Virus record (IMG/VR): IMGVR_UViG_3300013105_000022
Location: 32,001 to 96,000 of that record
Source: a virus
Taxonomy: Duplodnaviria; Caudoviricetes
DNA length: 64,000 bases
Reading direction: 5' to 3' (one strand)
The position numbers and the translations under genes are program-made. The first letter of the stretch is position 1, and each line of letters opens with the position of its first letter. Positions 1 to 64,000 of the stretch are shown here, piece by piece. A model generated the notes under the pieces. It did no database searches. It was not told the origin of the DNA and was given only the letters and a program-made list of their open reading frames with translations.

Positions 1-64
1 CATCGCTACGTACGCATGTGAGCAAATCGCGGTACAGGCCTAGAAAAGTTTCTTGAAAAAGGGG

Positions 65-94
65 TTGACACGTCCTAGGGAGGGTGCGTAAGGT
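65..94 (+). promoter_or_regulatory. SigA-type early promoter
   Basis: TTGACA(65-70), 18 nt, TAAGGT(89-94), then AAGGAGG RBS and ATG at 122. Confidence 0.7.
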
Positions 95-121
95 AGGTAC
101 TACCAACCAAGGAGGCACCAA

Positions 122-268
122 ATGTTTCGCATCAAGGCTCACAACCCGTTCGGACTCGACTACGACCTCACGTTCGATGACAAGGGGCAGGCCGCACGAC
201 AGCTTGCACACCTTGCCGCACGTGGAGCCGAGAACATCACCCTCAACGACATCCCCTGGGGAGAGTGA
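122..268 (+). CDS. hypothetical early protein, 48 aa (not in ORF track)
   Basis: Strong RBS; MFRIKAHNPFGLDYDLTF...; stop at 266-268. Confidence 0.7.
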   Translation: MFRIKAHNPFGLDYDLTFDDKGQAARQLAHLAARGAENITLNDIPWGE

Positions 269-617
269 GAATCATGAGCGGAGAGGCTGACGACCTGGAC
301 GACCGCGAAGGTTGGTTTTGGGATCGAGTGATGGGGGAGTAACAAGAATTTGGGGACAGGGTGAACCGAAGCCCGGAAGGGCTGGAGGGGTTAAACCGAC
401 AGCGCCTGTGATTCGGCTTGGAAAAAGGGCAGGGTTGGTGTAACCCCGATCCCTTAGGTTGGTTTACAGTTGAGGCCCCGTTGCCATACCTACAGCTTAG
501 TGTGGCCGTGCGCTATCTGTCAAGAGGGAATCTCAAGAAACTTTTCTGAGATTGGGGGTTGCGCTCGCCGCATGACCCGTGTCATACTGGGGGTACACAC
601 CAACCAAGGAGCACGTC

Positions 618-806
618 ATGGAAATCTTCCTCACCATCATCACCATCCTCGCAGTGTTCGGCGTGTTCGCCCTTGGAGCGGCCATCATGGAGGCCCTGGA
701 CATCCCCGGCATCATCGTCACGGGAGGCCTGGTTATCCTCGCCATCGTGGCCCTGGCCGGTGTCTTCCCCCTCATCTGGGGCGCAGGATACTTCGGGATT
801 GCCTAA
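618..806 (+). CDS. small membrane protein
   Basis: AAGGAG RBS, two hydrophobic segments; upstream region resembles that of the first gene. Confidence 0.7.
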   Translation: MEIFLTIITILAVFGVFALGAAIMEALDIPGIIVTGGLVILAIVALAGVFPLIWGAGYFGIA

Positions 807-1264
807 CCATGTACAGCCCCCCGCCTTTCCCTCCGACCGACCTGGAGCGACTTATCAACATGGGCTACACCGAGGAGTACGCCCGCGAAGTACTGAAGCA
901 GAAGGAGGCTTGACCCATGTACAGCCTTGAAGCCCTTATCTCGTTTATCGCCTACACCGCCGTAGCCGTGGCCCTCATCTGGGCTATCGGCTGGGCACTG
1001 ACCCGGAGGTTCGACAAGTGACCATCACCATGACCAAGAAAATCCGTATCTTCGGATTCTGGATCACCTACAGCCGTACCACTCTCATCCCCTACCCGGA
1101 GGCCTGAATCATGTTCTACGTCATCATTCAAACCCACGTGTGGGAAGCCATCTACGGACCCTTTGAGACCGTACAGGAGGCCCTTGAGGAGAAGAGCCGC
1201 CTGATCGACAGCTACCCGCACGTGGTCGCCCGCGTAGTCGCAGAAATCGCCTAGGAGGCCTGAC

Positions 1265-1585
1265 ATGTACACCATCACCCACAAGCACACCTTGACCCCC
1301 GTAGGCGGCGCACAGAAGGTCGCTACCGTCGAGGAGGCGGAGGCCATCGTCATCTTCGCAAGGGTGGCCCTGGGGGAAGACCTGACCTACGTCAAGGACG
1401 AACCCACGCCCGAGCAGGAGGCAGAACACGCCCGTCTGCTCAAGGCCCTTCAGAGCGCCCGTAACTACAGCTACGAGGCCAACATGGGTGACTACAGCAT
1501 GGCGAGCATCAAGCATGCCAAGGCGCAGGTAGACGCCGCTAAGCAGGCCCTGATCGACGCAGGATACGAGGTTCCGACATGGTAA
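1265..1585 (+). CDS. hypothetical protein
   Basis: GGAGG RBS, typical codon bias. Confidence 0.7.
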   Translation: MYTITHKHTLTPVGGAQKVATVEEAEAIVIFARVALGEDLTYVKDEPTPEQEAEHARLLKALQSARNYSYEANMGDYSMASIKHAKAQVDAAKQALIDAGYEVPTW

Positions 1586-1842
1586 GGGACTTCGACTGGG
1601 CACTGTGGGCGAAGAACTTCCCCGTCAAGGTGGAACGTGAAGCCGCAGTAGCAGGGATGCCCGCAGGTATCAGCATCACCCGCGCAGGGCAGAGCGTATT
1701 CTTGAGCATGGAGGAGCTTTCCGCCATCGTGTGGACCGAGGAGAAGGTACCCCCGAAGCTGGACCCCTTTCCCCTGAACACCTACACGGGCAAGTTCGAC
1801 CCTCGCCCGGAGTACTCACAGAACCCGGAGGACTACAAGTGA
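1579..1842 (+). CDS. hypothetical protein
   Basis: Overlap-coupled with neighbours. Confidence 0.65.
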   Translation: MVRDFDWALWAKNFPVKVEREAAVAGMPAGISITRAGQSVFLSMEELSAIVWTEEKVPPKLDPFPLNTYTGKFDPRPEYSQNPEDYK

Positions 1843-2165
1843 CCGTACACGACGACCTGACGCTCATTCGCCGGGAGTTGGCTATCACGGGTACAGACGA
1901 AGCTTGGGAGGCCCTGAAGCGGCTTGAGAAGGCCGTAGAGGAGCTTTCCAATGCGGCACGTAACGCCATCGGAGCACTGATCGCAGAACCGGAGCCGGTC
2001 TACGAGTACGGGGTAAAGTACTCACTCTCTCTGGAGGCGCACGGGGAGGGCAAGTTCGGCTACTACTGGGCACCGAGCTACAGCCATGCACGAGAGGATG
2101 CACAGGACTCGGGTAGCACCGTAGTACGCCGCACCAAGGCCGGACCCTGGGAAGAGGTCAAGTAA
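1839..2165 (+). CDS. hypothetical modular early protein
   Basis: GTG start overlapping upstream stop; N-module like 5140/5424, C-module like 10543. Confidence 0.65.
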   Translation: MTVHDDLTLIRRELAITGTDEAWEALKRLEKAVEELSNAARNAIGALIAEPEPVYEYGVKYSLSLEAHGEGKFGYYWAPSYSHAREDAQDSGSTVVRRTKAGPWEEVK

Positions 2166-2308
2166 TGTTCCGTTTCTGGTACTTCGATCCGGGCTACATC
2201 TCCCATACACACCGTGCCGTCACCGCAGGAGACGTGCGTACCATGACAGCCTGGACCCCACTTGGACCGGGCGAGTACATCATCTACGAGAGCTAAGGAA
2301 ACAAGATT

Positions 2309-2461
2309 ATGGCAAGCAACATCGTACGCCCCGACGCACAAGGCCGGGTTAGCCTGGCACGGTTCGGAGTACAGCCGGGGCAGACGTTCAGCATGTACGT
2401 CGAGCAGAACGGGCGTATCCACCTGACCCCCGTACCCGAGGACTGGAAAGAGGAGGACTGA
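2309..2461 (+). CDS. AbrB/MazE-like DNA-binding microprotein, 50 aa (not in ORF track)
   Basis: MASNIVRPDAQGRVSLARFGVQPGQTFSMYVEQNGRIHLTP fits the D-x-x-GR-V...G-x-I-x-L-x-P swapped-hairpin pattern. Confidence 0.55.
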   Translation: MASNIVRPDAQGRVSLARFGVQPGQTFSMYVEQNGRIHLTPVPEDWKEED

Positions 2462-2634
2462 CCTATGGCACTGACATGGGAAGAGCGTGACAGCATCGCC
2501 CTGAACCTCATCTGGGATGAGTACGGGGAGTTCGACGGACTGAACAAGGCCATCGCTAGCGGGGAGTTCGACTTCTCTACGGTACGCCGCCTCATCCGTG
2601 AGGGTATCGAGCGTGCACAGGAGGGGGAGAGCGC

Positions 2635-3141
2635 ATGAACGAATATGAGCGTAAGCAGGCTGAGGAGCTTGCAGAGAAGGCCTATCCCTCAAGGCCGTTC
2701 TACGAGACCGGTATCAACCCCTGGCCGCAGTCATTCCGTGACGCCTTTATCGAGGGCTACGAGGCCGCACTGGAGACCGTAGCGCCTACAGAGGGCACGG
2801 CAGAGGAAGCAGAGCGCCTTTTGCACGAGTCCCTGGCACAGAAGCAGGGTGTAGCGACGAACTTCTTGCAGGAGATTCGCCCCGCACACGAGGTCTACGC
2901 GGAGAGGACACGAGGGGCGACCTACAAGGACGGCGTACAGCTTGACCCCAATCGACCGGAACCCCCGTTCCCTGGAGGCCCTACCCTGGACCCCTTGCCT
3001 TGGGTATGTGACTTCCACCCGTATGAGCGCTGGGCATATCCGCCCACATCTAGCCATTTCGAGCCTAGAGATGGCTACTCACAGGAGCGGAAGGACTACA
3101 TGCACAACTCTAGGTGGGACGGAGATAACCCGAATGTCTGA
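2635..3141 (+). CDS. hypothetical protein
   Basis: RBS, codon bias. Confidence 0.65.
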   Translation: MNEYERKQAEELAEKAYPSRPFYETGINPWPQSFRDAFIEGYEAALETVAPTEGTAEEAERLLHESLAQKQGVATNFLQEIRPAHEVYAERTRGATYKDGVQLDPNRPEPPFPGGPTLDPLPWVCDFHPYERWAYPPTSSHFEPRDGYSQERKDYMHNSRWDGDNPNV

Positions 3142-3529
3142 GTACATCGCAGGGAGCGCGGAGGCAGAGGTAGAGCGTATGCGTAGGGTGCTGGACGAAG
3201 CCCTGCCCGCCATCTTCGGAGCATTCGCGGAGTTGGTACCCGAGACCTATGGACGTAGCGGAGACGAGCTTACAGAGCGTGACGTTGCTATCCGGGCGGG
3301 CTACAGCATGGTGCACTACATCGCTAAGGAGATTGCTACCGGCAACGGGCAGGGCATCTACGATCTTCCCAGCGTACTGGACCTCATGAAGACCCTCCGG
3401 AAGGAGCGCGAGGAGAACGGCGTAGCTAGAGCTTGGGACGAGGGGTTCTATGCGGGCGAGTACTACGGCCTTGGTATGAGCCGTGCACCGCAGAACCCCT
3501 ACCTGAGGAAGATGAGAGGCGAAGAATGA
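3134..3529 (+). CDS. hypothetical protein, AWDEG...NPY family
   Basis: Start MSEYIAG; C-terminal motif shared with 3747 and 4004. Confidence 0.65.
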   Translation: MSEYIAGSAEAEVERMRRVLDEALPAIFGAFAELVPETYGRSGDELTERDVAIRAGYSMVHYIAKEIATGNGQGIYDLPSVLDLMKTLRKEREENGVARAWDEGFYAGEYYGLGMSRAPQNPYLRKMRGEE

Positions 3530-3741
3530 AAGTCATCCCGCATCAGAAGCCTACGAAAGGCCCGAGGGTGTACAGAGAACCCAAGCCTAAGCGCTACTGG
3601 GTAGAGTGGTTTAGCTACAGCGAAGACCGCTGGATCATGAAGGACGACTACAGGAGCGCATGGAATGCGAAGGGCTGGGCACGCTACTGGGAGGACATCA
3701 GCCCCGAAGTCGCGTGGAGAGTAGTGGATACGAGAGGATAG
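3526..3741 (+). CDS. hypothetical protein
   Basis: ATGA-coupled start. Confidence 0.6.
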   Translation: MKVIPHQKPTKGPRVYREPKPKRYWVEWFSYSEDRWIMKDDYRSAWNAKGWARYWEDISPEVAWRVVDTRG

Positions 3742-3746
3742 GACAC

Positions 3747-4007
3747 ATGACGTATGACAGAGAAGCCCTGACGAAGGTGATCGCTGACAACCAGTACTGG
3801 ACTAGGCGCATGTCAGACGGGTACCTGAGCACCGGGCAGAACGACCCCGAGGACATCGCGGATGCCGTGATCGCCTACCTGGAGTCTACGGGTGCACTTG
3901 CCAAGGCCTGGAGTGAGGGCTACGACGAAGCTATGGACGACATCGGGGCTGACGACGTGAACGATGGATTCGGCACGAGTACGAACCCCTACAGGAGGAC
4001 AGAATGA
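3747..4007 (+). CDS. hypothetical protein, AWDEG...NPY family
   Basis: AKAWSEGY...TNPYR. Confidence 0.65.
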   Translation: MTYDREALTKVIADNQYWTRRMSDGYLSTGQNDPEDIADAVIAYLESTGALAKAWSEGYDEAMDDIGADDVNDGFGTSTNPYRRTE

Positions 4008-4279
4008 CTCTCCCATCTGAGCAGTACTATGACCCTACCAATAGAGGGCTGAAGGCTGAAGAGTACGTACGGGAAATCTATGTGAACTACGAGAATGCCG
4101 GTGACCTGGATGGCTTTAGCGGATACTACGCCGGAGCCGACTTCGACGCATGGCTGAAGGCCGTACGTGCACAGGCATGGGACGAGGGCAGGGAAGCTGA
4201 GGCAGAAGCGCAATTCCAGGATGCCGGATACGGGAACGTACAGCACCCGGAGAACCCCTACAGGAAGCCCCTTGGATAG
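4004..4279 (+). CDS. hypothetical protein, AWDEG...NPY family
   Basis: AQAWDEG...ENPYR. Confidence 0.65.
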   Translation: MTLPSEQYYDPTNRGLKAEEYVREIYVNYENAGDLDGFSGYYAGADFDAWLKAVRAQAWDEGREAEAEAQFQDAGYGNVQHPENPYRKPLG

Positions 4280-4306
4280 GCGCACGTAAGCGCGTATACA
4301 TAGACC

Positions 4307-6849
4307 ATGACAGAGCCAACACCAACCGAGGCAGAGAATGCCGATCCCGCGTTCACCGTAGGCATGATCCGTCTTGCCGCAAGCACCTACAACATCGAGC
4401 CGGTGAAGCATGGCTGAGCCGACCAAGGAGCAGTACGCCTCATTCGGGGAGGCCGTAGCAGGCATCATGGACGGCTACCTCTTCGACACAGCCGACTGGA
4501 CCGAAGAGGACCGCAACAGCACTTTCGTACAGGCCGTAATGCTTGCCGCAAGCGTCTACGGAATCGATCCCAAGGAGCACCCCGATGACTGACATCCCCG
4601 CCAACTTCCCGTCTGCCGCACAGCTTTCCGCGCTGGGCGCATTCACCCTGGGTACTCTCGACGGGTACCTGAAGGACGGAGGCACAGCAGAGGATGTGCT
4701 TGTCAACATGTTCAAGGGTATCGCTCTGACCGGTATCTCCCTGCCCCTGGACGGTGACTGATATGGGCGACGACTTGCAGTATTCGCCGATTGACTACTC
4801 GCCCTTGGAGAAGCGGGTAGAGAGGCGCGACATCTACCCGTGGGGTACGTTCATCATCGACCCCGCAACGGGTCTGCCTCAGCTTGAGGACGGCATGTTC
4901 TTCCGTGTGAAGCGTGTGTTTTTGAGCGGTGGACACTGGAAGGTGAGCTTGCGCAGGCGCGGGGCATTCTGGAGTCACGAGCTTCAATCCCGTACATGGG
5001 GACCGGAGGACGCTATCGATGCGCCCCACATCCTGGATGGTGCCGCATTCGCCCTGACTCACTACTGGGAGGCAGAGGAAGCCCGCAAGGTTGAGAGCAA
5101 CGAGAGCTTGCTGGGTAACTATCCCCCGAAGAGGCTTCCATGAGTGCCCGCGACGACGTACGTACCCTGAGGGACTTCCTGTCTCGCCAGGGGAGCACGG
5201 AGGCCGCATGGAAGGCTCTTGACCGTATCGAAGAGGCTTTGCCTAAGCCCGCCTACGAAACGGGTTACTACCAGCTTTCCGTATCCGGGCTGTACTGGTA
5301 TGAAGGCAGTACAGATGTCTGGTACGACGTGACGCAGGGATACAAGACTACAACCTACCCCAGAACGGTGAACACGGGCGAGCTTGTGCGCCTGTACCGT
5401 GCAGACGAAGTGAGCGCACTGGCATGAGCCTGAGAGAAGACGCACGTACTGTGCGTTACCACATCGAGGACGACCTGAGCACTGAAAGGGCGCGGGAGGC
5501 TCTGAAAGCCTTCGAGCGCATCGAAGCGACCTTGCCTAAGCCCATGACTATGCAGGAGCAGTTCGAGGAGTACCCCATCGGTACCGTCTTCGAGCTTCAC
5601 GACCTGGGAATGCAGTTCGTGAAGGTAGCAGATCGCGCTCTGGTGCGTTCCACCCTCAACGGCAATGGCAAGCTCATCACGGAGTACTACTCCAACCTGT
5701 TCACCGAGAACGTTTACGAGCACTGGAAATGGATGGACACAGTGGGAATGAGGATCGTCAATGAAAAGCCGTGAAGAAGTATTCGCCAAGAGCGCGCAGT
5801 TGTACCCGGACTTCGGTAGCTCGGAGCACCACGGAAGGTCTCTGGGCTTCGAGGAGGGCGCTTTCTGGATCGGTAAGCAGGAGAGCGTACCCACGAGGAA
5901 CGACGTTGTTGCCGAGGCGGAACGCCGCTACGAAATCGAAGAGGGCGACGGGGCATCTGCCATCGTAGCCGTGTGGAGGCGTAGTGGCTTTGTGCTGGGC
6001 GCATCGTGGGCCGTGGACGGGATGCTGGACTGATGACTGTGAGCTTCGACAACGAAGGACTGCCGGTACTCCCTGAGGGGTACTTTTGGCGCATCACTGA
6101 CGTAAGGATGGGATTCTGGGAAGTGCAGTTGCGTAAGCGCATGCTTATCGGATCGCGCACCGTGGAGAGAGCAGTTCACGATAGCTGGGAACCCATCACA
6201 CGCTCCAGTGTCCAGGAGGGCGCTCTGTACGCCTACACCAACTGGGTAGACCCTACCTACTATGATCGGATTGAGGCACAGGTGTTCGGCACCACAGACA
6301 GAAGCCTGATTGGAGACCGATGAGCAGTGACATGAAGGACGCCCGCTGGGGTCTTGCCTTGAGCTTCGCTGAGCGTGAGGGTAAGGAATTCACGGACTAC
6401 AGCTACGCCGAGTTCGAGCGCTTGCTTGACCGGGCGCAGGATGTGCTCAACGATCACCCCGAGTACGTCGCTCACTGGGCAGGCGTATTCAGAACGGTCG
6501 AGCCGTGAGAGCTAAGTACGCACATGCCATTCGCTACGGCATCATGAAAGGTCGCCAGACGCGATACGGTGACGTAGACGATCCCTACTACAAGCTCCGC
6601 TCAGACATCATCTGGGGCTGGAGTGAGTATGACCTTAGAGAGCTTGCCCTGAAGGCCTTCGAGCACACCTGGCAGACAGAGACCGCTACACGCATGCAGG
6701 ACTACTCTGAGGAGGAGCGTGCAGAGGCACAGCGTATCTTTGAGCGCCGGTGGCAGATTCACACCGAGAGTCGTGAGGAGCGTCAGGTGCGTCTCCTCCG
6801 CGAAGAGGTACAAGACCTCAAGGAACGATTGCTGAAGATCGAGCAGTAA
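4307..6849 (+). other. run of about 10 small coupled hypothetical genes (4307, 4410, 4585, 4754, 5140, 5424, 5761, 6033, 6320, 6505)
   Basis: ATGA/GTGA overlaps, consistent codon bias, internal paralogy. Confidence 0.65.
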
Positions 6850-6851
6850 AC

Positions 6852-6886
6852 AAAACCCCCTAGCCTATCTCAAGCTAGGGGGTTTT
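6852..6886. terminator. intrinsic, probably bidirectional terminator
   Basis: AAAACCCCCTAGC / GCTAGGGGGTTTT inverted repeat right after the stop at 6849. Confidence 0.8.
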
Positions 6887-6993
6887 GTTGTGCCCTGGTA
6901 GGCTCTACACGGTGGCTAGGAGCGACTATAAGAGCGTTTCGGGTACCCGCGTACGTCGCGAGCGTTCCAGGCCCTTACAGGGGCGCACACAGA

Positions 6994-7023
6994 AATCCCC
7001 CTCCGATGTTCTGGAGGGGGATT
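6994..7023 (-). terminator. terminator of the leftward cassette
   Basis: AATCCCCCTCC / GGAGGGGGATT inverted repeat. Confidence 0.65.
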
Positions 7024-7040
7024 CTTGCATGTATGGGGAG

Positions 7041-8155
7041 CTAGAGCACCCACAACCATTGAATCAGGGAGATGAACCACACGATGATCGTGAGCATGAG
7101 GAACATGATCCAGTAGACGATCATTCCCCAGATGAAGGCGAACCCCGTCCAGTCTCCGTCCTCAGTACCCCACACGAGAAACGTGAAGATACCCAGAGCG
7201 ATCATGCCGATGATGCTGATGACCACCCACTGCCCGAATGAGTACTGCCCGAAGAAATCGACAGCGACAAGCATCAGAACAGGATTTGCAGGGCGAAGGT
7301 TCCGGCGATGACGGAAGCGATGAATGCCAGGATCGCGGCAATGGGACTCTCCCTGAAGAGACCTCCAGCCAGAAGTGCGAGGCCGAGCCAGACGATGACG
7401 AGAAGGATGCCGAGGAAGATCACTGGAGCACCCCCGCATCTTCCAGGAGGAACGAGCCGAAGTTCATCACTCCGACGAAGACGACGAAGAGCGCGACGAT
7501 GGACACCCACAGGGCGGTCCACTTGCGACCCTCAGCGAATGCCGCTCCTGCCAAGAAGGCATCAACGAGCGCCAGGATGGGCAGAAAGATTCCAAAGAAA
7601 AGGTTCATGATGTATGTATACGCCTCTCAGGCCTTAATGATAAGAATGATTCCACTGGACAGTGCCAGGGAGAAACCGCCGATGAAGAGTCCTCCCAGGA
7701 TGCACACCCCGGCGAACCACCACCACTTCCCCGGAACGTCAGACAGGGGAAGAGTCGAAGCGATCTGGAGACAGCCGTACCAGGCCACGAGGGCAAGGAA
7801 CGCGAGAAAGACCAGGCCACCGCCTGCAAGAATCTCCCAGATCATGATGTGAATGTGAAGTAGAGGCCAAGCGCGAAGAACATCACTCCGCAGAAGCCCA
7901 TTGCCGGGGAGTCGTTGAGGATTCCTGTCACGCCGATGAAGACGCCACAGAAGATGATGAAGAGTCCGCAAAGCAGAACGATGGACATAGTTATTTCCTT
8001 TCGATGACCCGCAGGACGATGCCTGTCAGGAAGATGAGCAGGCCCGCGCCCGCCATGACGATGGTGGCCCAGGGGCCTTGCTTTTCGATCTGCGTAGCCG
8101 CGACTCCGGCCATCACCAGGAGCCACACCCCCGCGATCACGAGTCCAGTTGGCAT
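7041..8155 (-). other. six tandem small membrane proteins (7041-7274, 7274-7423, 7420-7608, 7627-7848, 7842-7988, 7991-8155)
   Basis: Each 48-77 aa, mostly two hydrophobic helices, mostly stop/start coupled. Confidence 0.65.
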
Positions 8156-8339
8156 CAGATGTCCATAGCGGAGGCGCGACGTTCGCCCTCACACATCCAG
8201 TAGTTTGAGTGATCGTCGTAGATTTCCTCCGCGAACGGGTCAGGACCGAAGGTCTCAACTCCGTCACAGAGGTCCCCCTTGACGTTGCCCTCAAAGGTGG
8301 GGCACTCTCCGGGCTTGTGGTTGGTCATGTTCTTTCCTT

Positions 8340-8627
8340 TCAGATAGGGGTTACTGTCCAGCAGTCTTCAAGATTGGCCCCGCAGTGGCAGAGGGTGTTT
8401 TTGGATGTAATGAGGTCCAGGTTCCAGTTGTAGGAGTTCTGGCAGATGAGGAAGTCCTTACCGTTGCAGGCTACACGCTTTCGAGCGACAACGGTGTGTG
8501 TACACGTCGGTGACGTATCCGGCCCGTGCGAAGCCTGACAGTGAATGTCATCCGCGAACATCCACAACTCCATGATGAGGATGTCGAGTGCCTTGTTGTA
8601 CTCAGTCACAGTGTCTTCCATAGCCAT
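8340..8627 (-). CDS. Cys/His-rich hypothetical protein
   Basis: Several Cys and His, CHCG; possible metal binding. Confidence 0.6.
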   Translation of the reverse strand: MAMEDTVTEYNKALDILIMELWMFADDIHCQASHGPDTSPTCTHTVVARKRVACNGKDFLICQNSYNWNLDLITSKNTLCHCGANLEDCWTVTPI

Positions 8628-8632
8628 GCCTT

Positions 8633-8848
8633 TCAGTCGAGGGGCCAGTCGTACCCAGCGCGGCGTACATCACCACGAAGGTTCTTCATGCCCCGCGAGT
8701 CCGAGACGGACAGGTGCATGGTGAGAATCTTGGTGCCGTTGGCTGGGAACAGCCGGTATCCCTCACCCGTACGCTTGATAGTGAATCCCTGATCCTCAAG
8801 ACCGTTGAGGAGTCGGGACAAGTCCTTGTTGCTTAGTGTCTTTGCCAT
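8633..8848 (-). CDS. HicA-like dsRBD-fold protein
   Basis: KDLSRLL...QGFTIKRTGEGYRL...MHLSVSD.RGMKNLRGDVRRAG; leaderless behind TTGACA-18-TATGGT. Confidence 0.6.
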   Translation of the reverse strand: MAKTLSNKDLSRLLNGLEDQGFTIKRTGEGYRLFPANGTKILTMHLSVSDSRGMKNLRGDVRRAGYDWPLD

Positions 8849-8925
8849 GTCTCAACCATAGAGGCACGTGTGCGTCTATGTCAAGCCCTCTTGCAAAGTT
8901 TTTTCTTACGTGCTACCTTGGGCGT
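8849..8925. promoter_or_regulatory. divergent leaderless SigA-type promoters
   Basis: Minus: TTGACA-18-TATGGT-6nt-ATG(8848). Plus: TTGCAA-17-TACCTT-6nt-ATG(8926). Confidence 0.65.
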
Positions 8926-10851
8926 ATGAATGAATTGGAGAAGCGTGCAGAGGCGGAAGCCGAACGCCGCTGGCCTAGCCCTAACACCGCCTTCTACGAC
9001 GGACTGCGTATCGGATTCAAGCTCGGGTACATGGCACGTGTCGCAGACCAAATTCTGGAACTGGAGGACTGACGTGGAACCTGAGAAGAGACGAAGCGCA
9101 GTACCAGGATGTCTGACCCTCATCGCGCTCTACCTGTTCAGTCAGTACATTCTCATCACACTGATCGCACACTACTTCGGAGGTAACTGACATGGACCCC
9201 GTAATCACATCCGGTGTTGGAGTAGGCCTCATCGTAGGCTTCCTCATCGGAATGCTCGTATCCAACCTCATCTGGCAACGCTGGCAGAAGCGTGAGGAAG
9301 AGATTCGTGTCGAAGTGACCAAGAAGATCGACAAGTGGAAAGAAGACCAGGCGGCAGGGAAGCCCTGGACTCCACACCCCAAAGACGACCCTGCCATCTC
9401 AGAAAGGCATTGGTAATGGACCCAGTAGTAGCAGTACTCAGTACGGCAGGAGTTATCCTGCTCATCATCACCGGCGTGGCCGTCACCTTGGCGAACCTCG
9501 CAGTGCGTAAGGACAAGGACTAATGGAAGCAACCGAAGAATTCAAGGAGGGCGACAAGGTTCGCCTGATCGGAGAAGGATGGGGTGCAGACCTCATCGGA
9601 GAAGAGGACGAGCGCGGCAAGATCGCGACCGTTACAAAGGTGGTAGAGGGATTCGTCTTCTACCGCGTCGAAGGGTACGTGGGCGATTTCGTCATGTGCC
9701 GTGGATGGGAAGTGGAGAAGGTATGAAGAACCTGACAGTAGACGACTACCGCAGACTGTTCACTCGTGATGCCCTGGAGCAGTTGATCCACATGGGAGAG
9801 AGGGAAGTGTACGACCCTGAGGTACGTCGCGAGGTCGTCAAGATCAAGGAAGCCCTCAAGGAGCCAGAATGACGTACGCACCACTGGAAGCCGCCGCACG
9901 TTTCTTCGGAAAGCGCCCGTGGTGGCTGGAGAACATGGTCAACGCCATCGTTCGTGCTGAGCTTCTTCGCCTCGCGGACGTGTGTGAGGATAGCGCATCG
10001 TGGTCGGAGAACAACTTCATTTCCGGACCCAACTCCGAGTACGCCATCCGGCGTGACCGTGACACTGCTGAATGGCTGAGAGAGGTCGCATATGAGTGAC
10101 GACATGCAGGTACTCCCCTGCGGGTGCAGGATGTACAACGTAGGTGACGCCTTCGTTTATGAAACCCATGCCCTTGACTGTGAGTTCTACCTGTACTTCT
10201 TGGAGCAGTCTGAGAAGCTGGGAAAACCACCGACATTTCTGGAGATTTAATGAGTGACATCAGTGATTGGGAGAGCGAGGGTGGTGCGTGCTACAACCGG
10301 AGCTACGAAGACCTCACTCTCGCTCAGAAGGTGGGAATCCTCTACCGGCTTGCATACGCGACGTACCCGCAAATCTCCTACAGTGAGATGGACGGTGGCA
10401 TTTTCTGGAAATCCTTGACACAGCACAAGGAGGGGGATACCATCGAACACGAGGGTAAAACCTACCGCGTCATCTACGACGGGTGGGCATGGATGAACTA
10501 TGGCCCCACCATCATCTACGGATCGGAACTTGAGGAAGTGAAATGACCGAACACGGCATCGAAGTACCCAGCATCATCGGAACGACACGCCTGGGACCTA
10601 TCGGCATCGAAGAGCTTGACCAGCTTCTGGAGCAGGCCTACCTCAAGGGCTTCAGTGATGGAGCCGATCAGGGTTTCGCTGACGCCCACGACTGCATTCC
10701 TAAGGAGTATGGGTGGGCGGGGGACGCACAGGCGAACACCTTCTACGATACCCTCGAAGAGGCCGAAGAGTACATGGGAGAGCCGAAGCTGTTCCAGCGT
10801 CGTTCTGCCGGTCCCTGGGAGCAGTTTGACAATTCCTCAGAGGGTGTGTAA
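8926..10851 (+). other. run of small hypothetical and membrane genes (8926, 9074, 9192, 9416, 9523, 9723, 9869, 10250, 10543)
   Basis: Coupled ORFs with RBSs. Confidence 0.6.
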
Positions 10852-10860
10852 CCTGAAGCC

Positions 10861-11616
10861 ATGATTACTTTCAAGGAGACCAAGGCACTCAAGGATTACG
10901 ACTCCGTGAGTCTCGCTTCCATGCTTCGGGAGCACTTCAGGGAGAGCTACCCGTACCGCACCGTTGAGCGTCTGGAAGACGCCATTCAGGTGGCGAGCTA
11001 CCTCCACCGCTACGACGTGCGTCGTGGTAACCGTGGCAAGCTCCCGAACCCTCCCTACATCGAGCACCCGCTCCGTGTGGCTCTGCGTCTGGTGCGCTTC
11101 GGTGTCAGGAACCCGGACCTCATCATCGCGGCCATTCTGCACGACACGGTGGAGGATCACCCGTTCGAGTTCGCAGACTTCGAGGGTGTCTACGGATGCT
11201 CCAACGAGGTCAACGCTCGCTCGCGCGCCCACCAGTTCGTGTCTACGCACTTCGGGTTCTCCACGGCTCGTATCGTGGCAGAGGTCTCCAACCCCCTCCT
11301 CAAGGAGGGCATCACCAAGGCTGAGAAGATCGCGAAGTACCAGGCTCACGTGATCGCGGTGGTCAATCACTCCTACGAGGCTCTTCTGCTCAAGGTGAGC
11401 GACTTCATCGACAACGCGGGTAGCCTGCACCACCACTACGAGTACACCGACAAGGGTGCTGAGTACTTCGTGGATCGCTACGCTCCTCTGCTTCCGATCT
11501 ACATGGAGGCCGTGACGAACTCCTTCGACATCTCAGATTCCGTGAAGGATGACATCAGGGGCCGTCTGGAGCAGGTAGGAGAGCAGTTCGAACGCTTCCA
11601 GGGGGTTCGCAAGTGA
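10861..11616 (+). CDS. HD-domain hydrolase, RelA/SpoT hydrolase (SAH/Mesh1)-like
   Basis: H...R...PYIEHPLRVA, AAILHDTVED, LKVSDFIDN motifs. Confidence 0.8.
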   Translation: MITFKETKALKDYDSVSLASMLREHFRESYPYRTVERLEDAIQVASYLHRYDVRRGNRGKLPNPPYIEHPLRVALRLVRFGVRNPDLIIAAILHDTVEDHPFEFADFEGVYGCSNEVNARSRAHQFVSTHFGFSTARIVAEVSNPLLKEGITKAEKIAKYQAHVIAVVNHSYEALLLKVSDFIDNAGSLHHHYEYTDKGAEYFVDRYAPLLPIYMEAVTNSFDISDSVKDDIRGRLEQVGEQFERFQGVRK

Positions 11617-11770
11617 GCCTCGCAGATCAGGGACATCGAGGACTCGACCCCAACAAGACCGTCTATCAGAGGCTCAACCTGGCCCTGAAGGAAGTGATGG
11701 ACGATAAGGAAGCAGATCGGCTGACCACGGAACTGTTCCCCTACGTCATCGCAGAGAGGAAGGACGCATC

Positions 11771-12148
11771 ATGACAGACATCACGACCCTTAAGATGGGC
11801 GACCGTGTACTCCTGACCGGACCCGCATGGGCAGAGATTGCAGAAATCTCACCCATCGAGTTCGCCGGTATCCCCCAGGCTGGGGAAGAGTACCTGATCG
11901 AGTTCCGTTCCGTGATGGGTCCTGGATTCTGGGCCTACGGAAGTCCGTGGGCTGTCAACGACTACTACACCGCAGACAAGGTAGACAACTCACTGACCGC
12001 CGAAGCCGCAATCGAGAAGATCAAGGAACTCCTCGATACTCCTAGTGATGAGAGAGGAATCACATACTGGGAGTGGATTGACGACGGATTGGGCGGTGAC
12101 CTTGGAGACCTCCTTCGGGGCATTCTCGACAGAGTGGAGAATAGTTGA
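11771..12148 (+). CDS. hypothetical protein
   Basis: KMGDRVLLTGPAW, similar N-terminus to 9523. Confidence 0.6.
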   Translation: MTDITTLKMGDRVLLTGPAWAEIAEISPIEFAGIPQAGEEYLIEFRSVMGPGFWAYGSPWAVNDYYTADKVDNSLTAEAAIEKIKELLDTPSDERGITYWEWIDDGLGGDLGDLLRGILDRVENS

Positions 12149-12964
12149 CTGACATGGACAGGTGGATCGCTGAGATTCACGAAACAGCGCTCAAGAAGCG
12201 CAACAGCGCCCTGCCGCTGAACCGAAGGGTGCGTACCGGTGTGCCCATCCGCAACAACGTAGTACCGCCTCTGACGAAGTTCACCAGGGGCGTCCCCATC
12301 GTAATCGGAGTATTGGAGATTAAGCTGTGAGTGCAGAACTGGTAGACACAATCGAAATCGTCGTGAAGGTGAACATCCTTCGCTATGAGGGCGACCAAGG
12401 CCCCATGTACGACTGGCGTGCTTCCAACGGAGACGAGCCGGACGAGTGGTTCGAAACCGCTGAAGAGGCAATGGCAGACGCGAGGAATCGCTACTGACTT
12501 GACAAGTCGTAGGTATGCGCCTATTATCGAGATATGAACCTCACTGAAGCTCGACACGCTGGCCTTCCGGTTCGTCCCTGTAGGACAGAGGCGGGCCTTC
12601 ACAAGGCGCATACTTACGACCGTAAGATCAAGGCACCTGGAATCCAGGCGTCATACAGGGCCTGGTGCCCCGGAAGGAGTCACTGATGCCACGCTGTGAG
12701 CACGGGTACGACCACCACAATGGTCCCCACGCATGCGACAAGGATCAGCACCTGAACCAGTGCCCATACCGGTTCCCCGAGGGCTATCAGGCTAATTCCC
12801 GTGTGCGTACAGAGCGCATGGATCACAACCACATCTTCCAGGCAGAGACGGTCAACGGCAACTGGGACTGCCCCGCGTGCCGCACCATCGACCCGCTTCG
12901 CATGCGCTGGGAGTACGCAAACCACTACCACCGTATGGCACTGAGTGCAAGAGGATGGCTGTAA

Positions 12965-13471
12965 ATGGAATGGCTCGTCGCGGGGTTCTTCGGCCTGCTC
13001 TTCGTCGCAACGATCTTCTCCCAGATCATGGAGAGGGTCTTGCGCGAGGAGAACCCCATCCCTGTCAAGATTCATGACGGAGGCCGTCGTCTGGCTGGCT
13101 ACAAGGGCAAGACCGGCGACTGCGTGACGAGAGCTATTGCCATCGTCACGGGTTACCCCTACAAGTCGGTGTATGACATCGTGGACCATGCCGGTAAGGA
13201 GTCCGGCTACAAGAACAATAGTGCCTCCAAGGGTGTCAACGGATACGTCACAGACGCCCTGATGGATGCCTTTGGAGGCACATTCCACTCACTTCCCAAG
13301 GGGACATATCTCAAGGATGGAATGCTTCCCCAGGGCCGTGTCGTCGTGCTTCTGGAGGAGCATGTCCTTGCGGTTATCGACGGAGTGGCCTACGACAATC
13401 ATGAAAACCCGTACAGGCAAGAGATTTTCGGGTACTGGACCTTCCCGAAGGGTAGAAAAAGCGTGCGGTAG
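12965..13471 (+). CDS. membrane-anchored protein with possible papain-like Cys-His-Asp triad
   Basis: N-terminal TM; GDCVTRAIA...EEHVLAVIDGVAYD. Confidence 0.45.
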   Translation: MEWLVAGFFGLLFVATIFSQIMERVLREENPIPVKIHDGGRRLAGYKGKTGDCVTRAIAIVTGYPYKSVYDIVDHAGKESGYKNNSASKGVNGYVTDALMDAFGGTFHSLPKGTYLKDGMLPQGRVVVLLEEHVLAVIDGVAYDNHENPYRQEIFGYWTFPKGRKSVR

Positions 13472-13487
13472 CACGTATACATGAATC

Positions 13488-16400
13488 ATGGATAACGAAG
13501 ATTTCCAGACCTTCAAAGCTATCGGCGGTGTCCTGGATGGACTCGATGTGAACATTCCGCTTCACGCCATCCCTGAGATTATGGCCGCAGGCGGTGTGGT
13601 CCTCAATGGGCCACTTGGAACCACAGACTACGACCTCGACTACCTTGAAGGAGTGCTGAGAGAACATGAGAACTAATCGAGAGCGCCTGATCGAGTGGGT
13701 AGAGGATATTCAGCGCAACATGCGCGAGGATGACTTCTGGACGGTGACAGCCGGAGAGTGGGCTGATCGCATCATGGAGGACATCAACAAGGGCATCATC
13801 GCTCCCGAGAAGCCTGAGAACAAGTTCGCGGACGCGACATGAAGACTCGGAGAGAGCGCCGTGTCGTAGGTTCCGTCTACCGCCAGAGCCGCAGGTTCTG
13901 GATCAGAGTTCGGAACGACATCGGAAACGAGCGTGTCGATAGTTGGTCGGATACCGGCGACCTCGCACATCTGGGTCCTGAGGTCTCTCGCGAACTCATC
14001 ACTCTGATGCACCACTGGGCTGACAAGATGAAAGAGGCGAGAAGATGAACGAAGAAGAGTACAGAAAGATGGAAACTCGCGCGTTGCGCGCTGAGGGCAA
14101 GCTGGCTGACATCCTGGAGGTCTTGCAGGAGCATGTGAACACCCCTCTGAATGAGAAGATTCCGGCGATGACACTTCTTCAGATCGGACTCATCGTGAAG
14201 CGAGGAGAACATGGGTAAGAAGAAGTTCAATGTCACCGTCGATGGATACGGCAAGTTCTCTGTTCCGCGCCCCAAGGAGTACAACCAGGAGACTTTCGAT
14301 CAGGGAGTCCTCCATGCGGTGCTCCAGACCCTGAACATGATGGCTGAGGCGAAGACCAAGGAGAAGTTCCACCCGGTTCTCGGTCTGAAAGTTCGCGGCG
14401 ACGATTGATTGACATACGCACTTATTGCACGTATACATGAAGCATGAGTGAGAAACAGATTCCGATGACGCAGAGCGGTTTTTGCGCCTTCGGTCCAGAT
14501 GACTCGCACAAGTACTGTACCAAGGCGGGATGTACCTGCCACTGTCATGGAAAGCCTGAGGAGGCCGGAGACAATGCCGAAGATCAACGATAAGCACACC
14601 CGCACCACCCGCCGCGAGGCCGCAGAGGAGCGTCAGAAGAAGTACGACGCCCTGACGACGGCAGAGAAGATCAAGCTCGTACAGAGCCGCCGTGGCAACA
14701 GCGCCCGTGAGCTTGGCCGTCTCAGTGAGGACATCGCCGGTTACGAACTCGGAGCAGAGTGATGAACGAAGACGACAAGGTTATCTGGCTCGGAGAAGTG
14801 AGCCTCACGCTGGACACCGTTATGCTTGACAATCCCGATCTGGACCAGGCATGGGCAGATCAGGTCATGCATGTCGCTGAGCACGTTGCGGAGGCGGATG
14901 CACAGACCCTTCGTGAGGCTTTCATGATTCTCACAGCACAGCGTGACGATGGTCCCGCTAAGGCACACATGTCCATCGTCGCGGCGGCGGCAATGGTTAT
15001 CACACCCAAGGAGTAATAATGACCGAAAACGCACACCCCGCAGACGACCTCCTTCGCTCGAAGGTTGACGAGGTATTCGAGGCTCGTGATGCCTCTCAGG
15101 CCGTACAGGCTCTGGGCAACATCGCCGGTGGAGTCGAGAACGCTCTTCTCAACCTCGTGTACAACCTCCCTGAGGAGGCAGTTCGTCTGACCCTCTTCAA
15201 GATTCTGAAGGACTCTCACGAAGACGGCGAGGACGAGTTCGTGCTCGACACGATGGAGTTCACGTCCAAGGCCACGCTGATGTTCCAGCCTGACGCCCTG
15301 GATGTCTTCAAGCAGGGATTCCGCGAAGACTTCGACAAGGGTATCGTCCGCTGATGAACTTCGACAAGTCACCCGATGGAGAGTTCGAAGACCCGTTCGT
15401 AGAGGCTTCTTACCAAGCCTGGCGTAACGCGGAAAATGGGGAAGAGGCTTTCAAGACTCTCACCTTCAGCGCCGGAGTAGACCCGGAGCAGGCAGTCAGG
15501 AACATCTGCTTGAACGCCCCCGAGGAGGTAGTTCGCTTCACCCTCACGGGTCTCATGCTCGGGTTCCTTGACGGAGACCGCTCTGATCTGGTCATGGAAA
15601 TCATGAAGGACATGGGCGTACTGGCCCTCGAACTCCAGCAGAGGGGCGAACTGTGAGTGACACCCCGATCTACGATGCTCTTGAGAGGGAGTATCTGAAT
15701 CGTGGGCAACTCAACGTCATGATTGACGTGCTGGAGGATCACCTGGACTCTTTCGAGGCTCCCTACTTCGAACTTATGGACGAGGATATCGAAGAAGTAC
15801 CCGCACTTCTGGCCAACGCGGCTAAGGCAGTGGGCAACCTTCTGATTCCGACTCTCGTGGATCGACAGAGTGAGACCGAAACCGACCGGGAGTTCGCCGC
15901 CTACATCGGGGGGATCATCGATACCCTCCACCTGTTGAGGACTCTTCCACCGCCCGAAAACCTCGACTAAGCTCCAGAGGCCTTGACTCGCTGTGGCACG
16001 TAGTGTATAAATGACGTATGAACGTTAAAATCACTCTGCCTAAGCCGGTCAAGGCCTCTTCTGCACAGTCGCTCGGTCTTCCGAGCACGCTCATGCCCGT
16101 CAAGGACTACGGAATCCACAAACTCCGCTGGCCTTGGGCGAAGAGACAACTCACGCGGCGCATGGAAGCCGCAGAACGAGCTTTGGAGGCTCTTTCATGA
16201 CACTGAACAGCAACGATATTCAAGTCAGGATCGCGGCTAACATCGTAAAGAATCAGCCGAAGCCCATCCCGATCAACGCCGACGAGGCCATGATTATGGC
16301 GCATGCACTCATGCAAGAGTTCTGGATTCAAGAAATGACGGAGAACCCGTATCGTGTCATCTAAGCAGACCCACCAGGAGCGTCTTATCGCTCGGGCTGA

Positions 16401-18893
16401 GAGGTTCGCGGCTGGGTGCAAGCGCAGTCGCATGGAGCTTCAGTTGGTGGACGAGATTCACCGCCTGAACAAGATCATCGAGGAGCAAAATGGACAACTG
16501 GCTGGCAATCACTGAGACCGGCGCTGAATGGCGCTTCGCAGATGGAATGCTGTACGTGCAATCGAGCCGTGGAGGATTCTACACCATTCGTCCCTGGGTC
16601 ATGAAGATCATCGACCGTGACGCCCTGCCTCAGGGAACCACAATCCGTGAAGCCATTGATTCCGGAGAAGATAGCTTCACCCCGAAGATCGGCTACGCTA
16701 TCTACGCGGGAGGCAAGGACTCGTGGCGCTTGTCCACGCGCGTGGTCTCCCTCGAAGAGATTGAGCTTGAGAATGCGTAACGCGACCGGCAAGGAGTCTC
16801 GTCACTACGACGAGCAGGAGATTCGTCTGATCGCCGCTGAGACAGAAGCCGACCCCAAGTTCCCGAAGTGGGTAACCACGGCACTGATGGCGCAAGTGGA
16901 GCATAGCGCAGAGTAGGCGTATAAATAGACCATGAGCTTCATCATCGACAATGACAACTCCACCGACACTCAGGGCAAGGCTCTGCCGCGCCTGATTGGT
17001 CCCTTTCTCACTCGCACGCTGGCAGACCAGTGGGCATTGAGGAACCTCCGCAACGGCTCCTGGAACGTAGCTCCGGTTCAGGACCCTCGCTCTTTGAGGA
17101 GAGAATGATGACAGATATCCCTTGGTGGGTGCAGGAGAGCGTGGAGTACTACGGGTTCAGTAATCGTGTCCTCCCGTGGGAGAAGCACAGCGAAGAGATG
17201 TACAGCCTCGTTTCAGGTATCCACTATCCTCCTCGCGCTCACGTATTCTACGTTGTGGATGCGCTTCGGGAGGATGCGACCTGGGAAGAACTCAAGGGGA
17301 TTCACTACTCTCAGGCCCTTGCGGATAACGCCGCGCGCAAGCGTGCGTACAGCGACGGAATCCCTCACAGGGTCAGGATCGTGGTTTCCTATGAGTAAGC
17401 TCTACAAGGTTACGATCAAGCGTGTCCAGTACGGAGATGCCATCGTAGTCGCTGAGAACGAGAAGCAGGCTGAGAGTCTTGCTCTCGATGCCGTGGTGGG
17501 AGCCGTCCTCCCGCCGTATGATGCCATTGACACCGTAGAGAGTGTCACAGAAGTAGATATGGAAGAAGACTGATGCCATTCGTAAGTCGTAAGGAAATCC
17601 GGGAACTCAGGGAGTCAAAGGAGAAGGTAGACGCACTCCTCCTCGACAATGAGGCCTACAGCAACCGCGCGGATGCTAGGGACGAAGAACTCAACGAAAT
17701 CGGCGGATTCCTGAGGTTCTTGGCCGTTCGCGTTCCGGACTATGAGGGTTACGTCCTGGAGTACCTGGACTTCATGGAGGATCAGGAAAATGCAGGAAAT
17801 TAAGGTCGGGGACTTCGTTATCGTCAAGGATGCCGGTGAGGTCGGTGTAGTGACTGAGAAGACAGAGAACCCTCTCTCCTATCGTGTGCGCGCACGTGGT
17901 ACCTCCTCCACTTACTCCCCATACGACATCTTGGGTCTCACTGCGGCACAGGTTCGCATCTTGAACCAGTCTCTTGCGGCTGTCGCTTCTGTGATCGATA
18001 CATACCGCGAGGCAGATGTTTACGATCCTGTGTACGACGAAGAGGGCAAGATCGTGTACTCCTCTGCCGCCGCTACGGTGTTCCGCGTCCTCAGTTTCGC
18101 TGAGATGATCGTACATCTGGGAAACCTCTCCGACCGGGTAGCCATCCTGGAGAAGGAGCTTATGGAAGCTCAGGCCCAAAGATGATTCTCGAAGACAAGC
18201 ACATCTCATATCTCGAACTGGTATCTAGGGGTCATGTTGTCCTCTGGTGGAACCCACCCAAGACGATGAGTAAGTACGTCTGTTCCGAGTGGTATGAGGG
18301 TCGCGTGGACGTAGACCAGATCGTGGCCGCTCAGATGCATGCACTGGGAGCTACGAGAATCGTCGCGAAGTCAGGTAAGCAGTTCGTCGCTTTGACTGAT
18401 CGCGGAGAGACGATTCTTCTCGATGAGGCCGAGGCATGGTCGTAAATATGGGACAATAGACTAATGACCGAAGAGAAGCGTAAGCCCGGACGCCCTCGCC
18501 TCTACACTCCAGAAGAGGCGAAGGAGCGCAGGCGCGAGCAGAACCGAAATCGCGCCCGTCAGCGTAGGGCAGAAGACCCAGAGTACAGTCGCAAGCAGTA
18601 CGCCGCACGATCAGCAGAGAAGAATGCTGAGTACAGACAGCGTGCGTATGAGAAGCGGAAGGAACGTCTCCAGAACGACCCTGACTATCGTAAGAAATGG
18701 AACGAGAAGCAACGCGAATACAGAGCGAAGCGTAAGGAACAGTGAAATGAAACTGTGGCATCAGGCGACCATCATTGCGGTGGTCGCCTTTTGTCTTCCC
18801 AGAATCCTCTTCAACCTTTACCTGATGTACAGGATGGTGAAGAACCACGGGAGACTCAAAGGAATAGCCCTCTGGAAGCAATGGAAGTTGTAG
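13488..18893 (+). other. dense run of small hypothetical genes, including paralogs 15019/15354 and the charged protein 18464-18745
   Basis: Coupled ORFs, several leaderless behind CGTATA(C/A)AT; PEEAVRLTL vs PEEVVRFTL; KPGRPR AT-hook-like motif in 18464. Confidence 0.6.
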
Positions 18894-18916
18894 CACGTAG
18901 TGCGTATACATAGATC

Positions 18917-19399
18917 ATGGGATACGCAGTGTATGAAGACCGCTGGAATGGCGACAGGTGGGCAGGCTATGCCGTTCCCGCAGAGTGCGACATGCCAGAC
19001 TGTCATGAGAGTATTGACCGTGGCATGGGTTACCAGTGCCAGACACATGATTACTACCAGTACCTGGATGAGAACGGCAAGATCGTAACCTCAGAGGATG
19101 ACTGGGAAGAGGAGGAACTGGTCGATGACGAAGGTTGCTACCTCTATTTCTGTGAAGAGCATCTGTACAACTGGAAGGCTCACGAGAATGTGACTCCCAA
19201 GGGAGATTCCGTCGAGTGGATGTGGTGGCTCATCGTAGCTCCGTCTTGGGCACAGTGGCGCATCGAGAATCCCGATAAGGTAGCAGAGTACCGCGCGGCT
19301 ATTACGGCGGCGAACTATCGACCAACACAGAGCAATCTCGTGGACCTCAAGTGGGACATGGAAGATTCTGGCGTCATGACCACGGAGCACTTGCTGTAA
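18917..19399 (+). CDS. Cys-rich hypothetical phage protein
   Basis: GYAVPAECDMPDC...IDRGMGYQC...GCYLYFCEEH; leaderless. Confidence 0.65.
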   Translation: MGYAVYEDRWNGDRWAGYAVPAECDMPDCHESIDRGMGYQCQTHDYYQYLDENGKIVTSEDDWEEEELVDDEGCYLYFCEEHLYNWKAHENVTPKGDSVEWMWWLIVAPSWAQWRIENPDKVAEYRAAITAANYRPTQSNLVDLKWDMEDSGVMTTEHLL

Positions 19400-19550
19400 T
19401 GGCTCAGGTCTGGAAATGCCTCAAGTGTGGCTACGTCACCTGGACTCCCACAGAAGCCGGTGACCACGAGCGCCAGTTCTATGGCAGGATCATCTGGAAG
19501 CCGCGTGATGAGGACGGAAATCTTCTTCACTACATGGATGACATCGGAGA

Positions 19551-19904
19551 GTGACAATGGAAGACGCCCCTGAAGGGTACGAACTCAGTACCCGCGAGGA
19601 GCTTGCCCCGCTCGTTCGCGATTTTCATGAACTGGTGGGACGCGATCTGACGAACGGTGAGCTTCTTGCACTGGACTTCGCTCTGGAGTGGGTCTATGCC
19701 ACTGCCGAAGAGGAGTTCGAAGACCGGCTCCTGGAGATGAACGCCAGGATGGACACGGAGTACGCAGTCACCTATGGGTCTATCCCGACTGTTCGTATGA
19801 TGAACATGCCCAACCTGGGAGTAGCTAAGAGAGTCGCACAGGCTCTCAACGGACAGGTGCGTATCAGACGCGCATCTAAGTGGGAAATGTACAAGGAGGA
19901 CTGA
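19551..19904 (+). CDS. hypothetical protein
   Basis: Coupled ORF. Confidence 0.6.
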   Translation: MTMEDAPEGYELSTREELAPLVRDFHELVGRDLTNGELLALDFALEWVYATAEEEFEDRLLEMNARMDTEYAVTYGSIPTVRMMNMPNLGVAKRVAQALNGQVRIRRASKWEMYKED

Positions 19905-20335
19905 TGGCAACTAGTTGGATTCACGCTGTAGCAACCTCCAAGCACTTCAAGGCCGGTAAGCCTGAGGACTTCATCGACATCCATGAGTGGATCGATCAGT
20001 TCAAGCAGTCGAATGCTGACGTACGGCACCGAGCCTTCCTGCACAACTCGCAGGGACCGTGGATGGCACAGGATGTCTTCGGACACGTGCGTACGGTAGA
20101 GAAATGGCCCTTGGGTGAAGGCAAGACAGTAGACCTCTCTGTGAGGGAGATTGTCGAGTCTCACATCATCGAAGACCTCGGATGGGTTCCTTCCCCTGCC
20201 GACTGGGCATCCTGCATGAGTTGCCGTGTCTGGATGGGAGGCAAGAGGAATAAATTCGTCGGCAGGGAAGAGCTTTTGGAGTCGGAGGTCAAAGTTGTAA
20301 ATCCCACGCGAGTGAACAATGACCTTTCAACGTAA
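19904..20335 (+). CDS. His-rich protein, DUF6915-like
   Basis: HA...IHEWID...HRAFLHNSQG...ESHIIEDLG.VPS..DW pattern; family name from recall. Confidence 0.55.
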   Translation: MATSWIHAVATSKHFKAGKPEDFIDIHEWIDQFKQSNADVRHRAFLHNSQGPWMAQDVFGHVRTVEKWPLGEGKTVDLSVREIVESHIIEDLGWVPSPADWASCMSCRVWMGGKRNKFVGREELLESEVKVVNPTRVNNDLST

Positions 20336-20735
20336 ATACTTCGGATGCTCGGTTGAGGGATGTGACAGTCCTCACGAAGCTAGAGGCTTCTGCCGTAAGC
20401 ACTATCGTAGAGCTACATACTACGATAGTGAGGCTCGACAGGCTTCTCAAAAGGCATACAATCTTGCCGGAAGATACGGTATCACTCTCGAAGAGAGGGC
20501 AGAGATGCTGGAGAGGCAGGGACATAGATGTGCAATGTGTCCCGCGACGGAGCCGGGAGGGAGGCACAAGGAGTGGCATCTCGATCATGACCATTCATGT
20601 TGTCCTAAGCGAGGTAAGACTTGCGGAAAGTGCAATCGAGGACTACTTTGCTCCAGATGTAATCTGGCGCTAGGTATCGTAGAGGCAATCGGCCTCGACA
20701 AAGTAACCAAATATCTACAAGGAAACAAGAAATGA
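20319..20735 (+). CDS. endonuclease VII-type HNH homing endonuclease
   Basis: RYGITLEE...QGHRCAMC...LDHDHSCC...RGLLCSRCNLALG. Confidence 0.85.
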   Translation: MTFQRKYFGCSVEGCDSPHEARGFCRKHYRRATYYDSEARQASQKAYNLAGRYGITLEERAEMLERQGHRCAMCPATEPGGRHKEWHLDHDHSCCPKRGKTCGKCNRGLLCSRCNLALGIVEAIGLDKVTKYLQGNKK

Positions 20736-21238
20736 CTGAAATCTTCAAGATCACTACCCGCCCCATCGAGGGCGACATCACCGCTTCCGGCAAGACGCGC
20801 TACAATCAGGTCTCCCCGGAGGAGTTCCTGGCCGTCGTAGACGAGATTCTGGCCACACCGGGAATTCGCTCCATCGGATGGACACAGCACACGCCGTACT
20901 TCAACGACGGAGAGCCATGTGAATTCGGCCTGGGAGAACTGGCACTGGACCTCGACCCGGCAATCTACGGTGAGGTCGATGACGACGACGCATACGCTCT
21001 CCCGGAAGAGGGCTACAACTGGGCCACTTCTTGGGGTATCTACACGTATCCCGAGCGTGGTAACTACTCCACCAGGAAGTACGAACTCAACGGGGTAGAC
21101 ACCAAGCCACTGAACGACATCTTCTCAAAGTGGGCGTCTGAGCGCTACGAGAACGTGGCTCTGGACAGCTTCGGTGACCACGCGGTTGTCGTCGCTACGC
21201 CGGAAGGCTTCAGCGTTGACTACTACGAGCACGAGTAA
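20732..21238 (+). CDS. acidic hypothetical phage protein
   Basis: WTQHTPYFNDGEPCEF motif, ends YEHE. Confidence 0.65.
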   Translation: MTEIFKITTRPIEGDITASGKTRYNQVSPEEFLAVVDEILATPGIRSIGWTQHTPYFNDGEPCEFGLGELALDLDPAIYGEVDDDDAYALPEEGYNWATSWGIYTYPERGNYSTRKYELNGVDTKPLNDIFSKWASERYENVALDSFGDHAVVVATPEGFSVDYYEHE

Positions 21239-22174
21239 GCCCTCCAAGGCCCTCAGGACGGCTTTTTGGGTCATCCTGGGGGCCTCGGTCTTCCTTTACA
21301 TTTTCAGCCCGGAGAAAGGCACACAGTGACTTACAGCGACAGCTACGATCTGGCTCTGGAGCAGAGCCGTGTACTCATCGAGCATGAGACCGATGTCGAT
21401 ACCGAACGTCTGGTCATGCTGGGGTACATCGCAGGACTTCAGGACACCAACAAGATTCTTCAGGAATCCATCCGCGCGACGGGTGAGAGAGGCAAGGCGG
21501 GACGCATGTTCTCCATCGCCTACTCCAAGTTCACCGGTATCGCACAGAAAGCGTCCTCGCGCGCCAGGGAGTTGAAGGTATGAGCTTCGAATCAGGCCAG
21601 AAGGTCTACATCAAGCCAGGAACTTTCCACCACCCGTGGTCGGATTCGGACGCCCTGGAGGCCACCTTCGTCAGCTACATGGCTGGGAGAGAGTATGCCA
21701 TCCTTCTGGTGAGGAACCCGGACCCATACAACATTCGAGTAAACGTAGAGGACCTGATCGATGAAGACTGAGTGGGGAGTGAACAGTAGTCTGGGCGGCG
21801 GTATTATGCCGGTGGCCAACTACGACAGTGCTCTGACAGTTACTGAGAACATGCACAAGGCGGGACATGCCGCTGTCATCGTGTGGCGCGGTGTCACCGA
21901 ATGGAGAGAACATGACAACTACGACGATTGAAATTGACGGCGTTCCTGTCGTACCTTCTTTCCGCGTTGAGCGAGGAGAAGTGAAGAGTGCATGGGACGG
22001 AGGTTGGGAAAACCTGACTCCAGTCAAGATCATGCATCCCTACGACATCGCACAGAAGCTCGCAGAGGCGGGGAACATCACTCAGGCTTTCGCGGCTCTG
22101 GATGGATTCATGCGTAGAGAAATCGACATCAAGGCAGACAGCGCTATGTGGAAGCTTGACAGGATGTACGAGGA

Positions 22175-22543
22175 ATGAGCAAGGAACTTCTATTCAGCGT
22201 CACTTTGGACGACTGCAAGGTAGAGACATTCCGCGCTGGAGGTCCCGGAGGACAGAACCAGAACAAGCGCGAGACCGGCGTGAGGATCACTCACAAGGAG
22301 TCTGGCGCTGTCGGTGAGTCCCGAGAAGAGCGTTCACAGCTTCAGAACAAGAAGACGGCCTTCAAGCGCATGGTCGAGTCTCCCCATTTCAAGTACTGGC
22401 TCGCCTTGAAGCGACGTGAGCTTGAAACCGGAAAGACTGCCGAAGAACGTGTAGAAGAATCTATGAAGGATTCGAACATTCGTACGGAAATTCATGATGA
22501 GCAGGGACGATGGGTTGCGGCTTCGGGAGAGGATTTGGTATAG
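22175..22543 (+). CDS. GGQ peptidyl-tRNA hydrolase domain protein (RF-1/ArfB-like)
   Basis: FRAGGPGGQNQNKRETGVRITHKESG...ERSQLQNKKTAF. Confidence 0.85.
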   Translation: MSKELLFSVTLDDCKVETFRAGGPGGQNQNKRETGVRITHKESGAVGESREERSQLQNKKTAFKRMVESPHFKYWLALKRRELETGKTAEERVEESMKDSNIRTEIHDEQGRWVAASGEDLV

Positions 22544-22550
22544 TCGCACC

Positions 22551-23225
22551 ATGACTAAGACACCACAATACTTCTACACATCAGACACCCACATCGGGCA
22601 TCGTCTGGTCGCTCGCGAGCGCGGTTTCGTGTTCCCTGACCGAGAGCCGGAACTGGATCAGCGTACAGGTCTGTACCTTCCAGTACCTGATACAGGCGCT
22701 CACGACCGCGCACTGGCCCTTCACTGGGACACGACAGTGCGCCCTCAGGACTTCGTGTTCGTTCTGGGAGACATCTCCATCAGCGGTTCTGACTACGCGC
22801 TGGAGTGGCACATGAACCGTCCAGGCACGCTGGTTCTGATTACCGGCAACCACGACGATCCGTGGGGCTTCAACCGTGACGCCTACAAGGAGTTCGAGAA
22901 GTGGTCTATGGTCTTCCGTGGAGGAATCTTCCCTTTCCTTCGCCGCAAGCTCGGAGGTCACTACTTCCTGATGAGTCACTTCCCTTACTCGGGTACCGGC
23001 TCTGAGGGTCACGGTGCAGAGGAACGTCACAACCAGTTCCGTCTTCCTGACATGGGAACCAAGCTGATCCACGGTCACACTCACGACCAGGATCAGAGGG
23101 CACACGTCTCCGACAGTGGAACTCCACAGCTTCACGTCGGGCTGGATGCCTGGGATCAGAAGCTCCTCCACCAGGACACAATCCAGGGGTGGCTGGAGAA
23201 CCCGGACAGCACGTTCTTCCAGTAA
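22551..23225 (+). CDS. calcineurin-like metallophosphoesterase
   Basis: SDTHIGH, LGD, GNHD, SHFP, HGHTH; leaderless behind TATAGT. Confidence 0.85.
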   Translation: MTKTPQYFYTSDTHIGHRLVARERGFVFPDREPELDQRTGLYLPVPDTGAHDRALALHWDTTVRPQDFVFVLGDISISGSDYALEWHMNRPGTLVLITGNHDDPWGFNRDAYKEFEKWSMVFRGGIFPFLRRKLGGHYFLMSHFPYSGTGSEGHGAEERHNQFRLPDMGTKLIHGHTHDQDQRAHVSDSGTPQLHVGLDAWDQKLLHQDTIQGWLENPDSTFFQ

Positions 23226-23235
23226 TAGCACAGCA

Positions 23236-23268
23236 AAAGACCGCATATCTTGTAGATATGCGGTCTTT
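23236..23268. terminator. bidirectional terminator between converging blocks
   Basis: 15-bp perfect inverted repeat AAAGACCGCATATCT / AGATATGCGGTCTTT. Confidence 0.8.
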
Positions 23269-23280
23269 GTGCATCTAAGC

Positions 23281-23583
23281 TCAGTCGCGCTCTGCCATGT
23301 CTGCGAGGATGATGTCCATAGTGTCCGTTGGGACGGTCTGTGCGTCGATCCTGGGGCTTCTCGTCCACAACCAGAAGCCGATACCGCTACCGAGAGTGGC
23401 GAGGAAGCCTACGAGCACCACAATGCCGAAGAACCACGAGAGTCCGGCGTTCTCTGTCTTCCAGAAAATCCAGTCACCCACGACGTAGGCGATGAGCACT
23501 GCACCCAGTGTCATCACGAAGAGCGACGTGCATACTACGGTCCAGGCCACGGCTCTCAGCACAAGACCTCTACGCCTAATCAA
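23281..23583 (-). CDS. membrane protein
   Basis: Two TM segments. Confidence 0.6.
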   Translation of the reverse strand: MIRRRGLVLRAVAWTVVCTSLFVMTLGAVLIAYVVGDWIFWKTENAGLSWFFGIVVLVGFLATLGSGIGFWLWTRSPRIDAQTVPTDTMDIILADMAERD

Positions 23584-23923
23584 GGTACAGCCCCCTGCAC
23601 GCTCCGTCGCACCCGTGGATCATCTGGTAATAGGTGGTCTCTTCGCTGGTCGCGCTCTTCCAGAACTCGTACTGTGCCCTGGTGGGATGTCCGATGCCGG
23701 TATCCGGATCGATGACCTCCATGATGCCGCGATCCTCGCGCCAGTTCAGGGGCCAGTTGGCCCACGGCAGAGGTCCACGACGGTCATGAATGTCACACAG
23801 ACGACCCTCGCACTTCTCAGGCGCATGGGTATTGACCAACTCATAGCCGCCGCTGAGCTTGGTCCAGTACCCCGTCTCGGGGTCCTGCGTAACGATCATG
23901 TTCTTACTCCTCAAATGGTTCAA
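23576..23923 (-). CDS. hypothetical protein
   Basis: H..EKC.G..C.IH and HGCDGAC; start uncertain. Confidence 0.6.
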   Translation of the reverse strand: MNHLRSKNMIVTQDPETGYWTKLSGGYELVNTHAPEKCEGRLCDIHDRRGPLPWANWPLNWREDRGIMEVIDPDTGIGHPTRAQYEFWKSATSEETTYYQMIHGCDGACRGLYLD

Positions 23924-23970
23924 GACAGCCCCGAACCTCTACACGAAGTCCGGGGCTGTCTAGCTAGTGA

Positions 23971-25242
23971 TTAGTTGTTGGCCTTAATGCGACGTGCTAC
24001 TACGATAGTAGCACCACCAAGGATCATAATCCCACCCAGAACGAGAAGTCCGATACCGAACTCTCCACCGGTCTGAGCGAGGGTGTCCTCATCCTCGACT
24101 GCCGCCTTCACCGAAGCCTTGGAAGGCTCAGGCTTCGGAGTGACCACAGGGCATACGACCGCATCGTGCTTGACGGTCTCGACCCAGGCTTCCTTGTAGT
24201 TCTCGTTCTCTACCTGAAGTGTCGGCTCACCGACAGCAGGAACGGCAGGAGTGCCGGTAACAGCGGGCTTGTAATCAGGATTGCTGACAGTCTTGGTTGG
24301 CTCACCGATGGCAGGTACTGCCGGTACAGCAGGCGTGCCTGGCTTGTAGTCAGGGTTGCTGACAGTCTTGGTCGGCTCACCAACGGCGGGCTTTGCAGGA
24401 ACATCGATGATCTTCTCATCCCAGGCGGGAGTAACAACCACAGTCTCGTCGTAAGCTTCCTTGACGACCACAGTCTCGTCGTACGCGGGCTTGATAACCT
24501 CAGTCCAAGCGGCCTTGTCTACGACAACACGAGTCTGTCCGTCGTAAAGTGCCTGCCACTGACGCTCCCACTGAACCTTGTACTGTCCGTTACCGCGCTC
24601 ACCACTGGAGTGGAACTGAGGCGATCCGATGGGGTTGGTGTTCAACTGCCATGAAGTGTGAGTCTCCGGGCTGTACTTCTCCCATGCACCGTACTCCGAC
24701 CATCCGCCGTTCTTGGACTTGGTGCGCTCACGAGTGAACTTGGCGAAGTGGTACTCGGTGTGAGTAACAGCCGCGTGCTCCTTCACCTGAGCCTCATGGT
24801 GAACGACCTTCGTCTCAGCGTCGTGGTGAACGACCTTGGTGACGGCGGGGTGGTTCACGATGTGTGAAACTTCCTCGACAGCAGGCTCGTAGTCTTCGTT
24901 CTCGACTACGATGGTCGGCTCACCCACGGCAGGGACTGCCGGAATTTCAGGCTTACCGGGAACATAGTCCTCGTTCGGAACCGTGATCGTCGGCTCGCCT
25001 ACAGCGGGCTGGTCGGGAACGGCAGGAACCTCAGGCTTGTACTCCGGGTTCTTGACCGTGATCGTCTTCTCGCCAACGGCGGGATGATTCACAGTCGTGG
25101 TGTATGCGTCCTGAGGGACACACACGGATGCCTGTACTGAGGTATCAGCCGATGCAGGAACAACGACACCGGCTACAAGGCCAGCACCGATGAAAGCTCC
25201 CGCAACCGCGAGCACCCCCAGGCGCTTGAATGGATTCTTCAT
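23971..25242 (-). CDS. secreted sortase-anchored (LAQTG) Pro/Val-rich repeat surface protein
   Basis: Signal peptide ending ASA; six AVGEPT.TV.N..Y repeats; LAQTG, TM segment, RRIK tail. Confidence 0.8.
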   Translation of the reverse strand: MKNPFKRLGVLAVAGAFIGAGLVAGVVVPASADTSVQASVCVPQDAYTTTVNHPAVGEKTITVKNPEYKPEVPAVPDQPAVGEPTITVPNEDYVPGKPEIPAVPAVGEPTIVVENEDYEPAVEEVSHIVNHPAVTKVVHHDAETKVVHHEAQVKEHAAVTHTEYHFAKFTRERTKSKNGGWSEYGAWEKYSPETHTSWQLNTNPIGSPQFHSSGERGNGQYKVQWERQWQALYDGQTRVVVDKAAWTEVIKPAYDETVVVKEAYDETVVVTPAWDEKIIDVPAKPAVGEPTKTVSNPDYKPGTPAVPAVPAIGEPTKTVSNPDYKPAVTGTPAVPAVGEPTLQVENENYKEAWVETVKHDAVVCPVVTPKPEPSKASVKAAVEDEDTLAQTGGEFGIGLLVLGGIMILGGATIVVARRIKANN

Positions 25243-25274
25243 ATAGGTTTCCCCTCCAGGGATTGGTTTGTGTG

Positions 25275-25868
25275 TTAGTACGACACTACATCCATCGCGT
25301 AGTTCGTGTCAAGCGCTTTTTCAAGAACTTCTTCCCACTGCGACCAGTCCGTGATGCGTGGAAGCTGAAGCTCACGGTTGTACGGCTGATCGTAGAGAAT
25401 CTGAGTCCACGTAGGCTCTTCGTAGTGCCCGGTGATTCCAGGCTTGTCATCGAACAGCACATCACCACGGAGGCCGGTCTTGTCATTCGCAAAAACGATG
25501 CTCTTGCGGATGCCGAAGTCACGCTCGATGGAGTCTGCCTTGTCCTGAAGACACGTGGGGTTGTCCCACCACGGGCTGGTGGCGATCTGCACGTGATGAC
25601 CTTGCTCGATCATCTTGGCGATGGCCTCCTGAGACCCTGGAAGGGTCCTCAGTTCTCCGTAGAAGCCTGGGTGGTTGAATACCTCATCCACCACTGCGGC
25701 TTCCTCAGGAGTGAGGTTCAGACGGAGGTTGAAGCTCCTCTGATCGACAGCCCGAGGGATGTTGAGCAGATGCGGAGCCTTCTCGTTCAGAATCTCATCC
25801 CAACGGTACCCCCAGTCATAGAGGGTACCGTCCGCGTCTACGAGGATGTGGAGCTTAGGAAGCGACAT
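25275..25868 (-). CDS. 5'(3')-deoxyribonucleotidase, NT5C-type HAD
   Basis: LVDADGTLYD, ATSP, K, LFDDKP, QPYN. Confidence 0.85.
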   Translation of the reverse strand: MSLPKLHILVDADGTLYDWGYRWDEILNEKAPHLLNIPRAVDQRSFNLRLNLTPEEAAVVDEVFNHPGFYGELRTLPGSQEAIAKMIEQGHHVQIATSPWWDNPTCLQDKADSIERDFGIRKSIVFANDKTGLRGDVLFDDKPGITGHYEEPTWTQILYDQPYNRELQLPRITDWSQWEEVLEKALDTNYAMDVVSY

Positions 25869-26094
25869 CGCCTACCTTCTTCCGGGCGAGGTAGTCCTGA
25901 ATCTCCTTGCGGAACCTGTTGGCATTCCACACGCTCCAGACGATCAGAAGTCCGTTCAGGATGGCGAACAGGCTACCGACCTGAAGGTTGAGGAAGAGGG
26001 AGTAAACGCTGAACAGCGCCAGACCGATCCACAGGACGAGGAACACGATGCCGGTGATGAACTCCCAGCGGTACTGATACTTCATCATCATCAC
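25855..26094 (-). CDS. membrane protein
   Basis: Two TM segments. Confidence 0.6.
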   Translation of the reverse strand: MMMMKYQYRWEFITGIVFLVLWIGLALFSVYSLFLNLQVGSLFAILNGLLIVWSVWNANRFRKEIQDYLARKKVGDVAS

Positions 26095-26525
26095 TTCTCG
26101 TCGTCCTCATCGTCATCATCGGCGCTCGTCTGAAGCTCGATGTTCGGAATGATTGTCTCCGGGCGGAAAATCACCTGATAGTGATACGGGTCCGCATCCG
26201 AAGGCTCGGTCTGAATCGCCGTCACGGAAACGTTGTCTCCCATGCGGAAGATTTCCTTAACGTACTTGTCCTCACCGATCTTGCAGATTACGGTGGTCTG
26301 ATTCTCCGGGTCATCGTTACCGAGAGCGCAACGGCCCTCGATTTCGAAGAGGTAGGTGTCGTTCAGATCGTTGTGAAAAACTACCTTGCGGTTAATCTCG
26401 AAAGAGTCCGCATCCTTGGAGAGGTTGTAGGATGCAGTATCTGACTGACTGCTACATCCCGCCAGGCCAACAGCTACAGCGGCGAACGCAATCGCGCCAG
26501 CGGCGATCTTGGTTACTTTATTCAT
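26091..26525 (-). CDS. lipoprotein
   Basis: Lipobox LAGC after hydrophobic leader. Confidence 0.75.
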   Translation of the reverse strand: MNKVTKIAAGAIAFAAVAVGLAGCSSQSDTASYNLSKDADSFEINRKVVFHNDLNDTYLFEIEGRCALGNDDPENQTTVICKIGEDKYVKEIFRMGDNVSVTAIQTEPSDADPYHYQVIFRPETIIPNIELQTSADDDDEDDEK

Positions 26526-26529
26526 GAAA

Positions 26530-26802
26530 TTAGGCTCCTGCGGCGATAAGTTGAATCAAAGTGACGACGTGAATGACGATCTGGATAACAACGAAAATTT
26601 CCCAGGCGACACCGAGCACCCAACCGATGAGCGCTCCTCCGAGGAGGCCGACACCTGTGTTGTCATCGAGACCCTTGCTCTTGGAGGCACCGATGAGTCC
26701 ACCAGAGATGACAGTGACCCAGAAGATGATTCCGGTGATGGCGTGTCCGACGAAGAGCCAGATGACACCCCAGATGATTGTTGAGAGAATGGTAGGTTCC
26801 AT
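26530..26802 (-). CDS. membrane protein
   Basis: Hydrophobic; leaderless ATG at 26802 behind TTGACA-17-TATAAA. Confidence 0.65.
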   Translation of the reverse strand: MEPTILSTIIWGVIWLFVGHAITGIIFWVTVISGGLIGASKSKGLDDNTGVGLLGGALIGWVLGVAWEIFVVIQIVIHVVTLIQLIAAGA

Positions 26803-26834
26803 AGTTCTATTTATACGTGCACGTACGGCTATTG

Positions 26835-27875
26835 TCAAGCCTGTGCTTCGTATTCCTTTCCACGGCGCTGATAGGTGAGTGGTTCCTGGTAGAGGAGGGT
26901 GTTGTTGATGATGTCCACGGCGGCAGTCAGACGACCCTTCAGGTCATCCTCATCGAGAACGACGTAAGGAAGATCGAACTCCTCCAGAATGTTGATCCAG
27001 TACTGATCGTCAAGCTCGCGCTTGTCCCCTCCATACCGAAGAGGGTCGGCCTCGAAGGGAATGTTCGACTTGGTGACGATGTAAAGGTCACTACGAAGCA
27101 GACTGGCGTGCATATCCAGCCTCCCAGGAACGCTCCAGTGGTCCCAGTTCCGCCAGTACCCCAGGGTCGAGAAGAGGTCCGTATCCTGAATCACCAGAGG
27201 CTTCAGAGCGGTGTCGAACGTGGCCTCCTGGAGGGCCTTCTGTCCCAGATAGATGGCATCCATCTTTGCCACCGTCAGTTCGGAACCCACTGCTTCCAGA
27301 TAGGGACGTGCCCACTCAGGAAGTGTCGTGGATTCACGAAAGAGCTTTCCCAACTCATTGGTGAGAGTGGTCTTGCCGGTAGATTCGGCACCGAAGATGG
27401 TAACCGTCTTCTGAAGAAGGACGCGGAACTCGGGGATCATCTGATCCCACTCCCCGAACCAATCCTTTCGTACTTCAGTGCCCTTGGTGTAGCGGACCTG
27501 ACGATGAAGATCGTAAGGCATGAACACGCCGCGAGCAACTTCTGCCAGCTTCTTGCCGTACATCTCGGAAGCTACGATGTAGTCTCCCTTTTCGAACCCG
27601 TGGTCATTCAGGAACCTAACCCACATGTCCCAGAATCCTGGGTCATCCTCTGGCTCCTGAGGAAGTTCGCGGTGAATGCGATGAACCGTGATGATGTCGC
27701 TGATCTTTTCGACCGCGAGAACCAGGGACTCGAAGCGCTCTTCATAGTACGGCTCGTCAGGCTGAGTGTTCAGGATGACTTCAACCCGACCAGTAAGCAT
27801 GTGAGCGAACTTGATGAGGTCAAGGTGTCCCAGCGTGGGCGGAAGTGCTGTCATCAGCACGTAGCTCTTAGTCAT
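26835..27875 (-). CDS. nadR: NadR-like bifunctional NMN adenylyltransferase / ribosylnicotinamide kinase (no HTH)
   Basis: PPTLGH (HxGH-type) N-domain; GAESTGKTT Walker A; EWAR; DTD; DPLRYG. Confidence 0.85.
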   Translation of the reverse strand: MTKSYVLMTALPPTLGHLDLIKFAHMLTGRVEVILNTQPDEPYYEERFESLVLAVEKISDIITVHRIHRELPQEPEDDPGFWDMWVRFLNDHGFEKGDYIVASEMYGKKLAEVARGVFMPYDLHRQVRYTKGTEVRKDWFGEWDQMIPEFRVLLQKTVTIFGAESTGKTTLTNELGKLFRESTTLPEWARPYLEAVGSELTVAKMDAIYLGQKALQEATFDTALKPLVIQDTDLFSTLGYWRNWDHWSVPGRLDMHASLLRSDLYIVTKSNIPFEADPLRYGGDKRELDDQYWINILEEFDLPYVVLDEDDLKGRLTAAVDIINNTLLYQEPLTYQRRGKEYEAQA

Positions 27876-28482
27876 TGCCGTACTTCTCCTTTGCCCATTC
27901 GCGGCCATCGTAGACCTTGACGCCAAACTGTTCCAGGTCCTCAGTCACGTACTCATCACGCTCGGGGTGAACGGATGCGGTGAAGTCCTTGATAACGTTC
28001 ACCTTGAACCCCGCCTGAGCGAGGTCCTTTGCCGTGTGGAAGACACAGTAGTCGTAAGCGATTCCCACGACATCCACCGTGTCTACGTCGAAGTACTTCA
28101 GCGCCTCTACGAGTCCTACACCGTGAGAGTTCTTGCCCTCAGCGCCACTGTAAGCCGCCTCGTACTGCCCCTTCATGAAAACCCGCTCGCGGACATCATC
28201 CTGGTCATCCAGATCGATCAGAGGAGCGGCGAAGCTTGCTCCATCCGATCCAGCGACACAGTGGACGGGCCAAGAGTCCTGATAGTCAGGCTCATCCGAG
28301 AAGTGGCTACCGGGCTGGATGTGCCAGTCGGCGGTAAAAAGGACCAAGTGGCCCTGAAGTTCGAACACGGGGATCACTGCGGCGGCGAGGTTGTCAGCTA
28401 CCTGCTGACCTCCTGCGACGGCAAGCGAACCGCCCTCCACGAAGTCTTTCTGTACATCTACTACTACAAGTGCATTGGTCAT
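27868..28482 (-). CDS. pncA: nicotinamidase / pyrazinamidase
   Basis: VDVQKDFVEGGSLAV, DWH..PGSHF, WPVHC, KG, GIAYDYC (D-K-C triad). Confidence 0.9.
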   Translation of the reverse strand: MTNALVVVDVQKDFVEGGSLAVAGGQQVADNLAAAVIPVFELQGHLVLFTADWHIQPGSHFSDEPDYQDSWPVHCVAGSDGASFAAPLIDLDDQDDVRERVFMKGQYEAAYSGAEGKNSHGVGLVEALKYFDVDTVDVVGIAYDYCVFHTAKDLAQAGFKVNVIKDFTASVHPERDEYVTEDLEQFGVKVYDGREWAKEKYGND

Positions 28483-28518
28483 GTCTTAATCCTAGGTGAA
28501 GGGTGGTTCGCTGTCAAA

Positions 28519-29316
28519 TCAGCGGAGGGCGTTGAACTTGGCGGGGATGGCAGGCTTCCACTTGGGTGCCTTCTTCTCCACGGCCTCGCGCATGGCCTTA
28601 CCGGCAGGGTGGTTGGTCATCGACTTCTGACGGTTGTACGCCTTCTGCCACTCCCACCAACCCCATACCGAGGCAATGCCGAACACCAACTGCTGGATGG
28701 CGGCGAAGTACAGACCGCTCGTGAAGTACAGAACGGTACCGGCGAGGTTCACACCGATGATCCAGACCCACCAGTTCTCCAGCTTCTTGCGGTCGAGCAT
28801 GAACTGTGCCAGAAGGGTGAAGACGAGGATGGCGCTGTCCCAGAATGCGAAGGTACCGCCGAGAAGGGAGACACCAAGCACTGCTCCACCGTATGCGGCG
28901 GCAGTGACCAGGAGGTACAGAGGGATCAGCTTCGGCTTGATGTGCTCAACCTGGAGCTTCGGCTTGGAGTCCTTACCCCACATTGAGAAACCTACGAAGA
29001 GTGCGATAGCGAGGTATGCCGACAGGAAGGCGGAAGCCAGAAGGTTTGCCTGAAGGTAAGTAACGATGAACAGGGCGGATGCGGCGGCACCGATCATGTA
29101 GAACCAGCGGCGGCGCTTCACCGAGAGGTAGAAGCTGGCATAGTTAAGTGCCGTCGCTCCGACCTCGAATCCATTCAGAGTGGTGATCCACCCCGCCCAC
29201 GTGGCGATGAGGAAGCTGAGAACGGTCGCGACAATCGAGATGATCGCCGCCTGTACGAAGTCATTCTTGAGGAACGACGGCACTCTCGTCAGTGCGGGAA
29301 GGTAGGGAATAGTCAT
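28519..29316 (-). CDS. pnuC: PnuC-type nicotinamide riboside transporter
   Basis: Multi-TM; WDS...LAQFMLDRKKLENWWVWI..N; GWWEW. Confidence 0.85.
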   Translation of the reverse strand: MTIPYLPALTRVPSFLKNDFVQAAIISIVATVLSFLIATWAGWITTLNGFEVGATALNYASFYLSVKRRRWFYMIGAAASALFIVTYLQANLLASAFLSAYLAIALFVGFSMWGKDSKPKLQVEHIKPKLIPLYLLVTAAAYGGAVLGVSLLGGTFAFWDSAILVFTLLAQFMLDRKKLENWWVWIIGVNLAGTVLYFTSGLYFAAIQQLVFGIASVWGWWEWQKAYNRQKSMTNHPAGKAMREAVEKKAPKWKPAIPAKFNALR

Positions 29317-29353
29317 AACTCATGTATATACCCGAACCTGGGGTTTGTCAAGC

Positions 29354-29629
29354 TCAGTGCTTGCGATGCCAGTTCAGGTGGATAGCCACGTCATGGATCA
29401 ACAGACCACATTCCAGGCATCCCATCTCACCATTGTCACCCTCGCGGTCGATGAGACCCATCTGAATGGCGTCCTCGGTAATCTCCACATCTACGCGGAG
29501 CTTCCAGTACATCAGGGCAATCTCAGGCGTGTAGCCCTTGTGCTCTCCGAACCTGTCGTCAACGATCCAGTAGTACGGCTCGACATGGATGATTTCTGGA
29601 GTCGGGTATCCCCGGTAGGTATCGCTCAT
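29354..29629 (-). CDS. hypothetical protein
   Basis: C-x2-C...H-x2-WH; leaderless behind TAGACT. Confidence 0.6.
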   Translation of the reverse strand: MSDTYRGYPTPEIIHVEPYYWIVDDRFGEHKGYTPEIALMYWKLRVDVEITEDAIQMGLIDREGDNGEMGCLECGLLIHDVAIHLNWHRKH

Positions 29630-29647
29630 ATGTCCAGTCTACTCACT

Positions 29648-30100
29648 TTACTTGTAGGATTCGCGGTAAGACAAAAGTTGCTTGATTCTTGATGGATCAT
29701 CACCCAGCAGACCTAGCGCCATATTGCACTGTCCGCATAGTACTCCGCGAAGCTCTTCGGTCTCGTGGTTATGGTCGAAGTGCTTCTTCCTGCCATCAAG
29801 ATCGCGACCGCAGGACGCACATTTTCCGTCTTGAGCATCCAAGATTGTCTGCATCGTCGTTCTGGGTACCCCTCTACGCTTCTCGTAAACGTAGTCATTT
29901 CGAACGGCACGACACTTATCGCACTTGCATCTGTAGTTCGACTGGAAAGAGATAGTACCGTGTCTAGGATCATCCGGATTCTCAACTGCGTATTTAGCAT
30001 TACGAACTCTGCGTGCTCTAGCTTCAGCGGCTACTACAGCCTTGCAGTCTGTGCATCGGCACTTGAGAGCCTTGTAAGCGTGAGCGGTTCCATGTTTCAT
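29648..30100 (-). CDS. endonuclease VII-type HNH homing endonuclease
   Basis: Two HGT...Y..C.C..C repeats; CASC...DHNH...RGVLCGQCNMALG. Confidence 0.85.
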   Translation of the reverse strand: MKHGTAHAYKALKCRCTDCKAVVAAEARARRVRNAKYAVENPDDPRHGTISFQSNYRCKCDKCRAVRNDYVYEKRRGVPRTTMQTILDAQDGKCASCGRDLDGRKKHFDHNHETEELRGVLCGQCNMALGLLGDDPSRIKQLLSYRESYK

Positions 30101-30115
30101 AATTCATACTATCGC

Positions 30116-31327
30116 TCAGCGGACGAAGTTGGGTGCCATGACCATCAGAGACCCCACGAACTGCTCGGATTCGTGGTAGATGGGTGCTTGCTTGTTCTTC
30201 GTGGACTCACCCAGTCGAAGCTCAATCTCGCGTCCCTGTACACAGGACAGGAACTCCAGAAGGTAGCGGTGGTTCAGCGCAAGTTCCTTCTGAGTGGCAG
30301 GGCCAATGTACTCTGCGGCGATGCTTTCCTGAGAAGCGTTCCCGTTACGGTCCCTTGCGCGCACGAGCACAGTCCACTCGCCCTTAGTCTGTCGCACGGA
30401 CAGGAACAGAGCAGAGTACTCCGGATCAGCGTTGACTCGCACGCGCTTGATAGCAGAAATGAGTTCTTCACGGTTCACGATCAGCTTCTCCTCATTCTGG
30501 AGAGCAGGACCAAGCACAAGGTGATTCACGGCAGGGAACTCGAAGTTCAGTCGCTGAGTGTACAACCGAGTGTCACCAAGAGACAGCGATACTGTCGAGT
30601 GGCTGGATCGAATCTGAACCGTAGGCTCGCTGGAAGCTCGAAGCTCCTTGATAGCCGTCTCGATGAACCTCAGCGGAAAAGTGGACTTGAAGAGCTTGTC
30701 CAGGGATGGCACCGTGACCTTGTGAGCGCGCACGCCATCGCATGCAGTGATCTGAGACTTGGAGACCTCAGCCTGCATCAGGGACTGTCGCGCGGTCGTG
30801 CGAGCTACGGCAGGAAGAACAAGCTCCAACGCATTCAGAAGCTCATCTCGATCTACGTCAGAGACTTCCCACTGCGTGTCGTCGTCCGGAGTGAAGACCG
30901 GCAGGTTAGCTTCGACGGGAGGAGTGTTCACAGTCCATACAGCGCGACCAGAGCGCACAGTGGCCGTTCTGCCAATGACATCGATACGGACGGTGTTTTC
31001 AGGAGCTAGCTTGAGGATATCAAGCATGCGCTTGCCAGGAAGAAGAACATCACCGGACATACGTACTACGGCAGGACCCACCACTGTGATGGCACGTTCG
31101 CCATCAGTGGCAGATACTTCAACGGTATTCTTGCCATCGAATGCCTCTAGGAGCACATATGTCGTGTTCGGAATGACTTCCTTGGCCGGAGTCACTTCCA
31201 CAGCGCTGGAGAACAGAGCCACGAGGCTATATGCCTGTGCAGAGAACGAAAGACGAGCATCTACCGGAAGAATCTCCGGAACTAGCTCGTCTTCTCGCTC
31301 TGACAGATCAAGAAGATCGGTCATCAT
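30116..31327 (-). CDS. dnaN: DNA polymerase III beta sliding clamp
   Basis: ATDGE, ACDGVR, EFPAV, LISAIKRV, LNHRYLLEFL; clamp-like length. Confidence 0.8.
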   Translation of the reverse strand: MMTDLLDLSEREDELVPEILPVDARLSFSAQAYSLVALFSSAVEVTPAKEVIPNTTYVLLEAFDGKNTVEVSATDGERAITVVGPAVVRMSGDVLLPGKRMLDILKLAPENTVRIDVIGRTATVRSGRAVWTVNTPPVEANLPVFTPDDDTQWEVSDVDRDELLNALELVLPAVARTTARQSLMQAEVSKSQITACDGVRAHKVTVPSLDKLFKSTFPLRFIETAIKELRASSEPTVQIRSSHSTVSLSLGDTRLYTQRLNFEFPAVNHLVLGPALQNEEKLIVNREELISAIKRVRVNADPEYSALFLSVRQTKGEWTVLVRARDRNGNASQESIAAEYIGPATQKELALNHRYLLEFLSCVQGREIELRLGESTKNKQAPIYHESEQFVGSLMVMAPNFVR

Positions 31328-31575
31328 GCCCCCAAGTCGTCAAGCGACTTCTCGGTGGCGGCGACCTTCTCCAGAAGCTTCTCCTCGAACTCAGCACGAA
31401 GAGAGATTGCTTGATCGACAGAGGAGATTCCGAACTCCTCCCTGAGGAGATTCTGAGCCTCTTCCTGCTCCGCCTGTGCGCGCTCGCGGAGGACATCGTT
31501 ACGTGCCTCTTCCTGAGAGGCCTTGGCGATCCGCGCCTTGATGTCAGCTAGTCGAGATTGGATGTCAGTGCTCAT
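31324..31575 (-). CDS. coiled-coil hypothetical protein
   Basis: Leaderless behind CGTAAACAT. Confidence 0.65.
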   Translation of the reverse strand: MSTDIQSRLADIKARIAKASQEEARNDVLRERAQAEQEEAQNLLREEFGISSVDQAISLRAEFEEKLLEKVAATEKSLDDLGA

Positions 31576-31601
31576 AGTCTATGTTTACGCCTCGGGGTGT
31601 C

Positions 31602-32441
31602 TCAGAACAAGTTGACGCGCTTGTTACCGTTGTTGCCGTTCACCGGCGTGAACCTGGAGCAAGCGTGCTTGACATTGCACCACGAGCATGCAGAGATAGG
31701 AGCATCCGGCTCGATGTTGTTGCGCCAGATGTCATCGGCCATCTGTAGGACGTGCGTCTCAAGGATGGTCCTGTCCTGGTCTCCCAGCGTGAACAGCTTC
31801 TGAGTCTCTTTGCAGAGAGGCTGAAGCAGACCTACCTCGAAGGTGGGAGATTCGAACATAACATCGACTGCAAGATCATAGAAGGACAGTTGCCCCTTGG
31901 TCTTCTTCCAGTAGTAGTTGTCCTTCGTGTGCTTCACGTCATAGACGGCCCACTGAGCCGGAAGCTCTAGAGTCTCCGGACGGCGCACGATGATGTCCAT
32001 AAAACCAATAAGAAGAATCTGGGACATCTCACCGCTCGGGTGCGGAGCCATCAGTGGAGCCTTGAAGCTGAAGTCCACGTCGTATTCGTAGGGCAAGACA
32101 AGCTCATTCAGGTCCGGCTCGATAGTACGAACGGCATCCTGGCAGTCCTTGATAATGCTATCGCGGTCCTTGTCGTCCTTCCAGCGGAGTTGCTTGCCTC
32201 TCTCCTCAAGCGCATCCTGCTCACGCTGAACGACAGACTCAACCATGTCCACCATGAGTCCAGGGTTGCTGTACGGGTCGTCAGCGAGCCAATCACGCAC
32301 AACTCGGTCGGTGACGGTGCCAGGGAAGAACACGCGCTGGTTCTCCATCTTGGCCTTCTTGCCGGTACGCTGAAGGTAGCCCTTCTGCTTGCACTCCATG
32401 TGCGTGCGTAGGCCACTCCAGCTAATCTTGATGTCAGTCAT
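31602..32441 (-). CDS. Cas4/RecB-like PD-(D/E)xK exonuclease
   Basis: SWS...C, GFMDII, YDVK, QLSFY, C-x2-C-x5-C. Confidence 0.8.
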   Translation of the reverse strand: MTDIKISWSGLRTHMECKQKGYLQRTGKKAKMENQRVFFPGTVTDRVVRDWLADDPYSNPGLMVDMVESVVQREQDALEERGKQLRWKDDKDRDSIIKDCQDAVRTIEPDLNELVLPYEYDVDFSFKAPLMAPHPSGEMSQILLIGFMDIIVRRPETLELPAQWAVYDVKHTKDNYYWKKTKGQLSFYDLAVDVMFESPTFEVGLLQPLCKETQKLFTLGDQDRTILETHVLQMADDIWRNNIEPDAPISACSWCNVKHACSRFTPVNGNNGNKRVNLF

Positions 32442-32835
32442 TCGTCCGCAATTCTTGCACTTGGTGATCCTTGACATACACTACCTGCGCCACCTTACGT
32501 ACCTTGGCACGTAGGTTGAACTCCTTCTGAATCTTGCGAGCATCGTCCCTAGAGACATAACCACGCTCGAAGCGATATCCTGCCCGGATACCTTCAGCTT
32601 CGTTGTCGGACAGGGCGTCACGTAGGCATAGCTCGCGCACGGGGCAGGCAAAGCAGATGTTCTTGGCGACTAGGGCCTGTGGGTCGGGAACGTAGTCGTC
32701 CTCTTCCCAGGTGCCTGCGTCGATGTTGTCCCAGGCTGTAGCTAGGGACGGTTCGGCGGTGACCGCATCTCTACATGCCGCCTTCTCTCGGAAGTCATCC
32801 GAGAAGTCAGTCTTCGTAGGGGTACGATGGCTCAC
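32434..32835 (-). CDS. WhiB-family transcription factor
   Basis: AAC...AKNICFACPVRELCL..AL...GIRAG. Confidence 0.8.
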   Translation of the reverse strand: MSHRTPTKTDFSDDFREKAACRDAVTAEPSLATAWDNIDAGTWEEDDYVPDPQALVAKNICFACPVRELCLRDALSDNEAEGIRAGYRFERGYVSRDDARKIQKEFNLRAKVRKVAQVVYVKDHQVQELRTND

Positions 32836-33881
32836 GGGGCTACCTCTTCCAGAAGTTCAATGCTCACAGCTTTTACAGGCTCTTCAATATCCATACGCCT
32901 GACATGCTCGATGATCGAACCGGTGGAAGAGATGTCCAGTGTTGCTGACCCTACTTCATCTAGGAAGCTGTCCAAATCCATCTTGACTTCCTTCTTCTCC
33001 TGTGCCTCGACCAGCTTGAATACCTCACTGGCGGGCTTGTGGGGGATGTCTACGGGCACGAAACCGTACTCGGGTGTCCATAGAGCTACCTGAATCTTTC
33101 GGGCCAGGTTGTACTCGTGGAGCGATCCACGCGAGATGGCACCCATGTTGGCGTACTCGACGCCATCGACCTCGAACTTGTAGTGCGGCTCGTGGATGTG
33201 ACCGTAGTACAGGTATCCTGTGTTGCCCATTGCTTCACTGACCTCTGGGAGAGGCAGAAGCTCGAACATCACGTTGTCAGCGACGGTCGGCGGGTAGATG
33301 GGCGCGTGAGTGACAGCAAGAGGCTTCAATCCGGAGTAATCTTCTACTCCCTCAAATACTCGATCACGGTAGGATGCGAAAGCCTCCTCAATGGTGCCTG
33401 GAGAGAGCCAACGCTGTTGCCAGGGAATTCCACAGATAGGTAGAGTCGGATGCCACCCAAAAAGCTCCTGAAGTACACCGGCCTCATAGAGAACACCCAA
33501 GGGTTGCTTCTCCAGGGAGTCTAGGCGGTCACTGGTGATGTCATGGTTGCCCGTAACCACCAGAGGCGGTCGCTGGTACTGCTGAGCCACTTTCATGAGC
33601 TTCAGGACCGTGCTGTGGCTTGTACGTGAAGGCTGTTTGTGGTGGAACACGTCTCCGGCCCACGTCACAGCGTCAGCGTTCAGAGCCTTCTCTAGCTTGG
33701 CTACGAAGCTCAGCATGTCGAGGATGTCATCCGTGTACGTGTCGTAGCACGAGGACGGCGGACGGTCGCTTAGGTGGATGTCTCCCACGCAGATGATGCG
33801 TACGGAGGAGTTGGCGATGATGTCCTTCAGTTCCTGAACCGTAGCTCCGGGGTGCTGAGGGACGTTAGTGCTTCCAGACAA
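32832..33881 (-). CDS. Mre11/SbcD-like nuclease
   Basis: GDIH, GDVFH, GNHD, THA, GHIH; TTG start behind GGAG. Confidence 0.85.
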   Translation of the reverse strand: MSGSTNVPQHPGATVQELKDIIANSSVRIICVGDIHLSDRPPSSCYDTYTDDILDMLSFVAKLEKALNADAVTWAGDVFHHKQPSRTSHSTVLKLMKVAQQYQRPPLVVTGNHDITSDRLDSLEKQPLGVLYEAGVLQELFGWHPTLPICGIPWQQRWLSPGTIEEAFASYRDRVFEGVEDYSGLKPLAVTHAPIYPPTVADNVMFELLPLPEVSEAMGNTGYLYYGHIHEPHYKFEVDGVEYANMGAISRGSLHEYNLARKIQVALWTPEYGFVPVDIPHKPASEVFKLVEAQEKKEVKMDLDSFLDEVGSATLDISSTGSIIEHVRRMDIEEPVKAVSIELLEEVAP

Positions 33882-33885
33882 GGAA

Positions 33886-34251
33886 TTACTCCTGGGTAGG
33901 GATCGGCAAAGTGATCGTGCCGGTGTGAGTCGAGTGGTGGCCGTGTGCGCCACGGGTACGGTACTGACGTACCTCAGAAATCAGATCAAGAAGATGAGCC
34001 TCGGCTACCTTCCAGTCTCGCTCTTCCGTAGAATTGGAGAGCTTAGGAGAAGCCTGAGCTTCCTTCATGGTCTGTCCCCACGTCTCCAGCATGAGGATAA
34101 TCTCATCTGCGACGGCTGTTTGGACATTGCCCATAATGTAGTCAAGAAGAGAGCCACCGTAGCTCGCCAGGACGTGGTTGGGGAACCTCTGGGAGAATTT
34201 CTCCTCAAAGTTTCCGATGGCGTCCTCGAACGCTGGGTCTCTATTTGTCAA
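33886..34251 (-). CDS. hypothetical protein
   Basis: ORF with RBS. Confidence 0.55.
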   Translation of the reverse strand: MTNRDPAFEDAIGNFEEKFSQRFPNHVLASYGGSLLDYIMGNVQTAVADEIILMLETWGQTMKEAQASPKLSNSTEERDWKVAEAHLLDLISEVRQYRTRGAHGHHSTHTGTITLPIPTQE

Positions 34252-34273
34252 TTTGTACCTCAGTACCTATGAT

Positions 34274-34310
34274 ACTCCCAAGGGTGGCATATCTTACCAC
34301 CCTTGGGAGT
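34274..34310. terminator. intergenic 14-bp inverted repeat
   Basis: ACTCCCAAGGGTGG / CCACCCTTGGGAGT. Confidence 0.55.
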
Positions 34311-34315
34311 TGTTA

Positions 34316-34819
34316 TTACGGGGAAACCTCGTAGAGGTTCGTGGTCACAGAACCCTTTGGAACGTGGAACTCGTACCAAGTGGCAGTCTGAACGTTCCAC
34401 GGAACCCAGAAGTCGGCGTACCAGTCCCAAGTCTGCTTGAGAAGGTAAGGCTGGTCCTGCTCATCCTCGTAGATGTCGGCCCGGTCACTACCGACACGAT
34501 CCGCGTGAAACCCTCCGTCTTCGTACTCAACGATGTAGGAGAGAGTAGAGCGATCTGACACGTACCCGGAGACTACGAAGATGCCTCCATGCGTCACGCC
34601 CTGAATTCCTTCCTTCGATGCGACAGCGGCGAGGTTGAACTTCTCCTCAGCGACCATGACACCGCGCTCAGCGTTGAAGAGTCCGATGCCGCACACGACC
34701 ACCAAGGCGATGACTCCGACGATGCCCGTTCCCACAGCCGTGAATTCCGGGTCCTCACTGAAGATGATCGTCAGAACGAAAGCTACGATGACAAGAACGA
34801 GAACGATCCAGAAGATCAT
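34316..34819 (-). CDS. membrane protein
   Basis: Two N-terminal TMs plus soluble domain. Confidence 0.65.
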   Translation of the reverse strand: MIFWIVLVLVIVAFVLTIIFSEDPEFTAVGTGIVGVIALVVVCGIGLFNAERGVMVAEEKFNLAAVASKEGIQGVTHGGIFVVSGYVSDRSTLSYIVEYEDGGFHADRVGSDRADIYEDEQDQPYLLKQTWDWYADFWVPWNVQTATWYEFHVPKGSVTTNLYEVSP

Positions 34820-35367
34820 GCATTCACCACCGAGGGAAGTTCGGCATCGAACATCGCCTCAGCCAGCTTCTTGGAGCGAGCCTTGAACTTCTTCGAGACA
34901 TCGAAGCCATTGACATTGCGCTTGACAGTGAAGGAGCGCTCACGACCCGGAGCACCAAGTTCGTCGCAGAGCTTGTCGTACTCGACGCAGTGACGTGCCT
35001 TGGTGGCTACCCGAGCGGCATCCTCCCAAATCCAGGCGATGCGAGGGTCATCGATGTCGATGCCACCCTCAGGGGTCTCACCGATCTGACGCGGGCGAGG
35101 AGCGTTCGGGTCCAGAATCTCGAAGATGGACTCGACGGCATCGGAGTTCTTAGGGTCCAGGTACACTGGAACGGTGACGGTCTGGGGGTATCCGTAGATC
35201 GTGGCCTCACCGCGAACCCACACGGAAGCGGTTCCGACCTTGCGGATTTCTACTTCTGTGTCTGCGGGAATGGTTGCGGCAGTGCCGTAGCTACCGATGT
35301 AGCGTCCTCGCTGATCGATACGCAACTTCAGCCGAGTACCTACTTCGAGTTCAGATGTGGTGGTCAT
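34816..35367 (-). CDS. hypothetical protein
   Basis: Coupled ORF with RBS. Confidence 0.65.
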   Translation of the reverse strand: MTTTSELEVGTRLKLRIDQRGRYIGSYGTAATIPADTEVEIRKVGTASVWVRGEATIYGYPQTVTVPVYLDPKNSDAVESIFEILDPNAPRPRQIGETPEGGIDIDDPRIAWIWEDAARVATKARHCVEYDKLCDELGAPGRERSFTVKRNVNGFDVSKKFKARSKKLAEAMFDAELPSVVNA

Positions 35368-35588
35368 GCTTGCTCCTTTGGTGTGACAATGATGAAGTCG
35401 CTACCGACGTTCACTACGTATCCTTCCAGATCGTAGTCACCCTTGTCAAGGCTCTGGAGCAAGTTTCTTTCGAGAACTTCAGCATCCCGACGATACTTCT
35501 CCGCAAGATCACGCGCGACCGCGAGACTGTGGATGCCCTTGGTGGCCACGTGCCGGTGCTTGAGTGAGGGAAAATCTGCGAGTGTCAT
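35364..35588 (-). CDS. hypothetical protein
   Basis: Leaderless: TTGACA-17-TATAAC-6nt-ATG. Confidence 0.65.
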   Translation of the reverse strand: MTLADFPSLKHRHVATKGIHSLAVARDLAEKYRRDAEVLERNLLQSLDKGDYDLEGYVVNVGSDFIIVTPKEQA

Positions 35589-36046
35589 GATCTAGTTATA
35601 CGCTTACGTGCGCTTCATGTCAAATCGTGTGCTACACTGGGTACTGTCCCCAGAGCAATTGGTCCCCGCCTTAGCTCTGGGGACATTTTTGTGCCGGTTG
35701 GGGCCGTGACCTCGAATCGGGGTGTATGATCGATCTTGCCGTAAGGCGGGGGCTGTCGTAAACCGACTCCAATCACTCCATAGTTGATGCCTCTCGAAAA
35801 ATGAAGTTGAGCTAGTAACCCTCCTTCATCCGAGTTGAGACTGTGATGGTGCCTCCCTAACTCCTGAAGAGTTGGATGACAATGGTGTCTCCTGCTCAAC
35901 GCTTCGTGCGTGGGGGGTAGGGGGGCATTATCCAATATCCAGTCTCAACATCGAAAATGAAGAATAAGCTAGTACTTCTAGCGTGCGCGAGGCACGGGTG
36001 TGTCCGCGTGCTTGTCCACTCCACGCCTCAGGCGTATACATGGACT

Positions 36047-36277
36047 ATGAGCGACAACGAACTTGACCACAACAACAAGGTCTACCCGTCTATTGAGGGT
36101 CTTGTCCACCAGATCGTGGATGCCCTTGAGACGAGCAGTGACTTCGTATGGTACTCCTTCAAACGTCCTATCTTTGGGCCAGGAGAGAACGAGGTTCTTC
36201 TCGAAGCCATCTCGTATGACGAGGACGGCGAGGAAGAGAAGTTCTACCACGTGAAGATCAACGTGGAGGCTATCTGA
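36047..36277 (+). CDS. hypothetical protein
   Basis: Leaderless start behind CGTATACAT. Confidence 0.65.
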   Translation: MSDNELDHNNKVYPSIEGLVHQIVDALETSSDFVWYSFKRPIFGPGENEVLLEAISYDEDGEEEKFYHVKINVEAI

Positions 36278-36666
36278 TGACGAATCTAGACTACGATTAT
36301 GTAGAAAACTACCCGGACTACCTTCAGTGGGTGCCGGTGGACATCACCGAAGACATCTTCAAGGTGACTCTGGAGAAGAACCTCCAGCTTCCCATCTTCG
36401 AGGCAGAGGACGGTGAAGGTCTCTACGGATATGGTGCTATCGAGCCAGAGCTTTTTTTGATGTACGCAAACCTCTACGACTACCAGACCACAGGCGAGCT
36501 TATGCCTTACGGTGGGGTATCCGCTGTGAAGACAGGATGGTTCCGTACCGTCCGTCGTGAGGACATGCTGGAAGACCCAGAGTTCCGCTTCGTGCCCTTG
36601 GAAGTCAATCTGGGGGACACTACTCCTGAGACCGGCAAGATCATGATGACTTGGATCGACAGATGA
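36277..36666 (+). CDS. hypothetical protein
   Basis: Coupled ORF. Confidence 0.6.
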   Translation: MTNLDYDYVENYPDYLQWVPVDITEDIFKVTLEKNLQLPIFEAEDGEGLYGYGAIEPELFLMYANLYDYQTTGELMPYGGVSAVKTGWFRTVRREDMLEDPEFRFVPLEVNLGDTTPETGKIMMTWIDR

Positions 36667-36786
36667 ACCTCGAAGGCCTCTACAGTTTCGCGCTTTACGT
36701 CTTCCTCTTCGCAGGCTTCCTGAGGTATGGCATGTGGAGGACATCTAAGGGTTCCTACCCTGGGTACGAGGGCATCATGGGGTACC

Positions 36787-37437
36787 ATGATTGATCTGAC
36801 GACCCTGGAGAGGCGTGTCGCTACCAAGACCCGAGAGCTTCAAGAGCTTGAGGTCGAGGCACGTATGACCCTCACACGAGCCAAGGAAGTCAAGGAGCAG
36901 ATTGACTCCCTCCAGAAGGAGATTACCCACCTGGACAAGGCAGGACTGGTCCTGAACTCCATCGGTGAGGAACGTCAACTGAAGGCACAGGACACCATCG
37001 AGCAGTTGGTCACCCGTGGACTCCAGCAAATCTTCGATGACTCCCTCAGCTTCCACATCATCCAGTCCGTCAAGGCGAAGGCCGCGAACGTCGATTTCGT
37101 CGTCCGTACCACTTTCGCTGATGGCGGTATCGTGGACACGCCGGTGATGGACGCTCGTGGTGGAGGTCTGGCCGCTACCATCGGATTCCTTCTTCGAGTG
37201 GTCATCCTTCTGCTGAAGAACGGCAAGGACAAGGACAATATCTTGATCCTGGATGAGACGTTCGCTCACGTGTCCGACGAGTACCTGGAGGGCGTGGGAG
37301 AGTTCCTACGTGAGCTTGTAGACAAGACCGGAATCCAGATCGTGATGGTGACTCACCAGCCCGTGTTCGGAGAGTACGCAGATGCCGTGTATCGCTTCAC
37401 AGCGGTGAATGGCAAGACGAAGGTAGAGACACTATGA
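36787..37437 (+). CDS. Rad50/SbcC-like ABC ATPase, C-terminal half
   Basis: Coiled coil, ARGGG signature, ILILDE Walker B, MVTHQ H-loop; no Walker A. Confidence 0.75.
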   Translation: MIDLTTLERRVATKTRELQELEVEARMTLTRAKEVKEQIDSLQKEITHLDKAGLVLNSIGEERQLKAQDTIEQLVTRGLQQIFDDSLSFHIIQSVKAKAANVDFVVRTTFADGGIVDTPVMDARGGGLAATIGFLLRVVILLLKNGKDKDNILILDETFAHVSDEYLEGVGEFLRELVDKTGIQIVMVTHQPVFGEYADAVYRFTAVNGKTKVETL

Positions 37438-37588
37438 AGTTCACAAAGAGAACCTACAAGAGGGCCAGGGATCGCATGATCCGCGAGCTTTCAGAGTACG
37501 GACCCGTCGAGGTCTACAACGGAGTGTTCCGCAAGAAGTTTGACTTCGGCGTAAGACTTGTCAACCGCGCACGCCGCGAGAAGGGTCT

Positions 37589-37912
37589 GTGGAACTGATG
37601 GACTTCGATGATGACGATGTAACCACCATGCCTTTTGTGCTCACTCAGAAGCACGGCGGGGAGTACGACGACGAGGCATTCGGAGCAGGCTGGCATCTAG
37701 GCATCCTAGACGCAAGGCTGACGCTATCCGATATGGCCGGGTTGATTGTTCCGCCTCTCATCCTCCGAGACAAGTGGAAGCAGCAGGCAGACCTCATCGC
37801 AATGTCTCGTGGCATGATCGTGAAGGTCACTCCTCTGGAAGAACAGCCTGGATACTCGGTGTACATGTTCGCACCGGCAGACGCTTTCGAGTCTGACGAC
37901 GAAGACCTCTGA
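37589..37912 (+). CDS. hypothetical protein
   Basis: MPFV...GGEYDD.AF.AGW. Confidence 0.6.
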   Translation: MELMDFDDDDVTTMPFVLTQKHGGEYDDEAFGAGWHLGILDARLTLSDMAGLIVPPLILRDKWKQQADLIAMSRGMIVKVTPLEEQPGYSVYMFAPADAFESDDEDL

Positions 37913-37928
37913 GGCGTATACATAGAAC

Positions 37929-38159
37929 ATGAGCACTACTACCCAAGTAACCCAGAACACTCCCCGCAAAGTGATCGAGCGAGCGCTACATCTGGGGGCG
38001 CACCTAATTTGCGTAGAGTCCGACCAGCGTGGAGCTTGCGCTGAATGCTCGATCATCATGCACGAGGTCTTCGACCACTTCTACGGTCATGCGATGAGCG
38101 CTGAAGCGGCACTAGACCTGATCCTAATTGACATCCTGAACGACCGAGAGAGTGAATAG
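37929..38159 (+). CDS. hypothetical protein
   Basis: Leaderless behind CGTATACAT. Confidence 0.6.
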   Translation: MSTTTQVTQNTPRKVIERALHLGAHLICVESDQRGACAECSIIMHEVFDHFYGHAMSAEAALDLILIDILNDRESE

Positions 38160-38165
38160 AAGAAA

Positions 38166-39251
38166 ATGACTGAAGTCCTAGCCCTCAAGTACCGTCCACA
38201 GACGTTTGCTGAGGTCATCGGACAGCGCATCACTGCCGTCGTCCTGGACAGGATGGTGACCGCTGGTAGCGTACCTTCAGGTCTTCTCTTCACCGGCCCA
38301 AGGGGAAGCGGTAAGACTAGTACGGCTCGAATCCTGGCCAACGCCCTGGATGCAGGAGACCCTATCGAGGTTGATGCCGCTTCCCACGGTCTCGTAGCTG
38401 ACGTACGGGCCATGATCGACTCCCTTCGCTACTCTAGCGGTGGCACCTACCGTGTGGTGATCTACGACGAAGCTCACAGCATGTCCAAGGAGGCCTTCAA
38501 TGCCCTCCTGAAGACCCTGGAGGATGGTCTAGAGGCGACAATCTTCATCCTGGTCACCACGGAGCCTGAAAAGATTCCGGAGAACGTGAAGAGCCGCCTG
38601 ATGGAATTCACCTTCCGCAAGATCAGCCCGAAGGAAATCTTCGACAGGCTGACGTACATCCAGAGCGTCGAAGGCATCCTTGCTGACATCGAGCTTCTGA
38701 ACTACATCTCACACCGAGCCGATGGCTCAGCCCGCGATGCGATCATGATGCTGGATCAGTGTTGGAGGGCGGGCATCTCCGACAAGGAGACCTTCTTGGA
38801 GATGTCGGGAGAGGTAGAGGTTGCCCCAGACCTTGTTCTCGCTCTCCTGTCTGGGGACCACTCCTACGTCTTCAAGGTCACCGACGAACTCTCCGAGCGT
38901 GTGCCAGACCCTTCTAGGCTCGCAGGCATGCTGACGACAGTTCTCAAGGATGTGCTGATCCTGAAGTCCGGTGGCGGATCGACCCATAAGGAAGAGACCA
39001 CGGCCAAGCTGAAGACCATCGCACTGCACCTGGAGTCTGAGCGCATCGTCGCCGGTATGAAGATGCTGTGGGACCTTCGAACACGTGTGCGTGCATCGAG
39101 TGATCCACGTGGTAACCTTGATCTAGCTCTTGTCCTCATCACGGACATCTTCACTCAGGGTCGCCAGCTTGTCCCGCCTGTAACAAAGCAGGCCTCAGTT
39201 GTGGCACTTGCACCTGAAGAAGGGCGTAAACTTACTCTGGCAGAACTCTAG
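38166..39251 (+). CDS. dnaX: DNA polymerase III gamma/tau clamp-loader subunit
   Basis: LKYRPQTF.EVIGQ, GPRGSGKTS, EVDAAS, DEAH, AFNALLKTLE, GSARDA. Confidence 0.9.
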   Translation: MTEVLALKYRPQTFAEVIGQRITAVVLDRMVTAGSVPSGLLFTGPRGSGKTSTARILANALDAGDPIEVDAASHGLVADVRAMIDSLRYSSGGTYRVVIYDEAHSMSKEAFNALLKTLEDGLEATIFILVTTEPEKIPENVKSRLMEFTFRKISPKEIFDRLTYIQSVEGILADIELLNYISHRADGSARDAIMMLDQCWRAGISDKETFLEMSGEVEVAPDLVLALLSGDHSYVFKVTDELSERVPDPSRLAGMLTTVLKDVLILKSGGGSTHKEETTAKLKTIALHLESERIVAGMKMLWDLRTRVRASSDPRGNLDLALVLITDIFTQGRQLVPPVTKQASVVALAPEEGRKLTLAEL

Positions 39252-39260
39252 GAGAGACAG

Positions 39261-40244
39261 ATGGCTAAGAAGATTCTCGTGACCGGAGGCTCAGGCTTCA
39301 TCGGTGGTCACATCATTACCGAGCTACTAGCTAACGGATACAAGGTGATGGTGTTCGACCACTCCCTACCCGGACAGGTGATGGACCCTCTAGGCCCTCG
39401 CGCTGTGGAGTACTTCCACGGGGACATTCGAGACGCCACGGCAGTAACGGAAGCGGCGGCACACGTGGATGGCATCATTCACCTAGCCGCCGTTCTCGGT
39501 ACCCAGGAGACGATCACGAATCCGCGTCCAGCCGCCGAGACGAACATCATCGGTGGTCTGAACGTCTTCGAGGCCGCGACCCAGTACAAGATTCCTGTCG
39601 TGTATGCCGGTGTGGGCAACCACTGGATGCGTACAGAGGGTGGCGGCACGTACACGATCACCAAGACGGCAGTCGAAGACTTCGCCAAAATGTACATCAA
39701 GAATCGCGGCGCAAAGATCAACGTCGTGCGACCGGTGAACGCCTATGGCCCCGGACAGAGTGTAGCCTATCCGTTCGGCTCCTCCAAGGTCCGCAAGATC
39801 ATGCCGAGCTTCGTCATGCGCGCCATCACTGGAATGGAGATTGAGGTTTACGGCGGCGGTACACAGATCAGTGACTGCGTACACGTGCGCGACGTAGCCA
39901 AGGTCTTTGTAGCCGCACTGAAGTACACCGATGAGCATGGCGCTCTGTGGAACCCCCGAGAGCCATCTTACAATTCTGACTCTTTCGAGGTAGGTCCTCC
40001 GAATGATAAGTACACCGTCAAGGACATTGCAGAACTGGTCATCAAGGTGGCCGAGTCTGAGTCTAAGATTGTCGATCTGAAGATGCGTCCAGGTGAAGTC
40101 GAAGGTGCTGTCGTCAAGGCAAATCTCAAAACCTTGAAGCATCTCAAGGAGTACGGAATCGACCCCGACGAGTTTATCAAGCTGGAGGACGGTATTCGAG
40201 AAACAGTCGAATACTACCGCGAGTGGGATAGACTACAGTCATGA
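39261..40244 (+). CDS. NAD-dependent nucleotide-sugar epimerase/dehydratase
   Basis: TGGSGFIG, HLAA, YTITK (YxxxK), NAYGPGQ, DCVHVRDVA. Confidence 0.9.
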   Translation: MAKKILVTGGSGFIGGHIITELLANGYKVMVFDHSLPGQVMDPLGPRAVEYFHGDIRDATAVTEAAAHVDGIIHLAAVLGTQETITNPRPAAETNIIGGLNVFEAATQYKIPVVYAGVGNHWMRTEGGGTYTITKTAVEDFAKMYIKNRGAKINVVRPVNAYGPGQSVAYPFGSSKVRKIMPSFVMRAITGMEIEVYGGGTQISDCVHVRDVAKVFVAALKYTDEHGALWNPREPSYNSDSFEVGPPNDKYTVKDIAELVIKVAESESKIVDLKMRPGEVEGAVVKANLKTLKHLKEYGIDPDEFIKLEDGIRETVEYYREWDRLQS

Positions 40245-40939
40245 GTCAAAAGAGGATCATCCATAGGTATTGGTCCGGGCCTAACGAAATGCCCGAGGCC
40301 TACAAAGAGTACGGTCAGAAATGGGAAGACCTCAATCCCGGATGGGTGGTCCTAGATCATGGTGAAGAAATCATTCAATTGTGGCCCGACCTCGCAGATG
40401 TGTTCAATCACCTATACGAGCGAGACGCCGGAAACGACTCCATCGAACTCCACGTTCAAGTTGCAGATGTTGTTGGATACGCACTCATCCGCGAGTTCGG
40501 TGGAGTCTACGTAAACTGTGACATGGAGCCTGTCTCTCCCATTGAAGGCAGGCTTCCAGAAGCCCCGTGGGCGAGCTACGAGAACGAAGAGGACTGGCGC
40601 ATCGTCAACGCCGCTATCGGCGCTCCACAGCCTCAGGATAGCTTCTGGGTAGACCTTTTGACTGGACTACCTGCTCGCTACTTCTCTCGACCCTACGATG
40701 AGATGGTGATGTCTACCGGTCCTGGGTATCTCACCGATTTCTACCATGCGGACGCCAACAACCCACGTCTCTTGATCTTCCCGAAGAGCACATTCAACTC
40801 CGTACACTGGAAGCAGATTGAGACCGGTGGAGATGCCACTGGATTCGAGTATCCAGAAAATGCCATCGCCGTCCACCACTGGGGTCACAAGAAGGACGGT
40901 CGTACCAACCTGATTGAGGGCAACACTCACCATGCGTAA
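40241..40939 (+). CDS. glycosyltransferase, GT32/OCH1-like
   Basis: IIHRYW.G, W...NPGW, ADV, GGVYVNCD, TGPG, AVHHW. Confidence 0.8.
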   Translation: MSQKRIIHRYWSGPNEMPEAYKEYGQKWEDLNPGWVVLDHGEEIIQLWPDLADVFNHLYERDAGNDSIELHVQVADVVGYALIREFGGVYVNCDMEPVSPIEGRLPEAPWASYENEEDWRIVNAAIGAPQPQDSFWVDLLTGLPARYFSRPYDEMVMSTGPGYLTDFYHADANNPRLLIFPKSTFNSVHWKQIETGGDATGFEYPENAIAVHHWGHKKDGRTNLIEGNTHHA

Positions 40940-41642
40940 GACTCTGTTCATCACAGCCGCTAACCGTCCGGGCTATTTCAGAGAAGTGATGAACTCCTGG
41001 CGTATGGTGCGTGGCTTCTACGACTGGAAGGTAGTCATCCGCCTAGAGCCGAGCGACTACGTTCCCGAGCACCTAGCCATCATCGAAGAGCTAGAGCATG
41101 AGCACATCCAGGTCATCGTCAACCCTCAGGTCTACGGTGTTCTTCATCACCCCTGGGTGGGGTTCAACGATCTTTTCCAGTTCTCCGAGTTCGTCGTCCG
41201 TGCTGAGGACGATCTGCTCGTGACAGACGACATCCTAGAGTACTTCGAGTGGGCCGCAGAGCAATACCGAGACGATCAGGACGTGGCCGCTGTCATTGGC
41301 TTCACACCGGCCAACCTTGTAGGCGGCGCAAGAGACATCGAGCGCACCCAGTCGTTCTCGCCGTGGGTGTGGGGAACCTGGCAGGATCGCTGGGACGAGT
41401 ACATTCGCGACACATGGGACCACGACTACTCGACGTTCAACGAAGCTCCAGGATTCCAGGCCGGATGGGATTGGAACCTAGACACTCGTGTCCTTCCGCG
41501 CCTGGGTAAGTCCTGTGTGCGACCGTACCTCTCCCGCGTCCAGAACATCGGTGTGCACGGCGTTCACGGCACCCCAGAGAACTTCGTACAGGCTGTAAGG
41601 TGGCTTCCTCACCTAGACTCCGTAGAGTACCAAGAGCGATAG
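40932..41642 (+). CDS. glycosyltransferase, GT-A fold
   Basis: NRP.Y, AEDDL, PWVWGTW.DRW, GWDW, SRVQNIG. Confidence 0.75.
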   Translation: MRKTLFITAANRPGYFREVMNSWRMVRGFYDWKVVIRLEPSDYVPEHLAIIEELEHEHIQVIVNPQVYGVLHHPWVGFNDLFQFSEFVVRAEDDLLVTDDILEYFEWAAEQYRDDQDVAAVIGFTPANLVGGARDIERTQSFSPWVWGTWQDRWDEYIRDTWDHDYSTFNEAPGFQAGWDWNLDTRVLPRLGKSCVRPYLSRVQNIGVHGVHGTPENFVQAVRWLPHLDSVEYQER

Positions 41643-41650
41643 TAGTAGAT

Positions 41651-42115
41651 ATGAGTGAAGAGACTGACGCCCTACGAGACCTAGACGCCGCCCCAGCGAA
41701 TCCGCTAGACGGCATCTTCGTCCTGCCTGGACACATTGCCGCAGACCCGCTCATCCAGGGTTGGTATGACGAGATGGTAAGGCAACTCCGTAGGGAGGCT
41801 GAGGGTATCCCTATGAAGGCCGCTCAGTTCACGCTAATGGAGCGAATCGCTTACTTCTACGCCAACATGCGCTACCAGGAACTGAACGATCCTGACATGT
41901 CTGATCGTCAGCGCCAGGCCAACATTTCTACATGGCAGACGATGCTTGACCAGTTCAACCGTCTCCTGGAGAAGCACAACGACAAGCTAATGAACGAGAT
42001 GGTCCTGAAGGTTCAGGAGATTCTAAAGAATCGTCTCGCGCTCATCTCCGACCCTTCTGAGAGGGCCGCACTCCGCCGCGCATACGCGGAGGACTTCGCA
42101 AACCTCGACCTCTAA
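41651..42115 (+). CDS. putative terminase small subunit
   Basis: Helical, upstream of terminase large; leaderless behind GCGATAGTA; call is positional. Confidence 0.45.
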   Translation: MSEETDALRDLDAAPANPLDGIFVLPGHIAADPLIQGWYDEMVRQLRREAEGIPMKAAQFTLMERIAYFYANMRYQELNDPDMSDRQRQANISTWQTMLDQFNRLLEKHNDKLMNEMVLKVQEILKNRLALISDPSERAALRRAYAEDFANLDL

Positions 42116-42279
42116 GGAGAGACCATGTGTGACGGTAAGTGTGATTGTGAGACAGGACCCCAGGAGGCTCAGCGCCTTCAGCGTGACGCTACGAAGTCTC
42201 GCGCCGATGGACCACTGGGACCTGTAGTAGACCCTGAGGATAACGACAAGCCTCAGCCAGGAACAGAGGATGTGCCAGT

Positions 42280-42576
42280 ATGAGCGGCATGATGGAACAC
42301 GAAGACTTCTACTTCGCTATCAAGCTTTCTAGCTCAGCTTCTCTGGATGAATCACCTAAGCACAACTGGGTTGAGGATGCCGGTGGGCTTCCTCCCTATG
42401 TTCGAGAACTCGCCCGAGGCATCATGAAGAGCGGAAAGAGTAAGTCGCAGGCAATTGCTATTGCCATCAGCCGCATCAAGAAGTGGGCCTCGGGCGGGGA
42501 TGGCGTTGATCCGGATACTCGTGCAAAGGCCGCGAAGGCTCTGGCACAGTGGGAAGCACTAAAGGCCAAGAAGTAG
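42280..42576 (+). CDS. small putative head-associated protein
   Basis: NWVEDAGGLPPYVRELA...AIAIAI..IKKWA; N-terminal IKLS motif. Confidence 0.55.
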   Translation: MSGMMEHEDFYFAIKLSSSASLDESPKHNWVEDAGGLPPYVRELARGIMKSGKSKSQAIAIAISRIKKWASGGDGVDPDTRAKAAKALAQWEALKAKK

Positions 42577-42610
42577 AACATTTGGGCGAATGTACTGCTA
42601 AGATGGTAGT

Positions 42611-44506
42611 ATGTCCAAATTCATGACCATGCATGAGTTCTTCAGCGAGCCTGAAGAAACTCTACAAGAGGGAAGTCTAAGCTCTATCTTTGCCGAGGAG
42701 CCGGTAGACCTTCGTACCTTTATCCGAGACCCCAAATTCCTCGGACAGACGAACGTCGAGCTATCTCCAGAACAGGCGCGTGCCATTCAGGTAATTGAGC
42801 GTGTCTACTACCCAGACCTATATCCGCGCATGGCGGAAGAGTTCGAATTCGGTGAGTACTGGGGTCAGGACATCCCTAGCGCTAACCTCATCACTCTCCA
42901 GTGGGGTAAGGGTTCTGGTAAGGACGCCATTTGCCGTTGGGCCTCGCTCCGTGTGGCATATCTACTTCTCTGCCTCAAGTCTCCGCAGTTGTACTTCGAC
43001 ATGCCTGAGACTGACTCCATTCACCTTCTGAACATTGCCGCTAACGCTCCTCAGGCTAACCGAGCGTTCTTCAAGCCTATGACCACTGCCGTCAAGCAGG
43101 GATGGTTCAAGGGCAAGGCAATCATCCGTCAGGGTGAAATCGAGTACGACAAGAACATCTTCGCCGTGTCTGGTCACTCTGACGCTGAAGGTCAAGAAGG
43201 TCTGAACATCATGCTTGGTGTTGCTGACGAGATTGACGCCTTCAAGGCCAAGGATGAGATGGTCGGAACGGGTAAGAAGCTCCGTGAGGCTTCCACATCC
43301 GCTGAGTCGATTCTAGAAATGCTGAAGACCTCCGCATCTACTCGATTCCCGAAGACCTACAAGCGCGTAGCCATTTCCTACCCTCGCTACCTTGGATCGA
43401 CTATCCAGCAGTTGACCACAGAAGGTCGTGAGTCGAACGAGAAGTACGGCGCGCGCTCTATTCACTACGTCTCCGGACCCCTAGCTACTTGGGATGTCAA
43501 CCCCCGTATCTCTGGTAAGGAAGACTTCTTCGAGGACTATGAGAAGGACCCTGTAGGTTCTGCCGCCAAGTACGAGTGCAAGCCTTCCCGAGCTATCGAC
43601 CCGTTCTTCCGCAACATGGACATCTTCAAGCTGGCCGTGGATAACGATGTCATGCCTCTCACCATCGACTACAAGCCGGTGAACTACTACTCCCCTCACT
43701 ACCACCGCAATGTGCGTGGCTGGGAGCCGATCTTCCACTTCTCTCCTGACTTCAAGCCGATCCAGGGTGCTCGCTACGCACTCCACGGTGACCTTGCTAT
43801 CAAGGGTGACCGTGCCGGTATCGCTATGAGCCACGTCGAGAAGTGGGAACACTTCGACGCCACTCTGGTGGACAATGAGGGAGCGAACTATCAGAAGGAG
43901 ATTGTTCGTCCTCTGATTCGCAATGACTTCACCATCTCGTTCGAGGCTAAGGCTGAGGCACGAGACACCAATGGTGACCCACTTCCCCGCGAAATCCAGA
44001 TTCGATGGGTACGAATGCTGGCTGAAGAACTCCAGAACCGTGGATTCCCTATCAGCCTATTCACTTTCGACAGCTTCCAGTCTGCGGACACTATTCAGAT
44101 TTTCACGTCCCAGGGCGTGGAGTCAAACAAGGTATCTACCGACCGTGATCCATCCCTATGGTCGTCCCTCAAGGACGTAGCATCTGAGGGTCGTCTACGC
44201 ATGCCATTCGATCAGCTACTTATGAATGAGCTTGAGGCACTTTCTAGAATTGACAACGGAAAGGTAGATCATCCGCCGAACGGCTCTAAGGACTTGGCGG
44301 ACGCATTCTGTTGCTCAATCGCTGGTGCCATTGTCGTAGGTGGAGAGGAATCCCCCGATGGCGCGATAGTAGATGTCGGAGGCGCATACTTCATGACGGG
44401 TCCTGCGCTTAGCCCGCTAGAGGGCATGGACGACGTATCGCAGACGTTGGGCGATCCGATGGGTATGCCACTAGGATTCCCGGATAGAGGAACATATGGC
44501 TGGTAA
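42611..44506 (+). CDS. terminase large subunit
   Basis: GKGSGKD Walker A, VADEID Walker B, nuclease HGDLA, FDSFQS, DHP.NGSKDLADA. Confidence 0.9.
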   Translation: MSKFMTMHEFFSEPEETLQEGSLSSIFAEEPVDLRTFIRDPKFLGQTNVELSPEQARAIQVIERVYYPDLYPRMAEEFEFGEYWGQDIPSANLITLQWGKGSGKDAICRWASLRVAYLLLCLKSPQLYFDMPETDSIHLLNIAANAPQANRAFFKPMTTAVKQGWFKGKAIIRQGEIEYDKNIFAVSGHSDAEGQEGLNIMLGVADEIDAFKAKDEMVGTGKKLREASTSAESILEMLKTSASTRFPKTYKRVAISYPRYLGSTIQQLTTEGRESNEKYGARSIHYVSGPLATWDVNPRISGKEDFFEDYEKDPVGSAAKYECKPSRAIDPFFRNMDIFKLAVDNDVMPLTIDYKPVNYYSPHYHRNVRGWEPIFHFSPDFKPIQGARYALHGDLAIKGDRAGIAMSHVEKWEHFDATLVDNEGANYQKEIVRPLIRNDFTISFEAKAEARDTNGDPLPREIQIRWVRMLAEELQNRGFPISLFTFDSFQSADTIQIFTSQGVESNKVSTDRDPSLWSSLKDVASEGRLRMPFDQLLMNELEALSRIDNGKVDHPPNGSKDLADAFCCSIAGAIVVGGEESPDGAIVDVGGAYFMTGPALSPLEGMDDVSQTLGDPMGMPLGFPDRGTYGW

Positions 44507-46394
44507 GGACGACGAAGACAACAAGCTTGAGGCAGGCGAGGTCGCGGCTAACAACCCGAACGCCTTCCCAAAGCCGAAGGACAGTGAGCTTGGCATCGAA
44601 CTCGGTGTGGAGCAAAACCTGCCCTTTGCTGTACCCTTCAGCGACGGCCTTGGAAAGAAGGCACGCCAGGACAAGGAGCTACGAGAGCTTCTTCGTGACG
44701 AGTCCGAAGAGCAGGGTCCTTCTGTATCCCAGCTAATCGCTATGCGCCGTCTGGATGGTCAGGCTCGTGCTCTGTATCGTCTACTCACGCTCCCTCTGCG
44801 TGCCGCTCTCTCCAAGAGCACCTTCATCCCCGCCGATGGGGGAGAAGAAGAAGCAGAGTTCATCGATCACCAGTTCAACCTCCCACCGGCATCCGGTGGT
44901 ATGACTGTGACCTTCCACAGGTTCATGGCTCAGCTTCTCCAGGCTCTGTTCGACGGGTTCTCTCCTTTCGAGATGGTCTACGACTACTCTACGTACGGTC
45001 CTATGAAGGGCAAGTACTACCTGAAGAAGATGGCCTACCGCCAGCCAAACACCATCACCGTTATCGAGGACGAGGATGGCCACTTCGCTGGCTTCCGTCA
45101 GCGCGCCTACGCTAACGGCAAGGCTTACGATGTCGTGATCCCTCGCGAGCGTGCGTTCTACTTCGCCGCTCAAGAGGAAGAGCGCAAGTACTACGGTGTG
45201 AGCTTCTTCCAGAGTGCGTTCTACCACTACGACAAGAAGATCAAGATGTACTACATCGCCCACCTGGCCGCTCAGCGTGCCGCCGTGGGTACTCGTGTGG
45301 GTAAGTTCCCGACCAACATGTCTGAGATTCAGAAGCGCCAGTTCGCTCAGAACCTCTCCAACCTGGCCGTGGCACAGTGGATGCTCGTTCCGATGGACGC
45401 TGAGGTTGAAATCCTCAAGGACAGCGGTTCCTTCGCGTTCCTGGACTACATCAACCACCACAACCACATGATGGCTCAGTCCATCCTTGCGGGCTTCTTC
45501 GACTCTGACACAGGTACAGGCGAGAGTGACAACACTCTCGTCAAGTTCGGCACGCCTGGCGACACCATGTTCTTCCTGATGCTTCAGGCCATCATGGACG
45601 ACATCGCCAACTCGATCAACCACTACATCATCCCGCCGCTCATCGACTGGAACTTCTCGGGTGGAAAGTACCCGACATTCCAGTGGTCTGAGATTACGGC
45701 TGAGCAGAAGTCTCTCATCTACGAGACCTTCAAGACGCTCGCCAACGCCGAGACTGTATCCCCTGAGTTCACCCGTGAACTAGAAATCAAGATGGCCGAT
45801 GACATGGGCCTTGAGATTGACTGGGATGAGGTCGAAGCTCGCGAGGCCATTGAGAAGGAATCCGAGAACATGGTCAACGGTCTCGACGCAGACGGTAAGC
45901 CTCTGCCGAAGGACGCTATGGGCAACCCGATCCTCCCAGGTCAGGACAACCCGGATGCCGCCCTCCAGGCTTTCGAGACTCAGGCCGCTGGCGCTGGTGC
46001 CATTCCAGAGGCTACAGATGAAGAGAAGAAGGCTGTCAAGCTCTCTGCCGACGAGAGCCTACTAGACATGGCTTCTGACCTTCTGAAGCTCGCCCGTCCT
46101 ACCTCCGGCTCGTACCGAACGGTACGTACTCAGGAGGGTGCAGAGCGCTTCGACGTATCCATTGGTCAGCAGATTCCTGCTGGCGCTGGACGAGACGAAG
46201 AGGGCGGCAAGCGCAAGGTAACTGTCGAGCGTCTGATGTCTCTCCGTTCCCAGTTCGATGAGGCTAAGCGCGCCGGTAACCAGGCCGTTGCCGACAAGGC
46301 TATGGAAGCCCTGAAGAAGGCAGTCTACGACTACACAGGTTCCTGGTCTCCTTCCATGTTCATCCAGACGATGAAGAAGCTCCCGACTAAGTAA
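44496..46394 (+). CDS. portal protein with C-terminal extension
   Basis: Follows terminase; GFSPFE, YGVS, INHHN..MAQSIL, IPPLIDWNF (DUF935/Mu gp29-like). Confidence 0.85.
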   Translation: MAGKDDEDNKLEAGEVAANNPNAFPKPKDSELGIELGVEQNLPFAVPFSDGLGKKARQDKELRELLRDESEEQGPSVSQLIAMRRLDGQARALYRLLTLPLRAALSKSTFIPADGGEEEAEFIDHQFNLPPASGGMTVTFHRFMAQLLQALFDGFSPFEMVYDYSTYGPMKGKYYLKKMAYRQPNTITVIEDEDGHFAGFRQRAYANGKAYDVVIPRERAFYFAAQEEERKYYGVSFFQSAFYHYDKKIKMYYIAHLAAQRAAVGTRVGKFPTNMSEIQKRQFAQNLSNLAVAQWMLVPMDAEVEILKDSGSFAFLDYINHHNHMMAQSILAGFFDSDTGTGESDNTLVKFGTPGDTMFFLMLQAIMDDIANSINHYIIPPLIDWNFSGGKYPTFQWSEITAEQKSLIYETFKTLANAETVSPEFTRELEIKMADDMGLEIDWDEVEAREAIEKESENMVNGLDADGKPLPKDAMGNPILPGQDNPDAALQAFETQAAGAGAIPEATDEEKKAVKLSADESLLDMASDLLKLARPTSGSYRTVRTQEGAERFDVSIGQQIPAGAGRDEEGGKRKVTVERLMSLRSQFDEAKRAGNQAVADKAMEALKKAVYDYTGSWSPSMFIQTMKKLPTK

Positions 46395-46402
46395 GGGGCG
46401 CT

Positions 46403-47188
46403 ATGACCTCCTTCAAGGAGCAGATGCGAGTACACGAGGCCTCCAGGGAAGCAACCTCTGCCCTGGAGGCTGTGTCTCGTAGCGCCATCGAGCGTATCTT
46501 CTCCGAGTGGGAGTCAGACATTCATGATGCCCGTAGCGTGCGCTGGGAGCTAGAACGAGTAATTCGTAACGCCTACCGATCCAGCGCTAACGTAGCTCGT
46601 AACGTGGCCTCTGAATCCTCTGGCCTGCCTGACTGGTCATCTGCCGAAGTCTTCAACTCTTCCTACCTCCAGTCGCTGATCCTGGACGTTCGTCGCAACC
46701 TCCGTGACTACAAGAGCGGCAACCTCTCCAGGGAAGGTGCAGTCTCTCGAATCCAGCACTCTGCCGGTGTAGCCGCACAGCGTGGATACACGGATCAGAC
46801 CATCGCTTCCTACACAGAGCTTGAGGACTTCGGCCTGGAGCTACGCAAGTACTGGGTGGCCAACTTCGTCAACAACACCCCGTGCCCTGCATGCACGCGC
46901 CTACACGGCACGGCTGTGGGATTGCATGAGATGTTCCGCACGGAGACAGGCGAGCCTGGAGTCTACCGTGACCTCATTGGTCCTCCCCGCCATCCGAACT
47001 GCAAGTGCCGCCTCTACATCTTCGTGGTCTCGCTGGAGAACGCCTTTGAGTCTCCCAACTTCGAGAAGCCTCAGGAAGCTCCTCAGATGATGAGCACTGA
47101 CGACGTGAAGAAGATGCCGCTGTCTATCTTTGGAGCCGTCAGAGCGAGCCTGAGCGCCATTCTGAGCTTCCTACGAAAGGGACGCTGA
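46403..47188 (+). CDS. MuF-like minor head protein
   Basis: K.W...CPACTRLHG...PPRHPNCKC. Confidence 0.8.
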   Translation: MTSFKEQMRVHEASREATSALEAVSRSAIERIFSEWESDIHDARSVRWELERVIRNAYRSSANVARNVASESSGLPDWSSAEVFNSSYLQSLILDVRRNLRDYKSGNLSREGAVSRIQHSAGVAAQRGYTDQTIASYTELEDFGLELRKYWVANFVNNTPCPACTRLHGTAVGLHEMFRTETGEPGVYRDLIGPPRHPNCKCRLYIFVVSLENAFESPNFEKPQEAPQMMSTDDVKKMPLSIFGAVRASLSAILSFLRKGR

Positions 47189-47409
47189 TGCACTTCCAAT
47201 CCTCCCGTATCATGTTCGACTCCCTGGACGCCGCAGTGGAGGGACTACTGGTTGTGCTCGAAGACGCACGCGAGACAGTCTTCAAGTACAGCTTCGGTTC
47301 CCTATCCGCAGAACAGGTCTACGCCTCTGGTCTCATGCTCATCGGAGAGATTGAGGAAGTCACCCACAAGCTGGAGCAGATCGCGGGCACTACCCGGTAC
47401 GACGACTGA
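47188..47409 (+). CDS. hypothetical protein
   Basis: Coupled ORF. Confidence 0.55.
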   Translation: MHFQSSRIMFDSLDAAVEGLLVVLEDARETVFKYSFGSLSAEQVYASGLMLIGEIEEVTHKLEQIAGTTRYDD

Positions 47410-47507
47410 GCGCGATAGTAACGGTAAATCTTCTTTCCCCGCTAGAGAATTCTTCTTCAATCTTCTGGTATGATGGAGAGGTACGTCCAGAGACTTTAGG
47501 AGTCTGC

Positions 47508-50500
47508 GTGAGCACCGAACTAGAACTTGAGTTCATCGAACTAGCCGTAGGTAAGGGCCGTCGAGTCCAGACCGCTGAAGGTGCTAGGTTCTACGGTCAG
47601 CCTATTGGCACGCTCATCACGCCGGACATGATTAAGAAGGCGCGCTCTGCCGCCAAGGCAAAGGGCATCACCCCGCCCAAGGGTGGCCTCTCTCCGAAGA
47701 AGGCACCCCAGGTATCTGTAGGTGCTGGCAAGGCGTCTCCCGCTGGCAACTTCAATGCTGATCCATCCGCTGGAGCACCTGTAGGCGCTGACACTTCCGG
47801 CAAATTCCAGGTGAAGCCCTCCTCTATCAAGGGTCCTCAAGGATTCAAGGTCGGCGCTACTCAGTACTCCGCTCCTTCCGGCTCTAAGCTCATTCGTCCG
47901 AAGAATCAGGAAGAGTTCGCGTACGTCGTAACTCCGGATGGTTCTGTTCACGCCTTCACCGCCGCCGGTGAGCTAGACGTACCCGACTACCTAGAGCCTG
48001 TCCTTACGAAGAAGTTCAAGGACCTCAAGGGTGATGACACCCTCTACAAGGTAGACACCTTCGATGCCCCGTCCTCCTTGGCTGAGCAGAAGCCAGGCTC
48101 TACGCTGTCCAAGAACGGCAAGCCTCTGTTCAAGAAGCAGGCCAACGGCGTGTGGATGAACGAGGACATCGGTGCTGAGCTTACTGACGATGACCTACAG
48201 CGCCTCTACGATGGTGGTAGCTTCGATCTGGAGCCTGCCAACACTGTCGAGGACATCGACTTCTCAAAGCTGACTACTGACGAGCTTCAGGCCGCTCTTG
48301 AGGCTATGCCTGACGGCAAGCAGATGAAGTTCTCCAAGACTGTCGTAACCAAGAAGAACGGCAAGTGGAACTCCTCCGCCACAGGAAAGAACACTTCCTC
48401 TGAGGACCTGGCATACATGTCAGCAGGTACCGGCTCTATCACAGACAAGCTCGACAACCCTGAGGTAGCCCCAGAGCCTGGTAAGGCTGACAAGGCCGCT
48501 AAGGAGAAGGAAGCTTCTGACCCGCTTCGTAATCCAGAAAATGAGCTAAATGAGACAAATGCTCAGAAGAAGAAGGCGACAGAAGCCAAGGCTACGGGCG
48601 CGGAAATTCTAAAGTCCGAAGTCGGAGCAGTGGTATACCATGACGTTGCCGGTGCCCTCACCAAGCAGGACAATTCCACCTGGGAGAACACTGACGGAGC
48701 CTCCTTCGCAGAAGTAAATATTGTTGACTCTGCCAACATGGGTTACATCTCTAATGAGCCTTGGACTCCAGAGCAGAAGGATGCTAAGGAGAAGTTCGAC
48801 GCCGAGAACACCCTGACGGTTGGGGGCAAGGAGCTATCCACCGTAGGTAAGTTCGGTGAGAACGACCGCTCCGAGGCCATCAAGGCAGATGGCGGATCGA
48901 CACCGAACGTCTTCGAGCTAGAAGCTACTCCAGAGAACGTTAAGACGTTCCGTGACGCCATGCAGAAGTCGCTTGAGGGAAACCCTTACTCTGCATCCGT
49001 GTACGTCTACGACGAGTCCGACTACGCGGGTATGCGCCTCTTCCTGTCCGACGATGGAAAGAGCGGTATCGCCCTGCACGACGGAGACGAGATTGTCTCC
49101 GTCTTCAGCGACCCCAAGAGCAAGAACAAGAAGGTAGCTCGCCACCTAATCTCCGTAGCTGTGGAGAACGGTGGAAAGCGCCTAGACGCCTTCGACACAG
49201 TGCTACCGGGAATCTACGCTAAGGAGGGCTTCATTGTCAAGTCTCGCCTGAAGTGGGATGACGACTTCGCCCCGGAGAACTGGAACAAGGAAACCTTCAA
49301 GAAGTTCAACAACGGCGAGCCGGATGTTGTCTTCATGCAGTACGAGAAGGGCATGGAAGACCTCGACTACGAGCCGGGTTCCGGAGACTACGTAGATGAC
49401 TACGACAAGGGCCTAGCATCCACCGGCGGTAAGGCACAGGACGAGAACGACTATCGTCCTGAGATTGGCGACCCTGATAACGAAGAGAACAGCGTAGAGA
49501 CCACCAAGAGCGGCTACGTTGTCAACGATGAGGTCAAGTCTTCCCTAGCTGAGGGTAAGAAGATCAACGCCATCCTCAACCTGAAGAACTCCAACAAGGG
49601 GATGTCTCTGGCTGAGGCCAAGAAGGAAATCGACGCGATGGTTCTCGAAGGGTACCAGCCCGGAGACACCGTAAGTGGAAACATGCTCTGGGAGCTTCCA
49701 GAGGGTGCCAAGATCAAGACCGCTTCAGGTGGAGAGTTCACCAAGAACGAGAATGGCAACTGGGTCACCAAGAACGGTGGTGTCTTCTCTTCGAGCGATA
49801 TGTACGATGACGGTATGGATGCTGAGATTGTAAGCAACCCTGCCGCCAAGCAGAAGAAGATCGAAGCACCGAAGGTTGAAGAGCCTGAGGTTGATCCTGA
49901 TGAGGAGTTCCACAGCCTTCTCGAAGCGAATGAAGTCACAGTCGAGAAGCTGATTGACCTCAAGGCCGGAGACATCATCTCCAACGGTGAGTTTGAGTTC
50001 ACCAAGGATGAGAACGACAAGTTCGTCAACGACCAGTTCCTATACGAGTTCGACGCTGACGACTTCTCCCAGGACATCGACAATGGCAAGATTTCCATTG
50101 TCGAGCAGACCGGCTCTGACGATGAAGAAGCCGTAGATGCAGACACCGCAACTGTAGACGACCTCAAGGCTATGAAGCCGGGTGACTCCGTGAACATCGC
50201 GGATTTCAAGTACGTCATGAATGATGATGGGAAGCTGGTTTCGGACACGAGCGGGTGGCTGTTTGACCCGCAGGAATTCGAGCAGGACCTAAAGACGTGG
50301 GGTTCTAAGAAGAGTGACATCACTCCGTCTCAGACTGTCGAAAAGTACGGCGAGAACGGCAACGAGTTCCTTCCAGAGGCTCAGGCTAAGCAGGCCATCG
50401 AGTCCCTGGAAGCACACTCTGGTTTCCAGATCAAGTACGGACTGAAGTCTCTGCCTGAGGATCACCCGCTCAAGAACCAGGAGTACCTTGACGGGTACCT

Positions 50501-53500
50501 CGCTGACGCCAAGCAGAACTTCTCCGACCTTTCCCCTAAGGCCGCTCTGCTCGCTCAACTGAAGCTGGATGCCAAGGTAGAGAAGCTGGACGAATGGGAG
50601 AAGGAGCTTCTTGCAGAGGGAAGCACTGACAAGATTCAGATCGGCTCTCGTACCCCGAAGACAAACGCTACCGGTGTAACCGGAGGACAGTTCAACAAGG
50701 GCGACGTTCAGAGTGCCATCGACATCCTGGAGAACTACAACGGCAAGCTGTTCAAGAGCGAACTGAACAAGAAGGGCAACCCTCTCGGTAAGCTGTCCCC
50801 GAACGACATCGTAGGCTTCGATAAGGACAAGACCCTTACCAAGCAGAAGTTCATTGATCTTCTGAAGAAGAAGGTTGCTCCGAAGGAAGCTCCTGTAGAA
50901 GAGGCTATGAACAAGCAGTTCGACATCTCTCAGGAGCCTGAAGAGGGTAAGGTTGTCGCCGCTGATCCGGACATGAGCGCTCTCAAGAATGCCCCGGTGG
51001 GTACCATTGTGAGCAGGCCCACTCCTCCTTACATGGGTACGCCTAACGGTCTTCAGAAGTACCAGAAGAACGAGGACGGCACTTGGTCTAACATTGAGGG
51101 AACTACTCCACCAAAGCAGTCTGATAGCGTCTTCTTCTACAACACAGCCATGAGTGGTGGGCTGAAGTGGAGCGCTCCGGATGTTCCAGAGAGGGAAGAC
51201 AACGGCCAGTACGCTGACGGTGACCTGATCCAGTCATTCGAGAACTTCAAGAATCTGCCGGTCGGTTCTGAAGTTAGCTTCCAGTCTAAGTACGGTGGAG
51301 ACCCCTCTACCTATGTAAAGACGCGCCCCGACACCTGGGTAGTATCCGATGACCCAGACCTCAAGCTGAAGGATCAGAACTTCAAGAACTCCGTCGAGGG
51401 TGGATCACTCAGCTACAAGAAGACAGAGCCTACCGCTCCTGATGCCGACGACTCCCTGGATGCTACGCTCGACGCGCACTTCCAGATCATGGCCGAGCTT
51501 GACAAGGCTGTTTCCGTTCTGCCCGCTGAAGAGCGCGGCGAGAACGGTGATGGCTATGTCATCGTGCACACGGAGAAGGGTCCAAAGATCACGTGGGGTA
51601 AGTTCGGTGGTGGAGGTATCGCTACCGTAGCCACGGACGAGAACGGTGTGAAGAAGGTCCTCATCGGTAAGCGTGGAGACCGCGATGAGTGGTACCTGCC
51701 GGGTGGAGCTATCGATGAGAACGAGAGCCACCTTCAGGGTTCGCTCCGTGAGTTCACCGAAGAAGTAGAAGATGGTGACGCCATTCTGGACAGCATCCAG
51801 ATCACGCAGGCGTACCAGGCTGTCATCGGAAAGATCGAAGGAACGGACAAGGACTGGAAGTACGTCACGTCTGTTGCTACACTGCCTTCCATGATCGATG
51901 TCAAAGCACCGGATAGCATCGAGGATTGGGAACTCAAGGAGTACCAGTGGTTTAGTGCTGAAGAGCTTAATGTGCTCGATGCTGAGGGTAAGCTTCACCC
52001 TGCCCTGGGAGGAGGAAACCTTGCCAAGATGGTAGGTTTCTACGACACGGAAGTTGACGACCTCCACGCAGACATCCTCTCCCTCATGAACGAGCCGGAC
52101 AACCTCAACGAGGATCGATACGACATCTCCAACTGGAAGAAGGTCGATGGAGGTCAGGGCGGATCGAACCCTGGCGGCGTGTACGAAGACCCTCTGGGCA
52201 ACAAGTACTACGTCAAGGAGTCCAACGGCGGCGAAGCACCGATGCATAACGAGGTCATCGGTGGCGCACTCTACAAGGCCGCTGGTGTCAACAGCAACGA
52301 AGTCTTCTTCGTTACTAAGGGCGATCAGCGTCTTCTGGCGACCCCGTGGATCGAGAACAACGGGCAGAAGATGCTTGACGTTCTCGACGGCAACGAAAAT
52401 GAGTTCAGGAAGAAGGCCCAGGCTGACTTCGCTATCGATGCCTGGCTGGACAACTACGATGTCGTCGGTATCGGCCCGTGGAACCTTGTGGCTGACGAGA
52501 ACGGTGATCCTCTACGACTTGATCCAGGCGGCTCGATGATGTTCCGTGCTACTGGAGCAGAAAAGTCGTGGTGGAGCGACGAGCCTACCGCTATCGATGA
52601 CATGCGCTTCGGTTCCAGCAACTCCAGTGCCTACACTTACCTCCCGAATGTCTTCGGTGATATGACGGGCGATCAAGTGAAGGAATCTGCGAAGAAGCTC
52701 CTCGCGGTGACCCCCGAGAAGATCAGCACTATCGTCAACTCTTCCGGGCTTGACGAGGATACTAAGGCCAAGCTGTACTCGACTCTGGTGATCCGCCGTG
52801 AGAAGATTCTGGACCGCTTCGGTCTGACTCCTGAGGGAACGACGATTGACGTGCCCGAAGCCGTTTCTGGTACCCCTGCATTCACTAAGGGTACGACAGT
52901 CAAGCTGAAGGGTACCGGTCAGCAGTTCCAGGTTGAGCTTTCTAACAATGAGGCTACAGCCGGTCTCGTAGACGGCAAGTTCCTGGTCTTCCTGAACGAC
53001 GAGCTTACGGGCGATCTGGAAGCTAACTTTAGTGCTCAGCACGCCTTCACATCGAACGGTGAGAACTTCAAGCAGGCTGAGGCCGTTGAGGTCATCGACC
53101 CGAAGAACCCCGGACAGAAGATTCCAGGATTCGTCATGAAGGCCGACTGGTCAAGTGGTCTCGTACAGGTCATGACAGGCGCTGAGGGTGGAGAAACAAC
53201 CAGCATCGAGGTAGACAAGTCTCACATCACGAAGATGCCTCAGCAGGCTCCACAGCGCGTCGAGCTTCCAGAGGGCTACGCTAAGGTACCTGAGGGCCAG
53301 AAGGCATTCGGCAAGTACCCGAACCTGGGTTACTACGTCACCGTGGACGAGAGCGACGAGACTCACGTCTATGGAATCGATGGCAGTTCTTGGGCAGGAG
53401 GACCTAAGGCCGCTTACGAGCAGGCATTCAAGAACCCTGAAAGCTCCTGGGAAGCTTGGAGCGGAGATGGTTCCGCTCCAGAGCCGCAGGCTACCCCAGA

Positions 53501-55376
53501 GGTCGAGACTCCTGCCGATGGCCCGAAGGACAGCGCGGGTCAGGTGGTCGCTATGGGCGACAACGTGACTATCGTCAAGTACAACAAGGGCGGACTCTCC
53601 AACAAGGCCACCATCGTCTCGATCAACTCCGAGAAGGGAACCGCAAAGGTTCGCCGTCTGGATGAGAACGGTGTGCCTATGGTGGGCGAGAACGGCAAGC
53701 CTCTGTACGCTACGATGTCGCTGTCCAGCCTCCGCAAGGACAACCAGACCGTGAACGAGAGTGGTCTGCCTACAGGCATCACCATGTCTGGTGGAGACAA
53801 GAACAGCCCTCTGTATGGACAGCCTGAGCCTGTCGCACCGGCGGCTACTCCACAGACCGAATCTGATGCCCCAATCGTCTCTGACGAGTGGATCAGCAAG
53901 GCCACAGAGGCTTACAAGGCCTACCGCTCCAAGAAGGGCCTCCCTGAGAAGGACCTGAAGCTGTCTACCACGGCTTGGGGTCCTATCGAGAGAGCCATGA
54001 AGGGTGACGAGTCTGCGCTGACCGCTATCAAGACCAAGGGTTACCTGGACGAAGACCCGGCCCTGTATGAAGAAATTCAGCAGGCCATCGACGCACAGAA
54101 GCTCAAGTACGCTGACATCATCGCTCAGCACGAGCAGGCTGTAACCGAATACCAGAAGCAGAAGTCCGAATGGATGACTGCCAATGGTGTTGCCTCCTAC
54201 ACGCCGATCAAGCACGAGCAGACTCTTCAGATGAACGAGAACGAGTCCAAGGACTGGGCACTCAAGAAGTACACCAACATCTTGAGCAAGCTGACCTCGA
54301 AGGCTAAGCAGGGTCTCCAGAGTCAGAAGGTCTCGTCGGACTGGCAGACGGTCATTCGCAAGCTTCCAGCCATCCTGGGTCTTCGTCGTGAGGACGTAGC
54401 TAGCGCGCCTGGAGTGCATGAAGCGAACATGCAGACGTGGGACAACATCAAGGAAGCCACAGACCAAGCAGGGCCTGTAGGAGAGGCCTTCCGCGCCGTA
54501 CGTACCATCTCATTCGACCGACTGGTTGGCCCGGACGGTAACCCTCTGACCTCTGATAGTGACCTGACCAAGATCATCGGTTCCATTCAGAAGGATCACG
54601 GAGCTATGGAGATTGTTCCAGGTTCCGTCGATCACGGTGGTAAGATCGCTGACTTCTACCCTGTCATCATGGACCTCGCGGTTCCTGCCGACGCCAAGGG
54701 AATGTACACGGGCTTCGAAGAGTTCTCTTACAACGAAGAGCACGGAATCATCATGGAGCCTGGACTGGCCATGTACATCTGGGGTGCCGAGCAGAAGAAG
54801 ATTCCTCAGTTGGGTGGACTTACGAAGTGGGTCGTCAAGGCCTCTATCATCCCGCGCGATGTTCTGCCGTACATGAACAACTTCCAGGGTGATCCGATGA
54901 GTCACAACATCCTGATCCCTGGTAAGGACACCACGACCGGTATCACTTCATCTCCGTTCTCGGAAGAGAACTGGGGAAAGAGCACTCTCGCGGAGATTAA
55001 GAAGGCCAAGATCGATGACGCCGTTGTGGACTTCGATGGCAAGCAGTGGAAGAAGATCAACGACATCTCAACGGGAACGAAGATTTGGTGGCAGAACGGT
55101 ACAGGTAAGAAGGCCTCTGACCAGTTCCTCTTCGACAACTTCATGGGCGAGAAGCCCGCTCCGGAAGTCTTCGAGACCGTACAGCCTAAGGGATACAGGT
55201 GGACTGAATCCAAGCTGGACAATCTGAGCATCGGAGATAACGTCGTAGACAGTGACGGAGATATCTGGCAAAAGATTTCTGGCGGTGAATGGAAGCTGAT
55301 CCAGAAGAATGGCCCTAGCAACTACCTCGAAGTGGGCGAAGTTCGCTCCAGCTATGCCGTCGCATCCTACATGTAA
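47508..55376 (+). CDS. giant multi-domain (polyvalent) putative internal virion protein: GNAT-like, L7/L12-like, Nudix, PI-kinase/HipA-like, VIP2-like ART, repeats
   Basis: 2622 aa inside head operon; exact Nudix box GAIDENESHLQGSLREFTEE; YVK..NEV..DAWLDNYD..N..DPG kinase-like motifs; LDAFDTVLPGIY GNAT-like segment. Confidence 0.75.
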   Translation: MSTELELEFIELAVGKGRRVQTAEGARFYGQPIGTLITPDMIKKARSAAKAKGITPPKGGLSPKKAPQVSVGAGKASPAGNFNADPSAGAPVGADTSGKFQVKPSSIKGPQGFKVGATQYSAPSGSKLIRPKNQEEFAYVVTPDGSVHAFTAAGELDVPDYLEPVLTKKFKDLKGDDTLYKVDTFDAPSSLAEQKPGSTLSKNGKPLFKKQANGVWMNEDIGAELTDDDLQRLYDGGSFDLEPANTVEDIDFSKLTTDELQAALEAMPDGKQMKFSKTVVTKKNGKWNSSATGKNTSSEDLAYMSAGTGSITDKLDNPEVAPEPGKADKAAKEKEASDPLRNPENELNETNAQKKKATEAKATGAEILKSEVGAVVYHDVAGALTKQDNSTWENTDGASFAEVNIVDSANMGYISNEPWTPEQKDAKEKFDAENTLTVGGKELSTVGKFGENDRSEAIKADGGSTPNVFELEATPENVKTFRDAMQKSLEGNPYSASVYVYDESDYAGMRLFLSDDGKSGIALHDGDEIVSVFSDPKSKNKKVARHLISVAVENGGKRLDAFDTVLPGIYAKEGFIVKSRLKWDDDFAPENWNKETFKKFNNGEPDVVFMQYEKGMEDLDYEPGSGDYVDDYDKGLASTGGKAQDENDYRPEIGDPDNEENSVETTKSGYVVNDEVKSSLAEGKKINAILNLKNSNKGMSLAEAKKEIDAMVLEGYQPGDTVSGNMLWELPEGAKIKTASGGEFTKNENGNWVTKNGGVFSSSDMYDDGMDAEIVSNPAAKQKKIEAPKVEEPEVDPDEEFHSLLEANEVTVEKLIDLKAGDIISNGEFEFTKDENDKFVNDQFLYEFDADDFSQDIDNGKISIVEQTGSDDEEAVDADTATVDDLKAMKPGDSVNIADFKYVMNDDGKLVSDTSGWLFDPQEFEQDLKTWGSKKSDITPSQTVEKYGENGNEFLPEAQAKQAIESLEAHSGFQIKYGLKSLPEDHPLKNQEYLDGYLADAKQNFSDLSPKAALLAQLKLDAKVEKLDEWEKELLAEGSTDKIQIGSRTPKTNATGVTGGQFNKGDVQSAIDILENYNGKLFKSELNKKGNPLGKLSPNDIVGFDKDKTLTKQKFIDLLKKKVAPKEAPVEEAMNKQFDISQEPEEGKVVAADPDMSALKNAPVGTIVSRPTPPYMGTPNGLQKYQKNEDGTWSNIEGTTPPKQSDSVFFYNTAMSGGLKWSAPDVPEREDNGQYADGDLIQSFENFKNLPVGSEVSFQSKYGGDPSTYVKTRPDTWVVSDDPDLKLKDQNFKNSVEGGSLSYKKTEPTAPDADDSLDATLDAHFQIMAELDKAVSVLPAEERGENGDGYVIVHTEKGPKITWGKFGGGGIATVATDENGVKKVLIGKRGDRDEWYLPGGAIDENESHLQGSLREFTEEVEDGDAILDSIQITQAYQAVIGKIEGTDKDWKYVTSVATLPSMIDVKAPDSIEDWELKEYQWFSAEELNVLDAEGKLHPALGGGNLAKMVGFYDTEVDDLHADILSLMNEPDNLNEDRYDISNWKKVDGGQGGSNPGGVYEDPLGNKYYVKESNGGEAPMHNEVIGGALYKAAGVNSNEVFFVTKGDQRLLATPWIENNGQKMLDVLDGNENEFRKKAQADFAIDAWLDNYDVVGIGPWNLVADENGDPLRLDPGGSMMFRATGAEKSWWSDEPTAIDDMRFGSSNSSAYTYLPNVFGDMTGDQVKESAKKLLAVTPEKISTIVNSSGLDEDTKAKLYSTLVIRREKILDRFGLTPEGTTIDVPEAVSGTPAFTKGTTVKLKGTGQQFQVELSNNEATAGLVDGKFLVFLNDELTGDLEANFSAQHAFTSNGENFKQAEAVEVIDPKNPGQKIPGFVMKADWSSGLVQVMTGAEGGETTSIEVDKSHITKMPQQAPQRVELPEGYAKVPEGQKAFGKYPNLGYYVTVDESDETHVYGIDGSSWAGGPKAAYEQAFKNPESSWEAWSGDGSAPEPQATPEVETPADGPKDSAGQVVAMGDNVTIVKYNKGGLSNKATIVSINSEKGTAKVRRLDENGVPMVGENGKPLYATMSLSSLRKDNQTVNESGLPTGITMSGGDKNSPLYGQPEPVAPAATPQTESDAPIVSDEWISKATEAYKAYRSKKGLPEKDLKLSTTAWGPIERAMKGDESALTAIKTKGYLDEDPALYEEIQQAIDAQKLKYADIIAQHEQAVTEYQKQKSEWMTANGVASYTPIKHEQTLQMNENESKDWALKKYTNILSKLTSKAKQGLQSQKVSSDWQTVIRKLPAILGLRREDVASAPGVHEANMQTWDNIKEATDQAGPVGEAFRAVRTISFDRLVGPDGNPLTSDSDLTKIIGSIQKDHGAMEIVPGSVDHGGKIADFYPVIMDLAVPADAKGMYTGFEEFSYNEEHGIIMEPGLAMYIWGAEQKKIPQLGGLTKWVVKASIIPRDVLPYMNNFQGDPMSHNILIPGKDTTTGITSSPFSEENWGKSTLAEIKKAKIDDAVVDFDGKQWKKINDISTGTKIWWQNGTGKKASDQFLFDNFMGEKPAPEVFETVQPKGYRWTESKLDNLSIGDNVVDSDGDIWQKISGGEWKLIQKNGPSNYLEVGEVRSSYAVASYM

Positions 55377-55387
55377 GGAACTAGAAA

Positions 55388-55816
55388 ATGGCAAATGAAA
55401 TCCTAGTCATCAGCCCTGAACTGAAGAAGCTGATCGATTCTGTTCCTGTAGAACTTCTACGCAGGGGGCCAGAGCGTTACGACTCTCTGCGCCCCTCTGC
55501 GCGAGGCTCCTGGAAGACTGTCCTATACGACGGCCTACCCATCGCTGTGGCGTGGACGGACTGGAAGGAAGGCTTCGGGATTATCAACCTGAAGACCGAA
55601 GAACCCACAGACCGTCTAGAGAATTACGTCATCACAGCTAAAGCGCTTGACATCCCCGCCGGTTGGGCGTATACTTCACTTGAGACAGTTGTATCTAAGT
55701 ACGAGTTTGACCGAGAGGTAACCCTATCCGGTCAGACGGACGGCAAGCTGAGCAAGCTCACACAGGACGAGGAGACAGAAGTCGATACGGAAGAGGATGA
55801 CGATGACACTGAATAA
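55388..55816 (+). CDS. hypothetical protein
   Basis: RBS, follows giant gene. Confidence 0.65.
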   Translation: MANEILVISPELKKLIDSVPVELLRRGPERYDSLRPSARGSWKTVLYDGLPIAVAWTDWKEGFGIINLKTEEPTDRLENYVITAKALDIPAGWAYTSLETVVSKYEFDREVTLSGQTDGKLSKLTQDEETEVDTEEDDDDTE

Positions 55817-56129
55817 GAAGCTTGAGGGCGACATCACACAGGTTGAGGGGTACTACCTCGCCGTAGCTCGTGGTGCCGATTCGGGTGAGTTCATCGGCTT
55901 CTATGGCTTCACTCCTGACGGAACCTACATCCGCAACGCGGGTAACTGGATCACCGCCACAGGCCCTGCCCTGAACAAGCTCAACGGTGCTCAATTGGTC
56001 GAGATGAAGAACACATTCATCCTCCGCTTTGACGCATTGGACAAGAAGGGACTCCTCCCTCCCGGAGATGATGTCCTGGAAGAGAAGAGCACAAAGGGCA
56101 ATCCAGGCTCCTGGGATTCACAGAACTGA
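55797..56129 (+). CDS. hypothetical protein
   Basis: Overlapping coupled ORF. Confidence 0.6.
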   Translation: MTMTLNKKLEGDITQVEGYYLAVARGADSGEFIGFYGFTPDGTYIRNAGNWITATGPALNKLNGAQLVEMKNTFILRFDALDKKGLLPPGDDVLEEKSTKGNPGSWDSQN

Positions 56130-56175
56130 AATAAAGGATCGTCGTTCATACCGACATAGTGCGATAGTACTAGGT

Positions 56176-57288
56176 ATGGACGACGATCTTGTTTATGTAC
56201 CCGACGAAGGCAACTCCTTCGTTGAGCTTTCGCGCACCCCTTCGGGTAAGCTGTACCGCAAGCACATCCTTACCAAGGGTCCTCTTTACTACCCTGGCGT
56301 AAAGGGCGGAAAGATTGACGTAGACGACAAGTTCCTTGATACGGTTGTCAAGAACTTCAACGATCACGTCGTATCTCACGTACAGGCACCGGTGGTCGAT
56401 GGAAACAATTCCCACACCGAAGACCCGTTCCGTAACATTGGTGAAGTTATCAAGGTTGAGCGTGAGGGTGATAAGCTATACTCGTACATTGACGTACGTG
56501 ACGAAAAGGCTGTCCCTCTTGTAGGTAAGACTCTTCTTGGTGCTTCTGCTATGTTCTCCCTCGACTGGAAGAACAACAAGACCAACATGCGTGTTGGACC
56601 GGCCCTGATTCACACGGCCATTACCAACAACGCTCATGTCAACGACCTCGAAGATTTTGAGGAAGTGCGACTCTCCAATGGAGTGAGCGATAGTAATACA
56701 CGACAGAAGGCAGTGGTACTTTCCGCTAGCCCAGACGACAACACTAAGGATGGTTCCGCAATGGACCTAGACGAACTGATTGCAGTCCTTAAGGACGAGC
56801 ACGGTATCGACGTTCCTGAGCTTCAGAAGGCGGCTGGCAAGGCTGACAAGTTCGCCAAGCTTTCTGCTGAGCTTCAGGAGAAGCTTGCTACGGGCGAGGA
56901 TGCAGTCCTCAAGCTGAGCAACACCGATGACGAGGCTTCTGCCGAGGACATCGTTGCCGCAGTTGCTGACCTCGTACAGTCCCGCGTAGAGCTTTCCTCC
57001 AAGGTCGATGGCCTTGTCAAGGATGCCGCTACCGCTAAGGCTGAGGCTCGCATCGAAGAGCTTGTTGCCGGTGGCTTCATCGCCCCTGCCAAGCGCGCCG
57101 AGAACCTGGAGCTTCTGCTCTCCAACGCCGAGCTATTCGAGCGTATGGTTCCTGAGAAGCCGCTCGTCAAGCTCTCTGCTGAGGACGGCCAGGAGCACAA
57201 GGATGACTCGCACGACGAGACTGTCGCAAGTGAGGTCGCCCGTCTTTCCGCCGATGCCAAGGCCAACGGCCTTCTCATCGAGGCCTAA
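56176..57288 (+). CDS. capsid maturation protease / scaffold fusion
   Basis: Leaderless ATG 56176; H, SAMF, GPALIHTAITN (Mu gpI-like); coiled-coil C-half. Confidence 0.8.
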   Translation: MDDDLVYVPDEGNSFVELSRTPSGKLYRKHILTKGPLYYPGVKGGKIDVDDKFLDTVVKNFNDHVVSHVQAPVVDGNNSHTEDPFRNIGEVIKVEREGDKLYSYIDVRDEKAVPLVGKTLLGASAMFSLDWKNNKTNMRVGPALIHTAITNNAHVNDLEDFEEVRLSNGVSDSNTRQKAVVLSASPDDNTKDGSAMDLDELIAVLKDEHGIDVPELQKAAGKADKFAKLSAELQEKLATGEDAVLKLSNTDDEASAEDIVAAVADLVQSRVELSSKVDGLVKDAATAKAEARIEELVAGGFIAPAKRAENLELLLSNAELFERMVPEKPLVKLSAEDGQEHKDDSHDETVASEVARLSADAKANGLLIEA

Positions 57289-57318
57289 GCCCCTACTACC
57301 AGCCCCTAGGAGAACATA

Positions 57319-57729
57319 ATGGTAGAATACGCAGGTAACGCGATTCCAGCCGCTGGCATTACGCGCGGTCAGAACGTACCCGACGACGAGATTCTGTACT
57401 CGACTGTCGGATTCACACAGAAGGGTGTCACTCTAGCCGCTGGCCAGGGTACGCTCCTTGCAGGTACCGCCCTTGCACGTAAGACTTCCACGAAGGAATA
57501 CGTCAAGTTCGCTTCCGGTGGTGGAGATGGTACGGGCACTCCGCTCGGTATCCTCCGCAAGACGGTTGCAACCGGTTCCGACGCAAACGGTCAGAAGTAC
57601 ATGGGTAACATCGTTATCGCTGGTATCCTCAAGCTTCAGAAGGTTTCTTCGGCTAACGGCGGTGTCTCGAACATCACGACTCCTCTTGGAGCAGTCGCTA
57701 ACGACGTACTCCAGACGTTCAAGTTTTAA
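57319..57729 (+). CDS. head decoration protein
   Basis: VTLAAGQGTLLAGTAL...GIL; position before capsid gene. Confidence 0.7.
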   Translation: MVEYAGNAIPAAGITRGQNVPDDEILYSTVGFTQKGVTLAAGQGTLLAGTALARKTSTKEYVKFASGGGDGTGTPLGILRKTVATGSDANGQKYMGNIVIAGILKLQKVSSANGGVSNITTPLGAVANDVLQTFKF

Positions 57730-58005
57730 CCCATCCCTCGCCCCGAGCGGGGGTACTGAAAGCAGATGGTCGGCTATTTGGTCGTCTATCTGGGGGGCTG
57801 AAACATAAAACAGCGGGACGCTGAGGGTGTGACTCAGAATTACATATTCTGAGTCCATCCCTGAGTAGCCCAATGTGCGATAGTATCAATCAGAAGTAAA
57901 AACTCAAACTTAGATCAACCAAGTGACATCTTCGGATGTGGTGCAGATCGGGCCTTCGGGTCGCTGATTCCCTGTAGATAGGCATTTCTACCTTAGGAGA
58001 TTCCA

Positions 58006-59034
58006 GTGCCTGATATTTCACTCTTCCAGCCAACGGTGCTGATGGGTGTCGTTGAGAAGTTCACGGCACCTGAGAATCTTACAATGCTCAACCGCATTGA
58101 CAAGACTCCGCACCCGTTCCCGACTGCACAGTGGGACGTTATCCGTGGTTCGCGCGCTATTGCTCGCCCGAACGTTCCGAACTCTGAAGCCCACATCGTA
58201 CCTCGCCTCGGTCGCGAGCAGATGGCCGCTAGCTTCATCTACCTTCGTGAGAAGAAGGTATTCGAGCCGACGACTCTGTACTGGCTACGTACCCCTGGTG
58301 AAATCGCCAAGGTAAACGCCGAGCGTGCAGTTCTCCGTGAAATCACGGACCTGAACCGTCGTTTCGACAACTTCGCTGAGTACGCCATTTGGCAGATGTT
58401 CACGGGTCAGTTCAACCTTCCCGAGGACGGCGATGCTCCTGCTATCAACGTTGACTACAAGCTCCCAGCTTCGCACAAGGTCAACGCCGGTACTTCTTGG
58501 GCAACCGCTACTCCGAAGCAGATCATCGCTGATGTTCGCGCTTGGAAGCGTCTCGTCAACCGTGACGGTCAGGTAGTTGCTAACGAGGCTTACGCTTCCG
58601 AGAACTCCATCACCGCCATCTTCGACTCCTTCGCTTCGGCTGGTACCACTCCCGCGTACCTCCTGTCCGACCGCATGAAGGACCAGTACTACCGTGAGGG
58701 TCTGCTTCCAGGCTTCCTCGGTATCAACTGGAAGATTCAGGATGCCGTCTTCGACGCCACGGGTGCCTCGTACACCGAGAACCCGACCGATCCTGGTGCA
58801 GAGAAGCCGTTCCTGGCCGACAACCGCATCATCTTCGGTAACTTCACCGAGGGTCGTCCGTTCGAGATGATCGTTGGACCGACCGCTGACCTTGAGGCTC
58901 CTCAGGGCTACACGGGCAAGTTCGCCAAGACCTGGCAGGACAAGGACCCGTCCGGTCGTCAGTACCTCCTAGAGTGGAACTTCCTGCCGGTTCTGAACCG
59001 TCCTGAGCAGTTCGTTTACGCCAACGTCGCGTAA
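58006..59034 (+). CDS. major capsid protein (lambda E-like)
   Basis: AGGAG RBS, strongest codon bias, EYAIWQMFTG, VDY, DPSG...LPV, downstream terminator. Confidence 0.85.
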   Translation: MPDISLFQPTVLMGVVEKFTAPENLTMLNRIDKTPHPFPTAQWDVIRGSRAIARPNVPNSEAHIVPRLGREQMAASFIYLREKKVFEPTTLYWLRTPGEIAKVNAERAVLREITDLNRRFDNFAEYAIWQMFTGQFNLPEDGDAPAINVDYKLPASHKVNAGTSWATATPKQIIADVRAWKRLVNRDGQVVANEAYASENSITAIFDSFASAGTTPAYLLSDRMKDQYYREGLLPGFLGINWKIQDAVFDATGASYTENPTDPGAEKPFLADNRIIFGNFTEGRPFEMIVGPTADLEAPQGYTGKFAKTWQDKDPSGRQYLLEWNFLPVLNRPEQFVYANVA

Positions 59035-59047
59035 GCTCTAACAGGCT

Positions 59048-59074
59048 AGCCCCCATCTTCGGGTGGGGGCTTTT
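59048..59074 (+). terminator. intrinsic terminator after capsid gene
   Basis: AGCCCCCATC-TTCG-GGTGGGGGCT-TTT. Confidence 0.85.
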
Positions 59075-59149
59075 CTGTTCCCTTTTGCGGTAAGATAGAA
59101 GTTCCGAAGCTCCTCTGGAGCGATAGTAGATAGAGACCCAGGAGTCCTA

Positions 59150-59833
59150 ATGCCCCGAACAGCAAACACCACACCTAAGACCACAGCGGCAAAGAAGCCA
59201 GCCGCATCTAAGGTCGTCACCGACCCCAAGGAAGTTCTCGATGGCGGACCCAGCGCTCCTGCCGTAGGAGATGACGACCAGGAGCAGACGACCGAAGAGC
59301 ACGACAACGGTCAGAACGACAGCGCTCCTACCATCGAGCAGATCGAGCTAGAAGAGCTTCGTGCACAGCTAGCCGAGTACAAGGCCCGTGAAGAGGCAGA
59401 GGCCGCTCAGGGCCGCGCTCAGGCTACCCACTACGAGCCTGTGGATGAGTCCACCCTGTCTCCGGAGCAACTTCAGATTCGCTCCCTCCAGGACCAGCTT
59501 GCAAAGGCCAAGGGCAAGGAAATCGACAAGGCTGAAGAGGTCTACGAGGAGAACGTCGAAGGCGGCATTCTCGTGCACTTCCTAGAAGATGGACTGTCCT
59601 CCAACGGACGCAACTTCTACCGTGGCCAGGAGGTCACCTTTGGCCCTGAGGCCTATGAGGAGACTCTGGATCGATTCGGAGATTCCTGGATCAACATGAA
59701 CGACGATGAGCAGTACGCACGTTGGGGAGAGGTCAAGTTCCGTAAGGGACCGTGGCCGGGTCGTCGCACCTATGAGGAAGACGCCCTCAAGAACAAGTCC
59801 ATCTCCGAGCAGGCACCGCTCGTCCGTATCTAA
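59150..59833 (+). CDS. hypothetical late protein
   Basis: Preceded by GCGATAGTA and AGGAG. Confidence 0.65.
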   Translation: MPRTANTTPKTTAAKKPAASKVVTDPKEVLDGGPSAPAVGDDDQEQTTEEHDNGQNDSAPTIEQIELEELRAQLAEYKAREEAEAAQGRAQATHYEPVDESTLSPEQLQIRSLQDQLAKAKGKEIDKAEEVYEENVEGGILVHFLEDGLSSNGRNFYRGQEVTFGPEAYEETLDRFGDSWINMNDDEQYARWGEVKFRKGPWPGRRTYEEDALKNKSISEQAPLVRI

Positions 59834-59841
59834 GGAACCCA

Positions 59842-60378
59842 ATGGCCGCTTTTCCTGAATTTGACGTAGACGACCTTGCCGCTTTCTCCGGTAGGATCAC
59901 TTCGGAGTACACGAACACGGCCTACGTTCCGTCAGCTATCGCTCAGGCAACCCTTCTGTTCAAGCTGGGCACATGTCTGGGCGATAGCTGGCCAGATGAC
60001 CCTACACTCGCACAGCTAGCGCAGATGGCCATTCTGTCTATGGCAGAGGCTATCTACGCTGTACAGCCCTTCCAGACCGTTCTAGCGAACCCGTTCTCTT
60101 CTGAGACCATCGGTAGCTATTCCTACTCTAAGGTCTCTGGTGCCGTCATGGGAGGTCTCCCAACAGGCATTACGTGGTTCGACCTAGCCCTGTCTAAGCT
60201 GAGCGTGTGCGACCTCACTTCTGGAATCATGGGTGGAGGCATCGAGGTCTTCGAGTTCGATGGTGCATTCGGTCCCGGATACCTTGACGGCAACGTTCGT
60301 TTCCTCAGCCCTGTAGACCTAGATCGACACGAGCGTTGGATGCACGACCCGTCTGAAGGATACCCCTACTCTGCATAA
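59842..60378 (+). CDS. head-to-tail adaptor
   Basis: SETIGSYSYS motif, position. Confidence 0.7.
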   Translation: MAAFPEFDVDDLAAFSGRITSEYTNTAYVPSAIAQATLLFKLGTCLGDSWPDDPTLAQLAQMAILSMAEAIYAVQPFQTVLANPFSSETIGSYSYSKVSGAVMGGLPTGITWFDLALSKLSVCDLTSGIMGGGIEVFEFDGAFGPGYLDGNVRFLSPVDLDRHERWMHDPSEGYPYSA

Positions 60379-60452
60379 GCTTTAGGACCCCCGCGCAAGC
60401 GGGTCATTAGGAAGCCTTGGAGCTTATATCAGTAACAACAAGGAGATGGCGT

Positions 60453-60725
60453 ATGCCTGAAATTGAAATCGACAAGCCGACCATCTTCTCCCAGCCAGGT
60501 TGCGTGCAGTGTTCCGCTGTCAAGCGCAAGCTCAAGGAGAAGAACGTCGAATTCCAGGAAATTGACGCCTCACAGGTGCCAGAAGCATTTGCTCTAGTCA
60601 AGGATGAGTGGGGATACCAGCGTGTGCCGGTTACCTACTTCCAAGGAAAGCATTTCGGCGGATACAACCCGTCCGAGGTAGATGCTCTGGTTGAAAGCTA
60701 CCACTCCGTGTCGGTAGCCGCCTAA
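60453..60725 (+). CDS. NrdH-like glutaredoxin
   Basis: QPGCVQC...GYQRVPV...GGYNP. Confidence 0.85.
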   Translation: MPEIEIDKPTIFSQPGCVQCSAVKRKLKEKNVEFQEIDASQVPEAFALVKDEWGYQRVPVTYFQGKHFGGYNPSEVDALVESYHSVSVAA

Positions 60726-60751
60726 GCGATAGTAGTAGCGAGGAGCTAATC

Positions 60752-61138
60752 ATGGATCATCTATTCGCAAGCGTAGTGAAGGTACAACGCCTTACTCGTA
60801 CGCGCACCGATGGAGTGACCAAGATGGAATGGCTGGATCAGCCTGCTCCTCTCAACGCTATCAGGTGTCGCCTGGATTTGAACTTCCTTCGCCCTGGTAA
60901 GGACGTACCTCCGGCCTATGAAGCCGGAACCGCTCCTGACCGCGTAGGAGTCATGTTCTGTCGCGCAAACAACGCCCTCAGGGCCGGGGATCGCATTGTG
61001 ACGGTCTCCGGTCCTGTGAGCGGCGTATTCGATCTGAAGGTCATCCCCGACATCGCTGTTGACTTCTCCAGCGCTCACCACATTGAAGTACAGGTCATCG
61101 AGTCCGTTCAGAACCTGGATGGGAAGTGGCCGGAGTGA
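60752..61138 (+). CDS. head-to-tail stopper
   Basis: LRAGDRIV...HHIEV, position. Confidence 0.65.
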   Translation: MDHLFASVVKVQRLTRTRTDGVTKMEWLDQPAPLNAIRCRLDLNFLRPGKDVPPAYEAGTAPDRVGVMFCRANNALRAGDRIVTVSGPVSGVFDLKVIPDIAVDFSSAHHIEVQVIESVQNLDGKWPE

Positions 61139-61497
61139 CCATTCAGATCAAGTCGAACTGGAGAGCAGTCGAGCGTGAGCTTGACCGTCTAGAGCACTCT
61201 CCTGAAATCGCCGCAGTGTATCTGGATGCTGTACTGAATACCGGCTTCAAGGCCACCCAAGGTGCCGTCCACATCCTTACCGGATCGCTCAAATCGTCTG
61301 GTAAGAAGTCCTCCTCATTCGATGGTGACACCTGGACGGGAGAAATCGTCTACGGTGGTGTCAGCCTGGGAGTGAACAACCCTGTAACATACGCCATCTA
61401 CGAAAAGGCAAGAGATGGCGACCACGACTTCTTTACGCCTCTGAAGGCGCTAGACTCGATGTATGTAAGAGCAATCCTGAAGGCCCTAAGCAAATGA
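61126..61497 (+). CDS. neck / tail completion protein (HK97 gp10-like)
   Basis: VHILTGSLKSSG...YAIYE. Confidence 0.6.
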   Translation: MAGVTIQIKSNWRAVERELDRLEHSPEIAAVYLDAVLNTGFKATQGAVHILTGSLKSSGKKSSSFDGDTWTGEIVYGGVSLGVNNPVTYAIYEKARDGDHDFFTPLKALDSMYVRAILKALSK

Positions 61498-61994
61498 CTC
61501 AACTCGCCTACGCCGCGCGCAATCTGCTTGCACAGTTCCCATCTGTGACAAGCCTACTTGGCGTGGACGAGCTAGATGATCCGATGCTGTACCCGAACCG
61601 CCCTGAGGCTACAGTGGAGAACACCGGCAAGTGCCTGGTGGTCATCCGTGTCGATGGTGGATGGGGAGCTAACCAACACAACACCGCCCGCTTCCCTACT
61701 CTTGTCGTAGACATCTGGGCGGACCCTACTCGCAACTCCGATGGCTCTGTACAGATGCAGGACGCCTCCCTCAAGGCTGAGGCAGTGTTCAAGGCCATCG
61801 ACAAGATTCTGCATCAGGTGAACAACTCCCTTCCAGGTGGCGGTGCCATCTACTGGGGAACTCTCACGCAGATCACGAACAAGACCGGAGTCAGGATCAC
61901 ATCCTCCTCCCGCACAAACGATCCGGACGAACGACCAGCCTTTGACGACCAAGGAGCCGTCATCTGGCAAGTCCGATACAACGTATCGATCTGA
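61494..61994 (+). CDS. tail terminator
   Basis: Position; LVVDIWAD. Confidence 0.55.
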   Translation: MTQLAYAARNLLAQFPSVTSLLGVDELDDPMLYPNRPEATVENTGKCLVVIRVDGGWGANQHNTARFPTLVVDIWADPTRNSDGSVQMQDASLKAEAVFKAIDKILHQVNNSLPGGGAIYWGTLTQITNKTGVRITSSSRTNDPDERPAFDDQGAVIWQVRYNVSI

Positions 61995-62022
61995 ACTAGA
62001 AAATGAAGCCCTGGAGGCTCTT

Positions 62023-63144
62023 GTGAAGGTACTACTCAACATCCCCCTATCGCCGTTCAGCGGCTACGGAAACGACGGCATTGGTCTAGCTCGTGCCTTC
62101 ATGCGCTGGGGCGCTGACGTGTACCTCCAGCCCTCTGTAGTGCAGTCTCCTCTCCCGGAGGACGTAGCTCATCTGCTCACGAAGAAGCTCGAAGCTCCCT
62201 TCGATCTGATTATCAACCACCACGACCCTGCCGCCCTGGTCTCCTCAGAGGAGCAGAAGCGTGCGGGCCATGTCGTCGTCGCATGGACAATGTGGGAGTA
62301 CTCCAACTTCGGCAACCTTCCGGGGCGCTCGAAGATGAAGAAGAATCTGAAGTACTTCGATGCTCTTGTAGGCTACGATCCTGTGTCCTCTGACTGTCTT
62401 CGTGAGTACTCCCGCAAGGGACAGCCGGTGCTCACCGTACAGGGAGGCTTCTGGCCGGAGGACTGGCCTAAGAGCGAGGAGCGTGACTGGTACAGCGAGC
62501 GCTTCGGATTCTGCATGGTGGGCCAGCTTCACATGCGCAAGGACCCGTTCGTGGCCATCCAGGCGTTCCAGGAACTGAAGAACGACCCCGACATTGAGTT
62601 CGAAGGTGCAGAGCTTCACCTGAAGACCAACCTGCCCGGACTACACAGTTCGATGGAACAGGTCATCCCCAAGCTTCGCATCCACTACGCTGTGTGGCAG
62701 AACGAACTCCTGTACAAGTTCTACGAGTCTCAGCACGTCCTCCTGGCACCTTCCCGTGGCGAGGGAAAGAACATGCCCGCCCTGGAGATGCAGGCCACTG
62801 GCGGTACAGTCATCGCGACGAACTGGGGAGGTCACCAACAGTGGCTCAACAAGGAGTACAACTACCCTCTGGACTACACGCTAGCTCCAGTAGACAGTGA
62901 CTCTCCGAACACCCTCAATGCACGTGCTGACATCGATCACCTGAAGGAACTCATGCTTGAGGCCTACCAGAACCGCGACGAGGCTCGACGCAAGGGTGAC
63001 CTCGCGGCACAGATCATTCCCAAGCTATCCTCTTGGGACTCCGTAGTAGAGCGTCTTCTGCTACAACTCAAGGACTCCACTGAGAATGGGGAGCGACTAT
63101 GGGCGGCGGCTCAGGCATGCCGTAAGGGAAGGCCAGAACTATGA
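62023..63144 (+). CDS. glycosyltransferase, GT4 / GT-B fold
   Basis: SGYG, TMWE, RK, PSRGEGKNMPALEMQATG (E-x7-E); GTG start behind GGAGG. Confidence 0.85.
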   Translation: MKVLLNIPLSPFSGYGNDGIGLARAFMRWGADVYLQPSVVQSPLPEDVAHLLTKKLEAPFDLIINHHDPAALVSSEEQKRAGHVVVAWTMWEYSNFGNLPGRSKMKKNLKYFDALVGYDPVSSDCLREYSRKGQPVLTVQGGFWPEDWPKSEERDWYSERFGFCMVGQLHMRKDPFVAIQAFQELKNDPDIEFEGAELHLKTNLPGLHSSMEQVIPKLRIHYAVWQNELLYKFYESQHVLLAPSRGEGKNMPALEMQATGGTVIATNWGGHQQWLNKEYNYPLDYTLAPVDSDSPNTLNARADIDHLKELMLEAYQNRDEARRKGDLAAQIIPKLSSWDSVVERLLLQLKDSTENGERLWAAAQACRKGRPEL

Positions 63145-63365
63145 CCTCAAGATCAATCGAAGTCAGGTGCCCATACGGCCCCCAAAGGCTTTTTATGAAA
63201 TTGAAGCTTGCCGGTGAATCCCCCACAATCACGGACGACAACTACATGGAATTCTCCTGCTCTGACTGCAAGAGAAACCTCCGTCGTCAGGGGTTCGAAG
63301 TGGATAGGGTCATTCACCAATACGACTTCCTAGGCAATTGGGTAGACACCTTCTTGGAGTACTGA
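63141..63365 (+). CDS. small Cys-containing protein
   Basis: EVRCP...EFSCSDC. Confidence 0.6.
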   Translation: MTSRSIEVRCPYGPQRLFMKLKLAGESPTITDDNYMEFSCSDCKRNLRRQGFEVDRVIHQYDFLGNWVDTFLEY

Positions 63366-63442
63366 CCATAGGTTCGTACAACGCGCGATAGTAGTAGCTA
63401 GAGTAATCCCACTCTAGCTACTTCTATTTCTAGGAGGCCCAA

Positions 63443-64000
63443 GTGGCAACCCCAATCGTTGAAGGTTTCAGCCTTTCACACGCCGCGATTCTGGACGGTA
63501 CCACAGGTGCCGAGGCAGTAAACGGTGACATTTACGGTATCCGTTCCGGTTCCATTGAACTGGACACGGACTCGTACGACAACACTGGAGACGACGCTGT
63601 TCTCTCCACGTGGTACTGGTTCAACAAGGCTACGCTAACCGTTCAGTCTGGTTACGTTCCTTTCAACACCATTGCCCTTCTGTCCGGTTCTAAGGTTACC
63701 TCTTCGGGTGCCGCACCGAACGACTTCTACACCCTTCCTCTGTGGGAAGAGCGTCAGCAGAACACGACTCCGCGTCCTGTTCTGATTCGCGTTCCTTCCA
63801 AGGACAAGGACGGTGTTATCCGTACCCTGGACTTCGTTCTCTACAAGGTACAGTTCCAGCCGATTTCGTTCGACGGTCCTACCTACAAGGACGGCCTCCT
63901 ACTGAACTACACGGGTACCGCTCTTATGTCCGACAAGGACGAAAAGGGTAACCCTGTTCTGGACTCGCAGACCGGTCTTCCGACCAGGGCAATTGGACGA
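63443..64000 (+). CDS. major tail (tube) protein, truncated by window end
   Basis: AGGAGG plus GTG; MATPIVEGFSLSHAAILDG...; open to end; own GCGATAGTA motif. Confidence 0.7.
   Translation, partial: MATPIVEGFSLSHAAILDGTTGAEAVNGDIYGIRSGSIELDTDSYDNTGDDAVLSTWYWFNKATLTVQSGYVPFNTIALLSGSKVTSSGAAPNDFYTLPLWEERQQNTTPRPVLIRVPSKDKDGVIRTLDFVLYKVQFQPISFDGPTYKDGLLLNYTGTALMSDKDEKGNPVLDSQTGLPTRAIGR

Follow-up and report, generated by a model that had tools for sequence, protein, structure and literature searches.

A retained peptide tag behind candidate maturation-protease sites probably marks packaged cargo in the heads of large tailed phages

A sequence tag of about 20-25 aa, with the consensus RxVRTxEGAxxYGxPIGxxI, recurs at defined places in the head-module proteins of large siphoviruses, where it probably marks and handles the cargo that the phage packages. 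Two copies lie in the window, by which we mean the whole stretch of 64,000 nucleotides analysed here (positions 32,001 to 96,000 of IMG/VR record IMGVR_UViG_3300013105_000022; Duplodnaviria, Caudoviricetes); one is in the tail of the portal protein (aa 541-560, 46116..46175) and the other near the start of a giant protein of 2622 aa (aa 18-37, 47559..47618), these and all features below being on the + strand. Our preferred reading, to which we give a probability of roughly 0.6, is that head-internal cargo bears the tag at its N-terminus, behind a maturation cleavage after which the tag is retained, and that the tag docks on a component of the head. No family for the tag was found in Pfam or NCBIfam, nor any paper describing it; it appears to be real, widespread and hitherto undescribed.

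At the level of sequence, we demonstrate that the portal and giant copies are homologous. Aligned without gaps over 20 aa they share 9 identities and an F/Y pair, the giant protein's copy being close to the consensus and that of the portal diverged. A profile built from 127 motif copies, none of them from the clade of the window, was run against the six-frame translated window and found the giant N-terminus at E=3e-12 (41.9 bits) and the portal tail at E=1.1e-4, with the third-best match at E=0.26. We regard the homology as real because this independent profile picks only these two sites in the window, because the portal tail is homologous to a protein of phage Magritte, gp14, that is itself headed by the motif, and because the motif is kept in 41 portals and in the relatives of the giant protein. 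A previous sequence-only reading of this DNA had placed both copies correctly, its quotations agreeing with the translations of 46035-46178 and 47508-47621, and its claim of one modular element beside candidate protease sites in both proteins is supported by the profile, the homologues and the conservation.

The portal gene (44496..46394) encodes 632 aa with a Portal_Mu core (PF06074 over aa 83-427, E=5.8e-35) and has 533 relatives at E<=1e-20. The first candidate Φ-x-L-[S/A] protease site in its tail is V-K-L-S (aa 514-517, 46035..46046), and portal relatives that have the tail keep it in the form V-[KA]-L-S; the Φ-x-L-S tetrapeptide also recurs in the protease/scaffold protein. There follow a predicted helix (aa 519-533, 46050..46094) ending in L530-K-L-A533, a candidate cleavage site directly before the tagged module, then a 7-aa spacer and the motif from R541 to I560. 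The same succession of site helix, spacer and motif is present in 41 of the 120 closest portal relatives, in which the helix retains the pattern LL-x-MA-x-[DE]-LL-x-L-A, and more distant portals have Φ-E-L-[AS] immediately before the motif. AlphaFold places the helix at aa 519-532, ahead of the tag, which is modelled at pLDDT about 78; in the whole-portal model short strand or bridge positions flank a helix at 546-552, and in a model of the portal tail the tag forms a strand, a short helix and a strand, which is its predicted fold. Behind it lies a three-helix domain (aa 577-628, 46224..46379; pLDDT about 95) that aligns with free-standing proteins of 108 aa, and for which Foldseek returned no related fold. 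Over 89 aa the portal tail is 40% identical (E=1e-14) to gp14 of Microbacterium phage Magritte, the product of a free-standing gene after the portal gene, 108 aa long and with a near-consensus motif directly at its start. What had been viewed as a C-terminal extension of the portal is, judged by this homology, a whole small tagged protein (motif and three-helix domain) fused to the portal. The tag in it reads F-D-V-S-I-G where the consensus has Y-G-x-P-I-G and, being diverged, may have lost or changed its function.

The gene of the giant multi-enzyme protein (47508..55376), the tagged candidate cargo, is syntenic with giant genes of Magritte and of loci L009, L010, L011 and L012, and its product has a NUDIX domain (PF00293, aa 1374-1490) and a PHROG 2563 region. 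It begins with a 13-aa leader (47508..47546) whose last four residues, I-E-L-A (aa 10-13), form a candidate cleavage site, separated by a 4-aa spacer from the motif R18-I37; Φ-E-L-A is kept in the giant relatives and directly precedes the motif in P0319, P0350, P0352, P0357, P0336 and P0325. The tag itself has matches at the N-termini of large proteins encoded in the head operons of Magritte, Cantare and DalanDe. The gene lies between those for MuF and the protease, and Pfam and PHROG searches found neither a MuF nor a portal domain in the giant protein. MuF is a separate gene in the window (46403..47188), encoding a MuF-like head morphogenesis protein of 261 aa (PF04233 at 27.7 bits, just below the cut-off, with PHROG head morphogenesis matches) that is a candidate partner of the tag.

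Beyond the window, a search with profile A1 gave 120 hits for the tag, and at E<=1e-3 it was found in 1019 cluster representatives from 1.84 billion proteins searched, with up to 7 copies per protein. It stands at N-termini, or in 2-7 copies between the enzyme domains of head-operon polyproteins, where it separates GNAT, topoisomerase IB, 2H ligase, PI3/4-kinase, ADP-ribosyltransferase and Zeta toxin domains of Pfam. Of 227 proteins, 135 have their first copy no more than 40 aa from the start, the motif beginning at Met in 30 of these, and in about a quarter the first copy is past residue 120. Wherever enough flanking sequence exists, the tagged protein is within the head module, most commonly in the order terminase, portal(-MuF), tagged protein, protease and capsid protein; Gordonia phage DalanDe is an exception, and in locus L010 a gene that lies before the terminase is tagged as well. 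Prohead proteases (DalanDe gp27, P0023) and portals also carry tags, and in P0053 and P0246 a tag follows MuF. MuF/portal fusions among tagged proteins include P0053, P0246 and P0089, most tagged cargo not being fused to MuF. MuF is the most attractive candidate for a partner; against it stands the 13-kb contig L012, in which a motif scan, as distinct from a profile search, detected neither a separate MuF gene nor the MuF hallmark word. Tagged phages have capsid proteins from two different Pfam families, which argues weakly against the shell as the receptor of the tag. The tagged large siphoviruses known so far are phages of Gordonia, Brevibacterium and Microbacterium, together with many metagenomic relatives. 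The earlier idea of one element shared across unrelated head-operon cargo is borne out, in that the same tag heads many unrelated modules, and the profile scan suggested with it revealed a widespread motif, often N-terminal, on large head-operon proteins.

The presumed cutter in the window is a Mu-I-like prohead protease/scaffold protein of about 370 aa (56176..57288; PF10123, E=8.6e-4), whose ORF as listed begins at a TTG at 56029 and whose probable start is the M at 56176; its relatives in L009-L012 were called as PF10123. Its expected site, Φ-x-L-[S/A], is a weak pattern that is no more frequent than background in either the portal or the giant protein. The protease/scaffold itself contains 9 such sites against 2.5 expected (p=0.001); the L-S pairs L273-S274 and L333-S334 are invariant among 4 homologs, and at most of the other sites L-S or L-T is kept in 3 or 4 of the 4.

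Most copies of the tag have a protease-type site 0-4 residues upstream. Phages with S78 proteases show Φ-E-x-K there, and those with Mu-I-like proteases, the window included, show Φ-x-L-[A/S]. L-[A/S] sites go with Mu-like_Pro in six genomes and K sites with Peptidase_S78 in five, and on these sequence comparisons the type of upstream site is shown to co-vary with the protease family of the same genome. The density of Φ-E-x-K before the tag peaks solely at -5 to -1 (0.40 per copy against a background of 0.03) and is zero downstream; in 73% of copies a K is among the 4 aa that precede the tag, against a background of 23%. In locus L006 the rare word [IL]AFK has four occurrences among 7548 aa. 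Two are in the polyprotein, each immediately ahead of a tag, a third is in the next head protein (149 aa) and the fourth in the capsid protein, at the end of its N-terminal region. In Cantare and DalanDe, Φ-E-x-K is present in cargo and capsid protein alike, so that in L006, in these two phages and in the clade of the window the site before the tag matches sites in the phage's own capsid or scaffold protein. The K|SLG site of the capsid protein may be equivalent to the HK97 maturation site, an equivalence that lies beyond the reach of the structure-based alignment. For the phage in the window, we infer from conservation a cleavage at LKLA in the portal and at IELA in the giant protein.

Purified virions of Gordonia phage GMA2 contain orf10 (P0126), a motif protein, according to published mass spectrometry (PMC4524720 S5 Table). 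Its 18 detected peptides map to aa 142-845 (PMC4524720 S5 Table), and the most N-terminal of them, K-YGVPIGSPINAAK, lies inside the tag; aa 1-131, which precede the tag, yielded no peptide, though at least 5 suitable tryptic ones exist there, an absence that at 29% coverage (roughly p=0.03) may indirectly point to removal of this N-terminal region. These data show one tagged protein in GMA2 virions with its tag retained. The sequence-only reading had proposed that maturation cleavage gives head-internal polypeptides a common N-terminal address, after the manner of the leaders of T4 internal proteins. The modular tag beside protease sites, the correspondence of site type to protease and the tagged protein in the GMA2 virion speak in part for this proposal, but the likeness to a removed T4 leader does not hold, since the site density at -5 to -1 and the GMA2 peptides place the conserved element downstream of the site and retain it.

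In T4, the capsid targeting sequence (CTS) precedes the protease cut and is lost on maturation (PMC9026906). Like the tag, the CTS of IPI-III and Alt is a short, modular N-terminal element of unrelated head-packaged proteins with a prohead-protease site, and it serves enzymes that are delivered with the DNA, such as the Alt ADP-ribosyltransferase (PMC9026906). Otherwise unrelated carriers within one phage are likewise found here, with two in the window, three in DalanDe and two in Gray (one with two copies). However, the CTS measures about 10 aa and is lost with its propeptide, whereas the tag measures about 20-25 aa and is retained downstream of the candidate cut; the two have no sequence similarity, and the tag can also lie inside polyproteins and is carried by portal, MuF and protease proteins.

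We propose that the tag would mark, at their N-terminal end, the proteins carried within the head. The portal would carry, fused to it, a small tagged protein that is a separate gene in relatives, and the 2622-aa multi-enzyme protein would carry its tag behind the 13-aa leader. During head maturation the Mu-I-like prohead protease would recognise Φ-x-L-[A/S] and cut behind it. In the portal the cut would follow LKLA, and the portal ring would release about 12 copies of a tagged peptide of roughly 10 kDa; in the giant protein it would follow IELA and trim the protein to a new start a few residues before its tag. In other phages, cleavage at the K-type sites of S78 proteases would split long polyproteins into enzyme modules that are each headed by a tag. 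The retained tag may then dock on a conserved head component, for which portal, MuF and scaffold are candidates, and thereby hold the cargo in the head and/or pass it to the portal channel at ejection. A more far-reaching version, which we put forward tentatively and at somewhat less than even odds, is that the tag serves universally as a portable peptide for docking on a conserved component of the portal vertex, such that any protein could be loaded and released with the DNA and the protease would cut beads-on-a-string polyproteins into tagged effectors.

Among the alternatives, the one that retains most weight, while still unlikely, is that the motif binds nucleic acid and ties internal proteins to the packaged DNA instead of docking on a head protein. 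The motif is basic (RxVRT), a basic helix or lysine/arginine-rich linker follows many copies, and the MuF-family protein gp7 of SPP1 is reportedly DNA-binding; yet internal proteins enter the procapsid ahead of the DNA, so that loading would go unexplained, the downstream basic stretch is not conserved and is absent from the portal tail and from many copies, and a search of PDB sequences with the motif profile met no solved DNA-binding structure (best match E=0.73). We consider it rather improbable that the motif is a P'-side recognition element, an extended substrate site of the prohead protease with no role as an address. Such an element would account for the position 0-4 residues past a site-like sequence and for the presence of the motif on substrates of every kind, the protease included, but not for one motif behind two site types of two unrelated protease families, S78 and Mu-I-like, nor for the 30 of 227 proteins and the free-standing gp14-like proteins that start with the motif at Met and leave nothing to cleave; moreover, capsid and scaffold proteins have the same sites without the motif. 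Slightly less probable again is an action in the infected cell after ejection, for instance taking enzymes to one host target or compartment: the tag does precede very different effector enzymes that are all expected to act in the host, but portal tails, prohead proteases and the small helical portal-adjacent protein carry it too, none of them expected to be active there, and the strict association of the tag with maturation-protease sites suggests that it works in the head. Chance resemblance between two unrelated proteins, which the pair by itself would allow (about 18 bits, not significant, and absent from the BLASTP output of portal against giant protein, where other chance pairs reach 17-19 bits at E about 3-10), is refuted by the profile free of window-clade sequences, the gp14 homology and the conservation in 41 portals and the giant relatives, and its probability is close to nil.

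Prohead-protease cleavages in phiKZ-like phages and SPN3US remove propeptides, and we know of no conserved element retained at the new N-termini there. Those giant phages differ from the tagged ones in protease family and host phylum. Much as is proposed for the tagged cargo, the prohead protease cuts many of their head-internal proteins at a short consensus before these are ejected into the host (PMC7411985, PMC5694885). Encapsulin cargo-loading peptides resemble the tag in being short and portable and in loading unrelated enzymes into an HK97-fold shell, and the second half of the tag, P-I-G-[ST]-[VI]-I, is superficially like the G-S-L-type core of these peptides. They are mostly C-terminal and bind the shell protein, whereas the tag heads its module. 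The C-terminal capsid-targeting tail of the HK97 protease is likewise a peptide that brings a head-internal enzyme into the prohead, and the S78 proteases of some tagged phages carry the tag. The HK97 signal, however, is C-terminal and binds the delta domain, and the tag is N-terminal to its module and also occurs in phages with a Phage_cap_E capsid and a separate Mu-I-like protease/scaffold gene.

Comparable in cargo are the polyvalent proteins (Iyer et al. 2017, PMC5512222), large multi-domain effectors of head modules that are predicted to be packaged and injected, and the MuF-VIP2 fusions of Microbacterium phages described in passages of PMC7302621. NUDIX, GNAT, ART, Zeta toxin and 2H domains are common to both, some tagged proteins are MuF/portal fusions, and the giant protein of the window combines several unrelated enzymatic domains beside portal and MuF in the head module. 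PMC5512222 and those passages of PMC7302621 attribute packaging to a covalent link with MuF or portal, and processing to peptidase domains of the effectors themselves; in the window the effector is fused to neither. A term search of PMC5512222 and the passages of PMC7302621 returned no mention of the tag or of its pairing with prohead-protease sites.

How large effectors that are not fused to MuF or portal enter and leave the head is an open question for polyvalent proteins. The tag provides a searchable sequence handle, with which about a thousand candidate packaged proteins were found. By means of it, giant ORFs can be divided into predicted mature products and cleavage specificities predicted for two families of prohead protease, and the C-terminal extension of the portal is explained as the gene fusion of a small tagged head protein. 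If the docking-peptide reading is true, it would constitute a third, non-covalent route of cargo packaging beside the removable T4 CTS and the covalent MuF fusion, and the tag would be directly usable for loading reporters into phage heads.

The shared motif lies in a head module of Mu/lambda type, carried by a virus record of 136.5 kb, and megablast of this region against phage records returned no match. The module runs from a terminase (42611-44506) through a 632-aa Portal_Mu portal (44496-46394), a MuF-like protein (46403-47188), a 73-aa ORF with no family match (47188-47409) and the 2622-aa giant protein with its NUDIX domain (47508-55376), followed by a 142-aa ORF and a protease/scaffold of Mu-I type (PF10123, E=8.6e-4), whose probable start is 56176 and whose end is 57288, and then by a decoration protein resembling lambda D (57319-57729) and a Phage_cap_E capsid protein (58006-59034). 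Translation of the window reproduced exactly the two peptides quoted in the sequence-only reading: the portal carries VKLS at aa 514-517, LKLA at 530-533, a spacer RPTSGSY and the motif at 541-560, and the giant protein carries IELA at aa 10-13, a spacer VGKG and the motif at 18-37. The longest ORF of the protease/scaffold, 56029-57288, begins with TTG at 56029, so that its first part overlaps the ORF before it; the alignment of four homologs starts at the Met at 56176 (MDDDLVYV...), which by this alignment is likely to be the true start. An ORF of 69-77 aa between the MuF and giant genes recurs in five of the six genomes examined from the window's clade, being missing from contig L012 (counterparts of the window's 73-aa ORF at L001:6788-7015, L009:9736-9969, L010:9731-9940 and L011:2198-2419), and its product might assist the giant protein as a chaperone or adaptor.

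One alternative is that the two copies resemble each other by chance. They share 9 of 20 residues in an ungapped alignment (approximately 18 bits), and a BLASTP comparison of the portal with the giant protein returned about 20 equally good chance pairs, the motif pair not among them; taken alone, the pair proves nothing and, as a sequence match, is compatible with chance. It is comparison with other phages that takes the motif beyond chance. A tblastn search that took residues 1-200 of the giant protein as query recovered the motif N-terminally in large proteins of head operons, namely gp17 of Microbacterium phage Magritte, gp11 of Brevibacterium phage Cantare and gp27 of Gordonia phage DalanDe, and as an internal copy in gp27 of Gordonia phage Gray. 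An independent profile of 127 copies, from which the window's clade was left out, matched the giant N-terminus at E=3e-12 and the portal tail at E=1.1e-4 when searched against the window in six frames, with no third site (next match E=0.26). The shared motif proposed from the sequence is real by the independent profile and this comparison, not by the score of the pair.

The portal tail itself can be traced to a separate protein. The Magritte portal ends roughly at the position of the window's LKLA, and the next gene encodes gp14, a protein of 108 aa that starts M-V-E-R-K-V-R-T-P-E-G-A-R-M-F-G-V-P-I-G and hence has the motif at its extreme N-terminus. An alignment of 89 residues relates the window's portal tail to gp14 (40% identity, E=1e-14), and the window portal is therefore a portal with a fused gp14-like protein. 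As for conservation in homologous portals, 41 of the 120 closest relatives (611-673 aa, plus one of 1027 aa) have the tail, the other 79 being without it, and the tailed portals keep a common layout, in which V-[K/A]-L-S is followed by the acidic helix LL-x-MA-x-[DE]-LL-x-L-A and, after a short spacer, by R-x-V-R-T-x-E-G-A. In more distant portals the site adjoins the motif without a spacer (VELS|RRVAT, LELAS|RKVQT), and in one relative (P0089) portal, site and motif are followed by a Zeta-toxin/AAA_33 kinase module, an architecture indicating that the portal C-terminus serves as an attachment place for tagged modules. AlphaFold predicts a helix for the site (519-532) and, for the motif, a strand, a short helix and a second strand (pLDDT approximately 78), with disordered linkers and a confident three-helix domain beyond it; the parts of the tail are also confidently shaped in a model of the whole portal. 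Foldseek with the tail model found no match below E=0.1 in PDB or BFVD, and the ESM Atlas gave no usable match. The 1027-aa relative (P0158) also has HNH_3 and intein-splicing Pfam domains and is thus apparently an intein-interrupted portal, and locus L010 has a 483-aa portal without a tail and no gp14-like gene.

Beyond the window the tag is widespread and modular. One profile (A1) matched 120 proteins in a collection of 5.8 billion, and another (A3), built solely from the window and metagenome loci, matched 1019 cluster representatives among 1.84 billion at E<=1e-3 and 114 at E<=1e-10, with as many as seven copies in single proteins. The 227 proteins retrieved hold 381 copies at a median spacing of 292 aa; the first one starts no more than 5 residues from the Met in 30 of the proteins and no more than 40 residues from it in 135. 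The residues V, G, I-G and I of the tag are invariant. Copies are flanked by GNAT, topoisomerase IB, 2H/LigT, PI3/4-kinase, VIP2-type ADP-ribosyltransferase, Zeta toxin, peptidoglycan-binding and glutamine deamidase domains; the tag is also found on portals, on prohead proteases (DalanDe gp27, P0023) and behind MuF (P0053, P0246). Wherever flanking sequence sufficed, the tagged protein lay inside a head module, most commonly in the order terminase, portal(-MuF), small gene(s), tagged protein, protease and capsid protein. Exceptions are DalanDe, in which the gene order differs, and L010, where a gene lying ahead of the terminase has an additional tag; this gene (L010:3957-5369) encodes a 470-aa DUF6582 protein with an internal tag after ADVQL|T (about nt 4908-5015). 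A second flavour, RRVRDxEYWGxPYGTxITPGMKP, shares proteins and phages with the canonical form (Gray gp26 and gp27, L004:6536-6655 and L004:7615-7734; also P0014, P0021 and P0035), for example at the N-terminus of a VIP2-like ADP-ribosyltransferase, and two flavours per phage could reflect two receptors or two cargo classes. Extreme 'beads-on-a-string' proteins are P0245 (2312 aa, six tags, C-terminal Zeta toxin domain) and P0246 (2537 aa, seven tags, N-terminal MuF domain), where a Φ-E-x-K-like word (Φ, hydrophobic) precedes 12 of the 13 tags by 1-4 residues. No Pfam or NCBIfam family covered the motif in six short tag-bearing pieces at E up to 10, and the motif profile gave only noise against PDB sequences (best E=0.73).

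The element in front of the tag behaves, in its sequence statistics, like a prohead-protease site. The density of Φ-E-x-K has a single sharp peak at -5 to -1, counted from the motif's first R (0.40 per copy vs 0.03 background), with no enrichment downstream, and a K lies within 4 residues upstream of 73% of copies vs 23% background. Site type goes with the protease family of the same genome, in genomes that are not phylogenetically independent: Φ-x-L-[A/S] is found in six with Mu-like_Pro (the window, Magritte, L009, L010, L011 and L012) and K-type sites in five with Peptidase_S78 (Cantare, DalanDe, L006, L008 and L013). Relatives of the giant protein have Φ-E-L-A immediately N-terminal to the tag (KIELA|VRRVQT, TIELA|RKVRT, FLELA|RGVRRVRT). 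The protease/scaffold of the window's clade holds nine Φ-x-L-[SA] words vs 2.5 expected (p=0.001), the other head proteins of the window being at background level, and its pairs L273-S274 and L333-S334 are invariant across four homologs. Within an S78 genome the word before the tags recurs in other head proteins. L006 has four instances of [IL]AFK in 7548 aa, two of them directly before tags, one in the next protein (149 aa) and one in the capsid protein (aa 95-98, SLGQQF immediately after). The Cantare cargo contains IEEK|AIRKVRT and its capsid protein GMEAK|SLG; for DalanDe the cargo words are LESK|, IETK| and LETK|, and the capsid word is DMESK|. Equating the capsid K|SLG with the K103|S104 site of HK97 was unsupported, the alignment to HK97 structures beginning some 65 residues further on, and we therefore rely on the covariation within genomes. 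According to older literature the Mu portal is reportedly cleaved by gpI, which we do not count as evidence. Two further K sites deserve mention. The portal-MuF fusion of Cantare (L002:3960-6341) has VEAK|SLDGG at aa 481-485 between its two parts, and the prohead protease may therefore cut the fused MuF free. In the C-terminal part of the L008 S78 protease (L008:4702-6210), a degenerate tag-like stretch below the profile threshold follows a K site, VEYK|MVRRGSRIHGWPIGITG, a resemblance that is a hint of a possible relationship between the tag and the peptide by which the protease itself is targeted.

Evidence from virions comes from Gordonia phage GMA2, for which mass spectrometry of purified particles detected three proteins (Dyson et al., 2015; PMC4524720, S5 Table). 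The motif profile matches one of these, orf10 (P0126, 883 aa), whose 18 reported peptides all fall within aa 142-845. The most N-terminal of them, K-YGVPIGSPINAAK, corresponds to the tag's second half; this places a tagged protein in virions with its tag retained. No peptide came from aa 1-131 despite at least five good tryptic candidates, and the part before AAGPK|RVRT was probably removed, on a weak argument from peptide density (roughly p=0.03). RefSeq labels P0126 a head maturation protease, and we found no protease domain in it; aa 741-841 give a weak Pfam match to Acb1-like proteins (anti-CBASS 2H phosphoesterases; E=8e-4, below the cut-off).

The modular tag of the sequence-only reading stands to the extent that, by profile and relatives, the two window copies are homologous and the tag is modular, with a fixed place after an element that resembles a site; the type of site varies together with protease family, and virions contain one member of the tag family, while cleavage in this phage we infer. 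The Mu-I-like protease would cut after LKLA in the portal, yielding one tagged peptide of approximately 10 kDa per subunit as the equivalent of the relatives' free gp14, and after IELA in the giant protein, trimming it to a tag-headed form. A role in the host is countered by the presence of the tag on portal tails and proteases, which argues for a function in the head. That it is simply a recognition element for the protease is likewise countered, because copies starting at the Met exist and the tag is used with two protease families. Most likely, the tag docks on some conserved component of the head, either to be retained there or to be passed to the portal channel during ejection. MuF, present in the window, five phage records, L006, L010 and L011, is one candidate; we set it aside as a universal receptor since contig L012 lacks a MuF gene in the interval from portal to giant protein.

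No description of the tag was found in literature searches, Pfam, NCBIfam or a term search of PMC5512222, the tagged cargo proteins being part of that paper's polyvalent-protein theme. The closest functional analogue is the CTS of T4, which is removed (PMC9026906), whereas the tag is retained. We read the tag as a probable signal for packaging or handling proteins inside the head, tied to proteolysis at maturation.

Follow-up and report, generated by a model that had tools for sequence, protein, structure and literature searches.

A giant polyvalent multi-enzyme protein encoded in the head module of an uncultured phage

The locus described here lies in a 64,000-nucleotide window of a viral record of 136.5 kb, which represents an uncultured, metagenome-derived phage of ~136 kb. 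It is a Mu-type head module with the gene order portal, MuF, 73-aa ORF, giant ORF (P0001), two small ORFs, protease/scaffold, decoration protein, and major capsid protein (MCP). The portal (44496..46394, + strand, 632 aa; Portal_Mu E 5.8e-35) is followed by a MuF-like head protein (46403..47188, + strand, 261 aa) with a Pfam Phage_Mu_F match at E 4.8e-6, which is under the curated cut-off. A conserved 73-aa ORF (47189..47408, + strand) lies between MuF and P0001 (47508..55376, + strand) and also occurs in Microbacterium phage Magritte and in the P0013 and P0014 contigs. Two small ORFs (55388-55816 and 55797-56129) come after P0001, followed by a protease/scaffold candidate (56029..57288, + strand) that probably starts later than the listed TTG, a head decoration protein (HDPD; 57319..57729, + strand), and the MCP (58006..59034, + strand; Phage_cap_E 1.7e-29). 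Just after the MCP gene is a hairpin with a 10-bp stem and T-run (59048..59071, + strand), which is the only strong + strand terminator-like hairpin within 42-60 kb. The Portal_Mu, MuF, HDPD, and Phage_cap_E neighbours bear out the original prediction that P0001 lies inside a head operon. That prediction also described one ORF between MuF and a protease; P0001 is indeed there, but so are the 73-aa ORF and the two small ORFs, and the protease label has in its favour a weak Mu-like_Pro match (8.6e-4) that is sub-threshold, while the Magritte counterpart is annotated as a scaffolding protein.

P0001 starts at a GTG codon with an AGGAG ribosome-binding site 7 nt upstream and continues for 7869 nt without interruption to give 2622 aa. 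A 2603-aa homologue on another contig (P0002) is 80% identical and colinear end to end, and further homologues on other contigs have 48-58% identity; these relatives show P0001 to be a genuine single gene, as originally proposed. The protein contains no Cys, and the acidic linkers that had been reported to join its domains are evident as windows of net charge <= -10 at aa 211-266, 616-666, 785-890, and 1389-1433. At 287 kDa and with a net charge of -148, P0001 would be an odd companion for packed DNA, which counts against its being a packaged effector. A ~50-aa repeat (L..hP.G..h...G..F.K...G.W, ~nine copies) was considered and rejected: a hidden Markov model (HMM) built from all copies recovered them, but this test is circular, and a three-copy HMM misses the other copies and scores no better than shuffles. 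Self-BLAST of P0001 gave no internal repeat at E<=1.

Two modules form what appears to be a conserved chassis. The N-terminal module (aa 1-190; 47508..48077, + strand) consists of two conserved blocks with a low-complexity linker between them, and it is always N-terminal in the giant ORFs related to P0001. The central module (aa 940-1135; 50325..50912, + strand), which reads EAHSGFQIKYGLKS..., is common to ~14 related giants and belongs to no known family. Only these two modules are shared among the related giants; the enzyme payload differs. Within the N-terminal module is a short tag, R-R-V-Q-T-A-E-G-A-R-F-Y-G-Q-P-I-G-T-L-I-T (aa 18-38; 47559..47621, + strand), preceded by I-E-L-A. Its 22-aa consensus is R-x-V-R-T-P-E-G-A-x-F-Y-G-x-P-I-G-x-x-I-T, preceded by h-x-L-A; the 25 aligned tag sequences are too variable as a whole for scanning the sequence collection, for which a subset served. 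All related giants carry the tag N-terminally, as does a second protein that these genomes encode in the head module. In the source phage of P0001 this second protein is fused to the portal C-terminus, where the tag reads R-T-V-R-T-Q-E-G-A-E-R-F-D-V-S-I-G-Q-Q-I (46116..46175, + strand; E 2.1e-5) and is preceded by L-K-L-A. The last ~92 aa of the portal are homologous to a small Magritte protein, gp14 (40% identity, E 2e-14), which bears the tag and is encoded by a separate gene. This distribution makes the tag a candidate head-loading or portal-docking signal.

The first enzyme-like domain is a GNAT-fold acetyltransferase-like domain (aa 455-645, 191 aa; 48870..49442, + strand), which encloses the GNAT-like region that had been placed at about 48930-49350. 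Its AlphaFold2 (AF2) model has a pLDDT of 94.2, the top Foldseek matches are all GNATs (2fiw at 2.9e-5; RimI, 5isv), and GNATs fill all 50 of the 50 top VIA rows (Z 9.2-11.2, 112-136 aligned residues). The motifs L-D-A-F-D-T, I-Y..G-F, and G-E-P-D-V-V-F are invariant. Where the acyl-CoA pyrophosphate loop (Q/R-x-x-G-x-G/A) is expected, P0001 has K-S-K-N-K-K-V-A; most family members have Gly. The domain has no Pfam match, 32 short homologues have no precomputed Pfam match, and sequence/profile searches against the PDB returned nothing significant, only designed TIM-barrel noise. Relatives that share the domain carry LPD38 or ART-PolyVal. It is read as a GNAT acyltransferase that probably acts on protein or small-molecule amines.

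A Nudix hydrolase domain follows (aa 1346-1500; 51543..52007, + strand), with a Pfam PF00293 match at E 1.9e-8 (34.9 bits vs a cut-off of 21.1) and a PHROG match at 8.2e-14. The Nudix box G-x5-E-x7-REFTEE that was noted earlier (at 51704-51764) is present at aa 1400-1419 (nt 51705-51764), with R-E-F-T-E-E intact; the final G-U is not kept, since the sequence R-E-F-T-E-E-V-E-D has E-D there. Mycobacterial RenU (PDB 6uuf) is the best solved sequence relative (E 7.2e-4), and the similarity includes the N-terminal G-D-G-x-V ... W-G strand region, but it is weak and substrate specificity is not transferable. RenU prefers ADP-ribose, FAD, and NADH as substrates (PMC4401782).

The third domain (aa 1535-1795; 52110..52892, + strand) is an atypical protein-kinase-like domain of the CtkA/CotH/PI4K-II/HipA structural group. 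The AF2 model has a pLDDT of 91.8; Foldseek gives CtkA at 4.8e-7 with TM 0.58-0.61, and VIA gives Z scores of 15.3 for CtkA, 13.3 for CotH, 12.8 for PI4K-IIalpha, 12.6 for MavQ, and 11.7 for HipA, over 195-237 aligned residues with 11-15% sequence identity. CtkA from H. pylori, HipA/HipT, PI4K-IIalpha, MavQ/LepB from Legionella, and CotH share a P-loop-like G-S-N-x-G-G, a Lys, a Glu, D-x4-N, and D-x-G. In P0001 the motifs are GGSNPGG (nt 52158-52178), YVK (~nt 52209), NEV (~nt 52248), DAWLDNYD (nt 52437-52460), and RLDPGG (nt 52515-52532), and the key residues are K1570, E1582, D1644-x4-N1649, D1651, and R1670-x-D1672-x-G. Across 49 kinase-family sequences G, K36, E48, D110, N115, D117, and R136-x-D138-x-G140 (domain numbering) are invariant. 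A PI3/4-kinase/HipA-like domain had been suggested at about 52140-52820, and the fold, the located motifs, and the invariant residues all agree with it. The kinase domain is probably active because all ATP-binding and phosphotransfer residues are conserved, with a protein Ser/Thr kinase the most likely type. Actinobacteria have phosphatidylinositol, which makes a PI-kinase role conceivable; such a lipid-kinase role is not favoured, given that Pseudomonas, Vibrio, E. coli, and many other phyla also have phages and prophages in which the domain family is frequent.

Sequence-based searches recover little of this kinase. PF00454 (PI3_PI4_kinase) and PF07804 (HipA_C) have no match to P0001 at E<=1, weak HipA_C/HipA_2 matches occur in 3 of the 49 kinase-family members (E>=0.02), and sequence/profile searches against the PDB gave nothing significant, with LepB, a weak lead by both sequence and features, at E 0.12-0.19 only. 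A PF00454 match in the relative P0011 was discarded as support because the matching region does not align to P0001. A single-sequence search for loci related to the kinase domain found nothing, and an alignment query is needed; the family then numbers 3817 cluster representatives (E<=1e-3), nearly all of them in ~1000-7000-aa proteins. Unlike CtkA, HipA, PI4K-IIalpha, MavQ, LepB, and CotH, the P0001 kinase is embedded in a giant phage protein, and the Pfam models of these families miss it. The kinase-fold family is very large and has no Pfam model. For both the GNAT and the kinase domain, activity is predicted from fold and conserved residues, outside any curated Pfam family match.

The fourth domain (aa 2104-2470, core 2231-2470; 53817..54917, + strand) is a VIP2/Alt-type ART-like domain whose N-terminal part is helical. 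HHalign gives probabilities of 97.1% and 98.8% (E 6.2e-17 over 186 columns vs 40 canonical ARTs), and BLAST gives 5e-18 to gp4 of Arthrobacter phage DrManhattan across its PF03496 region; P0001 itself has no direct Pfam match here. Profile comparison indicates membership of the Alt/VIP2 clade. The catalytic Arg of strand 1 is kept (R2332, with A-V-R-T aligned to T-R-G) in P0001 and in 10 of 12 clade members. The S-T-S motif of strand 2 is replaced by E-I-V within K-D-H-G-A-M-E-I-V, of which K-D-H-G-A-M-E is conserved across the 12-member clade with one or two substitutions, and the ExE motif is replaced by E-H-G (clade consensus E-[HNRM]-G). In HMM and HH alignments the second, catalytic Glu aligns to Gly; a BLAST alignment with a two-residue offset would instead put the single Glu at the catalytic position, so that the register is uncertain. 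Canonical ART catalysis is doubtful because STS reads E-I-V and ExE reads E-H-G, and the domain may be either inactive or capable of different chemistry. The VIP2-type ART-like domain proposed at about 54240-54860 therefore stands as homology to PF03496-type ARTs, but the canonical Ser and catalytic Glu are absent and ADP-ribosylation cannot be assumed. DrManhattan ART, unlike the P0001 domain, keeps canonical R / S-T-A / E-R-E motifs. Absence of the canonical Ser and catalytic Glu means that, of the four 'enzymes' in P0001, one may be dead, which counts against the multi-effector reading of the protein. The 12-member group is of interest as a clade of VIP2-related domains whose active site has been rewired consistently.

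Two further segments complete the chain. The region at aa 1796-2100 (52893..53807, + strand) is beta-rich and had been thought to contain SH3/KOW-like units. Such units are at most putative: Pfam, PHROGs, and the ESM Atlas return nothing for the region, and the sole signal for such units in P0001 is a DUF2187 match at E 0.21. The C-terminal tail (aa 2471-2622; 54918..55373, + strand) has weak similarity to P0011 segments and is assigned to no family.

Related phages place P0001 in a conserved slot. A syntenic slot with a different payload occurs in four related ~125-137-kb phages: Magritte (gp17) and the P0005, P0013, and P0014 contigs. Their head genes are ~45-62% identical, and the slot between MuF and scaffold is strictly kept. 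Magritte (OR553905) is the closest cultured phage, with an MCP that is 62% identical and a portal that is 55% identical; a megablast search of cultured phages with the head region as query gave no match. Its order is portal, (gp14), MuF-like, 75-aa ORF, giant, small ORF, scaffold, decoration, and MCP. The giant, gp17 (1991 aa, 'hypothetical protein'), shares the tagged N-terminal module (E 5e-9) and, weakly, the central module, but it has no Nudix, kinase, ART-like, or P0001-type GNAT domain and only a weak match to a different GNAT (PF00583, 1.2e-3). Magritte gp17, with gp14, provides a cultured relative in the same slot.

For all four P0001 enzyme families there are other proteins in which the domain is joined to a MuF, VG15, or portal domain. 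DrManhattan gp4 combines VG15 with a VIP2-like ART, Microbacterium phage Barnstormer gp4 combines VG15 with the GNAT family of P0001, and metagenomic P0055, encoded directly after a portal gene, combines MuF, Nudix, a P0001-type kinase, and DUF3626. Among the BFVD matches of the kinase model are proteins that bear the names portal, head morphogenesis, and ADP-ribosyltransferase. These three fusion proteins have the same domain families as P0001 and are encoded between portal and scaffold/capsid genes, but they join usually one to three effectors covalently to a head anchor, whereas P0001 has its MuF anchor in a separate gene and carries four effector-type domains in one chain.

These observations suggest that P0001 is a probable capsid-packed, ejected multi-effector. 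We consider it likely that this large polyvalent head protein is synthesised late, alongside the head proteins, is taken up by the procapsid, and enters the host by ejection together with the DNA or just ahead of it. A chassis made of the tagged N-terminal module, the central module, and acidic Cys-free linkers would carry an exchangeable enzyme payload. As the tag also heads the small protein that in this phage forms the portal C-terminal extension, it would anchor the P0001 N-terminus to the portal, or close to it, while the head is assembled; the chain could then be cut after the h-x-L-A that precedes the tag. Three comparative findings strengthen the cargo idea: each domain family is fused in other proteins to MuF, VG15, or portal domains, related phages keep the slot in synteny but fill it with a different payload, and P0001 starts with a motif common to a portal-attached protein. 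The gene, its folds and homologies, the conserved residues, the synteny, the head-domain fusions, and the shared tag are observed; we infer that P0001 is packaged, ejected, and cleaved, and we likewise infer its substrates, its anti-defence or takeover roles, and the timing proposed originally, before host defences act. Injected phage proteins are active ahead of all phage gene expression, which makes them prime counter-defence and host-takeover candidates. To our knowledge, almost none of the giant polyvalent proteins have been studied at the bench.

P0001 could instead be packaged but mainly structural, as an internal head, ejectosome, or conduit protein with enzymes as secondary passengers, although we regard this as unlikely. 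Such a protein would organise DNA or extend the tail channel across the envelope. The chassis is conserved while the enzymes vary, Magritte gp17 holds the slot without the enzyme domains of P0001 and with only a weak GNAT-type match, the P0001 linkers are very long, Cys-free, and low in complexity, and a conduit role has been proposed for the packaged phi24B gp47. However, strict conservation of the catalytic residues in the Nudix box and the kinase argues for selected enzyme activity, and Magritte has a tape measure protein and long-tail genes, so that an extra conduit is not obviously needed. Structural and effector roles are, moreover, not mutually exclusive.

It is quite improbable that P0001 stays outside the capsid as a late cytoplasmic multi-enzyme that remodels the producing cell, with its head-operon place serving timing only. 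Its targets during assembly would be, for example, nucleotide or NAD pools or protein modification. A separate MuF gene would fit, and the size and acidity of P0001 make packaging costly, but other phages join these domain families covalently to MuF, VG15, and portal domains, the N-terminal tag is common to a portal-fused protein, the strict MuF-scaffold slot is kept across head genes that are ~45-62% identical, and a related class member, phi24B gp47, is present in virions. That several genes were misread as one ORF through an assembly or annotation artefact, which the unusual length and metagenomic source could suggest, is scarcely credible given the uninterrupted 7869-nt frame, P0002 (colinear at 80%) and likewise P0003, P0004, and P0005 from independent samples and contigs, and a kinase domain found in hundreds of 1000-7000-aa proteins.

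Within the packaged-effector interpretation, a further joint proposal is put forward tentatively, as a possibility that may well fail: that the tag is a transferable capsid-loading or portal-docking signal and that the Nudix, atypical-kinase, and ART(-like) trio is one cooperating unit. The tag would then mark the gp14-like portal appendage, the giant effectors, and sometimes MuF as proteins to be built in at the portal and to leave first, and the trio would be an NAD/ADP-ribose-directed host-takeover or anti-defence unit rather than independent enzymes. In T4, a short N-terminal address is common to several head-internal proteins and is removed by the prohead protease. The P0001 tag would be a functional analogue of this capsid-targeting sequence (CTS), to which it has no sequence similarity. 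A short shared N-terminal tag could explain cargo loading and could serve to load foreign proteins into capsids.

P0001 is a rich new member of the known polyvalent-protein class (Iyer 2017, PMC5512222). These are giant multi-enzyme chains of phages and conjugative elements, linked to MuF or portal and with GNAT, kinase, ART, and Nudix types (PMC5512222), and they are predicted to be head-packed and injected (PMC5512222; PMC9503650). The original assignment to polyvalent proteins tied to MuF head loci is supported by at least two disparate activities in one chain (GNAT, Nudix, kinase, and ART-like folds) and by phage encoding between MuF and the scaffold/decoration/MCP genes with conserved synteny; UniRef lists the relative P0030 as 'Large polyvalent protein...'. 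P0001 has no LPD or MuF Pfam domain at E<=1, and its MuF is the separate ORF at 46403-47188, so that it has no N-terminal MuF, unlike MuF-anchored polymorphic toxins and MuF fusion effectors. An LPD, MuF, or portal anchor is a common feature of the class and not a strict requirement. The unfused MuF and missing LPD-type domain nevertheless count against a packaged effector.

Several details set P0001 apart from its class. The class kinase is of Ser/Thr/Tyr type without a C-lobe, and HipA, PI3K, or CotH-like kinases are unmentioned (PMC5512222); Alt/VIP2-clade ARTs, to which the P0001 domain belongs by profile, had not then been found in genuine polyvalent proteins, and the N-terminal tag and chassis have no description there (PMC5512222). 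The class itself is already known, and the value of the P0001 locus lies in such details rather than in a new principle. T4 Alt is a head-packed, injected ART that modifies host proteins (PMC5512222, PMC9503650), from which the P0001 ART-like domain differs in having neither the R-S-E serine nor the second Glu. The closest parallel in size is gp47 of phi24B, a podovirus-type Stx phage of E. coli. This 2811-aa polyvalent protein is abundant in virions by proteomics and absent from cryo-EM density, and it is proposed to be packaged and ejected, with a conduit role suggested by its authors (bioRxiv 10.64898/2026.04.10.717836). Its domains differ from those of P0001 (LPD5, LPD1, LPD38, and a MuF-C metallopeptidase), and the likeness between the two giants is drawn at the level of class.

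The giant open reading frame (ORF) at 47508-55376 (+ strand) lies in a viral record of 136,515 bases that is rated complete; the window covers bases 32001-96000 of that record. The ORF starts with GTG, preceded by AGGAG at a distance of 7 nt, and its product, P0001, has 2622 aa. Conservation shows that it is one genuine gene: a 2603-aa protein from another contig (P0002) is colinear with P0001 end to end at 80% identity, and three further relatives (P0003, P0004 and P0005) are 48-58% identical to it across most of its length. A 438-aa antisense ORF lies entirely within the gene (53151-54467, - strand) and most likely reflects composition rather than a gene. The AT skew of the coding strand is raised (0.14-0.21) across the giant gene. 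The surrounding genes form a Mu-type head module. The portal gene (44496-46394; Portal_Mu, 5.8e-35) is followed by a gene for a MuF-like protein (46403-47188), with an E value of 4.8e-6 that falls short of the Pfam cut-off and several PHROG head-morphogenesis matches, and then by a 73-aa ORF that precedes the giant gene. Directly after the giant gene come two small ORFs, a protease/scaffold candidate (Mu-like_Pro, 8.6e-4), a lambda-D-type decoration protein and, last, an E-type major capsid protein (MCP). The sole strong terminator-like hairpin on the + strand between 42 and 60 kb is 3' of the capsid gene; counts of such sites are not above chance, so its position is at most consistent with a single late operon. 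Upstream of the portal, in the terminase position, a 631-aa ORF (42611-44506) had no family match in Pfam and PHROG scans; its counterpart in Microbacterium phage Magritte is annotated as terminase, and the product of another relative carries PF27249 MJ0330_N. The 64-kb window yielded no tRNA or tmRNA genes. Magritte (133 kb) is the nearest cultured phage (MCP 62% and portal 55% identical), which suggests that the host is probably an actinobacterium.

P0001 contains several enzyme-like domains. A Nudix domain had been predicted from its box, and profile searches bear this out: aa 1374-1490 match Pfam NUDIX at 1.9e-8, over the curated cut-off, and PHROG 'MutT/NUDIX' at 8.2e-14, with the box G-x5-E-x7-R-E-F-T-E-E at nt 51705-51764. 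Among solved structures, the closest relative is RenU of mycobacteria (E 7.2e-4), an enzyme with a preference for ADP-ribose, FAD and NADH (PMC4401782); these compounds may serve as leads, not as a substrate assignment. The GNAT region matches no Pfam family, and searching PDB sequences with a profile returned nothing. Of 32 short homologues collected, 27 were aligned with the query. Structure modelling confirms the GNAT fold anticipated for this region. The model of aa 455-645 has a pLDDT of 94.2, its top Foldseek matches are all GNAT acetyltransferases (RimI among them), and in an independent VIA search GNATs make up 50 of the 50 chains listed (Z 9.2-11.2). The CoA-binding loop of P0001 is atypical, so acetyltransferase-type activity is no more than likely.

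The kinase domain belongs to a large family that no Pfam model recognizes, and the size of this family makes it a point worth pursuing. The original prediction of a PI3/4-kinase/HipA-like domain is correct at fold level: the AF2 model (pLDDT 91.8) is matched best by Helicobacter pylori CtkA (VIA Z 15.3 with 214 aligned residues; Foldseek 4.8e-7, TM ~0.6), then by CotH (VIA Z 13.3), PI4K-IIalpha (12.8), MavQ (12.6) and HipA (11.7), with Fam20 and actin-fragmin kinase at the next ranks and ordinary protein kinases after them (Z 8-10). When aa 1535-1795 were used in an exhaustive HMMER search, 3817 cluster representatives scored E<=1e-3, and 2109 of them E<=1e-10. Among the best 150 matches, nearly all proteins are ~800-7000 aa long and a few are stand-alone (229-370 aa). 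G-S-N-x-G-G, the Lys of Y-V-K, the Glu of N-E, D-A-W-L-x-N-x-D and R-x-D-x-G are invariant in a 49-sequence alignment. Bacteria of many phyla have the domain in their genomes as well, presumably in prophages, and in BFVD it lies within proteins named portal, head-morphogenesis and ADP-ribosyltransferase. Up to five copies occur in one protein (P0059), and two or three in ~20 of those sampled. In Pseudomonas phage Jeremy, a 1213-aa 'ADP-ribosyltransferase' (nt 2099-5740 of the phage sequence analysed) has this kinase-like domain at ~aa 634-877 and a canonical PF03496 ART at aa 1110-1187; its gene has no obvious head module nearby and adjoins nucleotide phosphatase and restriction endonuclease genes.

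The VIP2-type ART-like domain that had been proposed is homologous to true ARTs and has a non-canonical active site. P0001 aa 2104-2452 match gp4 of Arthrobacter phage DrManhattan in its C-terminal half (BLAST 5e-18); aa 497-662 of gp4 are PF03496. When profiles of the P0001 clade and of canonical ARTs were compared, the result was 97.1% with 7 versus 4 sequences and 98.8% with 12 versus 40 (186 columns, E 6e-17). The active-site Arg is retained, the [FY]-x-S-T-S strand reads A-M-E-I-V and E-x-E reads E-H-G. All 12 sampled members of the clade have these same substitutions, and S-T-S and E-x-E are intact in ~45 other ART domains of kinase-bearing polyvalent proteins. Given these residues, it is rather doubtful that the P0001 domain still transfers ADP-ribose; otherwise, it would be a binding module or have altered chemistry. 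This rewired clade is worth following. Among the 162 kinase-bearing proteins sampled, 54 have a VIP2-type ART and at least 51 have a Nudix domain (counts uncorrected for relatedness), and this co-occurrence suggests that the three activities may cooperate. Family searches with aa 1796-2100, the stretch of the putative SH3/KOW-like units, and aa 2471-2622 gave no assignable match, and a suspected 50-aa repeat failed non-circular tests.

The interpretation of P0001 as head cargo draws on three lines of sequence evidence: fusions of its domains to head proteins, a fixed genomic slot with a changing payload, and a shared N-terminal tag. First, each enzyme family of P0001 is covalently joined to a head-assembly domain in other proteins. 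Microbacterium phage Barnstormer gp4 combines VG15 with the P0001-type GNAT family, DrManhattan gp4 combines VG15 with an ART, and a metagenomic protein (P0055), encoded directly after a portal gene, combines MuF, Nudix, the P0001-type kinase and DUF3626. Second, Magritte and the contigs of three other giants (P0005, P0013 and P0014) share the gene order portal, MuF-like protein (264-266 aa), 73-75-aa ORF, giant gene (product 1991-2697 aa), small ORFs, scaffold/protease, decoration protein and MCP. What these giants share is confined to an N-terminal module (aa 1-190) and, with weaker similarity, a central module (aa 940-1135); the slot is conserved and the payload varies. Third, the N-terminal module opens with a 22-aa tag, R-[RK]-V-[RQ]-T-P-E-G-A-x-[FY]-[FY]-G-x-P-I-G-x-x-I-[TV], which is N-terminal in all related giants.

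A second protein of the head module also carries the tag in these genomes. It is of several kinds: 108-137 aa long and encoded immediately behind the portal (Magritte gp14, E 4e-11), 1044 aa long in the P0013 phage (E 1e-18) or, in one contig, the product of a MuF-containing ORF. One phage head module encodes tagged proteins of 1044 and 2522 aa (L091:2087-5221 and L091:7001-14569), and in another phage a MuF-containing ORF and the next ORF are both tagged (L104:2956-4263 and L104:4492-6069). In the phage studied here, the tag lies within a C-terminal extension of the portal (E 2.1e-5), whose ORF is ~50-100 aa longer than those of relatives. The extension (45996-46394) contains a gp14-like region that starts with the tag after an L-K-L-A site. 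Over its last ~92 aa, the extension shares 40% identity (E 2e-14) with gp14 of Magritte (L088:6543-6869), where gp14 is a separate small gene right after the portal. This identity makes the extended portal look like a gene fusion with a gp14-like protein. A loading or docking signal would be expected to look like this: one motif, present both on a protein attached to the portal and at the N-termini of large proteins that are otherwise unrelated. The tag is a further point worth following.

From the gene, its folds, the conserved Nudix and kinase catalytic residues, synteny, fusions and tag, we infer a possible course of events. P0001 would be made late; its tag would bring it, possibly together with MuF, to the part of the procapsid around the portal, and it would perhaps be trimmed. 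It could then be ejected unfolded through the tail, which its zero cysteines and long acidic linkers would suit (Asp+Glu 16.6% versus Lys+Arg 10.9%; net charge -148). In the host, it would refold, or be cut, into enzymes that may act on host targets by phosphorylation and acylation and may also hydrolyse ADP-ribose, compounds derived from NAD or other nucleotide compounds.

P0001 belongs to the polyvalent proteins, a class for which packaging and injection are predicted (PMC5512222, PMC9503650); virions of phi24B have been found to contain one such protein, the 2811-aa gp47 (bioRxiv 10.64898/2026.04.10.717836). We consider it likely that P0001 is packaged cargo too. The paper that described the class in 2017 (PMC5512222) reports a different kinase type, and HipA, PI3K and CotH-like domains are absent from its text. 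P0001 itself carries neither a MuF fusion nor an LPD domain, and what defines its sub-family is an N-terminal tag, a central module and a separate MuF.
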